Assembly: GCF_000010065.1 (NCBI RefSeq)
Contig: NC_006576.1
Span: 420,001-452,000 of the forward strand
Length of the DNA stretch: 32,000 bases
Direction: 5' to 3'
Source: Synechococcus elongatus PCC 6301
GTDB taxonomy: Bacteria > Cyanobacteriota > Cyanobacteriia > Synechococcales > Synechococcaceae
In this document: positions 1-32,000 of the stretch, one piece after another
Layout of the letters: each line of letters starts with the position of its first letter
How positions within the stretch are numbered: the first letter of the stretch is position 1
Notes under the pieces: model-generated
Database searches by the model: none
Told to the model about the DNA's origin: nothing
The model's input: the letters and a program-made list of their open reading frames with translations, nothing else
Translations under genes and position numbers: made by a program

Positions 1-42
1 TCGGCTTTGGGGTCGAGCAAAAAACAGATTGAGAGCTGGCTA

Positions 43-1368
43 TTACAATTGCTGCGGTGGACTGAAGACCAGTTGCAATTGCAACGACCACTCGCGTCGC
101 GATCGCCGTTGGAGTTGAATCTCGCGGATAAATTCCCGAAAGAAAAAGCGCCGCTCCACTTCCGAAAGATCCTGCCAGAACTGGGGAATAGCAACGGCTT
201 GCACCAATTCCGGCAGATTGACGGGCGAGAGTTGGGCTTGGCGATCGCGAAGTTGCACCAGTTCCGTTTGAAGCTGAAGCCGTCGGATAGCAGCTGTCTC
301 CGCGTCGAGGATGCCCCGCGCTTCTAAATCTGGCAGTTCAACGCTCAGAATCTGCTGCAGTTCCGCTTGGCGACTAGCGATCGCAGACTTAGCCGGATTT
401 TGCTCTGGTTGACCCAGTGCTGAAACCGCGATCGGGAGTTCCTGGCAAATGGTTTGAATCACCGTTTGCAGGCACATATCGTAGGCGATCGCGCTGCAAC
501 GCGGGCTTTGTTGACAGGCAGCAGGCGATCGCAGATAAAGGTATTCACGGTCGCTGCGGTGGGGTTTGGTGCTGCCAACAATTAGATGCGCCTGACAGGT
601 TTGGCATTGCACCAGTCCGGCCAAGCAACGGGGTGCACTGGCAGTTTTGGGGGGGAGGCGTCGATTGCGCCGCAAAATGCGATCGATCTGCGCGGCTTCT
701 TCTCGCGATACCAAGGCGGGATGGGTGTCGGCCACGATCGCTCCACTGCCGTAGACCAAATCGCCGCGATAGGCCGGATGACTCAGCCAGCGGCGCACGG
801 TCATGACTGCGATCGCCCGCTGATGTTTTTGCGAGACATAGCGGGCAGCCCCTCGCAGGGAGCCATAAATCAGGAAATGCGCGACCCCATCTCGCACCAG
901 TGCAGCTGCAGCCCGATCGATCGCATAGCGATCTTTGCCGCGACGGTAGCCAAAGGGCGCAGGGCCGGGAGGTGGCAAGGCTTGCAATCGATTTCGGGCA
1001 TGACCAGCTTTTAACCGATCGCGTTGCTGCGATCGCTGTACTTCGGCCCAAAGTGGCAGTAAATCCAGTCCAGCAGCGGAATCGAGGGGGAGAGGTTCGT
1101 CTAAACCTACGATTTGCACTTGCACGGACTGTTGCTGACAGTGCTTCAGAACGGGCAACAAGGCATCAAGGCGATCGCCCAGATCGTGGAGTTGCCGAAG
1201 CCAAAGGCGATCGCCCGGCTGCAATTCCGTCAATAGCTGCTGTAACTGAGGGCGATCGGGGGCGGGCAATCGGTCACAAAAAACCCGATCGGGGGACTCT
1301 GGCCAAGTCTCGAGGGCAACCAGCGTTTCCCAAGTCGGATTCAAAGCGTAGTAGGCGACGATCGCCAC
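43..1368 (-). CDS. Large serine recombinase family protein with a degenerate resolvase-like N-domain, a Recombinase domain, a zinc ribbon and a coiled coil; probably catalytically inactive
   Basis: 441-aa ORF with a GTG start. The Recombinase-domain signature is PAPFGYRRGKDRYAIDRAAAALVRDGVAHFL...WLSHPAYRGDLVYG. A Cys-rich ribbon (LVQCQTCQAHL...CQQSPRC) and a C-terminal coiled coil follow. The N-terminus reads AIVAYYALNPTWE where YxRVSTxxQ is expected. Confidence 0.8.
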   Translation of the reverse strand: MAIVAYYALNPTWETLVALETWPESPDRVFCDRLPAPDRPQLQQLLTELQPGDRLWLRQLHDLGDRLDALLPVLKHCQQQSVQVQIVGLDEPLPLDSAAGLDLLPLWAEVQRSQQRDRLKAGHARNRLQALPPPGPAPFGYRRGKDRYAIDRAAAALVRDGVAHFLIYGSLRGAARYVSQKHQRAIAVMTVRRWLSHPAYRGDLVYGSGAIVADTHPALVSREEAAQIDRILRRNRRLPPKTASAPRCLAGLVQCQTCQAHLIVGSTKPHRSDREYLYLRSPAACQQSPRCSAIAYDMCLQTVIQTICQELPIAVSALGQPEQNPAKSAIASRQAELQQILSVELPDLEARGILDAETAAIRRLQLQTELVQLRDRQAQLSPVNLPELVQAVAIPQFWQDLSEVERRFFFREFIREIQLQRRSRREWSLQLQLVFSPPQQL

Positions 1369-1504
1369 GACCGTCCGTCAGTAGGCTACTTTTTCAGCCA
1401 GCTAAGCATAGCCCGCGGTTTTTTGCCCACCGACCCGATCGGATGCTCAGCTTCTAGGTAGCGAATGACGGTCATTTCAAGCCAAGGCGGATCCGAGCAG
1501 CCAA

Positions 1505-1589
1505 CTAAACTCTGATTTAGTTAGAGACTCAACTGACATCGATCGCCATCAACCGGATCGCACCCTTGAGGATCACTGCGATCGCAGCA
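1505..1589. repeat. Left copy of an 85-bp imperfect direct repeat (partner at 4246-4329)
   Basis: In a hand alignment 74 of 85 columns are identical (10 substitutions, 1 indel). The last 34 columns differ at one position. The copy contains a hairpin, AACTAAA-ctctga-TTTAGTT. Confidence 0.85.
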
Positions 1590-1655
1590 CTGCCACACTT
1601 CTTGTCACTATCAGCGGTAGAAGCAGGGGAAACACTCTAAGAAACCTATCGACAA

Positions 1656-1797
1656 TTGTGGTCACAATTAGGCGTGCAATTGGATGGCGATCGCCCGCCC
1701 GCTCACAACTTGTTATTAACGCGGCAGTGGTTATTTATTGTTCCGCTTAGTCGTGAAAGCCACCTGCCGATTAACGTCAATGCCTTGGGTTTCGCGG
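1656..1797 (+). pseudogene. Fragment resembling the C-terminal domain of ATP adenylyltransferase / Ap4A phosphorylase
   Basis: The translation PPAHNLLLTRQWLFIVPLSRESHLPINVNALGFA matches the family signature as I remember it (NLLLTrxWmLlVPRS...isvNaLGFAG). The similarity stops abruptly at 1797, at a GGATCGC junction. Only about 45 residues of a protein of about 290 aa are present. Confidence 0.45.
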
Positions 1798-1839
1798 ATC
1801 GCACCCGAAAGGCCAGGGGTTCGAATCCCCTTAGCTCCA
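1798..1839 (+). pseudogene. tRNA 3'-half remnant (T arm, 3' acceptor strand and discriminator A; no 5' half)
   Basis: AGGGG-TTCGAAT-CCCCT at 1815-1831 is followed by TAGCTCC and A. The matching 5' acceptor strand GGAGCTA is not present upstream. Confidence 0.6.
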
Positions 1840-1896
1840 TCTTTCAGGAATTGAATGACTGCGAATTGCAGGCTGATCGCAGTAGCGCTAAAGGGT

Positions 1897-1955
1897 GTTC
1901 AACAGCTCACAGATTAAGTTACCAAGAACTGTTATTGGTTGGGATGCTGTTAGGT
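1897..1955 (-). other. attC-like 59-bp recombination site downstream of the nuclease gene
   Basis: On the minus strand ACCTAAC (an R'' box, RYYYAAC) starts 8 nt after the stop codon. 45 nt of imperfect inverted repeat follow (AGC/GCT, TCCCA/TGTGA, ACCAA/TTGGT), and then GTTGAAC (an R' box, GTTRRRY). Confidence 0.4.
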
Positions 1956-1963
1956 TGCTGACG

Positions 1964-3388
1964 CTATTTCATTTTACTTGCAGAGGGAAAAACTCTTCCA
2001 TCAACAACAAAAATCTCTGGTGCCCTTTTACCGGCAGCCACTTGATCCTTCCTAAATTTGATTAGCTCCTCTAAAGCTTTAATGGACTCAGTGGTTCTAA
2101 TAATTAGAAAAATACTGTATTGCGTCCGCTCAGCAGCACCATATATGGGAAGTTGTTTCTCATAACCTGCTCTAATATTATTTGATGTGTATTTTATCTC
2201 AACATTCACTCGCGCATTGTAGCCACTAGAAATTTTAAAATCGACAGGACCCCGTCCAGCGTTAGGTTCTCTATTTAAATCTAGATTATGAGCACCGCAG
2301 TAGGCAACAGCTATACCAAAGAAAAGCAATTGTGCAAAACGCTCATTCCGCAGATTTTTTGACTCATCCCAAAAATGCACAGATAACCCATTAGCCTCAA
2401 CCAAAACTTTGAAATGATCACATATCTTGAGAATTAACTGAAGAATATTTTCAGGGGTTACTTTATCTACACCCAACAAGAGTGGATAAAGATTAGCATA
2501 CTCCCTTGCGATATCAAGCCAAATGAGCTGTCCTGATGGATCCTTGTCAAAATCGTATTTTTCAGCAGAGTTTTTCTTGTATTGTTCTACTAAATCTTTC
2601 AGTAATTCGGGATGATGAAGGAGAATATATTTCAACTCACATTTTGTGATTTTTCTTCTCTTCCCTGATGCATCTTTCCAAGAATCTCCGATGATTTCAT
2701 TTACACGATTACGCAAGTCTTCGTTATGAGCACAAACACGATCAATATCATCCCAACCATTTGCGACAGGAAGGTCATTGAGAATCTCGCAAGGGATCAA
2801 TACTGTAGGACGATTGCTACCAGCAATGGCTGGAAGTAAGAATTCCTTTCCACGTGCTTTTGCTTGACAGGTATTTAAACTAAGATTTTTAGCAACTCGT
2901 TCTGAGTAAGTTGGCAAGTCCAGAAGGATTATATGAATTGTCATATCGCTGATTCGATCAGCACCGATATTTTCTTCAATAAGACCAACTAGCTCAAAAA
3001 TAACTGGATCGGTTATGCCTGCTTGTATGATTTCCCAAGCAGTGTTGGTTAGATTTAGGGCAATTCCTGAACCGATACCACTACCTGATATACCCTCTGT
3101 AGAATAGCCTAAAGATACAAATGGTAGTTCTGGAAATATCAATTTTTTGTGCGCTGCACGAAAGAAGCTATCGCCAGAATGTTTGGTTGCCTCTAAAAGA
3201 TGAATGATTTTCGTGAAATGAGTTTTGAAACTTAGATATGAGTTCTCAAGCTCTGGAATTTTGGTGCTTCTAAGAAGATGGGGATCAACATAGAACTTGG
3301 AGTCAAGATCTATAAATCCATTAAATACTCCCTCTCTTCTCAGATCTTCTTCAGTAACCCCAAAGATCTCGCTTATTCTTCTAGGCAT
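1964..3388 (-). CDS. Orphan 474-aa protein with an unknown N-terminal domain and a C-terminal PD-(D/E)XK (RecB/Cas4-like) nuclease domain
   Basis: This is a long ORF in AT-rich DNA with no HIP1 sites. The C-terminus carries E349 (NERFAQ), GPVD383F, VE397IK399 and Q412LPIY416, which is the ordered E...D...ExK...QxxxY nuclease signature. I do not recognise the N-terminal 340 aa. Confidence 0.85.
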   Translation of the reverse strand: MPRRISEIFGVTEEDLRREGVFNGFIDLDSKFYVDPHLLRSTKIPELENSYLSFKTHFTKIIHLLEATKHSGDSFFRAAHKKLIFPELPFVSLGYSTEGISGSGIGSGIALNLTNTAWEIIQAGITDPVIFELVGLIEENIGADRISDMTIHIILLDLPTYSERVAKNLSLNTCQAKARGKEFLLPAIAGSNRPTVLIPCEILNDLPVANGWDDIDRVCAHNEDLRNRVNEIIGDSWKDASGKRRKITKCELKYILLHHPELLKDLVEQYKKNSAEKYDFDKDPSGQLIWLDIAREYANLYPLLLGVDKVTPENILQLILKICDHFKVLVEANGLSVHFWDESKNLRNERFAQLLFFGIAVAYCGAHNLDLNREPNAGRGPVDFKISSGYNARVNVEIKYTSNNIRAGYEKQLPIYGAAERTQYSIFLIIRTTESIKALEELIKFRKDQVAAGKRAPEIFVVDGRVFPSASKMK

Positions 3389-3515
3389 AAAACTACTGTA
3401 AATACTGATACAAGCCTAGCGTCAGGATCGATGACAGGAGCAAATTCTCTAAAAGCTTGATTTGTCAGAAATGACGAAAGCTATGGGAGTATCGTCCTAT
3501 CCCAAAATTAAAGTA

Positions 3516-3585
3516 ACCTAACGTTGAAATTCGGCGGACGGCAAAAGCATAGCTTTTGAAGGTCCGCTAGAATGACGTGTTAGCA
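3516..3585 (-). other. attC-like 70-bp imperfect palindrome whose R' box GTTAGGT marks the 5' boundary of the nuclease cassette
   Basis: The minus strand reads TGCTAAC-acgtcattcta-GCGGACC-tt-CAAAAGC-tat-GCTTTTG-cc-GTCCGCC-gaatttcaac-GTTAGGT. The stems are 3534-3539/3562-3567 and 3542-3548/3552-3558. The R'' box is non-canonical in its first two positions. Confidence 0.35.
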
Positions 3586-3609
3586 CATTGCACATGCATG
3601 CCAAGGAAT

Positions 3610-3640
3610 TGGTGCGGAGAGGGGGAATCGACCCCCCCTA
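3610..3640 (-). pseudogene. tRNA 3'-end remnant with encoded CCA (T arm and acceptor strand), of unclear parent tRNA
   Basis: The minus strand reads GGGGG-GTCGATT-CCCCC-TCTCCGC-A-CCA. The 3' end TCCGCACCA resembles tRNA-Leu. The two native tRNA genes in this window do not encode CCA. Confidence 0.55.
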
Positions 3641-4074
3641 CGTTCACTCTTGGCAAGCAGCACAAATTCATGAACGCTAATCTCTCGTTTGGGTTGGAAT
3701 TTTCTCTTTCCAGAGACTCCGCAGGAACGCAATTCCGCACCAAACACATGCCATTACCGAAGTAAAGAAAGCGATTGAGTTTTTCATAAACACCTCCAGA
3801 GCGATCGCAATAAAGCCAAAGATAGAAGCGAAGACTTCCAACCCAAACGAGACTACGACGTTCACTTCAATGTGTACTTGTACCTCCAAGCCTGTTTTGT
3901 CGGCACCGACTAGGTCAGCACTAACTATGTATTAAGCGTCAGATCCGTTAGATAACTACCTTGATGTCTGATTTTATGCACCGGATCTACGGGATAACGC
4001 CCGAATCTTAAGGAATTAATTATCATTATCGCCGGATAACACCGTGGTTTTGGGATGTTATCCAGCATTTACCT

Positions 4075-4250
4075 ATGTCATCACCACAACCACCGTGCTT
4101 GCTTGATCAGGTGAGAGAAGCAATTCGTCCTAAACATTTCAGCCTCAAGACCGATAAGTCGTATCTTTACTACATTCGAGATTTCATCCCATCCCACAAC
4201 AAGCGCCATCCTAGAAAGATGGGGAGCGACGAGATTCGAGCTTACCTAAC
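4075..4250 (+). pseudogene. Truncated integron-integrase-like (IntI/XerD-type) tyrosine recombinase; only the N-terminal SAM-like domain remains
   Basis: LLDQVREAIRPKHFSLKTDKSYLYYIRDFIPSHNKRHPRKMGSDEIRAYL parallels the IntI1 N-terminus as I remember it ([49 protein letters not shown]). Similarity ends at about aa 58, exactly where the right direct repeat begins. The catalytic domain is absent. Confidence 0.6.
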
Positions 4251-4329
4251 TCTGATTCAGTTAGCGATTCAACTGACATCAATTGCTAACAACTCGATCG
4301 CACGCTTGAGGATCACTGCGATCGCAGCA
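4246..4329. repeat. Right copy of the 85-bp imperfect direct repeat; overlaps the MFS stop codon and its last 5 codons
   Basis: See the alignment with 1505-1589. It contains a hairpin, CTAACT-ctgattc-AGTTAG. Confidence 0.85.
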
Positions 4330-5488
4330 ACAGGCCATGCAAACCGCCCATGGCGATCGCCAGCGGCAGAATCAGTAGCGGCACCACTGCTAAGCCAGCA
4401 CCACTAGCAACCCAGCCGATTCCGGCCGGAATCAGTGCTGACCCCACACTGGCCGCACTGGTTGCAAAACCAACCGTCGCTGGAACCAAGCCTTCTGGTA
4501 GGCGTTTGGGAATCAGCCAGATGATGGTGGGGAAAATGGCAGCCAGCACAAAGCCAATTAACGGCAAACTGATCAGCGACTGAGGCTGCTGCCACCAGCC
4601 AATCAGCCCAACCATCAGCAAGCCCAGTGAGAGGGTAATGGTGCGGAGTCCACCCAGCGATCGCAAGCTGTAGCTCAGCAAGAATCGACCTGCCGTCAAT
4701 CCCGGCCTGTAGGCACTCAGGCCATAGCCTGCCCAAAGAGCTGGTGTTGCCCGAGCGATCGTTTGGACGCTGTAAGCCCAGTGGCTAACCGAGGCTTCGA
4801 TGCCGACATAGATCAGCAGAAATGCCCCAAACAAGAACACGATCGGGGTGCGGAGCGATCGCCGAAGTTGCACATCGGCAGAGGCGGCAAGCAGGTCTGG
4901 ATTCTTGAGCAGGGGCGGGTAGCGATAGAAGAGCGCCGCCAATACGCCCACCAGAAGCAAGCTAGTGAGCATGGCGAGAACGCTGTAGACTTGCCGCCAC
5001 TCCAAGCCCAAAGCCAACAGTGTGGTCGCGATCGCAGGCCCGGCAAAAGCGCCAATGCCATAGAAGCCGTGCAGCGCTCCCAGCAAATGCGCCGTGCGAT
5101 CGTCCTGCACCAGCGTTGTGTTGATGCCTGCATCAATCAACCCAATGCCCATGCCCAGCAGTGGCCCCGCCAGCACCATCAGTAGCCAAGCCGGAACGAG
5201 GGCATAAATCAGTAGTGCGGCGGTTAGCAGACTTGCAGCCAAGACCAGCAATCGTCCTAGCCCTAGTCGTGCCATGACCAAACTGCTGGCGATCGCCGCG
5301 AGGATGTAGCCACAGATCTGACTGATAAACAGCAGCGTGATCGTGGCTGAGGTCAGCCCATACTCCGCCAGAATTGAGGGCAACAGGACACCAAGACTGG
5401 CTTCTGCTAAACCGATACTGATGAAGGCATAGAAGGCGATCGCCACACTGATCCAAAGTGGCGGTGATGACTGAGCGACGAGGCGCAT
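4313..5488 (-). CDS. MFS transporter
   Basis: 391-aa protein that is hydrophobic throughout. It has the appearance of a 12-TM protein with two six-helix halves. It is the last gene of a tightly spaced minus-strand cluster. Confidence 0.8.
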   Translation of the reverse strand: MRLVAQSSPPLWISVAIAFYAFISIGLAEASLGVLLPSILAEYGLTSATITLLFISQICGYILAAIASSLVMARLGLGRLLVLAASLLTAALLIYALVPAWLLMVLAGPLLGMGIGLIDAGINTTLVQDDRTAHLLGALHGFYGIGAFAGPAIATTLLALGLEWRQVYSVLAMLTSLLLVGVLAALFYRYPPLLKNPDLLAASADVQLRRSLRTPIVFLFGAFLLIYVGIEASVSHWAYSVQTIARATPALWAGYGLSAYRPGLTAGRFLLSYSLRSLGGLRTITLSLGLLMVGLIGWWQQPQSLISLPLIGFVLAAIFPTIIWLIPKRLPEGLVPATVGFATSAASVGSALIPAGIGWVASGAGLAVVPLLILPLAIAMGGLHGLLLRSQ

Positions 5489-5503
5489 GGCTCTAACTCC
5501 GGC

Positions 5504-5959
5504 TTAGCGATCGCGGTCTAAATGGGTCAGCGTAACGGCGACCAGCAACAGACCAATCGCAACAACGCGAGACGGGCTGATCGGTTGAGGGGTAAGGCCA
5601 AACCAACCCCATTGGTCAATAACCAAGGACATCACCAACTGACTGCAGACCACCGCGAGCATCGTGGTCGTGAGCCCTAGCCTGCCAATGACCAGCGTAT
5701 TCAGGGTCACGTAGACGGCTCCAAGGCCACCTCCACAAAATGCCCAGATCGGCACTTGTCCAAGGTGATCGAGGGATTGAGCACCAAACACACCCAGCAC
5801 TAAGAGCAGCGACAGGGTACTGGAGCCGACGATGAAGTTGATGGCTGTTGCTGCAATGGGAGACCGCAGCGTTTGCTTCAGTCGAGCGTTGGCTGCCGCT
5901 CCTATGGATAGCAACCCGCCGCCCGATCCAGCACCCAGTAATGCAATCAAAACATCCAT
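5504..5959 (-). CDS. Half-size DMT-superfamily membrane protein (DUF606/YdcZ-like)
   Basis: 151 aa with about 5 TM segments. The N-terminal pattern G..L.I.AA.NARL...L.SP..A..INF.VG is typical of YdcZ-type proteins. It lies 3 nt downstream of a paralogous gene. Confidence 0.7.
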   Translation of the reverse strand: MDVLIALLGAGSGGGLLSIGAAANARLKQTLRSPIAATAINFIVGSSTLSLLLVLGVFGAQSLDHLGQVPIWAFCGGGLGAVYVTLNTLVIGRLGLTTTMLAVVCSQLVMSLVIDQWGWFGLTPQPISPSRVVAIGLLLVAVTLTHLDRDR

Positions 5960-5962
5960 GAC

Positions 5963-6457
5963 TTAAGCCCTCGGTTGCAACAGAAAGAAGAGAGCGATCG
6001 CGAATAGCCCCAAAGCCGCCCGCCGCAGGGGTGTCAGGCGATGCCGAGGCACATTCAGCCAGCCGTAGTGATCCGTGATGACGCTGACGATCGCCTGTCC
6101 ACTGACCACCAGGCCGAGTGTCAGGGTGGTGCCCAGAACAGAGGCGAAGTGCGTACTCGAAAGGACGTACCAAGGCCCCAGTACACCCCCAAGCCAACTC
6201 CAGCAAGGCGCGTGGGCGATCGCAGACCAGCGCGGGCGTCCAAACCGACCGCTGAGTAGCAGGCTGACAAGAACAACAGTGCCAGTCACATAAGAGAGCG
6301 TCGCCGCCAGAGGGACAGAGTCGAGCGATCGCGCCAGCTGAGCATTGCAACTGACTTGAATTGGCAGGATGGCGCCACTGAGCAGAGCCAGCCCCAGAAA
6401 CAAACAGACTTGGCAGCGAGCAGCAATCTGCCGCCAACTGGAACGGAGCAAAATCAT
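5963..6457 (-). CDS. Half-size DMT-superfamily membrane protein (DUF606/YdcZ-like), paralog of the adjacent gene
   Basis: 164 aa with about 5 TM segments and the motif PIQVSCNAQLARSL.S...A...SY..G. The start codon is uncertain. Confidence 0.7.
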   Translation of the reverse strand: MILLRSSWRQIAARCQVCLFLGLALLSGAILPIQVSCNAQLARSLDSVPLAATLSYVTGTVVLVSLLLSGRFGRPRWSAIAHAPCWSWLGGVLGPWYVLSSTHFASVLGTTLTLGLVVSGQAIVSVITDHYGWLNVPRHRLTPLRRAALGLFAIALFFLLQPRA

Positions 6458-6505
6458 TGAGGGCTAGCCTCTGAATTGGCTGTGACTGGGTAGATGCCGG
6501 TTGCC

Positions 6506-7411
6506 CTAGGCGGCGATCGCCTTGGTGGCATAAGAACCTTGGGTAAGCTCCTGAAACACCCCAGGAGCCACAGGTTGCCAGTGAAGTAGTTGTCTGGCGC
6601 GATCGCCCGAGACCCGTTGATCGAGAGTAAGCGCATCGGCCAAATCTCCCCAGATTGCCCGAGCCTCCTCCAGCGTCAAGTGCTGCAAGCGATCACCCAG
6701 TCCTAATGTCTTGGCGATCGTCAGAGCCACTTGTTGCATCGAGACAGACTCGCCACTGGCACCAATCAGCAGGGTTCTGGCTGGTGCCTGCTCAATCGCT
6801 GCGACATAGAGTGCTGCCAGATCATCGATGTGAATGAAGGACCAAGCATTGTCTCCTGCACCAATCACGGGGACTGCCCCTTGGCTTTGGCCTGCTTGCA
6901 TCAGCATGGGAAGCAAGCCCCCACCCCGTCCATAGACGAGTGCAGGCCGAATCACGATCGATCGCACCCCTTGGTCAGCCGCCGACAAAACCAGTGCTTC
7001 CACGGCGGGTCGCCATGCCACCAGCGCTGGTGGATTGAGCGGGAACGTTTCATCCGCGACCGTTGCGCCGGTATTACCCATGACCCAAAGGCCGCTGGTG
7101 TAGAGGAAGGGTTTTTGAGTGCCTGCGATCGCTGCCAACAAAGTTTTCACAGCTTGCCGATCCACCAGACCCATAGCTGCATCATTGGTGGCAGCCGTGT
7201 GAATGACCGCATCAGCTTGAGCCGCGGCTTGTTGCAAGGCGACGGCATCCGTGAGGTCACCGCGACAGGGTTGAATTCCCGCAGCCTCTAGTCGCTGAGC
7301 CGTAGCTGCCGATCGCGCCAAGGCAGTCACCCGATGGCCTTTGGACTGAATAGCAGCCGCGATCGCCCGCCCTAAATAACCCGTTGCGCTTGTGAGGAGG
7401 ATGTTCATCAA
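6506..7411 (-). CDS. NAD(P)-binding atypical SDR (epimerase/NmrA-like)
   Basis: The N-terminal Rossmann motif is MNILLTSATGYLGRAI. The protein is 301 aa and is divergent from a MarR gene. Confidence 0.8.
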   Translation of the reverse strand: MMNILLTSATGYLGRAIAAAIQSKGHRVTALARSAATAQRLEAAGIQPCRGDLTDAVALQQAAAQADAVIHTAATNDAAMGLVDRQAVKTLLAAIAGTQKPFLYTSGLWVMGNTGATVADETFPLNPPALVAWRPAVEALVLSAADQGVRSIVIRPALVYGRGGGLLPMLMQAGQSQGAVPVIGAGDNAWSFIHIDDLAALYVAAIEQAPARTLLIGASGESVSMQQVALTIAKTLGLGDRLQHLTLEEARAIWGDLADALTLDQRVSGDRARQLLHWQPVAPGVFQELTQGSYATKAIAA

Positions 7412-7439
7412 TGATCCTTCGGGCTAGAACTCGCCCAGA

Positions 7440-7463
7440 AACTATCTTGATATCAAGATAGTT
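7440..7463. promoter_or_regulatory. Perfect 24-bp palindrome AACTATCTTGATATCAAGATAGTT, a candidate MarR operator
   Basis: The sequence is its own reverse complement. It lies in the 101-bp divergent SDR/MarR intergenic region. It overlaps a possible minus-strand promoter (TTGACA at 7483-7478, TATCTT at 7460-7455). Confidence 0.5.
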
Positions 7464-7486
7464 AAGGTAAAGGCGACTGTCAAGAA

Positions 7487-7506
7487 TCTCGACGTCGAGA
7501 TATAAT
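7487..7506 (+). promoter_or_regulatory. Second palindrome TCTCGACGTCGAGA abutting a consensus -10 box TATAAT, 6 nt upstream of the MarR ATG
   Basis: The 14-bp palindrome is at 7487-7500, TATAAT at 7501-7506 and the ATG at 7513. This spacing implies a leaderless or near-leaderless mRNA. Confidence 0.4.
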
Positions 7507-7512
7507 GAAGCC

Positions 7513-8013
7513 ATGGCTTCAGACAAAATCGATCGCATTCTTGAGCAGTGGCAGCAGGAACTGCCCCAGGTCAACGTCGCTCCGCTCGCTGTCACGGGTC
7601 GGTTGTTGCGCATTGCCCGTCTGCTCGAAAAGCAGCGCGAGACCTTGCTGGCGAAGTACGGTCTCAGTGTTTGGTCCTTTGATGTGCTGGCAACGCTGCG
7701 CCGTCAGGGGCCGCCCTATCAACTCAAGCCAACGGATCTCTACAGCCTGTTGATGCTCTCCTCGGGGGCGATGACTAATCGCATCGATCGCCTAGAGCAG
7801 GATGGAATTGTGGTGCGATCGCGAAGTGGCAGCGATCGCCGTAGCGTGATTGTGCAACTGACGCCCAAAGGCATTGCGCTTGCAGATGCAGTGATGCCTG
7901 TCCTTTTTGCTCAAGAAGGGGCGCTGCTCTCCGAATTTGCGACTCCAGAGGAGGTGGAGAGACTTGTACCGCTCCTGAGAAGACTGCTGTTAGCAATGGA
8001 TGCAGCTGAGTAA
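7513..8013 (+). CDS. MarR family transcriptional regulator
   Basis: 166 aa with a winged-helix pattern (LSVWSFDVLATLRRQG...LSSGAMTNRIDRLEQDGIVVRSRSGSDRRSVIVQLTPKG). Confidence 0.9.
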   Translation: MASDKIDRILEQWQQELPQVNVAPLAVTGRLLRIARLLEKQRETLLAKYGLSVWSFDVLATLRRQGPPYQLKPTDLYSLLMLSSGAMTNRIDRLEQDGIVVRSRSGSDRRSVIVQLTPKGIALADAVMPVLFAQEGALLSEFATPEEVERLVPLLRRLLLAMDAAE

Positions 8014-8356
8014 TTAGGCCATTTCACAACGCAAAATCCGGCTACGAAGCAGCTAACTGTTTAGAGCCAGAGAACTTTCAAACCGAATTTTTAGAGCAGA
8101 CTGGTAGGCGATCGCTATTCCTTTGTGACGTCCAAACGATGTCACTTCTCTCATGTGGTTTAATTTTCACCAAGTTCAAACACCGCAGTTTATGTGTATT
8201 TCTGTTTATTGGCTGCCATTGCTGTTTCCGGCTGTCATACTAGCGATGCTAGGAAAAGCCCCCCTATAAAAACGGTATCTTTGTGGACTCCTGAGTGGTC
8301 ACAGGAAGCTTTAGACTATCGTGGCCAGTCGCTGCTCAATTTGCAGAACACCGACG

Positions 8357-11300
8357 ATGGAACAATCTTCACGCCAGTTCTTCGAGCAAATTAGCCGCGA
8401 AGATTGGGAACAAACGCCGGAAAGTGTTCAGCAACTCGTTAGAGCACTACTCGCTGAAAGCGACTTGGTCACCGAGGAAAGTGAACAAGCAAGTACTGGC
8501 CGTCTTGCCATCGATCAATACTTTCGAGAGAGTCTACGCTACCAACAGGTTGTCGAAGCCCAGACAGACTTGATTCTGCGATCGCGTTCAGATACGACGG
8601 TTGTATTTGCCAACAAACCTCTTTGTCAAGTTCTTGGTTGGCAAGATGGAGATATCAGCGGACAAACTTGGGGAAACTTGGTTCCTCCAAATGATCTCTC
8701 TGAACTTCATGAAAAAATTGCAGGATTAAGCCTAGAAAATCCAACTTTTGAAAGCTTAAACCGTAACTACGGAGCTGATCAGAGAATAAAATGGATTCAA
8801 TGGGTTAATCAAGGCATCTTTAATGACAGAGGAGAGCTGATTGAGATCCAGTCTGTTGGCCGAGATGTCACAACTCTAATTGAGCAAATCACAAGGGAAA
8901 AAACATTAAATTATGTCTTTGAAGCAATCCGAAATTCCCTGGATTTAGAGGTTATTTTTGCAACTGCAACTAAAGAATTAGCGAAAACATTAAATGGTTT
9001 AGATTGTTATATTGTCCAGTATTTGGAAGAGCAAAGAATCTGGACTCATGTTGCTGAGTTTCAGCATGACGAAAATCAAGAATCAAGACTCGGCATTGAG
9101 ATTCAGGACTTAGACAACCCTTTCGCAGAACAGTTAAAAAAATTCCAAGTTGTTAGAGTTGAAAATACTCAAAATATTAATGACAAGATCAATAGAGAGC
9201 TAGCTAAGTCTACACCTGGAGCGTGGCTACTGGTTCCCTTGATTGTTGAAGAAAAATTATGGGGGAGCTTCACAATTGTTTCAAATCAGAAACCTTTTAT
9301 ATGGAGTGATGGTTATGTTGATCTTGCCAGAAGTATTTCTAGACAATTAGAGATTGCTATTTATCAAGCTGATCTCTATCAAAAAATTCAACAGGAACTA
9401 AGCGATCGCAGCAAAGCAGAGCTGGCTCTACAAGAAAGCCAGACCCGATTTCAAAGAATCGCTGACAATTTGCCAGGAATTATTTATGGCTATAAATTGA
9501 GGCAGGATGGCACAGATCAATTCACCTATATTAGTTCTGGTTTTAGAGAGGTTTATGGCATTGATCCAGAAACAGCTTTAGAAAACAGTAATGTTGTTTG
9601 GGGAATGATTCATCCAGAAGATATTGAGTACTTAAAGACTTCAATCATCAAGTCTCAGCAAACACTTAAAACTTGGAAGGTTGAATATCGAATCATTACT
9701 AAGAATGGTGAATTAAAATGGATGCAGGGACGAGCTCGTCCGACTCGCCAAGAAAACGGTGAGACTTTTTGGGATGGACTCATTATTGATATTAGCGATC
9801 GCAAAAAAATAGAAGCTGAATTACAAACAAGTGAGGAGCGCTATCGGCTACTAGCTGAAAATATGAATGATTTAGTCTGTTTGCATCAAGCAGATGGAAC
9901 TTACCTTTATGTCAGCCCTTCTGCTGAAGCCCTACTGGGATTCAGTAGTGAGGAAATGGTCGGCCAGAACCCCTATGATTTTTTCCACCCAGAAGACTGC
10001 GATCGCATCCGAGATGAAGCTCACCAAGCCGTGTTAATGGGGGCCGAACTACCGATTGTTTATCGAATGCGAAAAAAACTAGGGGGATATATTTGGTTTG
10101 AGACTCTCACTAAACCGATCATGGATGATCAAGGTGTTGTGATTGGACTACAAACAACCTCTCGGGATGTAACTCAGCGTATTGAAATTCAAAATCAGCT
10201 TCAATATGATGCTTGTCACGATAGTCTAACGGGGTTAGCTAACCGTAATTTACTAATTGAAAGACTTGAACTATCGCTTAAAAGATCAAAAAGATTACAA
10301 AACTATAAGTACGCAGTCTTATTCCTTGATCTCGATCGCTTCAAAGTGATTAACGATAGCTTGGGGCATATCACAGGCGATCAGCTTTTGGTCAGCATCG
10401 CCCAAAAGCTACAGTCAATAATTCGCTCTCATGACTTGGCTGCTCGCTTAGGAGGTGATGAATTTGTAGTTCTAGTCGAGGATATTCAAACCTTTGATGA
10501 GCCAATCAAAGTTGCCGAGCGAATTCTTGCAGCTATTCAAGTTCCTTTAGAACTCGAAGAACGGTCAATTTACACCTCAACAAGTATTGGCATTGTCTTT
10601 GGTAGCCATGAGTATGAGAGTGCAACACAGCTGCTGAGAGATGCGGATACTGCGATGTATCGGGCAAAATCTAGGGGTAGAGCTCGCTACGAAGTTTTTG
10701 ATAGCGCAATGCATTCTCAAGCTTTAGCGAGGTTACATCTCGAAAATGACTTGCGGCAAGCGATCGCTCGACAAGAATTTGTCCTCTACTACCAGCCAAT
10801 TATCCAATTGCAGACTGGTAAGATTACAGGCTTCGAGGCTTTGATTCGTTGGCAGCATCCAACTGAGGGCATCAAGCTGCCGATCGACCTAATCCCTATT
10901 GCGGAAGAGACGGGTTTAATCACCAGTATTGACTATTGGGTACTAAATCAAGCCTGTCGGCAGCTCTCTGAATGGCAAGCCAGCTATTCACAGGCAGCAG
11001 ATTTAAGTATGAGCGTGAATCTATCGGCTCAAAACCTTCAGCATGACCACCTCATGGATGAAATTCAATCGGTTTTGCAAGCTACAAAGATTAAGCCTGG
11101 CTCATTAACTTTAGAAATTACGGAAAGTATGCTGATTGAAAATACCGATCAGACAATTCAACTACTTGCCGCCATTAATGAGCAAGGCATAGAAATTAGC
11201 ATTGATGACTTTGGAACCGGATATTCCTCGTTGAGTTATCTGCACAAACTACCTGTCAACAACCTAAAGGTTGATGGCTCGTTTGTTCGTAAAATTACGA

Positions 11301-11500
11301 CTGAATCAACTAATTACCAGATCGTTAATACTATCATTGCCCTAAATAATCAACTAGGACTAAAAGCGATCGCAGAGGGAATTGAAACCCATGAGCAACT
11401 CGACCTACTTAGTCAGTTAGGCTACCAGTATGGCCAAGGATATCTCTTTGCTAGACCCCTTAATGCCAAAGATGTTGAGCAGCTTTTCTTGAGCAATTAA
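8357..11500 (+). CDS. Multidomain c-di-GMP signalling protein: PAS, GAF, two PAS, GGDEF and EAL domains
   Basis: It has an intact GGDEF motif (RLGGDEFVV) and EAL motifs (FEALIRW, DDFGTGYSSLSYL). PAS/PAC repeats are present (WKVEYRIITKNGELKWMQ; IVYRMRKKLGGYIWFE). The ORF opens at 8321 (GTG), and the first ATG is at 8357. Confidence 0.9.
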   Translation: MEQSSRQFFEQISREDWEQTPESVQQLVRALLAESDLVTEESEQASTGRLAIDQYFRESLRYQQVVEAQTDLILRSRSDTTVVFANKPLCQVLGWQDGDISGQTWGNLVPPNDLSELHEKIAGLSLENPTFESLNRNYGADQRIKWIQWVNQGIFNDRGELIEIQSVGRDVTTLIEQITREKTLNYVFEAIRNSLDLEVIFATATKELAKTLNGLDCYIVQYLEEQRIWTHVAEFQHDENQESRLGIEIQDLDNPFAEQLKKFQVVRVENTQNINDKINRELAKSTPGAWLLVPLIVEEKLWGSFTIVSNQKPFIWSDGYVDLARSISRQLEIAIYQADLYQKIQQELSDRSKAELALQESQTRFQRIADNLPGIIYGYKLRQDGTDQFTYISSGFREVYGIDPETALENSNVVWGMIHPEDIEYLKTSIIKSQQTLKTWKVEYRIITKNGELKWMQGRARPTRQENGETFWDGLIIDISDRKKIEAELQTSEERYRLLAENMNDLVCLHQADGTYLYVSPSAEALLGFSSEEMVGQNPYDFFHPEDCDRIRDEAHQAVLMGAELPIVYRMRKKLGGYIWFETLTKPIMDDQGVVIGLQTTSRDVTQRIEIQNQLQYDACHDSLTGLANRNLLIERLELSLKRSKRLQNYKYAVLFLDLDRFKVINDSLGHITGDQLLVSIAQKLQSIIRSHDLAARLGGDEFVVLVEDIQTFDEPIKVAERILAAIQVPLELEERSIYTSTSIGIVFGSHEYESATQLLRDADTAMYRAKSRGRARYEVFDSAMHSQALARLHLENDLRQAIARQEFVLYYQPIIQLQTGKITGFEALIRWQHPTEGIKLPIDLIPIAEETGLITSIDYWVLNQACRQLSEWQASYSQAADLSMSVNLSAQNLQHDHLMDEIQSVLQATKIKPGSLTLEITESMLIENTDQTIQLLAAINEQGIEISIDDFGTGYSSLSYLHKLPVNNLKVDGSFVRKITTESTNYQIVNTIIALNNQLGLKAIAEGIETHEQLDLLSQLGYQYGQGYLFARPLNAKDVEQLFLSN

Positions 11501-11538
11501 AATCCTCAGGGCTAGACTAAGTTGCGATATTTAATTGT

Positions 11539-14500
11539 TTAGTTTTTACTAGTTGCCTCGCAAATACTGCGATAGCTGCAATATTGACAGCAGAGTCCTG
11601 GCTGAGGATCAAAGTCACCTTGGGCTAACTGGACGGCAGCTCGTTCAGCTTGATCAGGAATGAATTCAATTTCAATCCAATCCAGTTGATTGTGGCGGAG
11701 CCAAGCGATCGCGGCTTGTGGGCGATTGAGAGCCGCAGCATAAGCCCAAAGCTGCAACTGATAATTCTCTGGTTGAGGTTGCTGATCGGTTTTGAAATCC
11801 AGGACCCAATCCGCTCCGACTAGATCGGCCCGCCCCTTGAGCACTAGGCCGCTACTGAGTTCCAAGTGCAGAGTCACTTCACGCTGTTGAGCCTGCTCAC
11901 GAACAGCGCTGTAAACGGGTTCCGTCGCAAAGCAGCTAGCTAACTGCAGTGCCTGCGGAATCAGGTCTTGATCTTCAGCAGCACAGTAAGGCTTGAGTGC
12001 TTCTGGCTGACGTAAATCGAGTTCAAGGGCACGATGGACTAAGAGCCCTAGTTGTGGCGGCCGATCGCTCGTCCCTGCGCCTTCCCCATCGATCGCGCCG
12101 GGATGCCCCTGGGTATAGCGGAAGTGAAAAAGGGCTGGACAACGGAAATAGTCCGCAAATGCTGAAACAGAGAGCTCACTGTACTGGGGAGCGATCGCGG
12201 CTGTGGACTGCCAGAACAGGGGTGCATCCGCAGTGGGTAACGTCGCCGTAACCGCAATCTCCGTTCCTGAGTTGGGATCAAGCGGTTGGATCGCAGCTTG
12301 TTCTAGTCCGGGGGCGAGTAGATCCAGAGGCGATCGCGCCTCTGCAGATTTGGGACTGGTGAGCAGGAGCAAGTCACGCGCCCGCGTAAAGCCAACGTAG
12401 AGTAACCGCCTGGTTTCGGCGTCTTCGGCTTGCTGTTTGCGGTACTTGAAAAACTGATAGGCAGCGGCCTGTTCTTTGACGTAGGGTTGCCGCAGAGCGA
12501 CTCCGAGCTCAGTATCAAACAGAACTGTTTCAGCTTGCGATCTCGGTTTAGCGGTGAGATCGGGAATGATCACGACCGGCCATTCCGAACCCTTTGATCC
12601 GTGTAAGGTCATCAGGGTAACGGCATTACCCGCTTTTAGGACGGGACGCGGCAGGACGACTTCGGCCTGTTGTAATTGCTTCCAATAGCGCAGCAACAAC
12701 TCCAGATCATGCGCTTGAGGTTGTTCACGCAGAAAGGTCAGCAGGGCTTGCCAATCGGCCAGCAGTCGTTGAGCTTGGGGTAAGCTAGCCAGCACAGCAC
12801 TGTAGCCCGTGGCGCGATCGAACTGCTGCACCAGCCGCAGAGGTGATTCGAAAAAGCGCGATCGCAGCAGGCCTTCCAAAATTTTGATGGCGGCCGCAAA
12901 CGCTGGATCTGGCCGTTCCTGACGATGACTCCACCAGCCTTTGCCTTGCTGGGCTCGCTGATAGAGCTGGGCATCGCTGAGGCCAAAGGCCGGACTGCGC
13001 AACAGGGTCGCTAGGGCGAGGTCGTTGCTGGGATAGACCAAAAACTCCAGCAGCGCTTGCAAGTCATAACCGACAGGGGTTTCGAGGAGGCTACCGCCCC
13101 CATTGACCAGCACGGGAATCCCAGCCTGATTGAGAACTTCGCCGTAGACCGTTTCCAAGGGTGCGCGCCGCCGGCAGAGAATGGCAATGTCGCCGTAGGC
13201 GATCGGGCGATGTTGGTTGCTCGGCTTGTCCCAAACCAGTAGTGGTTGCTGGATCCAAGTCTGGATCTGCTGAGCGATCGCGGTGGCTTCTTGGATGCGG
13301 GCTTGCTCGAGAGAATCTTTCTCTTCCGGCTCAATCACCAGTTGCTGAATGGGTGGCAGCGGATGGGGCGGCTGGCGATCGCTGCGGAGAGGTTGATAGG
13401 GATCAAGCACCGGCTCAAAGACTTGATTGATGGTTTCGAGCAGCGTTTGGTGGGTGCGGAAGCTCTGGCTCAGCGTGACGATGTGCCCTTGGTGCTGCTG
13501 GATTTGCTGTTGCCAATTGCGAAACACTTGAGTGGCCGCGCCACGGAAGCCATAGATCGACTGCTTCTCATCACCAACCAAAGTCAGGATCAGGTGTTGT
13601 GGATCCCAGAGGGCTTGCAGAATCTGGCTTTGCGTGGGGTTGGTGTCTTGGAATTCATCGACAAAGCAATAGCGCCAGCGTTGTTGATAGTGCGATCGCA
13701 CGGCTTCGCTTTCGAGTGCTCGCACCGCACCACGCTCTAGGTCATTGAAGTCGAGGCAGCGATCCTGTCGCTTGCGAGCATCAATGCTCTTAAGAACGGT
13801 TTCAAACGCTTCGTAGATCCGCGATCGCTGGTCTCGATTCCAATCATCTGCCTCGTTAGGACGCAGACTCAGCAATGATTCCTCATCCCTGAGGCGATCG
13901 CGGAGAACTTTGCACTGGGTGCGCAACAGCTTTGCCGTATCGGCACTGCCCCAGTTTTTCGCTGAGCCAGCCTGAGTCAGTTTCAGCTTAATGAATTCGT
14001 CATAGGTTGCTTGCCAATTTGAGTTGGCCGGATCGAAGAGCGTATCTGACCAAGCGAGAATTTGCTGAATTTGGTCGCTGAGAGCATCCGCTTCACGCCA
14101 ACTTGCTCCGCTGAGATCCTCGATCGCAGCTTGCCAATCAGAGGACTGCTGGATTTGTTGCAGGCGATCGCGCTGAGCTTGAGCGAGTACCTCACGCCAT
14201 TGTTCAGATTCGACTGCGAGTAGCGCTTGACTGCGAACCGGATCATCCAGCAGCGTTTCGAGCAGCGGTCGCCACTCGCTGTAATCCATGACATCGAAGC
14301 AGCTTGGATCCAGTTCCTGCATCGCTGCCGTCAGCACGGTCTGCTGCCAGAGCTTGCCTGCAAGATCATCGAGGATCGTGAAATCCGCCGGTTGTCCCGC
14401 TGCGGCGGGATGTTCGCGACAAATCCGGGCACAGAGGCTATGAAAGGTACTGATTTGAGCAGCTTCAACTTCAGCCAACCAATCAGAGCGATCGGGCCAT

Positions 14501-14724
14501 TTGTTCCCAACGGCTTTACGGATCCGCGATCGCAATTCAGCGGCTGCCTTCTCGGTAAAGGTCAGCACGACAATTTCCAGCGGCGAAACCGACTCGGACG
14601 CTTGCTGTAGATGCCAGAGGTAGCGCTGACTGAGCAATTCTGTTTTGCCGGTGCCAGCACCCGCCGTAACCGCTACCGAACCTGCTGCTTGAACAGCTTG
14701 GCGTTGTTCCTCAGTCAGCTTCAT
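11539..14724 (-). CDS. AddA-like UvrD/Rep-family helicase with a C-terminal PD-(D/E)XK nuclease domain
   Basis: It has a Walker A motif (GAGTGKTELL) and UvrD motifs (VDEFQDTNP, GDEKQSIYGFRGA, LSQSFRT). The C-terminus has ...RADLV...VLDFKTD...QLQLWAY plus Cys residues at FRCP and CCQYCSYRSIC. Confidence 0.85.
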   Translation of the reverse strand: MKLTEEQRQAVQAAGSVAVTAGAGTGKTELLSQRYLWHLQQASESVSPLEIVVLTFTEKAAAELRSRIRKAVGNKWPDRSDWLAEVEAAQISTFHSLCARICREHPAAAGQPADFTILDDLAGKLWQQTVLTAAMQELDPSCFDVMDYSEWRPLLETLLDDPVRSQALLAVESEQWREVLAQAQRDRLQQIQQSSDWQAAIEDLSGASWREADALSDQIQQILAWSDTLFDPANSNWQATYDEFIKLKLTQAGSAKNWGSADTAKLLRTQCKVLRDRLRDEESLLSLRPNEADDWNRDQRSRIYEAFETVLKSIDARKRQDRCLDFNDLERGAVRALESEAVRSHYQQRWRYCFVDEFQDTNPTQSQILQALWDPQHLILTLVGDEKQSIYGFRGAATQVFRNWQQQIQQHQGHIVTLSQSFRTHQTLLETINQVFEPVLDPYQPLRSDRQPPHPLPPIQQLVIEPEEKDSLEQARIQEATAIAQQIQTWIQQPLLVWDKPSNQHRPIAYGDIAILCRRRAPLETVYGEVLNQAGIPVLVNGGGSLLETPVGYDLQALLEFLVYPSNDLALATLLRSPAFGLSDAQLYQRAQQGKGWWSHRQERPDPAFAAAIKILEGLLRSRFFESPLRLVQQFDRATGYSAVLASLPQAQRLLADWQALLTFLREQPQAHDLELLLRYWKQLQQAEVVLPRPVLKAGNAVTLMTLHGSKGSEWPVVIIPDLTAKPRSQAETVLFDTELGVALRQPYVKEQAAAYQFFKYRKQQAEDAETRRLLYVGFTRARDLLLLTSPKSAEARSPLDLLAPGLEQAAIQPLDPNSGTEIAVTATLPTADAPLFWQSTAAIAPQYSELSVSAFADYFRCPALFHFRYTQGHPGAIDGEGAGTSDRPPQLGLLVHRALELDLRQPEALKPYCAAEDQDLIPQALQLASCFATEPVYSAVREQAQQREVTLHLELSSGLVLKGRADLVGADWVLDFKTDQQPQPENYQLQLWAYAAALNRPQAAIAWLRHNQLDWIEIEFIPDQAERAAVQLAQGDFDPQPGLCCQYCSYRSICEATSKN

Positions 14725-17308
14725 GGTCGACCTCCTGCTTCAGTTCTGAGTGGCGACAGAGTCCAGCAAAATCGCAGTAGCGACAGTAGCTGTCGTGGGG
14801 CCGAATCGGGAAATGCCCACCCTCAAAGGCTTGTTTGAGCCGCGCTGCTAACTGCTCGAGTTCAGTCGCCTCCGCCGGTTTAGGCTGACTGGCTTCCGCT
14901 TTTCGCATGTGGAGGTAGCGCACCTGCGCCACGGGTTGATCCGGCGCGATCGCCGCTGCGCCGACTTCCTGATAGAGCGCCAGTTGCAGATCCAGTTTCA
15001 ATTTCTGGTCTGTATCCCAGACTTTTTGCGTCGTGCTGCCGAGCTTGTAGTCGATCAGCTCAAGGCCAGCAGATGTTCGGTCAATGCGATCGATCGTGCC
15101 CCGCACAGGAAGACCCTGCCATTGCCCTTCAAAAGACTGTTCCACCGCGATGATTTCACTGTCAGGGCTACGGAAATTCGGCGATCGCAGCAGACGTTCC
15201 GGTAAATTGACGTAACTGAGCTGGAAAGCAGTCCAGCGGGGATGTTGCCGCAGATCACCCTCTCTAGGACGCTGCTTAGCAAGGTGCGCAGCAGCCGTTT
15301 CCACGATCGCCAGCAAGATCTCGCGATCAGGCAAGGTCTCAGTCTTGAGCTGAGGCGTCAGTAACTCCAATGCTTTGTGCAACAGGGTTCCCGTCATAGC
15401 GGCATCGGGATCGTCAGAGCGCTCTGAGTCTGTCTGGAGATTCAGCAGTTTGCTGGCTGCCCAACGGTAGGGGCATTGACCGAGTTGGATGATGCCAGTC
15501 ACTGAGAGCGGACGGGTGGGGATAGAGATCGAGTCCGCCAGTTGTCCGTTCCAGACGGCTTCGCCCTGCAAACGAGCTTGAACCTGTTGCGATCGCTGCT
15601 GGGCAGAGTGAGCGATCGGGTCTCCGTCATCAACTAGGGTCGATTGAGCCAGTAACCGTCGCCGATATTCTTCGGGACTGTGGGGGCTGTCTGCCGCTGG
15701 TGTAATTTGCGATCGCAGACCCATCTGCTCCAGATAGGCCGATGGCAGTTGCTCACGGTTATCGTGCTGACGCACCCAAGAAAATTGAGCAGTTTGAGTA
15801 GCGGCCAAAGCGCCGATCCATTGCACCTTGGCTTGCTGCACCAAACTGGCGGCGGTCGGTAGGGGCAGTCCCAGTCGCTGCAGTTGGCGGCGATCGCTGT
15901 AGTCAATCAAGGAACTGCTGGCTAAAGGCGCGGGCCAAACCCCTTCGTTGAGGCCGAGATAGAAGACGTGGCCAATCTGGGCTCCGACAATTTGTTCGGG
16001 GCGATCGAGTTGGACGCCACCGCGCCCCGGTTGGACAGGCGTGCGACTAATGCGGATTAGTTGCTCAAACTCTTGGCACCATTGCTGACGGGTCAGGGTT
16101 TCTGAGGCCGGTTCTGCCAGGTTTTTGAGCTGTTGCTGGAGCCGGTTTAGAGCAACAAGATCCTGAGGCCATCGGCGCAGACCTTGCCTCAATCCCAGTT
16201 GTTGAAGCCATTGACGCAGTTGCCCGACCCATTCCGTTCTGGTAGCCGCTAGCGGCCAGGGAGAAAATTCCGTGGCGAGGCTGGTCTGCCATGCAGCTAG
16301 ATTTTGAGGGCGATCGCGGCGGAGTTGGCGCTGGCGACCGTCGGGCAGGGCGGCGCAGAAGCTCGGGGAAAAAACACGAATGCCGCTGGGGTAGTCGAAG
16401 TCAGCAGCGATCGCGGTCAGTAAATCCTCTAGCCAGCGACCGAGGCGCGTTTCACTGATGGCAATTTCATAGAGCATGCGAGTTGGCAGGCCATATTCCC
16501 AGCCAATCTGTTGCACTAAAGGGCCGTAGGCGCGATCATCGGCAGCGAGCAAGGCAATATCGGACTGGGCAACATTCTGCTGGAGCAGTTGTTTGACGTG
16601 GCCTAAGACGCTGCGCACTTCCTGTTCACGATCGCGGTAGCTGTGGGCGATCGGTTCAGCTATCTTGGGCGGGTTGGGAGCGATCCACTGTTGCAGCCAT
16701 GGTTCCGGCGATCGCTCTTCCAGCTTGATTTGCCAGCCCCAAGCGGCGAGTTGTTCGAGTTGATGTTGCTGCTGGAGGAGTTCGGTGTAGGGCAAAACAA
16801 GAATTGAGCCCTCACCAGCCAGTTGATTAATGCAAGCGAGCTGTTCGGGCTGGGAGTCCCAGTAGCCCCAGAGCAACAGCGGTTCGGGCTGCCCCAAGGC
16901 GGCCGCCAGACGAAAGCGCTCCGCAGGGTCGTAACGACCTTGGGCTCGCAGGGCCGTTTGATACGCAGCCGTAAGATCGACCAAGGCTTGCAGGCGATCG
17001 CTCAGACTATCAGCGCGTTGCTGCCATTCCTCGAGAGGCACTTGCAAGACGGTGCGGATTTCCGAGAGCAGTTTGTCCGTAGGCCAAGCCTGTAGCAATT
17101 CGGGTTTTGGCAGCAGGTGGAGCGATCGCCAAGCTTCGAAGGCACTGACAGGATGGAGATTATGCGATCGCAACTGGCGCTGAGCCAGGTCTTCCAGACT
17201 GATCGCCGGAACTTGCAGCACTGCCGCCGCCCGCCGGTTGGGGACAATCACCCTTAGCTCGGCTGGAATTGGGCTGGGTCGGGCACTGACGATATCACGG
17301 CTGATCAT
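14711..17308 (-). CDS. AddB-like PD-(D/E)XK nuclease subunit with a Cas4/AddB-type 4-Cys motif
   Basis: It overlaps the downstream helicase gene by 14 nt. The C-terminus has GTIDRIDR...LIDYKLG...QLALYQ with Cys at GQCPYRW and CRYCDFAGLC. I saw no Walker A motif. Confidence 0.8.
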   Translation of the reverse strand: MISRDIVSARPSPIPAELRVIVPNRRAAAVLQVPAISLEDLAQRQLRSHNLHPVSAFEAWRSLHLLPKPELLQAWPTDKLLSEIRTVLQVPLEEWQQRADSLSDRLQALVDLTAAYQTALRAQGRYDPAERFRLAAALGQPEPLLLWGYWDSQPEQLACINQLAGEGSILVLPYTELLQQQHQLEQLAAWGWQIKLEERSPEPWLQQWIAPNPPKIAEPIAHSYRDREQEVRSVLGHVKQLLQQNVAQSDIALLAADDRAYGPLVQQIGWEYGLPTRMLYEIAISETRLGRWLEDLLTAIAADFDYPSGIRVFSPSFCAALPDGRQRQLRRDRPQNLAAWQTSLATEFSPWPLAATRTEWVGQLRQWLQQLGLRQGLRRWPQDLVALNRLQQQLKNLAEPASETLTRQQWCQEFEQLIRISRTPVQPGRGGVQLDRPEQIVGAQIGHVFYLGLNEGVWPAPLASSSLIDYSDRRQLQRLGLPLPTAASLVQQAKVQWIGALAATQTAQFSWVRQHDNREQLPSAYLEQMGLRSQITPAADSPHSPEEYRRRLLAQSTLVDDGDPIAHSAQQRSQQVQARLQGEAVWNGQLADSISIPTRPLSVTGIIQLGQCPYRWAASKLLNLQTDSERSDDPDAAMTGTLLHKALELLTPQLKTETLPDREILLAIVETAAAHLAKQRPREGDLRQHPRWTAFQLSYVNLPERLLRSPNFRSPDSEIIAVEQSFEGQWQGLPVRGTIDRIDRTSAGLELIDYKLGSTTQKVWDTDQKLKLDLQLALYQEVGAAAIAPDQPVAQVRYLHMRKAEASQPKPAEATELEQLAARLKQAFEGGHFPIRPHDSYCRYCDFAGLCRHSELKQEVDHEAD

Positions 17309-17609
17309 CTTGAGACGCAGGATGGATGAGGAGACTGAAAGGAGAGTCAGAGCCGAGTTGAACTGCGATCGCTGGCTGAATTGCTCTCTTTCATGGCAGG
17401 CATCATAGTGGCGCTCAGGTTGCGTAGACTTGGCCCGTCGCAGAGTGGCACACTTATCGGCCTAGGAGGTCAGAACCATTGATGGCAGAGCCAATTTTCT
17501 CAACTAGGCTAGATCTCGAAGTTGACTAGGGTCGATTTTGTATTGACTTATTTTTAGCTTTTGCTTTTGCCAGTGGTCGTACGACTTGTAGATCCTAGTT
17601 GCTGCCGCT

Positions 17610-18212
17610 CTAGGCGATCGGGGTGGTTCCTGTGGGAACCGCATGGATGTATTCACTGCCAGATTGAGGCCACTGCCGCCAGGTTTGTGCTTCGGCGGGG
17701 TCGCCCCAACTTAATTGCAGAATCCACTCCTGACCTTGCGATCGCGGCTCTTGGCGTAAGGTAGCCCACTCACTGCGGGCTGCGATCGGGGCGATCGCTG
17801 CTTGCTGAATCGGTTCAAAGGCTCGACCGCGATCAACTGCTAGGAAGCAGTCCAACCCTCGACAAACCTGCCACCAAAACCCCAGCACGGACGGCAGGGC
17901 CGCTTGCAGTTGTAAGCGATCGCTCTCCAAAGCCAAAAGATCTGGATGGACTTCAGGAAACTGGAGAAAAGCGCCATCCGTCCGCAATTGCTGCCAGACC
18001 AAGCCGGAGATGTGATGTTGCTGCTGATAGTCCTGAACACGACTGCGGAAGCCCGCAAACGCTGCGTACTTCTGCAGACCTTCTGTTTGGAAGAAGCGAT
18101 CGAAAACCGGATGTCCTGTTGGCGGGGTCAATAAATCCAAGCGATCGCCTCGGAGGCAGGCCTGTCGTTCACGCGCCAAAATCTCAATTAAGTCAGCAGT
18201 GCTGTAGATCAT
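17610..18212 (-). CDS. Hypothetical protein
   Basis: The ORF extends to 18326, but the region upstream of Met39 (MIYSTADLIEIL...) looks non-coding and is full of HIP1 sites. I recognise no motif in this protein. Confidence 0.5.
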   Translation of the reverse strand: MIYSTADLIEILARERQACLRGDRLDLLTPPTGHPVFDRFFQTEGLQKYAAFAGFRSRVQDYQQQHHISGLVWQQLRTDGAFLQFPEVHPDLLALESDRLQLQAALPSVLGFWWQVCRGLDCFLAVDRGRAFEPIQQAAIAPIAARSEWATLRQEPRSQGQEWILQLSWGDPAEAQTWRQWPQSGSEYIHAVPTGTTPIA

Positions 18213-18421
18213 GGCTGCAGCAGAGCAGGAGTCAGTGAAAGGTCCTGCGCTGATTTTGAAGGATGGCGGGTAGAGTTCACCACTCGTCGCAGTACTCATC
18301 TCAGGCGCGATCGCGGCTCGACCCATCTCAGCAAGGACGGAGATCCCTATTTCGCAGCGGCTTGTCGCTCCCAGGCGCGATCGCTAGCGTTAAAGCACTA
18401 GCGTTTCCGTTGGCGATCGCA

Positions 18422-19669
18422 GTGTTGAATCACCCCCTCAAGCCGCGGACAGACTCGGCTGCTTCTGAACCGATCTGGCAGAAAGCGCTGGAGACTTGGC
18501 AACAGTGGTTTGGCCTCGATCGGGCGCGAGCCACCCAACTGCTGGAATCGGTGCAGCAGCAACTCGCTCCCACCGAAATTATTCTGATTGGCAAAACCCA
18601 GTCCGGTAAAAGCTCGATTATTCGGGGCCTCACGGGGGCTTCTGCCGACATCGTCGGTCAAGGCTTTCGGCCCCACACCCAACACACTCAGCGCTACGAC
18701 TATCCTTCGGAGCTGCTGCCGCTACTGACTTTCATCGATACGGTCGGGCTAGGGGAAGCGGGTTCAGAACCCGAAGCCGTCTTGGCAGAACTCAGTCATC
18801 AACTCGAAACGGAGAGCGATCGCCCGCGCCTCTTAGTCTGGACGGTCAAGGTCAGCGATTTTGCTGTCGATGAGGTTCTGCAACTCGCTAAAAGTTTGCG
18901 GCAACGCTTTCCGGCCGTGCCAGCGCTGTTGGTGTTGACCTGTCGCCATGAGCTCTATCCTCCCGAGCAAGTCGATCACCCCGACCCAGAAGAATTCGAA
19001 CAGCTACAGGATTTGCAACGGGCGATCGCAGCACAGCGCCAGACCTTTGCCGGTTGTAGCGATCGCCAAGTGGATATGGACTTCACCCGCCCGGAGGATC
19101 CGTTTCGCTGCCAGTTTGAGGGGCGCGATCGCCTGATCGAAGCCCTGAGTGATCTCCTGCCGCAAGCGGAGGCTCAGGCCTTGCTACAACTGGTTTCGGG
19201 CGAAGTCGCTCAAGCCTTGGAACGGCTCTATCGCAGCGTTAGCCAACGCTATCAGCTAGCTTTTAGCTTGGTTGCCTCTGGAGCGGCAGCGATTCCGCTT
19301 CCCTTTGCCGCCATGCCCCTGCTAACGGCGCTCCAAACCTTGATGGTGGTTGCCATTGGTCGGGTCTATGGCCAAACCCTGAACTGGGCGCAGGCCAGTG
19401 CACTGATTGCCAGCATTGGTGGGGGCTTTTTGGCACAGCTCGCAGGGCGAGAATTACTCAAGTTCATCCCAGGTTGGGGTAGTGCTGTCGCGGCTGCTTG
19501 GGCCGGGGCCTACACCTGGGCCTTAGGAGAAGCAGCGACCTTCTACTTTGCGGAAGTCTGGCAGGGCAAGATTCCCGATCGCGATCGCATTCGCCAACTG
19601 CTGCAACACACCTTTGAACGCTACCGTGCCCATTGGCCGCCGCCGGAGCATGAGGAGGAACAGCGATGA
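18422..19669 (+). CDS. P-loop GTPase fused to a C-terminal DUF697-like membrane domain
   Basis: G1 is GKTQSGKSS and G3 is DTVGLGE. The hydrophobic C-terminus (AAIPLPFAAMPLLTALQTLMVVAIGRVYG...) resembles YcjF/DUF697. The ORF opens at 18263, but the first 53 codons are Arg/Ser-rich and HIP1-dense. An in-frame GTG at 18422 is the more plausible start. Confidence 0.7.
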   Translation: MLNHPLKPRTDSAASEPIWQKALETWQQWFGLDRARATQLLESVQQQLAPTEIILIGKTQSGKSSIIRGLTGASADIVGQGFRPHTQHTQRYDYPSELLPLLTFIDTVGLGEAGSEPEAVLAELSHQLETESDRPRLLVWTVKVSDFAVDEVLQLAKSLRQRFPAVPALLVLTCRHELYPPEQVDHPDPEEFEQLQDLQRAIAAQRQTFAGCSDRQVDMDFTRPEDPFRCQFEGRDRLIEALSDLLPQAEAQALLQLVSGEVAQALERLYRSVSQRYQLAFSLVASGAAAIPLPFAAMPLLTALQTLMVVAIGRVYGQTLNWAQASALIASIGGGFLAQLAGRELLKFIPGWGSAVAAAWAGAYTWALGEAATFYFAEVWQGKIPDRDRIRQLLQHTFERYRAHWPPPEHEEEQR

Positions 19670-21510
19670 TGCGTTTGACACGGTGGCAGTGGGCCATCCT
19701 TGCTTTACCACCAGCGTTGATCGTCACAGGGTTGATTGGTGCCAGCGCTTGGCAACTGCATCACTGGCACCTAACCTGGCTTTGGCCCTGCTTTTTCCTG
19801 GGATTTTGGGGGTGGCGCCGGCTACTGGTGCACTGGACACAGCCCCCGGCCGTACAGTTAGCACCTCTCACTCCCGCAGCAGTCTCCGATGCCAATCGGG
19901 ATGCTCAAGCCCAGGAATTGCTGCAACGAGTTTTGGCGGCCAGCCGCACCGATCCGCCGTTTTGGGAAGACTGGCCAGGATTCTGGCAACGCTGTCTGGA
20001 GCTAGTTCAGGGTATTGCCAGTCTCTATCACCCCGAAGTGGAGTACCCCCTGCTCAATATCCAAGTTCTGCAGGCCTATCGTCTGATTCGCGATACGGTC
20101 GATGACTTGGATGGCTGGTTGCATGACTACGGGCCGCTGCTCGATCGCCTCACAATCGCTCAGGCCTACCAAGCCTACCGCTGGAGTCTGAAAGCGGCTC
20201 CTTGGCTCAAACGAGCGCAACGGGTTTGGGATGCAGCTCAGTGGTTGCTACATCCTGCATGGGCGATCGCCCGCGAAGCCACTCGTGAAGCCAGCGATCG
20301 CACCAATCAGGCGCTGTTCGCCAACTTGGGCCAACAGATGCGAGAAGCCGCTCTAGAAAATCTCTGGCAGCGATCGCTAGAACTCTATCGGGGTCAATCC
20401 TTACCGACCGCGATCGCTGTGCCGGAAGCGCCACTCACCGAAAGTCTGCTTAGCCAAGTGCAGCAGTGGCAAACGGATACGCAGGTGGTGGAGTCCGCGC
20501 CCTTGCGATTCCTGTTGATCGGTCGCACAGGAGCGGGTAAAAGTAGCCTGATCAATGCTCTGTTTCAGACCGAGACTGCGATTGTCGACTGTCTGCCCAG
20601 CACCCCCGCGATTCAGACCTACGACTGGCAACTGGACAATGGCGATCGCCTCCAACTCCTCGATTCACCGGGCTATGAACAGGCTGGGCGATTCGATCTG
20701 TGGGAATCCGTGCTGACTGCTGCTGACACGGCAGATGCGGTGGTTCTGCTTACCCCTGCCACGGATCCAGCGCTAGCGAGCGATCGCCGCTGCCTGCAAG
20801 ATCTGCGATCGCGCCGCCCCGATTTACCGCTCTTGATTGGCGTGACCCATGTCGATCGCCTGCGACCCTGGGCCGAATGGCAGCCACCCTACGACTGGCA
20901 ACAGGGCAATCGCCCCAAGGAGGTCGCAATGCGCGAGGCGGTTGCCTATCGCCAGACTGAACTGGCTGATTTCAGCGAGACGGTCATTCCCCTAGCTAAT
21001 GCCAATGGGGCACGTTCGAGCTGGAACCTTGAAGCGATCGCTGCCGCACTCTTGCAAACCTGTCCCGAAGCACAGCAACTCCGACTCGCGGCTCATCTGC
21101 GCGATCGCCAACTACGGGCTGGGCAGATTACTGCTACCATCCAGCGTCACCAGCGTGACCTCCAGCGTCAACAAGGCTTGACTACGGTCCTCAAGCGGCC
21201 GGTGTTAGGACTCTTGGCGCAACTGCTCCAGCAAGATCCTCGTTTGGGTGCCCTCCTCGCCGATCGCTTGCCCATCGAAGATCTGCCCCAGGTAATTGCC
21301 GAACTGCAACTCGCCAGTGAACTGCTGCCCTTGCTCAGCAGCGATCGCCCCCTTAATCTCGCCAGTGAACTGGGGACGATTTGGCCGTTGATCAACCGGC
21401 AACGGGGTGATCTGCAGGCGTTCAGTACCGCTTTGTTAACGCAGTACGGGGCAGCTTCGGTCATCACCAAGCTCGAGGCAGGAAGGCCGCAGCAACTCCG
21501 ACAAACCTGA
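19666..21510 (+). CDS. Membrane-anchored P-loop GTPase (N-terminal TM pair, helical region, GTPase domain, helical C-terminus)
   Basis: An ATGA overlap links its start to the stop of the upstream GTPase. G1 is GRTGAGKSS and G3 is DSPGYE. A G4-like motif reads GVTHVD. Two N-terminal hydrophobic segments are present. Confidence 0.75.
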   Translation: MMRLTRWQWAILALPPALIVTGLIGASAWQLHHWHLTWLWPCFFLGFWGWRRLLVHWTQPPAVQLAPLTPAAVSDANRDAQAQELLQRVLAASRTDPPFWEDWPGFWQRCLELVQGIASLYHPEVEYPLLNIQVLQAYRLIRDTVDDLDGWLHDYGPLLDRLTIAQAYQAYRWSLKAAPWLKRAQRVWDAAQWLLHPAWAIAREATREASDRTNQALFANLGQQMREAALENLWQRSLELYRGQSLPTAIAVPEAPLTESLLSQVQQWQTDTQVVESAPLRFLLIGRTGAGKSSLINALFQTETAIVDCLPSTPAIQTYDWQLDNGDRLQLLDSPGYEQAGRFDLWESVLTAADTADAVVLLTPATDPALASDRRCLQDLRSRRPDLPLLIGVTHVDRLRPWAEWQPPYDWQQGNRPKEVAMREAVAYRQTELADFSETVIPLANANGARSSWNLEAIAAALLQTCPEAQQLRLAAHLRDRQLRAGQITATIQRHQRDLQRQQGLTTVLKRPVLGLLAQLLQQDPRLGALLADRLPIEDLPQVIAELQLASELLPLLSSDRPLNLASELGTIWPLINRQRGDLQAFSTALLTQYGAASVITKLEAGRPQQLRQT

Positions 21511-22127
21511 GTGACTGACACCTGCTGCCACAAATAATGAGCACTCACTCATCTGCCGCGACCGGTCGTGATCGCGCCACTCTTAAGGGGGCAAGACTTC
21601 AGAAATTGGGTCAACTCCAAGCAGGGCGATCGGCCCTTTCCCTGCCTGCGCAAGAACCAGCCTAGATTCCATCAAGGTTTACAGGCTTCTCAGACAAGGG
21701 GGCTCTCCAGAATCACACCCCGGAGTGTGGACCTCATAGATGCGTGATTTTGTCAATCCAAACGTAAAGTTTTGAAAATTTTGTGGTTTTTTGACATTCC
21801 CAAAAGGCTTATCCCATCGGGGCTCATCGGGGATCAGCAAAAATCAAGTTAATTAATGTAACGATTATGAGAAAAACTCTTCAAAAACCCGTGGTAACGT
21901 GAGGGGGTTGTTTACCTAGGACGAGTAGAAACGAGCGCCTAACGGTTGGCACTTTCTGAACTGTCTAGAACGTGGCGATCGCTGCAGATAGCGAAATCCA
22001 AGGCTAGAGAAGTCAAAAGACCCTGCCGTTACGACGAGTCGGTCACTCCCCTTTGGCAAGACATTTGCTGCACTCCGGTGCTGGGAAAAGGCTCACCCCT
22101 CGATCGCGTGTGCTTATTTCGCCCGTT

Positions 22128-23135
22128 ATGCAGAAAAGAACTCTTAGCGGTCTGACCTCGACACTCTTGCTCGCAAGCTTGAGTCTGGTGCCCGCCAGCC
22201 GCGCCGAGCAGACCCAGCAGCCCCCCGTTGCTACTGCCGCATCCTCTGCGATCGCTGCATCCCAACCTGATGCGACTGCTGATGCTGAGACGCTCAAAGT
22301 TGGGAGCTCTCAGACATCTAGGGTTCTAACACCCCCGGAAGACGTGGTTGCCAAGGTTCAACCGCATCAATACCAAGGACGTGAGGCCGCTACGCTCTAC
22401 GTCAGGAACCTACCCGTCCTCACCTTTGTGGCGCCGCAGCGCAGTGCTAACACTGCCGCCGCCCGAGAGAGCAAACTGCCCACCCCAGCTCAGTTTGTGG
22501 ATCCGCTCAATGCCAAGCAAGATCCGCTCTGGCGAGCCACCAGTATTGCAGCCCTGATTAATCAACTCAGCCAAGCGGGTCTCCAGGGCGATGTCATTCA
22601 AGTTCGCTGGGACGAACGACAAGCCGCACCTGTCATCACGAGTGGCGATCGCGATCTCTTCAAAGTCGATGCCACGATGATTGTGCGCGGAGCCCGGACG
22701 CCACGTCAGGCCAGCGTCATCGTCACCAATCGTCTCCGCCAAGCTTTTGGGGCTAATCCCCTCAACACCCTGCCTGACCTAGTGGGCAGTGAAATCGCCG
22801 CGGCTCTGCAGCAGGTCGTCAGCACCACAGTTGGTATGGCTTCTTGGTATGGCCCGGGTTTCCACGGTCGGCGTACCGCCAATGGCGAAGTGTTTAATCA
22901 GCACACCCTGACGGCTGCCCACCGCACACTGCCCTTTGGCACGTTGGTGCGAGTCACCAATTTACGCAGCGGCTCTAATGTCGTCGTCCGCATCAACGAT
23001 CGCGGGCCTTTCCATGGCAACCGCCTGATCGACCTTTCCCAAGGTGCGGCTGAGGTCATCGGTCTGCGGTCGAGTGGTGTTGCCCAAGTACGCCTAGACG
23101 TTCTGCAAGGCGTTCAGCAAACTGCACAGCGCTAG
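22128..23135 (+). CDS. rlpA: RlpA-like septal lytic transglycosylase (DPBB domain)
   Basis: The signature is [61 protein letters not shown] signal peptide begins at the ATG at 22128 ([26 protein letters not shown]). The ORF track start at 22053 is unlikely to be used. Confidence 0.85.
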
Positions 23136-23338
23136 TCTCTGGCGGAGCGATCAATCCCCCGAACGTGGCAGGATTCCTAAGGGAGTCCTGTCACGCTGTT
23201 GATTTGGACTGGTTTGCTTTACAGCAATCGGCTCTGTTGCCGCAAGCAGCAAATCTGAGAGGATCTCCATAGGCTCCTGCCGTCACCACTGGAGTAAAAC
23301 CAAACGTTGGATCTGGAGTTGCAACCAGAGGGTCGAAG

Positions 23339-24922
23339 ATGCGCCAATTGATTAGCCCAGAGGCTCTTCGGGCCTTTCGCCAGTCGGTGCAAGGCTCTGT
23401 GGGCTTTGTGCCAACCATGGGGGCGCTCCATGCTGGACACCGAAGTCTGATCGAGCGATCGCGCCAGCAAGATGACGTGGTCATCGTCAGCATCTTTGTC
23501 AATCCGCGCCAGTTTGGCCCCCAAGAGGATTTGAGTCGCTATCCGCAAACCTTGGACGCAGACTTAGCCCTCTGTGAGGCTGCGGGGGTAGATGCTGTTT
23601 TCTGTCCCACTGCCGAGGCTCTCTACCCTCGTCCGAGCGATCGCAGTACAGGGGTACAGCCACCGGCTGAATTGATTCAGTCACTCTGTGGGCGACAGCG
23701 ACCAGGCCATTTTCAGGGGGTGGCGACGGTGGTGCTCAAGTTGCTGCAACTGGTGCAGCCCCAGCGGGCTTACTTCGGCGAGAAGGATGCTCAGCAACTG
23801 CGGGTGATTCAGCGGCTGGTGGAGGATTTCAATCTGCCCATCGCGATCGTTCCTTGCCCTACCGTGCGGGAGCCGGATGGGTTGGCTCTCAGCTCGCGCA
23901 ATCGCTATCTGACCTTTGAAGAACGCAGTCAGGCCAGTGGCCTCTATCGGGCTTTGCGAGCGGCAGCGGAATGCTTTCAGGCCGGGAGTCGCGACAGTCA
24001 GGAGCTAGTCGCTGCTGCGACGGCGGTTCTGGCCACTACGCCAGCGGTACAACTGGAATATTGCGACTGTGTCGATGCCGACAGCCTCCAACCCTTGACC
24101 CAAATCCCCGATCGCGCTTTGCTGGCGATCGCGGCGCGTGTAGGAACTGCTCGATTGATCGATAACCTAACTTTGCAAGGACGACGACCAATCATTGCGA
24201 TCGATGGCCCCGCCGGTGCTGGCAAATCGACGGTGACGAAGCGGCTCGCCCAGCAATTGGGGTTGCTCTACCTCGATACCGGCGCCATGTATCGCGCTGT
24301 GACTTGGCTCGTGCAGCAACAGGGTATCGATCCGCAAGATCCGATCGTCCTGGCGGAATTGCTTGCTCAAGCGGATCTGCAGTTGCGATCGCAACCAGCG
24401 GCGGATGGCAGTGAGCAGCTCCAGGTGCTCATTCAAGGTAACGACGTCACGGCGGCCATTCGCACCCCAACCGTGACGGCTCAGGTGTCTGCGATCGCGG
24501 CTCTTCCCTTGGTCCGTCAGTTTTTGGTAGAGCAGCAACGTCAGCTAGGTCAGCGCGGTGGGCTCGTGGCCGAAGGTCGGGATATTGGCACCCATGTCTT
24601 TCCCGACGCAGAACTGAAGATTTTTCTGACAGCAACGAATGCTGAGCGGGCGCGGCGGCGCGCACTAGACCTCGAAGCGCAGGGTCTGACGGTTGATCTG
24701 GCGCAATTGGAAGCTGAAATCCGCGATCGCGATCGTCAAGATAGTGAACGGGCGATCGCGCCACTCTGCAAGGCAGAAGATGCCGTAGAAGTGTTGACTG
24801 ATGGTCTCAGCATTGAAGCGGTTACTGACCAGATCATTCGCCTCTATCGCGATCGGGGCTTAGGGGACTCCAGTCCACAAGCTACTCCTGGCCAAACACC
24901 GAGTCCTTTGAGTCTTGGATGA
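23339..24922 (+). CDS. panC: Bifunctional pantoate-beta-alanine ligase / cytidylate kinase
   Basis: The N-terminal half is PanC (VPTMGALHAGH, YFGEKDAQQ). The C-terminal half is Cmk (IAIDGPAGAGKST, LDTGAMYRA). This fusion is well known in cyanobacteria. Confidence 0.92.
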   Translation: MRQLISPEALRAFRQSVQGSVGFVPTMGALHAGHRSLIERSRQQDDVVIVSIFVNPRQFGPQEDLSRYPQTLDADLALCEAAGVDAVFCPTAEALYPRPSDRSTGVQPPAELIQSLCGRQRPGHFQGVATVVLKLLQLVQPQRAYFGEKDAQQLRVIQRLVEDFNLPIAIVPCPTVREPDGLALSSRNRYLTFEERSQASGLYRALRAAAECFQAGSRDSQELVAAATAVLATTPAVQLEYCDCVDADSLQPLTQIPDRALLAIAARVGTARLIDNLTLQGRRPIIAIDGPAGAGKSTVTKRLAQQLGLLYLDTGAMYRAVTWLVQQQGIDPQDPIVLAELLAQADLQLRSQPAADGSEQLQVLIQGNDVTAAIRTPTVTAQVSAIAALPLVRQFLVEQQRQLGQRGGLVAEGRDIGTHVFPDAELKIFLTATNAERARRRALDLEAQGLTVDLAQLEAEIRDRDRQDSERAIAPLCKAEDAVEVLTDGLSIEAVTDQIIRLYRDRGLGDSSPQATPGQTPSPLSLG

Positions 24923-25070
24923 TTGTGGCTTGAAGCAGACTGAATTAAGCATTCAAAAAGACCACTCTAGTTGTTAGTTATTTTCTTAAGTCTTCTTGTC
25001 ATTTTCCTTAGCTCTTTAAGTCCTCGGCCATCATTGAAATAAAGCTTCTGTCCGTGGACAGGGGGACTCT

Positions 25071-25727
25071 ATGAATCGTCTATTGCTGCTGAGTGGCCTT
25101 GTTGTCAGTAGTGCACTGACAGCAGTGACGATCGCTTCAGTGTTGTCCATCCCTGCTCGGGCAACACCGCCGGAATCCTCTGCGATCGCACAGGAAATGT
25201 GGCCGTGGCGTTCCGGTTTTCCCAACAGGATGGGTAACGCCGATCAACACTTCATCGTGATGATGATTCCGCACCACGAAGGCGCGATCGCCATGGCTGA
25301 TTTGGCGATTAGTCAAGCCAAGCACCCAGAACTCCAAGCCTTGGCCCGAGCGATTCAAACCAGCCAAACCCAAGAAGTTCGCGATATGCAGACTTGGTAC
25401 CGCCGGTGGTATGGCTCGACCGTACCAGACTGGGACGATCGCCGAGTGAGCAGTTGGCGCAACTCTGGTATGCCGAGCATCGGGATGGGCTGTGCCGGTA
25501 GAGCAGGTCTCGCGACTGATTTAATCGCTTTGCAGGCAGCCCCTGACTTCGATCGCGCTTTTATCGAAATGATGATCCCCCACCACGAAATGGGGGTGCG
25601 GATGGCTCAAATGGTCTTATTACGCAGCGATCGCCCAGAAATTCAACGACTGGCTCAGGCAATCATCACGGATCAGAATCAGGAGATTCGCCAGATGCAG
25701 CAGTGGTATCGCCAGTGGTATTCCTAG
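25071..25727 (+). CDS. Secreted DUF305-family protein with two tandem DUF305 repeats
   Basis: It has a signal peptide. The motifs FIVMMIPHHEGAI and FIEMMIPHHEMGV are each followed by ...Q..E...MQ.WY..WY. Confidence 0.85.
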   Translation: MNRLLLLSGLVVSSALTAVTIASVLSIPARATPPESSAIAQEMWPWRSGFPNRMGNADQHFIVMMIPHHEGAIAMADLAISQAKHPELQALARAIQTSQTQEVRDMQTWYRRWYGSTVPDWDDRRVSSWRNSGMPSIGMGCAGRAGLATDLIALQAAPDFDRAFIEMMIPHHEMGVRMAQMVLLRSDRPEIQRLAQAIITDQNQEIRQMQQWYRQWYS

Positions 25728-25762
25728 GCTGCAGTCGGTTATGGATCGAGTGATTAAAAAAG

Positions 25763-25836
25763 TCGGGATGACAGGATTTGAACCTGCGGCATCCTGCTCC
25801 CAAAGCAGGCGCGCTACCAAGCTGCGCTACATCCCG
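25763..25836 (-). tRNA. tRNA-Pro (anticodon UGG)
   Basis: The minus strand reads CGGGATG-TA-GCGC-AGCTTGGTA-GCGC-G-CCTGC-TTTGGGA-GCAGG-ATGCC-GCAGG-TTCAAAT-CCTGT-CATCCCG-A. This forms a full cloverleaf. No CCA is encoded. Confidence 0.93.
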
Positions 25837-25844
25837 ATTTAGCC

Positions 25845-25872
25845 ATTATACCGAGGGGATTGCACTTCCCAA
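25845..25872 (-). promoter_or_regulatory. Putative sigma70-type promoter for tRNA-Pro(UGG)
   Basis: On the minus strand TTGGGA lies at 25872-25867, followed by a 16-nt spacer and TATAAT at 25850-25845. The -10 box ends 8 nt before the tRNA 5' end. Confidence 0.4.
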
Positions 25873-25914
25873 ACTTTCGCAAGTCGGTATGCTGCTGAAA
25901 AGCATAGCGACAGA

Positions 25915-26892
25915 ATGATGCGTATCTTAGTGACGGGCGGTGCCGGCTTCATTGGATCTCATCTCATCGATCGCCTCATGAGTGCAGGCCATGAAGTGAT
26001 TTGCCTGGATAACTATTTCACGGGCCGCAAGCACAATGTTGCCCAGTGGTATGGGCATCCGCGCTTTGAGCTGATCCGCCACGACATCACCGATCCGATT
26101 CGCCTAGAAGTCGATCAGATCTACCATCTCGCCTGTCCTGCCTCGCCGGTCCACTACCAATACAACCCGATCAAAACGGCGAAGACGAGCTTCCTCGGGA
26201 CGGTTAACATGCTAGGGCTGGCCAAGCGCGTCAAAGCTCGACTACTGATGGCCTCAACTTCAGAAGTCTATGGCGACCCCCACGTCCACCCGCAGACTGA
26301 AGATTACTGGGGCAATGTCAATCCGATCGGGATTCGTTCCTGCTACGACGAGGGTAAGCGGGTCGCTGAAACCCTCTGCTTTGACTATCACCGTCAGCAC
26401 AACCTAGAAATTCGGGTCGCGCGGATTTTCAACATCTATGGCCCGCGTATGTTGGAAAACGATGGCCGTGTGGTCAGTAATTTCATCGTGCAAGCGCTGC
26501 AGGGCCAGCCGCTGACGGTCTATGGCAGGGGCGAGCAAACTCGCAGCTTCTGCTACGTCTCAGATTTGGTGGATGGGCTGATTCGCCTGATGAATGGCGA
26601 TCATCTAGGGCCGGTCAATCTGGGTAATCCGAGCGAGTATACGATTCTGCAGCTAGCGGAGCTGATCCGCGATCGCATTGATCCAGCCCTACCAATTGAG
26701 TTCCGGCCGCTGCCCCAGGACGATCCGCAACAGCGACGGCCCGATATTAGCCGTGCCCAAGCTTGGCTGAAGTGGCAACCGTTGGTGTCAGTCCAGGACG
26801 GCTTAGATCGCACGATCGCCGATTTCCGCGATCGCCAACAGGCTGCCGCGACCCTGATCGCTGACCGCCTTCCCGAAGGGAGCATTAGCTAG
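25915..26892 (+). CDS. UDP-glucuronate decarboxylase (UDP-xylose synthase), extended SDR
   Basis: The signature is [18 protein letters not shown]...[11 protein letters not shown]...[13 protein letters not shown]...STSEVYGDP...YDEGKR. Confidence 0.9.
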
Positions 26893-28110
26893 CTATCCGC
26901 CTTTTGGTCCTCCCTTGGCTAAGCGATCGCCTGTTTGGAATGGGGGAGGGGAGGTTGGCTCTGTTTCTAGAGCATCAGACATATTCAAAACCGCTAGGCA
27001 AGCCTCCACTACCCTCGGGTCGTAGAGACGCCCACTGTTGTTCTTAATTTCGGCGATTGCCACTCCTAACCCCAACCCAGGCCGGTAGGGGCGGTGGCTG
27101 ATCATGGCATCAATCACATCAGCCACTGCGATAATGCGAGCGGCCAGCAAAATCTGTTTGCCGCGCAGCTGCCGTGGATAGCCCGAACCATCCAGTCGCT
27201 CATGGTGCTGCATAGCAATCTCTGCCACCGGCCATGGAAACTGGATGCTTTTGAGAATGTCGTAGCACGCTTGGGGATGCAGCTTAATCAACTCGTACTC
27301 AATCGGATCTAAACAACCCGGTTTAGAGAGGATTTCAGCGGGCACGCGAATCTTGCCGACATCGTGCAGGAGTCCTGCCACATGGATGCCACGGATGCAG
27401 TTCTCATCTAGGCCCAATTGCCGAGCGATCGCCTGGGCTAATTGAGCAACTTGGTTCTCATGGCCTTGGGTATAAGGATCGCGCAGTTCAACCATCTGCA
27501 CGATCGCCTGAATGGTCTGGTCAAGCAGGCGATCTTGAATGGCAAGGCTACGGCGGCTACTCAAGCCATAGGCCAACAATTGGGCAACTTGGGCCAAAAG
27601 CTCCTGCTCAAGTGGGGGAAAAGCATCGGGCTGTGTACTGTAAATATTGAGGGCTCCTAAAGTACGAACACCCTGCTTAAGAGGCAAGGAAATACTGGTT
27701 TTGATCTGATAGTGAGTGGCAATTTCTTGCCATGGAGCCAAGCTGGATTGCTCCGCTTGCCAATCGGCAATTTGAATCTGTCCAGTTTTGATTGCTTGCC
27801 CAGTTGGCCCCTGCCCAGTTGCTTGGTCATCCCAAGTAATTTGTAGGCTGTCGACGTAGGACTGCAGTCTGCCAAAGCTTGCAAAGGGGCGGAGACTTTC
27901 ATGGGGATTAAAGCTATTGAGCGTCACCCAAGCGTGGGCATAGCCAGCTTCAACCACACAGAGACGACAAAACTCAGCCAGAAACTCTCGTTCTCCTGAA
28001 GCCCTGACCAAGGCCTCATTGCAAGCTTTCAGGGTCAAGAGTGCATGCTCCGAGCGATCGATTAGCATCGATTGCAGCTGTAACTCTTGTTGCAGTTCTT
28101 CAGGGCTCAT
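26893..28110 (-). CDS. GAF domain plus HD-GYP domain protein (putative c-di-GMP phosphodiesterase)
   Basis: The HD motif is HVAGLLHDVGK and the GYP motif is HHERLDGSGYP. The N-terminal domain is GAF-like (GALNIYSTQPDAF). Confidence 0.88.
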   Translation of the reverse strand: MSPEELQQELQLQSMLIDRSEHALLTLKACNEALVRASGEREFLAEFCRLCVVEAGYAHAWVTLNSFNPHESLRPFASFGRLQSYVDSLQITWDDQATGQGPTGQAIKTGQIQIADWQAEQSSLAPWQEIATHYQIKTSISLPLKQGVRTLGALNIYSTQPDAFPPLEQELLAQVAQLLAYGLSSRRSLAIQDRLLDQTIQAIVQMVELRDPYTQGHENQVAQLAQAIARQLGLDENCIRGIHVAGLLHDVGKIRVPAEILSKPGCLDPIEYELIKLHPQACYDILKSIQFPWPVAEIAMQHHERLDGSGYPRQLRGKQILLAARIIAVADVIDAMISHRPYRPGLGLGVAIAEIKNNSGRLYDPRVVEACLAVLNMSDALETEPTSPPPFQTGDRLAKGGPKGG

Positions 28111-28526
28111 ATCACTGAAGATTTCCCGTCAATCTCTGATTTGTTAACTCTGGAGTAACAGAATGAAATCTAAACTAAGGAAAATTGCATAAATTAAAAG
28201 CCAGCTTAGAGTCTGTATTCCTGAATGCATCCTCGTTCACTTACGCTACTGAGGTTGCTTAAAGAATTTTCTCCACTTAACTGTTTATTAACAACAAAAT
28301 CGGGTGAGTGTCAGCTCTGGGTTCAGCCACGGCGTCGAACTCCCAAGGTTGCCGCTAGCCGATCGTCGCTTGAGCTACGACTCAACTGCCAGCGATCACA
28401 CGTTGGATGATGATTGCAAAAATCTGGCGCCTATTTCTTGTTCGCACCGATTACTCGCTTGGATGTCTGACTGCTAGCTAGGCTGCTGAGCAGTTCAGAT
28501 GGCTTACCAGAGAGGAACAGTCGTCC

Positions 28527-29234
28527 ATGGTCTCCTGTCCTGGCTTCAACCTTCCCAAAAATCCTCGGCGTCGTGATCTCGTTCAGTTGGCTCAGGCTTG
28601 GGGCTGGACAATTGAACCGGCGGGCTACGAGCAACTGAAAGCCACACGTCCAGGCTGGTCTTCGGTGTCAATCACAGGTCACCATGACCACAAACCCATT
28701 CCCAAAGGCACTGCCAATAAAATCTATCGACAGTTGCTGCGGCCCCTGCTTGAACCTTCAGCTGCAACGCCTGACTTACAGACCCAAGTGGCTGTTCTAG
28801 CGCAGCAGCTAGAGGCAGCCGGTCAAGAGCGGGATGAATGGGCGGCTCAGTGCCAGCACTACCGGCAGGTTGTTGAACAAGCTGATCTCGACCAAGAAGC
28901 AGCCGAGCAACTCTTGCTAGAGATTGAACAACGAAACCATCGGCTAGTGAGCGAACGACATTGGCTCAGTAAACGGCTGCGCAAACTGGGATCACAGCTC
29001 CAGAAAGCCCAGCGTCAGGCGAGGGTTGCCCTAGAGCAGTTGCGCTGGCTACATGGTCAGAATCAGTTACTGCAAGCAGATTTGAAAATGTCTGTGGCAT
29101 CTATTGAGCAAGTCGAAGCGATCGCTCTCCGGGCGCAAGCACTGCGATCGCAAGGCGCACCGTCCGATCAATGTCTGGCGCAACTCTTGGGGCAACTGCA
29201 CCAAGTTTTAGGGCTCTCGGAACCGCAGGCGTAA
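28527..29234 (+). CDS. Hypothetical protein with a possible HicA/YcfA-like N-terminal domain and a long coiled coil
   Basis: The N-terminus [16 protein letters not shown]...[26 protein letters not shown] loosely follows the YcfA/HicA pattern. Residues from about 85 to 235 are heptad-like and rich in Q, L, E and A. Confidence 0.55.
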
Positions 29235-29332
29235 GGATCACAGTCTCTAGGGACGCATCCTCAACGCATGACAAGCAGGCGAATGGCTCATGTCAGACTA
29301 GGGAGCGACAGAGTTGTTTTCCGTTGCAGCCC

Positions 29333-29590
29333 ATGGTCACGCCCGAACAAGTAGAGTCAATGATCTGTGCCCAAATTCCCGATGCACAGGTGATGGTGAA
29401 CGACCTGACCGGGGGAGGCGACCACCTACAAGTGACGGTTGTTTCGTCTGCTTTTGCTGGTAAAAGTCTCATTAAGCAGCATCAGCTGGTCTATGGAGCG
29501 GTTCAAGCCGCAATGTCAACGGAGGCGATTCACGCGCTAGCGCTGAAGACCTATACCCCCGATCGCTGGCTGAATGAAGCACAGGGCTAA
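29333..29590 (+). CDS. bolA: BolA family protein
   Basis: The sequence is [11 protein letters not shown]...[36 protein letters not shown]...[11 protein letters not shown]. The first plausible ATG is at 29333. It lies immediately upstream of a monothiol glutaredoxin gene. Confidence 0.85.
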
Positions 29591-29635
29591 CCTGTCCTTC
29601 GTTAGTATTGTCTACCCCTCTGACGATTGAGATTG

Positions 29636-29962
29636 ATGATGACTCCTGAACTCCAAGAACGCCTGACTAGCATCATTAATGGCGACAAGATTGTTGTCTT
29701 TATGAAAGGCAATAAGCTGATGCCCCAGTGCGGCTTTTCCAACAACGTTGTTCAAATCTTGAATATCCTGGGCGTGCCCTTCACCACCGTTGATGTCTTG
29801 GCAGACTACGACATTCGCCAAGGGATTAAAGAGTTTTCGAATTGGCCGACCATTCCCCAGGTCTACGTCAACGGGGAATTTATCGGCGGCTCTGATATTT
29901 TGATTGAGCTCTATCAGAATGGTGAACTGCAGCAGATGCTAGAGGTTGCCCTCGCCTCCTAG
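29636..29962 (+). CDS. grxD: Monothiol (CGFS) glutaredoxin, Grx4 family
   Basis: It has the CGFS active site ([13 protein letters not shown]) and [19 protein letters not shown]. The ATG is at 29636, while the ORF opens at a TTG at 29627. Confidence 0.92.
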
Positions 29963-29988
29963 TCCTGCACCTGAGTAGGATACGCCTC

Positions 29989-30017
29989 TTGGCAGTGACC
30001 GGCATCAGTGCTACATT
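29989..30017 (+). promoter_or_regulatory. Putative sigma70-type promoter for tRNA-Pro(GGG)
   Basis: TTGGCA lies at 29989-29994, followed by a 17-nt spacer and TACATT at 30012-30017. The tRNA starts at 30030. Confidence 0.4.
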
Positions 30018-30029
30018 GGTAACTTGTCA

Positions 30030-30103
30030 CGGGGCGTAGCGCAGCTTGGTAGCGCACCACTTTGGGGTAGTGGGGGTCGTGGGTTCAAATCCCGCCGCTC
30101 CGA
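30030..30103 (+). tRNA. tRNA-Pro (anticodon GGG)
   Basis: The sequence is CGGGGCG-TA-GCGC-AGCTTGGTA-GCGC-A-CCACT-TTGGGGT-AGTGG-GGGTC-GTGGG-TTCAAAT-CCCGC-CGCTCCG-A. This forms a full cloverleaf. No CCA is encoded. Confidence 0.93.
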
Positions 30104-30130
30104 TTGAATCGGAATCACTCCAACATCACG

Positions 30131-30169
30131 ATCAGGATGATTGAGTTCTCAGTCATCCTGATATTTTTT
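30131..30169 (+). terminator. Rho-independent terminator downstream of tRNA-Pro(GGG)
   Basis: A perfect 10-bp stem is formed by ATCAGGATGA (30131-30140) and TCATCCTGAT (30153-30162). The loop is 12 nt, and ATTTTTT follows the stem. Confidence 0.75.
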
Positions 30170-30349
30170 GTCTGCATAGCAGGTAGTGGGTTAGATGGGA
30201 CTGTTCCACAATGCCAAAAAGTCCTGCTATTCCCCTCTCCCTTCTCTCGAGGGTAGAAGAGCAACCGTTGGCTTGGAGGCGTGCTGCATCTTGATTGAAT
30301 CGCCCGAGGGCAGTTGCACACAGCCCCTAGTTGGCAGTTGACCTGACCC

Positions 30350-31381
30350 CTAGAGCGAGAGCCGCGATCGCTGGTAGCGCGCTCCCCCGATCGCTGTCGC
30401 TTCAGCAGTCTTCTGATTCCAGATCAGGCGATTGGCTTGGAGGCGCGCTTGATCCTTCGCGGAGAAGCTTTCGGCGTTGCCTTCTAGTTGAATCAACTGG
30501 GCATTGAGATTGGCCTGCCCGCGATCGCCCCGAACTGTGGTCTGCTCAGCTGGGTAGAAGCCCTGGACCGCGACCGGGCTGTCGACCAAGTTTTGAGGTA
30601 GATTCCAGCGCAAATCTTCACCCCGCAACTGGGCAACGGGATCCAGAGCATCGACCTCCACCTGCTGCTGCAGAATCAAAATTTGTGGATCGAGGAGAAG
30701 TTCCCCCCGTTGCGATCGCCCTTGTCCCTTGAGCTGACTGCGATCGCGGCGTTCAGCCTGGAGCGGATTGGGGGCCAGCAAGCGTTTCTCAGCTAAGAGC
30801 CAGCGGGGCGAGCTGGTTCGTAACTCCGACAGAATCTCCCCTTGCTTAAGGGTCGCTACCATCGGCCCGATCAATTCCAACTGTTGCTGACGGACATCAA
30901 ACCGGCCTTCTTTGCCCTTGAGCACCACATCGCGATAGGTACCAATGACGTTGCGTCTGAGATCAAAGGTTTGCTGATTGGGCCGCCACTCCAGCTCCTC
31001 ACCCTTGAGAACCGCCCCCGGTGCCTGTTTTTGGCGAGCGATGACATTGCCACTGATGCGAATGATCTCGGCGTTTTCGCCCTCAATCGAGCCGCGATCG
31101 CCATCGATTTCGTAGAGCACCTTGCCGCTTTCATCGTAGAGAAAGCCGAGGGGCTTGGTTAGCTGCGCCGCACTTTTGTCGCTGTTATAGACAATCTGAG
31201 GAGTCCGCAGTTCCCAAGCAGGCTTGCCGGTGGGATTGGCCTGCCGCAGGGTAAAGTCCGTGAAACTGAGATCGGGTCGTTCAGCGCGTGGAGGCGCTGG
31301 CGGGGGCTCTTGGCAGGCCGTTAGCCCCAAACTGAGGGCTAACAGTAATGCAGACCAAAGCTGGCCCGATCGAAGCGTCAT
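30350..31381 (-). CDS. LptC/LptA (OstA-like) family periplasmic lipoprotein
   Basis: The lipoprotein signal is MTLRSGQLWSALLLALSLGLTAC, with lipobox LTAC. Beta-rich OstA-like segments repeat along the protein (GNVIARQK...LKGEELEWRP; VRGDRGQANLNAQLIQLEGNAE...ANRLIWN). The ORF extends to 31444, but the ATG at 31381 gives the signal peptide. Confidence 0.55.
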   Translation of the reverse strand: MTLRSGQLWSALLLALSLGLTACQEPPPAPPRAERPDLSFTDFTLRQANPTGKPAWELRTPQIVYNSDKSAAQLTKPLGFLYDESGKVLYEIDGDRGSIEGENAEIIRISGNVIARQKQAPGAVLKGEELEWRPNQQTFDLRRNVIGTYRDVVLKGKEGRFDVRQQQLELIGPMVATLKQGEILSELRTSSPRWLLAEKRLLAPNPLQAERRDRSQLKGQGRSQRGELLLDPQILILQQQVEVDALDPVAQLRGEDLRWNLPQNLVDSPVAVQGFYPAEQTTVRGDRGQANLNAQLIQLEGNAESFSAKDQARLQANRLIWNQKTAEATAIGGARYQRSRLSL

Positions 31382-31603
31382 CTCAAATCTCCGAGAAACC
31401 CCTGCCTCCAAGGAGGGCGGGATAGGCGCGTCTGTTACCGCCAACCCAGCGTAGCGCTAAAGAGTCGAGGGCGATCTGGCAATTTCAAGAACTGCGATCG
31501 GAGCGATCGCCCAAGACAAGAAGCCTGCAGGATTCAACCTGCACCAGTCCAAGATACAGGCCGGAGGCTGAATAGATTCACAATTAGGCCTCCGAGTGCT
31601 GCT

Positions 31604-32000
31604 TCAGGACGGGTTTACACTCTCGGGGGGCACTGCAACCGACCGGCTGTAAGGCTGACGTGGGAGCTTTTGAATGCTCGCTTTCAGGCTTTCGAGATCG
31701 ATGTAGCGATCGGCAACATTGATCAAGTTATCGCTGGTCATCGATCGCAGGCTGACGACTTCTACCCGCACGCCGCGATAGCCTACCACTTCCACCGCGT
31801 AGGCGAGATCTCCGTCGCCACTGACCAGCACCGCCGTGTCGTAGGTGCCGGCCAAGGCCAACATATCAACAGCGATTTCAACATCCAAGTTGGCTTTTTT
31901 TGTGCCGTCGGGCAGCTGGATCAAATCCTTCGCCACAACGCGATAGCCGTTACGACGCATCCACAACAGAAAGCCCTGTTGCTTCTCGTTGCTTCGATCC
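31604..32000 (-). CDS. NYN-domain (LabA-like) protein; the N-terminus lies beyond the window edge
   Basis: The signature is ...GYRVVAKDLIQLPDGTKKANLDVEIAVDMLALAGTYDTAVLVSGDGDLAYAVEVVGYRGVRVEVVS. The frame stays open to position 32000. Confidence 0.75.
   Translation of the reverse strand, partial: DRSNEKQQGFLLWMRRNGYRVVAKDLIQLPDGTKKANLDVEIAVDMLALAGTYDTAVLVSGDGDLAYAVEVVGYRGVRVEVVSLRSMTSDNLINVADRYIDLESLKASIQKLPRQPYSRSVAVPPESVNPS

Follow-up and report, generated by a model that had tools for sequence, protein, structure and literature searches.

The segment at nt 1897–4250 of the window, the whole stretch of 32,000 nt analysed from Synechococcus elongatus PCC 6301 (contig NC_006576.1), is very probably what remains, two cassettes included, of a decayed chromosomal integron from the cyanobacterial IntI lineage; we put the probability of this reading at about 0.85. 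Integrons are bacterial gene-capture platforms, and the decayed platform of this kind proposed in a first-pass annotation of the same DNA was supported by the presence of an integrase stub of IntI lineage, an attI, one attC and a real cassette. The features are listed in Table 1.

Table 1. Features of the putative integron remnant and its surroundings, in positions of the window
Feature	Position	Strand	Basis
91-nt direct repeat, left copy	1499–1589	+	Repeat family D1, 85% identity, spacing 2740
tmRNA/tRNA 3′-end-like fragment	1785–1840	+	Partial Rfam tmRNA match, 17.3 bits, E 9e-4
Terminal hairpin region ending GTTGAAC; conserved flank	1897–1948	-	Identity to L008/L009
Cassette 2 (predicted), DUF8370/DUF8371 gene cassette	1949–3521	-	Homology to metagenomic arrays
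attC of cassette 1 (predicted), 70 nt	3516–3585	-	Covariance models R1 and R2, fold, homology breakpoint
Cassette 1 (predicted), 403 nt, T3924 to G3522	3522–3924	-	Bounded by attI crossover and attC R′ box
attI region, GGATAAC/GTTATCC repeats	3923–4074	-	Conserved in alignment of related loci
intI pseudogene stub, about 59 N-terminal codons of the integron integrase	4075–4250	+	Profile and tblastn matches
91-nt direct repeat, right copy	4239–4329	+	Repeat family D1

The stub at nt 4075–4250 matched positions 1–53 of the 85 in Pfam PF13495 (Phage_int_SAM_4) with an E-value of 1.2e-12, and the best NCBIfam models for it were those of integron integrases, TIGR02249 (positions 1–56 of 315) and PRK15417, in agreement with its earlier description as the N-terminal part only of an IntI-like recombinase. 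It shared 48% identity with the N-terminus of one intact IntI and approximately 73% (counted by eye) with the IntI of locus L027, which adjoins the same attI as that of the window. Those of its top 120 homologs that had a name were mostly annotated as integron integrase; full-length IntI relatives of about 320 aa were common in cyanobacteria, with hundreds annotated, and the nearest relatives of the window stub were truncated stubs at syntenic S. elongatus loci. By these profile and sequence comparisons, the stub was assigned to the IntI lineage, neither phage nor Xer (XerC/D). Longer IntI copies beside the same attI scored 384 and 368 bits on TIGR02249, the cutoff of which is 265 bits, and contained the IntI-specific segment LPYALERKYPNA..WGWQYVFPS. 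Neither this segment nor a catalytic domain, and hence no intact intI, was found in the window by profiles or tblastn; the sole tblastn match of a full IntI in the 32 kb was at nt 4081–4296, in which a weak IntI similarity runs beyond nt 4250 to about nt 4296, the remainder of the gene being deleted. In addition, the stub had substitutions at otherwise near-invariant residues (L19P and LF39-40PS). Its dN/dS was 0.04 to 0.10 between distant copies and 0.31 to 0.56 within a close trio, the latter on very few substitutions. The low ratio between distant copies may be older than independent truncations; that the N-terminal stub has been kept because it has a role by itself, for instance binding attI or regulating it, seems improbable to us.

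On the array strand, a conserved attI core, GATCTGACGCTTAATACATAGTT, was located at nt 3945–3923, with the crossover at G3925|T3924. In a five-way alignment of the window with L008, L009, L019 and L020, conservation extended to ...TAGTT(A/G)G and was followed by divergence. The same 23-nt core was present in 15 metagenome loci, which had been fetched by the attI core pattern, G|TT being followed immediately by no fewer than 11 distinct sequences, and L036 was a further example of the core with unrelated DNA after G|TT. Altogether, the core ended at TAG|TT in 21 loci, each continuing into unrelated sequence, the behavior by which the region was classed as an attI. A crude consensus scan of the array strand at nt 3925–4250 showed no sigma-70-like Pc promoter; cyanobacterial promoters vary. 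The attI and the first cassette of 403 nt (nt 3924–3522) had been missed by the first-pass annotation.

Cassette 1 had no convincing gene, contained a palindromic MITE-like element and carried its attC (nt 3585–3516) at the end; it had no relatives among the fetched loci. Its fold gave z = -4.8 for one strand and -4.9 for the other, and a 70-aa ORF of the cassette (nt 3677–3889) had 64 relatives in which the invariant positions coincided with helix arms.

The 70-nt imperfect palindrome at nt 3585–3516, noted before as ending in GTTAGGT at nt 3522–3516, was indeed present and is, by covariance model, predicted to be an attC with R″ TGCTAAC (3585–3579), R′ GTTAGGT and the crossover at G3522|T3521. 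It was the only significant attC-model match in the window, on the minus strand (26.1 bits with R1 and 25.9 bits with R2, E 1.6e-4), when both strands of the whole 32 kb were searched with filters off. The two models were family-specific and built in this analysis from cyanobacterial integrons, R1 from 11 other cyanobacterial attCs and R2 as a broader model. The consensus had compensatory changes in 11 of 19 pairs, and 8 distinct unseen attCs were recovered (10 matches, two locus pairs having an identical site) at 23 to 93 bits; all were on the array strand, indicating that the model generalises. The DNA fold of the site was beyond chance, with z = -3.3 for the top strand and -3.9 for the bottom strand, and showed extra bases on the R″-L″ arm and asymmetric bulges on the 5′ arm. 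Moreover, homology of the downstream cassette started exactly at this site. A search of Rfam (E up to 1, positions 1–9000) gave no match to an attC family.

Cassette 2 consisted of a 133-nt leader and a gene for 474 aa (nt 3388–1964), followed after 8 nt by the R″ box ACCTAAC (1955–1949). As annotated before, no other gene left of the intI stub as far as the flank was intact, and the gene lay on the strand opposite to the stub. At the nucleotide level, nt 1948–3523 shared 89% identity with six metagenome contigs (L001–L006) and 88.7% with L007. In the six contigs the gene was followed by an 87-nt attC (96 to 97 bits), and the metagenomic attC arrays with the homolog of cassette 2 adjoined an intact IntI (456 bits on TIGR02249). 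In three independent contexts of the same cassette, homology ended at nt 3518–3523, with the break at G|TTAGG; the 3′ boundary in the metagenomes was GAACG|TTA, and the flanks of L001 and L004 diverged at G|TTA. Thus, the cassette was found as a discrete member of different arrays with G|TT boundaries, its 3′ attC beyond R″ being missing in the window, and from these breakpoints the 474-aa gene is predicted to be an integron cassette with the 5′ boundary G|TTAGGT at 3522|3521. Of the 1619-bp cassette delimited earlier (3521–1903), the 5′ boundary therefore stood, being seen in three contexts, whereas nt 1903 is no demonstrated boundary, since in the alignment to relatives the homology of the cassette stopped at the R″ box (1949). 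The GC content of cassette 2 was 38% versus 58% for the flanks, and its gene, with a dN/dS of 0.09 versus L001, appears intact and under purifying selection. Outside any integron, homology to the gene was seen at 72% identity, and the homolog in S. elongatus CP144288 (L010), also outside any integron, was without attC-like ends.

The 8-bp inverted match described previously, GTTAGGTT (1949–1956) and AACCTAAC (3515–3522), was present, and TTAGGT complements ACCTAA as R′ complements R″ in a real cassette; the copy in the metagenomes has TTAGGC and ACCTAAC. The same 8-mers could be taken as terminal inverted repeats of a selfish element (GTTAGGTT...AACCTAAC) that is no cassette, with the DUF8370/DUF8371 protein as its transposase or homing nuclease, given that the homologous unit (1948–3523) ends in perfect 8-bp inverted repeats, that the gene occurs in many unrelated contexts and that the protein has a nuclease-like motif. 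This reading, which we hold to be extremely improbable, was rejected on the ground that copies of the mobile unit elsewhere run on through an attC, reaching in L001–L006 80 nt past the supposed terminal repeat to the attC G|TTA. The same attC family was also found on neighbouring unrelated genes, an intact IntI was adjacent in the metagenomic arrays, the inverted 8-mers are exactly those predicted by R′/R″ complementarity, and L010 lacked such ends.

At the other end of cassette 2, ACCTAAC (1955–1949, minus strand) is located 8 nt past the stop codon and GTTGAAC is at nt 1903–1897, spanning a site of 59 nt. These letters were as reported in the first-pass annotation; the further claim that the site is the attC of the cassette did not hold, since the real attC is 87 nt long, nt 1897–1953 is shared flank and no attC-model match was obtained there. 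The terminal region was fused to cassette 2 at CTAACA (1953–1948), and the sequence leftwards of this was flank, shared at 88% to 92% identity with S. elongatus genomes in which the cassettes are different. Nt 48–1953 were 85% to 88% identical to S. elongatus L008 and L009, the holders of other cassettes, and nt 1780–1953 were 91% to 92% identical to them; a three-way alignment showed the switch in homology at the junction of cassette 2 and flank. Neither family-specific model matched the 59-nt site at E up to 10, and the orthologous terminal site in L008 and L009 likewise gave no match. The fold of the 59-nt site was weak, the array strand giving z = -0.9 and its complement z = -2.7. Thus, the covariance search and the folds bore out only one of the two sites proposed earlier, that at nt 3516–3585. 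By these comparisons, the site at nt 1955–1897 is judged not to be the attC of cassette 2, only the R″ box of its own 87-nt attC surviving in the window, and the array would therefore hold two cassettes, the second with a hybrid or deleted attC. The terminal hairpin at nt 1897–1948 is possibly a degenerate last attC.

An intact, self-contained cassette of 1619 bp (3521–1903) with its own attC at nt 1955–1897, mobilisable by IntI in trans, is thus very unlikely. The two heptamers do fit RYYYAAC and GTTRRRY, a pair AACAGC/GCTGTT is present beside the boxes, the S. elongatus site keeps a TCCCA/TGGGA pair similar to an L box, and the plus-strand z-score is on the side of this reading. Yet the attC that the cassette has elsewhere is unrelated, the window sharing only ACCTAACA with it, and nt 1897–1953 belong to flank that is also present in L008 and L009, where the cassettes are others; the lack of a model match there and in the window speaks against it as well. 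Chance also counts against it: heptamer pairs of the form RYYYAAC-N40-120-GTTRRRY occurred 3 times in the window versus about 1 expected, and at least one was present in 15% of simulated 2.35-kb regions, so that the pair alone is not significant. Heptamer statistics at chance level, together with the Rfam result, would also suit a region with no integron at all, that is, an ordinary horizontally acquired low-GC island by an unrelated phage-type integrase fragment, with chance heptamers. All the comparative and model evidence for an integron remnant opposes that reading, to which we give almost no credence; the homology breakpoints, together with the match to the attC model, refute it.

In the 474-aa protein, D383, E397 and K399 were invariant in 42 homologs (D...ExK motif) and fell on the predicted strands 382–386 and 393–400. 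The top Foldseek matches in the PDB were the restriction endonucleases and nickases Nt.BspD6I, Kpn2I, BbvCI and Ecl18kI, all weak with non-significant E-values (0.01 to 1). There was no Pfam match in a Pfam set that excluded DUF8370/DUF8371, no meaningful profile match to PDB sequences and no solved structure among the relatives; PADLOC assigned no curated defence system, giving only a weak partial match to PDC-M36A (E 4e-6, residues 24–210). From the motif and the non-significant fold matches (E 0.01 to 0.3), the most plausible role of this putative PD-(D/E)XK protein is that of a phage-defence or restriction nuclease acting alone.

The flanks of L008 and L009 were 94% to 97% identical and had the same intI-marR deletion, and their first cassettes were different, each joined precisely at the attI G|TT. 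In the cargo of L009, PADLOC found PARIS AriA (5e-28) and AriB (5e-23); the slot in relatives held, besides PARIS AriA/AriB, a Schlafen-like ATPase, REase-like genes and others, and L036 and the window represented two further variants. Because relatives hold different cargo in the same slot, the locus behaves as a variable slot for defence genes.

The surroundings of the slot also contained possible traces of a larger unit. The tmRNA-like fragment (Rfam match at nt 1785–1832) interrupted a fragment of an ATP adenylyltransferase gene (nt 1656–1795, ATP_transf Pfam), both belonging to island flank that L008 and L009 have kept as well; with ARAGORN, the region gave neither a tRNA nor a tmRNA. In S. 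elongatus, the integron remnant adjoined the branched-chain amino-acid gene ilvC. The two copies of the 91-nt repeat bracketed the whole remnant, the left one being present also in L009 at nt 6670–6751 and the right one overlapping the intI breakpoint and the 3′-end of an MFS gene (nt 4313–5488, minus strand). The repeat was a mosaic of intI-like and flank-like sequence.

A mobile unit larger than the cassettes can be considered on these grounds, namely an integrative island that would sit in a host gene at the 3′-end and comprise the ATP_transf and tmRNA-like fragments together with the array and the intI stub, the integron remnant being its passenger. Its mover would be the adjacent XisF-like large serine recombinase (nt 43–1368) or homologous recombination. 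We regard this as somewhat unlikely; it is compatible with a decayed integron, which it would enclose at a different scale. Consistent with such an island are the direct repeat that brackets nt 1590–4238, a copied stretch of 71 nt from the 3′-end of ilvC that brackets the homologous island in L008 and L009, the tmRNA-like 3′ fragment at nt 1785–1840, and the position of the serine recombinase gene, which is adjacent with conserved synteny. However, that gene is outside the repeats, the repeats are only 85% identical, and where strains differ, they do so by single cassettes at G|TT, not at the ends of the island. No empty-site genome was found either, scans of genome contigs with the MFS protein giving no relatives and those with the serine recombinase only relatives of 44% to 55% without synteny. 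Exact-match look-ups with proteins encoded in the window gave no entry.

Under the integron reading, IntI would once have put circular cassettes in at attI, at G|TT 3925|3924 on the minus strand, and these insertions would have built a short array reading leftwards, away from intI, of which two units are left. Unit 1 would be the 403-nt cassette with no convincing gene, ending in the attC at nt 3585–3516, and unit 2 the low-GC DUF8370/DUF8371 cassette joined at G|TTAGGT (3522|3521). Later, intI would have been cut to about 59 codons and cassette 2 would have lost its own 87-nt attC beyond R″, most likely when the stretch between two CTAACA repeats of the R″ core was deleted and the cassette became joined to the degenerate site at the end of the array. 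Being without integrase and without a complete 3′ attC for cassette 2, the platform is presumably inert in cis. By the definition of IntegronFinder, a CALIN lacks intI and has, within 4 kb, at least 2 attC sites; since one attC in the window passed the model and the second attC-like site failed, the locus is possibly not even a CALIN. With the local integrase dead, any cassette turnover must run in trans or by homologous recombination. That exchange at the slot beside a dead intI still continues without a resident integrase seems improbable to us; the recombinase might then be a transient IntI from transforming DNA or a plasmid, or another enzyme such as the adjacent XisF-like serine recombinase.

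These data suggest that the lineage of S. elongatus, a major cyanobacterial model, carries an eroded chromosomal integron with a single variable slot that appears to hold different anti-phage genes by strain, a tractable locus in naturally transformable hosts. The locus bears on the death of integrons, on cassette turnover after loss of the integrase and on the role of the widespread DUF8370/DUF8371 protein. For annotation, it would explain two entries that otherwise seem unrelated, namely a "site-specific integrase" stub and a "hypothetical" gene of low GC content.

The first-pass annotation had known of no description of integron cassettes in HIP1-rich unicellular cyanobacteria of this kind. 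No integron literature specific to the S. elongatus clade was found, whereas integrons in Cyanobacteria have been published (PMC4889954), as has an attC model specific to Cyanobacteria (Ghaly et al. 2021, PMC8352920). As decayed intI, too, has been published, this kind of element is known, and the locus adds a further example to it rather than revealing a mechanism that is new. With the sedentary chromosomal integrons of cyanobacteria (L001–L006, L019 and L029), the window has in common the IntI lineage, the attI core, the attC family with conserved TGCAGCGGA...GCCGCTGA arms and the DUF8370/DUF8371 cassette (89% nucleotide identity); those integrons have an intact or near-intact IntI, multi-cassette arrays and complete attCs, whereas the window appears to be an eroded end-state.

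Similar to a CALIN with an intI pseudogene, the window has cassettes and attC without a working integrase. An intI remnant was found within 10 kb for 15 of 279 CALIN (Cury et al. 2016, PMC4889954); that screen sought C-terminal intI pseudogenes, whereas the window keeps only the N-terminus, and unlike a CALIN it has a single model-passing attC, so that the requirement for at least 2 is possibly unmet. Phage-defence genes have been described as integron cassettes (bioRxiv 10.1101/2024.07.02.601719), and natural transformation has been linked with cassette shuffling in integrons (PMC12614218). The clade of the window resembles these defence-cassette integrons in having compact defence genes as cassettes in naturally competent hosts, although the defence role of the DUF8370/DUF8371 protein is putative and the local integrase is dead. 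In Xanthomonas, intI has been inactivated repeatedly and in a lineage-specific manner by deletion, stop codons or frameshifts (Colombi et al., bioRxiv 10.1101/2025.06.18.660453). The chromosomal integrons of that genus, downstream of ilvD, are, like that of the window, ancestral, at a fixed locus and with arrays that vary by strain, and the S. elongatus remnant is also by a branched-chain amino-acid gene (ilvC). Unlike them, the window belongs to another phylum and attC family, its array has only two cassettes, the last of which is without attC, its intI is reduced to 59 codons, and its cargo is enriched in phage-defence genes.

Alignment of the window with the syntenic loci of two complete S. 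elongatus genomes, CP143871 (L008) and CP143853 (strain IITB4, L009), and with related attI loci revealed a common sequence running to GATCTGACRCTTAATRCWTAG|TT, right after which they diverged. The 23-nt attI core was also present in 15 metagenome contigs, where at least 11 different sequences came next, and the IntI frames beside it ranged from an open frame of 280 aa including the IntI-specific segment (384 bits), through a copy lacking 45 internal aa (368 bits), to shorter stubs. In the window the crossover falls at 3925|3924, and the array therefore consists of cassette 1, ending in its attC, followed by cassette 2. The first-pass annotation had given this integron in outline, with attI and the first cassette overlooked.

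Coordinates of features in the window and in the compared loci
Feature	Sequence	Coordinates	Strand
Large serine recombinase gene	window	43-1368	-
Copy of ilvC 3' end	window	1387-1457	
91-nt direct repeat, left / right copy	window	1499-1589 / 4239-4329	
ATP adenylyltransferase fragment with tmRNA-like fragment	window	1656-1840	
59-nt terminal site	window	1897-1955	
DUF8370/DUF8371 gene	window	1964-3388	-
Cassette 2	window	from 3521	-
Cassette 1	window	3924-3522	-
attC of cassette 1	window	3516-3585	-
Palindromic element in cassette 1	window	3590-3895	
17-nt inverted repeat of the element	window	3683-3699 / 3836-3852	
Second hairpin of the element	window	3598-3660	
70-aa ORF	window	3677-3889	-
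attI core	window	3923-3945	
intI stub	window	4075-4250	+
Segment missing from L008 and L009	window	4272-7806	
marR	window	7513-8013	
Second low-GC segment	window	8321-11500	+
Y1 transposase gene with hairpin	L004	339-782	
Y1 transposase gene with hairpin	L006	2157-2600	
Collapsed attC	L007	11426-11460	
ilvC 71-nt direct repeats	L008	7258-7328 / 10615-10685	
ilvC 71-nt direct repeats	L009	6549-6619 / 10617-10687	
91-nt repeat, left copy	L009	6670-6751	
~150-nt repeats	L019	6167-6399 / 8433-8760	
intI remnant	L020	10016-10367	

A covariance model of attC was built from 11 aligned sites, all from other loci, the window being excluded. Their consensus fold was that of a classical attC, with a 5-bp R box, a 3-nt spacer, an L box and unpaired bases on the R''-L'' arm, and compensatory changes were present at 11 of the 19 pairs. 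Searched on both strands of the entire window with filters off, the model gave a single significant match (26.1 bits, E = 1.6e-4), which coincided exactly with the 70-bp imperfect palindrome of the first-pass annotation; a broader model of 23 sites led to the same site. The model generalises beyond its training sites: among loci retrieved separately through the attI pattern it found 8 distinct new attCs (23 to 93 bits), every one of them on the array strand. In L019, a further locus with the same attI, one sequence of about 150 nt followed two different attCs of one array and looks like a duplicated small cassette.

Cassette 1 of the window contained a palindromic element, roughly 200 nt long, in which a perfect 17-nt inverted repeat extends to about 30 nt; another hairpin of the element bears a T-arm-like GGGGGGGTCGATTCCCCC. 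The fold z-score was about -4.8 on both strands. For the overlapping 70-aa ORF, a search of 1.84 billion cluster representatives found 64 relatives, the invariant "residues" falling on the helix arms, and the element had no match in Rfam. Most probably this is a MITE-like element, dispersed and structured as DNA or RNA.

The sole intact gene on the left, with a GC content of 38% versus 58% in the flanks and a dN/dS of 0.09 indicative of purifying selection, encoded a 474-aa protein of a large family (DUF8370 + DUF8371, more than 800 homologs). Its transcription may start in the leader inside the cassette or reach it by read-through from attI. Window positions 1948-3523 shared 89% nucleotide identity with six metagenomic contigs (L001 to L006) and 88.7% with the Thermosynechococcaceae genome BACA0444 (L007). 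Similarity to these copies ended at 3518-3523, where three independent upstream contexts converge at G|TTAGG, so that the homology break lies at the 5' cassette boundary predicted earlier, 3522|3521. In the six contigs the gene was located within an array of unrelated genes, each followed by a repeat of about 87 nt of one family; contigs with an attC in common parted right after GTTA (L001 versus L004, L004 versus L006), and the integrase adjoining the array in L002 and L005 scored 456 bits on TIGR02249 (cutoff 265). These arrays are true integrons, and the gene is a true cassette, as it had been called from the window. Homology in L004 and L006 started from window position 3518 instead of 3523; in these two contigs the first ~25 nt of the cassette have given way to an IS200-like Y1 transposase gene with a REP-like hairpin. 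The genome L007 carried the same cassette alone, no integron being close by, and its attC had shrunk to ACCTAAC-AACC-GTTATAG, which looks like a loss of the inner part of the hairpin.

At the other end of cassette 2, the first-pass annotation had taken the 59-nt site for the cassette's own attC. Heptamer pairs of the form RYYYAAC-N40-120-GTTRRRY occurred 3 times in the window versus about 1 expected, and 15% of simulated regions of this size had such a pair; the heptamers alone are weak support. The site folded weakly and had no match to either attC model at E up to 10, as was also the case for its orthologous site in L008 and L009. In a five-way alignment, the window tracked the cassette copies (L001, L007) up to CAACCTAACA and, from CTAACAGCATC on, the S. 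elongatus flank (L008, L009); the R'' box alone survives of the cassette's attC, and the remaining 45 nt with GTTGAAC are conserved flank. Since cassette homology ends at the R'' box, neither that attC nor the cassette extent drawn from it, 3521-1903, could be upheld. In L008 and L009 an ORF-less remnant of about 180 nt, located after the R' box of the first cassette's attC, ends in the orthologous site. The simplest history would be a deletion between two R'' cores with CTAACA microhomology, taking out the rest of the cassette 2 attC and the remnant, and caused possibly by slippage or by IntI acting on the top strand. The terminal site might itself be a short attC that has decayed; its L008 counterpart retained AACAG/CTGTT and TCCCA/TGGGA pairs, the latter mutated in the window.

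In the AlphaFold model of the 474-aa protein (mean pLDDT 80.5), residues D383, E397 and K399, invariant in 42 homologs, were located on adjacent predicted strands, an arrangement like that of PD-(D/E)XK nucleases. Foldseek against PDB ranked restriction endonucleases and nickases first, below significance; no match was found with PDB or Pfam sequences, and PADLOC returned nothing other than a weak match to the candidate family PDC-M36A. The best inference is a putative defence-type nuclease.

The ORF starting at 4075 encoded an N-terminal SAM-like integrase domain (positions 1-53 of the 85 of the Pfam profile), with two integron-integrase models as its top NCBIfam matches. The remainder of the gene is gone from the window, because a complete IntI used as tblastn query against the whole window matched 4081-4296 alone. 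Many full-length cyanobacterial IntI proteins were found annotated in the homolog search; the nearest relatives of the stub were likewise stubs, of 71 to 97 aa, two of them those of L008 and L009. The frame stopped at about aa 59-65, at the 91-nt repeat, in the window and at aa 93 in L008 and L009, where it was joined to the 3' half of marR, a gene whole in the window; L019 had a frameshift, with similarity reaching aa 116, and L020, another locus with this attI, was without aa 84-279. Lesions so unlike each other across lineages indicate that inactivation was repeated and at least partly independent. The dN/dS of the stub, 0.04 to 0.10 for distant copies and 0.31 to 0.56 within the close trio, is compatible with relaxed constraint, though substitutions in the trio were few. 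The L020 remnant joins the N-terminal 83 aa to the C-terminal 40 aa, and compared with the IntI of L002 its C-terminal part was 95% identical and its N-terminal part only 58%, which suggests a recombinant or chimeric origin. A 3.5-kb segment of the window, carrying an MFS transporter gene, two YdcZ-type exporter genes, an NAD-dependent epimerase gene and the 5' half of marR, was missing from L008 and L009, and the direct fusion of intI codon 93 to the 3' half of marR there is a lineage-specific deletion.

The window, L008 and L009 shared the order XisF-like serine recombinase, ATP-adenylyltransferase fragment, tmRNA-like fragment, terminal hairpin site, minus-strand cargo, attI and intI stub. 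Identity of the window with the S. elongatus genomes was 85 to 88% at 48-1953 and 77 to 79% at 3923-4271, and all between differed: the cargo was a 403-nt unit plus the DUF8370/DUF8371 cassette in the window, a Schlafen/AlbA_2-HATPase protein in L008, AriA and AriB (PARIS; PADLOC, 5e-28 and 5e-23) in L009, and two other genes in L036, a further locus with the same attI. L008 and L009 had the same intI deletion yet a different cassette 1, and the exchange therefore came after intI inactivation, through either IntI provided in trans or, in a naturally competent host, homologous replacement.

Several further features were observed. The 91-nt direct repeat, its two copies 85% identical, flanks the entire remnant, and its sequence is pieced together from parts resembling intI and parts resembling the flank. 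The right copy overlaps both the intI break-point and the final MFS codons, and the left copy was also present in L009. In the window a 71-nt copy of the ilvC 3' end immediately preceded the serine recombinase gene, and direct ilvC repeats of this length surrounded the whole island in L008 and L009, as if it had integrated into the end of ilvC in these genomes. An ATP adenylyltransferase (Ap4A phosphorylase) gene, present as its C-terminal fragment, is cut by a tmRNA/tRNA 3'-end-like fragment (Rfam tmRNA, 17.3 bits, E = 9e-4). Both fragments were kept in L008 and L009, and the arrangement may mark an earlier integration. The 441-aa serine recombinase, with XisF (fdxN-element excisase) as its top NCBIfam match (E = 3e-33, under cutoff), kept its synteny with the island in S. 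elongatus and may have a role in its movement. The second low-GC segment (36 to 46% GC), encoding a 1059-aa PAS/GGDEF/EAL protein, is probably a further horizontally acquired region.

Every feature listed in the first-pass annotation was found where it had been placed; of its interpretation, the integron remnant stood, and the errors were confined to the 3' attC, the cassette extent and the missed attI and first cassette. The remnant is a real feature, and the kind of element is already known. Integrons are known from Cyanobacteria, and CALIN elements with intI pseudogenes have also been reported (PMC4889954); an attC model specific to Cyanobacteria (PMC8352920) and integron cassettes with defence genes (10.1101/2024.07.02.601719) have been published, and natural transformation drives cassette recruitment (PMC12614218). 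The literature search found no paper on an integron remnant in S. elongatus. The closest analogue is Xanthomonas, in which an ancestral integron occupies a fixed locus and intI has been lost in a lineage-specific manner (10.1101/2025.06.18.660453).

What the first reader, a model, noticed from the sequence alone, without database searches (positions are those of the whole stretch)
1964..3388. Orphan 474-aa protein: unrecognised 340-aa N-terminal domain fused to a RecB/Cas4-type PD-(D/E)XK nuclease; candidate single-gene defence or addiction module
The C-terminal 130 aa carry the full ordered nuclease signature: E349, PVD383, E397-I-K399 and Q412xxxY416. The N-terminal two thirds match nothing I recognise (FNGFIDLDSKFYVDPHLL..., a Gly-rich GISGSGIGSGIA segment and a basic KRRKITK patch). 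The gene is visibly AT-rich and has no HIP1 sites in a genome saturated with them, so it is probably a recent acquisition. It sits among recombinase remnants and tRNA scars. A variable sensor-like N-domain joined to a C-terminal PD-(D/E)XK effector is the architecture of single-gene anti-phage systems such as Shedu. Calling it a defence gene is my inference and is not shown by the sequence.
Basis: partly seen in the sequence, partly recalled or inferred. Interest (0 to 1): 0.75.

Follow-up and report, generated by a model that had tools for sequence, protein, structure and literature searches.

The report
Integron-borne candidate defence nuclease gene
This intact 474-aa gene joins an N-terminal region with no match among solved structures to a restriction-enzyme-like DNA-cutting domain; it sits as a cassette in a decayed cyanobacterial integron, and its relatives occupy known anti-phage hotspots, so it is a good but untested candidate immune gene.

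Summary
The ORF (1964-3388, minus strand, 474 aa) is real, intact and under strong purifying selection (dN/dS 0.07-0.15). The proposed nuclease residues E349, D383, E397, K399, Q412 and Y416 are at least 97% conserved. In a confident AlphaFold model they sit at the canonical PD-(D/E)XK positions.

The protein is not an orphan. It belongs to a large family (3,253 clusters at 50% identity; Pfam DUF8370+DUF8371; phrog_30194) spread sporadically across many phyla.

The first 345 residues have no match among solved structures, by sequence or by Foldseek.

New finding: the gene is an integron cassette. It begins at the GTTAGGT core of an upstream attC, lies divergent from a truncated intI, and has orthologs followed by attC sites in arrays, one next to an intact IntI.

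Other family members sit inside Type I R-M operons, in the int-psu defence hotspot of an E. coli P4-like satellite, and at the end of a mobilisable element. No partner gene is conserved.

The gene has lower GC than its flanks in 70 of 87 loci.

It is not Shedu. It resembles RecB/Cas4 only at motif level, and it is only a distant relative of the untested PADLOC candidate PDC-M36A. Defence is well supported by context but unproven. Addiction is not supported.

The parts
1964..3388 (-). Intact 474-aa ORF, a member of the DUF8370+DUF8371 family.
   Evidence: ORF call. Homologs and precomputed Pfam. dN/dS 0.07-0.15 against ten cyanobacterial orthologs. AlphaFold model with pLDDT 82.4 and pTM 0.80.
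2774..3388 (-). N-terminal domain, aa 1-205 (the DUF8370 part). It is mostly alpha-helical and has a Gly-rich loop (aa 94-106). D29, E87, D144 and D148 are at least 97% conserved.
   Evidence: Conservation. The PADLOC PDC-M36A hit covers aa 24-210. No fold match in the PDB.
2354..2773 (-). Middle helical region, aa 206-345. N222, R226 and K249 are at least 90% conserved across 131 representatives, and N230 is invariant in the 87-sequence alignment. Model confidence is low for aa 208-241.
1964..2353 (-). C-terminal PD-(D/E)XK nuclease domain, aa 346-474 plus the stop codon. E349 lies on a helix, D383 just before the second core strand, E397-x-K399 in the third strand, and Q412/Y416 on the following helix.
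   Evidence: Secondary structure of the model. Conservation. The weak fold hits are almost all restriction-endonuclease-like proteins.
3389..3522 (-). 134-nt 5' leader of the cassette. It travels with the ORF and begins at the core site GTTAGGT (window 3522 to 3516 on the minus strand).
   Evidence: blastn homology to L004 and L100-L103 is confined to window 1948-3523. Junction sequences.
3513..3588 (-). attC site of the preceding cassette (attC-1). Its R' core forms the 5' boundary of the target cassette.
   Evidence: DNA fold of -15.8 kcal/mol, z=-4.8. It aligns with the attC family of L101-L103. Covariance model scores are 61 bits (R1) and 45.7 bits (R2). It was a training sequence for both models, so these scores are not independent.
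1897..1955 (-). Possible short or degenerate attC of the target cassette. The R'' box ACCTAAC begins 8 nt after the stop codon, and an R'-like GTTGAAC lies at the far end.
   Evidence: The sequence GCAACCTAACA equals the first 11 consensus positions of model R2. The site as a whole scores only 4.2 bits (E=9) and its fold has z=-1.6. It is therefore not confirmed.
4075..4250 (+). 5' fragment (about 58 codons) of an integron integrase gene (intI'), divergent from the cassettes.
   Evidence: Pfam Phage_int_SAM_4. 48% identity to the N-terminus of the intact IntI of L101 (E=1e-18). Its only PDB hit is IntI4, 2a3v (E=1.7e-7). Homology ends near codon 60.
3589..4030 (-). Preceding cassette or attI-proximal segment. 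It holds a small hydrophobic 70-aa ORF (3677-3889, minus strand).
   Evidence: ORF list. Its position lies between intI' and attC-1. I did not study it further.
1499..1589 (+). Left copy of a 91-nt direct repeat that brackets the integron remnant.
   Evidence: the repeat finder family D1: 85% identity, 2,740 bp apart. Only two copies occur in the window.
4239..4329 (+). Right copy of the 91-nt direct repeat. It starts where intI homology ends and runs into the 3' end of the MFS transporter gene.
1785..1832 (+). tmRNA/tRNA-like 3'-end fragment.
   Evidence: Rfam RF00023, 17.3 bits, E=7.9e-4, below the gathering score. ARAGORN does not call it.

Best explanation
The gene encodes a stand-alone, horizontally mobile DNA nuclease. 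In this genome it is carried as a gene cassette in a decayed chromosomal integron (truncated intI, attC site upstream, degenerate attC downstream).

The protein has a C-terminal Mg2+-dependent PD-(D/E)XK endonuclease domain with catalytic residues E349, D383, E397 and K399 and a QxxxY helix. It follows a 345-residue, mostly helical N-terminal region that matches no solved structure and carries its own conserved acidic pocket (D29, E87, D144, D148) and a glycine loop.

The most likely function is single-protein defence against phage or other invading DNA. In this model the N-terminal region holds the nuclease inactive, or directs it, until an infection cue is met. The basic nuclease domain then cleaves DNA.

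Shown: the gene is intact and under selection; the motifs and topology fit the nuclease fold; the gene is in a cassette/integron context; relatives recur in defence hotspots.

Inferred: nuclease activity, the defence role, gating by the N-domain, and the nature of the trigger.
For: - Gene and selection.
- Nuclease motifs are conserved to at least 97% across 131 representatives and map onto the alpha-beta-beta-beta-alpha-beta core.
- Best fold hits, though weak: Ecl18kI, Nt.BspD6I, SfsA, Kpn2I and Cdn1 in the PDB. In BFVD: 'Restriction endonuclease', 'PD-(D/E)XK nuclease superfamily' and 'Mrr domain' proteins, with Foldseek probabilities of 0.97-1.00 for three hits, two of them named as restriction endonucleases.
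- Integron, window side: homology block 1948-3523 with core-site ends; attC consensus structure with 7 of 19 pairs showing compensatory changes.
- Integron, orthologs: attC model hits all lie on the gene's strand. They begin 7-9 nt after the ortholog's stop codon in L010 (E=6e-9), L012 (E=1.4e-6 with R2) and L100-L103.
- Integron integrase: intact IntI in L101 (2a3v, E=1.4e-93, against XerA at 4.8e-28); intI fragment in the window.
- No conserved partner gene in 93 loci.
- Defence contexts:
  - L059: hsdM-RhuM-hsdS-TARGET-x-x-hsdR.
  - L049: hsdR, an unscanned 452-aa ORF, hsdM, TARGET, AAA_21 ATPase.
  - L053: TARGET-hsdR (for these three).
  - E. coli MB06172: a P4-like satellite with ssrA-int-TARGET...delta-psu. 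This is the int-psu hotspot of PMC9122126.
  - E. coli 4012: cargo at the end of a mobilisable element.
- The commonest neighbour families are ResIII, Eco57I, N6_Mtase, Methylase_S, integrases and resolvases.
- All 87 family members tested hit PADLOC PDC-M36A (best E=4.6e-18).
- At least a third of unknown cassettes from mobile integrons confer phage resistance (10.1101/2024.07.02.601719).
- The gene has lower GC than its flanks in 70 of 87 loci.
Against: - No experiment exists for this family.
- Fold matches to solved nucleases are below significance (best E=0.045 in the PDB, 0.006 in BFVD).
- No Pfam nuclease model recognises the domain.
- The window's own downstream attC is not confirmed, and intI is truncated, so this copy may no longer be mobile or expressed from an integron promoter. 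No convincing promoter was found.
- Many neighbours in other genomes are ordinary metabolic genes.
- I estimated enrichment for defence genes only from counts, without a matched background.
- The gene is absent from the 50,697 deposited phage genomes, and only 10 IMG/VR viral contigs carry it.
- The role of the N-domain is pure inference.
Confidence: 0.55

Rival explanations
1. It is a solitary restriction endonuclease of the Type IV or modification-dependent kind. The N-terminal region would directly recognise a DNA feature of invaders, such as a modified base or a specific sequence, and the C-terminal domain would cut. There would be no cognate methylase and no gating by an infection signal.
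For: - The best fold hits are Type II/IIS restriction enzymes and Mrr-like domains.
- Two family members weakly hit Pfam RE_XcyI (E=2.5e-4).
- No methyltransferase is consistently adjacent.
- The gene is frequently next to R-M genes.
Against: - The N-terminal region is on average acidic, with few conserved basic residues. It resembles no known DNA-modification reader or any solved fold.
- The conserved acidic cluster looks more like a metal or ligand site than a DNA-reading surface.
Confidence: 0.17
2. It is a selfish or inter-element competition nuclease. It would serve the mobile elements that carry it, for example by excluding rival plasmids or satellites, by homing, or by helping insertion, and would not protect the host from phage.
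For: - The gene is always on mobile or variable DNA: integron cassettes, a P4-like satellite, a mobilisable element, and plasmids (13 plasmid hits).
- A discrete 1.58-kb unit with fixed ends occurs in different contexts.
- GC is persistently foreign.
Against: - The fixed ends are explained by integron core sites rather than by self-mobilisation.
- Embedding inside host Type I R-M operons fits defence better.
- No terminal repeats or target duplications specific to the gene were seen outside the attC boxes.
Confidence: 0.15
3. It is the toxin of an addiction (toxin-antitoxin) module that stabilises the cassette array or island.
For: - Toxin-antitoxin genes are common neighbours: PIN, HicB, DUF433/DUF5615, BrnT and PemK.
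- From general knowledge, chromosomal integron arrays often carry TA cassettes.
Against: - No conserved adjacent small ORF or partner exists in 93 loci.
- The transferred unit holds only this ORF plus a 134-nt leader.
- At 474 aa with a large conserved N-terminal region, it is unlike typical TA toxins.
Confidence: 0.05
4. It is a housekeeping DNA repair or recombination nuclease, or a decaying relic without function.
For: - Some copies sit among core metabolic genes.
- The integron here is decayed (truncated intI, degenerate attC).
Against: - Distribution is sporadic (14 of 5,426 E. coli genomes; scattered phyla).
- Contexts are variable.
- GC is foreign.
- dN/dS of 0.07-0.15 and an intact full-length ORF with all conserved residues argue against decay.
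Confidence: 0.05

Closest known systems
PADLOC phage-defence candidate PDC-M36, component A (Payne et al. 2024, bioRxiv 10.1101/2024.01.29.577857)
   Same: - All 87 family members tested match the PDC-M36A model (best E=4.6e-18; this protein E=4e-6), over about the first 190 residues.
- The model length (457) is similar to the protein length.
- Both are associated with genes embedded in defence loci.
   Different: - PDC-M36 is a three-gene cassette (FAM_01399>>FAM_00303>>FAM_00303). This family has no conserved partner.
- The match does not extend into the middle region or the nuclease domain.
- I found no record that PDC-M36 has been tested.
Shedu (SduA, DUF4263)
   Same: One protein, with an N-terminal domain of unclear function joined to a C-terminal PD-(D/E)XK nuclease. 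It works alone and is found in defence islands (the Shedu properties are from general knowledge).
   Different: - No hit to DUF4263 or PADLOC Shedu models for this protein or among the families listed for its 87 homologs.
- The N-terminal region is unrelated.
- This nuclease has a QxxxY helix motif.
- The oligomeric state and trigger are unknown.
RecB/AddAB/Cas4-type PD-(D/E)XK nucleases
   Same: The motifs occur in the same order: E on a helix, then D, then ExK, then QxxxY on the next helix.
   Different: - PDDEXK_1 does not detect it, although that model detects AddA/AddB in the same window.
- PADLOC reports no Cas4-model hit for the protein or among the seven families that its 87 homologs match.
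- hhalign against those AddA/AddB domains is not significant.
- No helicase partner is present.
- No four-cysteine Fe-S cluster is present; only C323 and C364 are conserved.
Bacteriophage resistance integron cassettes (BRiCs; Escudero lab, bioRxiv 10.1101/2024.07.02.601719)
   Same: A single-ORF integron cassette of unknown function that is plausibly protective. Integrons act as mobile defence islands.
   Different: - BRiCs were defined experimentally in class 1/2 mobile integrons of clinical Gram-negative bacteria.
- This one is an untested cassette in a decayed chromosomal integron of a cyanobacterium.
- None of the matched passages I read in that paper describes a similar protein.
Cargo of the P4-like satellite int-psu defence hotspot (Rousset et al. 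2022, PMC9122126; follow-up PMC13586616)
   Same: An E. coli family member (WP_112844575.1, 36% identical over the full length) sits next to the integrase in that hotspot.
   Different: - It is not among the accessions I could find in their tables.
- It does not match the newly named systems Crouga, Bandua, Aernus, Toga, Reve or Hailong.

Membership tests
PD-(D/E)XK nuclease superfamily | Conserved catalytic D ... (D/E)xK, with an upstream acidic residue. | tested here: met
   E349, D383, E397 and K399 are at least 97% conserved in 131 representatives and invariant or nearly so in 87 homologs.
PD-(D/E)XK nuclease superfamily | An alpha-beta-beta-beta-alpha-beta core with the motif residues at the canonical positions. 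| tested here: met
   The model elements are H349-365, E370-373, E384-387, E393-400, H405-420 and E424-431. E349 is on the helix, D383 lies just before strand 2, and ExK is in strand 3.
PD-(D/E)XK nuclease superfamily | Significant structural similarity to solved members. | tested here: inconclusive
PD-(D/E)XK nuclease superfamily | Metal-dependent phosphodiester cleavage. | not testable with these tools
   This needs biochemistry.
RecB/Cas4 family | Recognised by family profiles (PDDEXK_1; PADLOC Cas4 models). | tested here: not met
   No hit at E up to 1 for this protein or up to 5 for 87 members. PDDEXK_1 does find AddA/AddB in this window. PADLOC reports no Cas4-model hit for the protein or among the seven families its 87 homologs match. 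hhalign gives E=0.13-0.6.
RecB/Cas4 family | QxxxY motif on the helix after the ExK strand. | tested here: met
   Q412 and Y416 are at least 97% conserved and lie on helix 405-420.
RecB/Cas4 family | Four conserved cysteines that bind an Fe-S cluster (Cas4/AddB). | tested here: not met
   Only C323 and C364 are conserved.
Shedu (SduA) | DUF4263 nuclease domain or a match to the PADLOC Shedu model. | tested here: not met
   No such hit for the protein. None appears among the 25 Pfam families shown, or the seven PADLOC families found, for its 87 homologs.
PADLOC PDC-M36 | Match to the PDC-M36A model. | tested here: inconclusive
   The match is significant but partial: aa 24-210 against model positions 26-217 of 457. 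All 87 members match.
PADLOC PDC-M36 | Three-gene cassette with two FAM_00303 genes. | tested here: not met
   No neighbour family occurs in more than 6 of 93 loci.
Integron gene cassette | 5' boundary at the G|TTRRRY core of the preceding attC or attI. | tested here: met
   Homology with five other contexts starts at (C)GTTAGGT, which is the R' box of attC-1 at 3513-3588.
Integron gene cassette | Its own attC (R''-L''...L'-R' hairpin with extrahelical bases) directly after the ORF. | tested here: inconclusive
   In the window, the R'' box lies 8 nt after the stop codon, but the site scores only 4.2 bits. In orthologs the feature is met: L010 (47.6-69 bits), L012 (25-43 bits) and L100-L103 (about 99 bits).
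Integron gene cassette | An integron integrase (IntI) adjacent and divergent. | tested here: met
   The window has a 58-codon intI fragment. An intact IntI lies next to the orthologous cassette in L101 (2a3v, E=1.4e-93). The window copy is truncated and so presumably inactive.
Integron gene cassette | The same cassette occurs in different arrays. | tested here: met
   L101/L102, L103 and the window have different neighbours on either side of the same unit, which is 89% identical at DNA level. L103 and L100 diverge immediately after GTTA of R'.
Integron gene cassette | IntI-mediated excision and integration. | not testable with these tools
   This needs a recombination assay.
Type II toxin-antitoxin / addiction module | A conserved adjacent partner gene. 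| tested here: not met
   Clustering of neighbours up to four genes away on each side in 93 loci.
Type II restriction-modification system | A cognate methyltransferase consistently adjacent. | tested here: not met
   Methylase domains appear in only a few of the 277 immediate neighbours. Where I examined them, they belong to Type I or IIG systems with their own nucleases.

The most novel reading that the evidence does not exclude
DUF8370/DUF8371 proteins are a new, widespread family of single-protein immune nucleases. Their 345-residue N-terminal region is a previously unseen fold that acts as the infection sensor or as a second catalytic or ligand-binding module, through its invariant D29/E87/D144/D148 pocket. 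The family spreads between phyla on at least four kinds of vehicle: integron cassettes, R-M operons, phage satellites and mobilisable elements.
Probability: 0.35. Interest if true: 0.72.

Novelty: new variant of a known kind. Interest (0 to 1): 0.56.

Why it matters
If confirmed, this would add a compact, one-gene nuclease system to the catalogue of bacterial immunity, with a sensor or regulatory domain that matches no solved structure. The family is large (thousands of sequence clusters, many phyla) and is named only as two DUFs.

It would also extend the idea that integrons act as defence-gene banks, so far shown in clinical Gram-negative bacteria and Vibrio, to cyanobacterial chromosomal integrons.

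Natural E. coli orthologs exist in a P4-like satellite hotspot and in a mobilisable element, so the hypothesis can be tested directly with standard phage panels.

Tried and rejected
- **Profile searches with no hit.** The local Pfam, NCBIfam and PDB sequence searches found nothing for the protein or for its family profile. The calcineurin-B-like and ApoE hits are spurious.
- **Per-member Pfam scan.** It gave only scattered weak hits (RE_XcyI, PDDEXK_9, VRR_NUC).
- **hhalign against AddA/AddB.** The comparison with this window's nuclease domains was not significant.
- **N-domain fold search.** The N-domain-only search returned only noise.
- **Alternative fusions.** P0262 looks frameshifted, and P0131 is an inactivated variant with a C-terminal extension. 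Neither is a real alternative fusion.
- **Conserved partner gene.** None was found.
- **My own attC pattern scanner.** It was too strict and missed known sites. I replaced it with covariance models.
- **The window's downstream attC.** It could not be confirmed with either model.
- **The 91-nt repeat as a piece of intI.** Rejected: IntI homology stops at about codon 60, and nothing IntI-like lies beside the left copy.
- **Promoter scan.** Nothing convincing was found upstream of the ORF.
- **Literature.** Searches for PF28130, PF28123, DUF8370, DUF8371 and PDC-M36 returned nothing in main text. The E. coli ortholog accession is absent from the Rousset 2022 tables held.
- **A correction.** I first recalled the PDC-M series as untested candidates from Millman et al. 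The source paper shows that PDC systems come from 'guilt by embedding'.
Full report
**1. The observation**

The named residues are correct: E349, P381-V382-D383, E397-I398-K399 and Q412...Y416.

The gene has 38.4% GC (GC3 29.5%), against 54.7% for the rest of the window. The window holds 106 HIP1 octamers, against about 1 expected by chance, and none lies between 1694 and 3801. By my arithmetic about 7 would be expected in that gap.

Against ten cyanobacterial orthologs, dN/dS is 0.07-0.15. The gene is therefore functional and not decaying.

**2. Not an orphan**

- A word-indexed search found at least 817 homolog clusters; only the 8,000 candidates sharing most words were scored.
- An exhaustive profile search found 3,253 representatives at 50% identity, 912 of them with E at or below 1e-30. 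Nearly all are about 470 aa and match over the full length.
- Source databases already tag the family as Pfam PF28123 (DUF8370) plus PF28130 (DUF8371). These models are newer than the local Pfam copy, which explains the empty scan.
- A truncated homolog covering about residues 149-474 carries only PF28130, which places DUF8370 at the N-terminus.
- phrog_30194 matches over the full length with E=1e-99 and has no assigned function.
- RefSeq annotates E. coli members as 'hypothetical protein' or 'DUF8370 family protein'.
- I found no paper that mentions these names.

**3. The protein**

An AlphaFold2 model built on 87 homologs is confident (pLDDT 82.4, pTM 0.80).

*C-terminal domain.* Residues 346-474 form helix 349-365, strands 370-373, 384-387 and 393-400, helix 405-420 and strand 424-431.

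- E349 lies on the first helix and D383 just before the second strand.
- E397-x-K399 lies within the third strand, and Q412/Y416 on the next helix.
- This is the canonical PD-(D/E)XK arrangement. All six residues are at least 97% conserved across 131 representatives down to 32% identity.
- Foldseek gives no significant match. The best hits are nevertheless almost all of this fold:
  - PDB: Ecl18kI, Nt.BspD6I, SfsA, Kpn2I, Cdn1 and XPF/FANCM-like proteins.
  - BFVD: 'Restriction endonuclease', 'PD-(D/E)XK nuclease superfamily' and 'Mrr domain' proteins, with probabilities of 0.97-1.00 for three hits, two of them named as restriction endonucleases.
- I take the nuclease fold as well supported, at about 0.9.

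*The 'RecB/Cas4-type' label is not supported.*

- PDDEXK_1 readily detects AddA and AddB in this same window but not this protein or any of its 87 relatives tested.
- PADLOC reports no Cas4-model hit for the protein or among the seven families that its 87 relatives match.
- hhalign against the AddA/AddB nuclease domains is not significant.
- There is no four-cysteine cluster.

*N-terminal 345 residues.*

- The region is mostly helical, and the model is confident except for aa 94-101 and parts of 208-241.
- It has its own conserved residues. D29, E87, G94, G102, G124, G142, D144 and D148 are at least 97% conserved. N222, R226 and K249 are at least 90% conserved.
- It is mildly acidic on average, while the nuclease domain is basic.
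- An N-region-only model (pLDDT 81.6) finds nothing among solved structures: best E=0.62, probabilities at or below 0.04.
- The one sequence link is to PADLOC's PDC-M36A model over aa 24-210. It is weak for this protein (E=4e-6) but present in all 87 relatives (best E=4.6e-18).
- According to its source paper, PDC systems were nominated because they lie embedded in BREX, DISARM or Type I R-M loci. PDC-M36 is an unannotated three-gene cassette.

**4. What the gene sits in here: a decayed integron**

*A discrete unit.* DNA similarity between the window and five other contexts of close orthologs (L004, L100-L103) is confined to window 1948-3523. That span is the ORF, 16 nt downstream and 134 nt upstream, and the endpoints are nearly the same each time.

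*Core-site ends.* In gene orientation the unit starts at C|GTTAGGT and ends at GCAACCTAACA|. These are the integron core site GTTRRRY and the inverse core site RYYYAAC.

*The upstream attC.* The sequence just upstream (window 3513-3588) folds into an attC-type hairpin (-15.8 kcal/mol, z=-4.8). It aligns with sites that follow successive ORFs in L101-L103.

*Consensus structure.* The consensus has:

- a 5-bp R-box stem;
- 3-nt unpaired spacers;
- an L-box stem with three single-base bulges, all on one arm;
- a variable loop;
- compensatory changes at 7 of 19 pairs.

*Covariance model hits.* A model built from five of these sites found further sites that were not used to build it. Apart from lower-scoring reverse-strand echoes of sites already found, and one weak hit in L066, every site is on the same strand as the gene. 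The new sites include:

- a site beginning 9 nt after the ortholog's stop codon in Acaryochloris L010 (47.6 bits, E=6e-9);
- a site beginning 7 nt after the ortholog's end in Spirirestis L012 (E=0.007, improving to 1.4e-6 with a second model);
- more sites along the L103 array, and a held-out L103 site.

L012 and L016 also have a GTTAAAC or GTTAAGC core about 30 nt before the start codon.

*The integrase.*

- In L101 the orthologous cassette lies in an array next to an intact integrase. Its best solved relative is the integron integrase IntI4 (2a3v, E=1.4e-93, full length), far ahead of XerA at 4.8e-28.
- The window ORF fragment at 4075-4250 is 48% identical to that protein's N-terminus. Its only PDB hit is the same IntI4.
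- It is divergent from the cassettes, as in a canonical integron, but its homology stops near codon 60.

*Caveats.*

- The window's own downstream site (1897-1955) keeps the R'' box and has an R'-like GTTGAAC. It is not recognised by either model (4.2 bits) and folds weakly. I report it only as a possible short or degenerate attC.
- attC-1 was a training sequence for both models, so its scores are not independent evidence.
- L004 appears to have a collapsed attC.
- Four cyanobacterial loci (L001, L003, L011, L015) show no boxes.

*The bracketing repeat.* A 91-nt direct repeat (85% identical, at 1499-1589 and 4239-4329) brackets the whole remnant. Its origin is unexplained.

*The rest of the window.* It is ordinary chromosome: an MFS transporter, an epimerase, MarR, a GGDEF/EAL sensor and AddA/AddB.

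**5. Where relatives sit**

*No conserved partner.* Eighty species-representative genome loci and ten viral contigs were fetched. Clustering of neighbours up to four genes away on each side in 93 loci found no family in more than six loci. The gene works without a fixed partner.

*Commonest neighbour families.* Among 277 immediate neighbours the commonest Pfam families are ResIII (9), Eco57I (6), Phage_integrase (6), N6_Mtase (5), Methylase_S (4), Resolvase (3) and AAA_21 (3). There are single hits to BrxC/D, RhuM and DpnI, and also many metabolic genes.

*Specific cases.*

- In Sulfurovum L059 the order is hsdM-RhuM-hsdS-TARGET-two small ORFs-hsdR, and the target's start overlaps the hsdS stop.
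- In L049 it is hsdR, an unscanned 452-aa ORF, hsdM, TARGET, then an AAA_21/AAA_15 ATPase.
- In L053 it is TARGET-hsdR.
- In L066 an MmeI-type enzyme lies upstream.
- In E. coli MB06172, a member 36% identical over the full length (E=3e-91) lies directly after the integrase of a P4-like satellite at ssrA, with ogr/delta and psu beyond it. Sister satellites carry other cargo in that slot.
  - A 2026 follow-up found 6 of 8 randomly chosen P4 satellites with unknown-function genes at that locus protective, but none matches this protein.
- In E. coli 4012 the gene ends an integrative mobilisable element.

*Rarity and composition.*

- Only 14 of 5,426 complete E. coli genomes match the gene, 13 of them over at least 80% of it.
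- Thirteen plasmids carry relatives; no deposited phage genome does.
- In 70 of 87 loci the gene is at least 3 GC points below its flanks (mean -7.7 points), and only one locus goes the other way. Foreign composition is therefore a family trait.

**6. Interpretation**

The most likely reading (about 0.55) is a stand-alone defence nuclease carried as mobile cargo. In this genome it is fossilised in a decayed integron.

The proposed mechanism, an N-terminal region that gates or targets a C-terminal Mg2+-dependent endonuclease, is inferred from the architecture and by analogy with Shedu-type proteins. It has not been shown. The acidic, non-DNA-binding character of the N-region and its invariant acidic pocket favour a regulatory, ligand-binding or metal-binding role over direct reading of DNA.

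The rivals are:

- a solitary Type IV-like restriction enzyme (0.17);
- a nuclease that serves element-versus-element competition or mobility (0.15);
- an addiction toxin (0.05; there is no partner gene);
- a housekeeping enzyme or a relic (0.05).

**7. Comparison and novelty**

The family fails the membership tests for Shedu, RecB/Cas4, PDC-M36 as a system, toxin-antitoxin modules and Type II R-M systems. It meets the tests for the PD-(D/E)XK superfamily by motif and topology. It meets most of the integron-cassette tests.

It works like known single-protein nuclease defences and like integron-borne resistance cassettes, but it is a separate, uncharacterised family whose N-terminal region has no match among solved structures. 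I therefore rate it a new variant of a known kind.

My interest score is moderate to high because:

- the family is large;
- four independent mobile or defence contexts agree;
- E. coli orthologs make it directly testable.

Against that, candidate defence genes are now found in large numbers, and nothing about the function of this one has been shown.

Noticed in passing
window 1499-1589 and 4239-4329: A 91-nt direct repeat (85% identical, only two copies in the window) brackets the whole integron remnant. The right copy starts where intI homology ends and overlaps the 3' end of the MFS gene. Its origin is unresolved: it could be an att-like duplication or a small repeat element.
   Followed up: partly
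window 4031-4066: A near-perfect palindrome, GGATAACA-N15-TGTTATCC, lies just upstream of the intI' start codon. It could be an attI or operator remnant.
   Followed up: no
window 3677-3889 (minus strand): A small hydrophobic 70-aa ORF lies in the segment between intI' and attC-1. It may be the ORF of the preceding cassette.
   Followed up: no
window 1785-1832: A tmRNA-like 3' fragment (Rfam E=7.9e-4, below the gathering score) lies about 130 nt beyond the 3' end of the gene. In E. coli, a family member sits in a satellite integrated at ssrA. Any connection is speculative.
   Followed up: partly
window 43-1368 (minus strand): A serine-recombinase-like ORF (Resolvase + Recombinase domains). The Resolvase profile matches only from position 48, the start codon is GTG, and the ORF is rich in HIP1 sites. 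It is probably N-terminally degenerate and long resident.
   Followed up: no
window 8321-11500 (plus strand): A 1,059-aa GAF-PAS-GGDEF-EAL signalling protein is also markedly low in GC (0.36-0.44), which suggests a second, older acquisition.
   Followed up: no
window 11539-17308 (minus strand): An AddA/AddB-type helicase-nuclease pair (UvrD + PDDEXK_1, and PDDEXK_1). I used it as an in-window positive control for RecB-family detection.
   Followed up: partly
P0131 (575 aa, metagenomic): A family member in which the catalytic D383 is replaced by M and E397 by A, with a C-terminal extension of about 100 aa. It is probably an inactivated or repurposed copy.
   Followed up: no
L101 2153-7671: An integron with an intact IntI carries an HTH-containing C5 DNA-methyltransferase gene, a 216-aa ORF and a separate small HTH gene between the integrase and the target cassette. 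This may be a restriction-modification module with a controller protein.
   Followed up: no
L104 (E. coli MB06172) 8964-10672: The same P4-like satellite hotspot also carries a DUF3226 + AAA ATPase gene pair beside the family member.
   Followed up: no
L001 5303-5394 (Scytonema HK-05): An attC-like site (50-70 bits) lies directly after a DUF4145 gene, 4.6 kb upstream of the family member. The region is full of toxin-antitoxin genes and also holds SNF2-helicase and DUF1156 genes, which I take to be DISARM-like. Cassette remnants therefore occur there too.
   Followed up: partly
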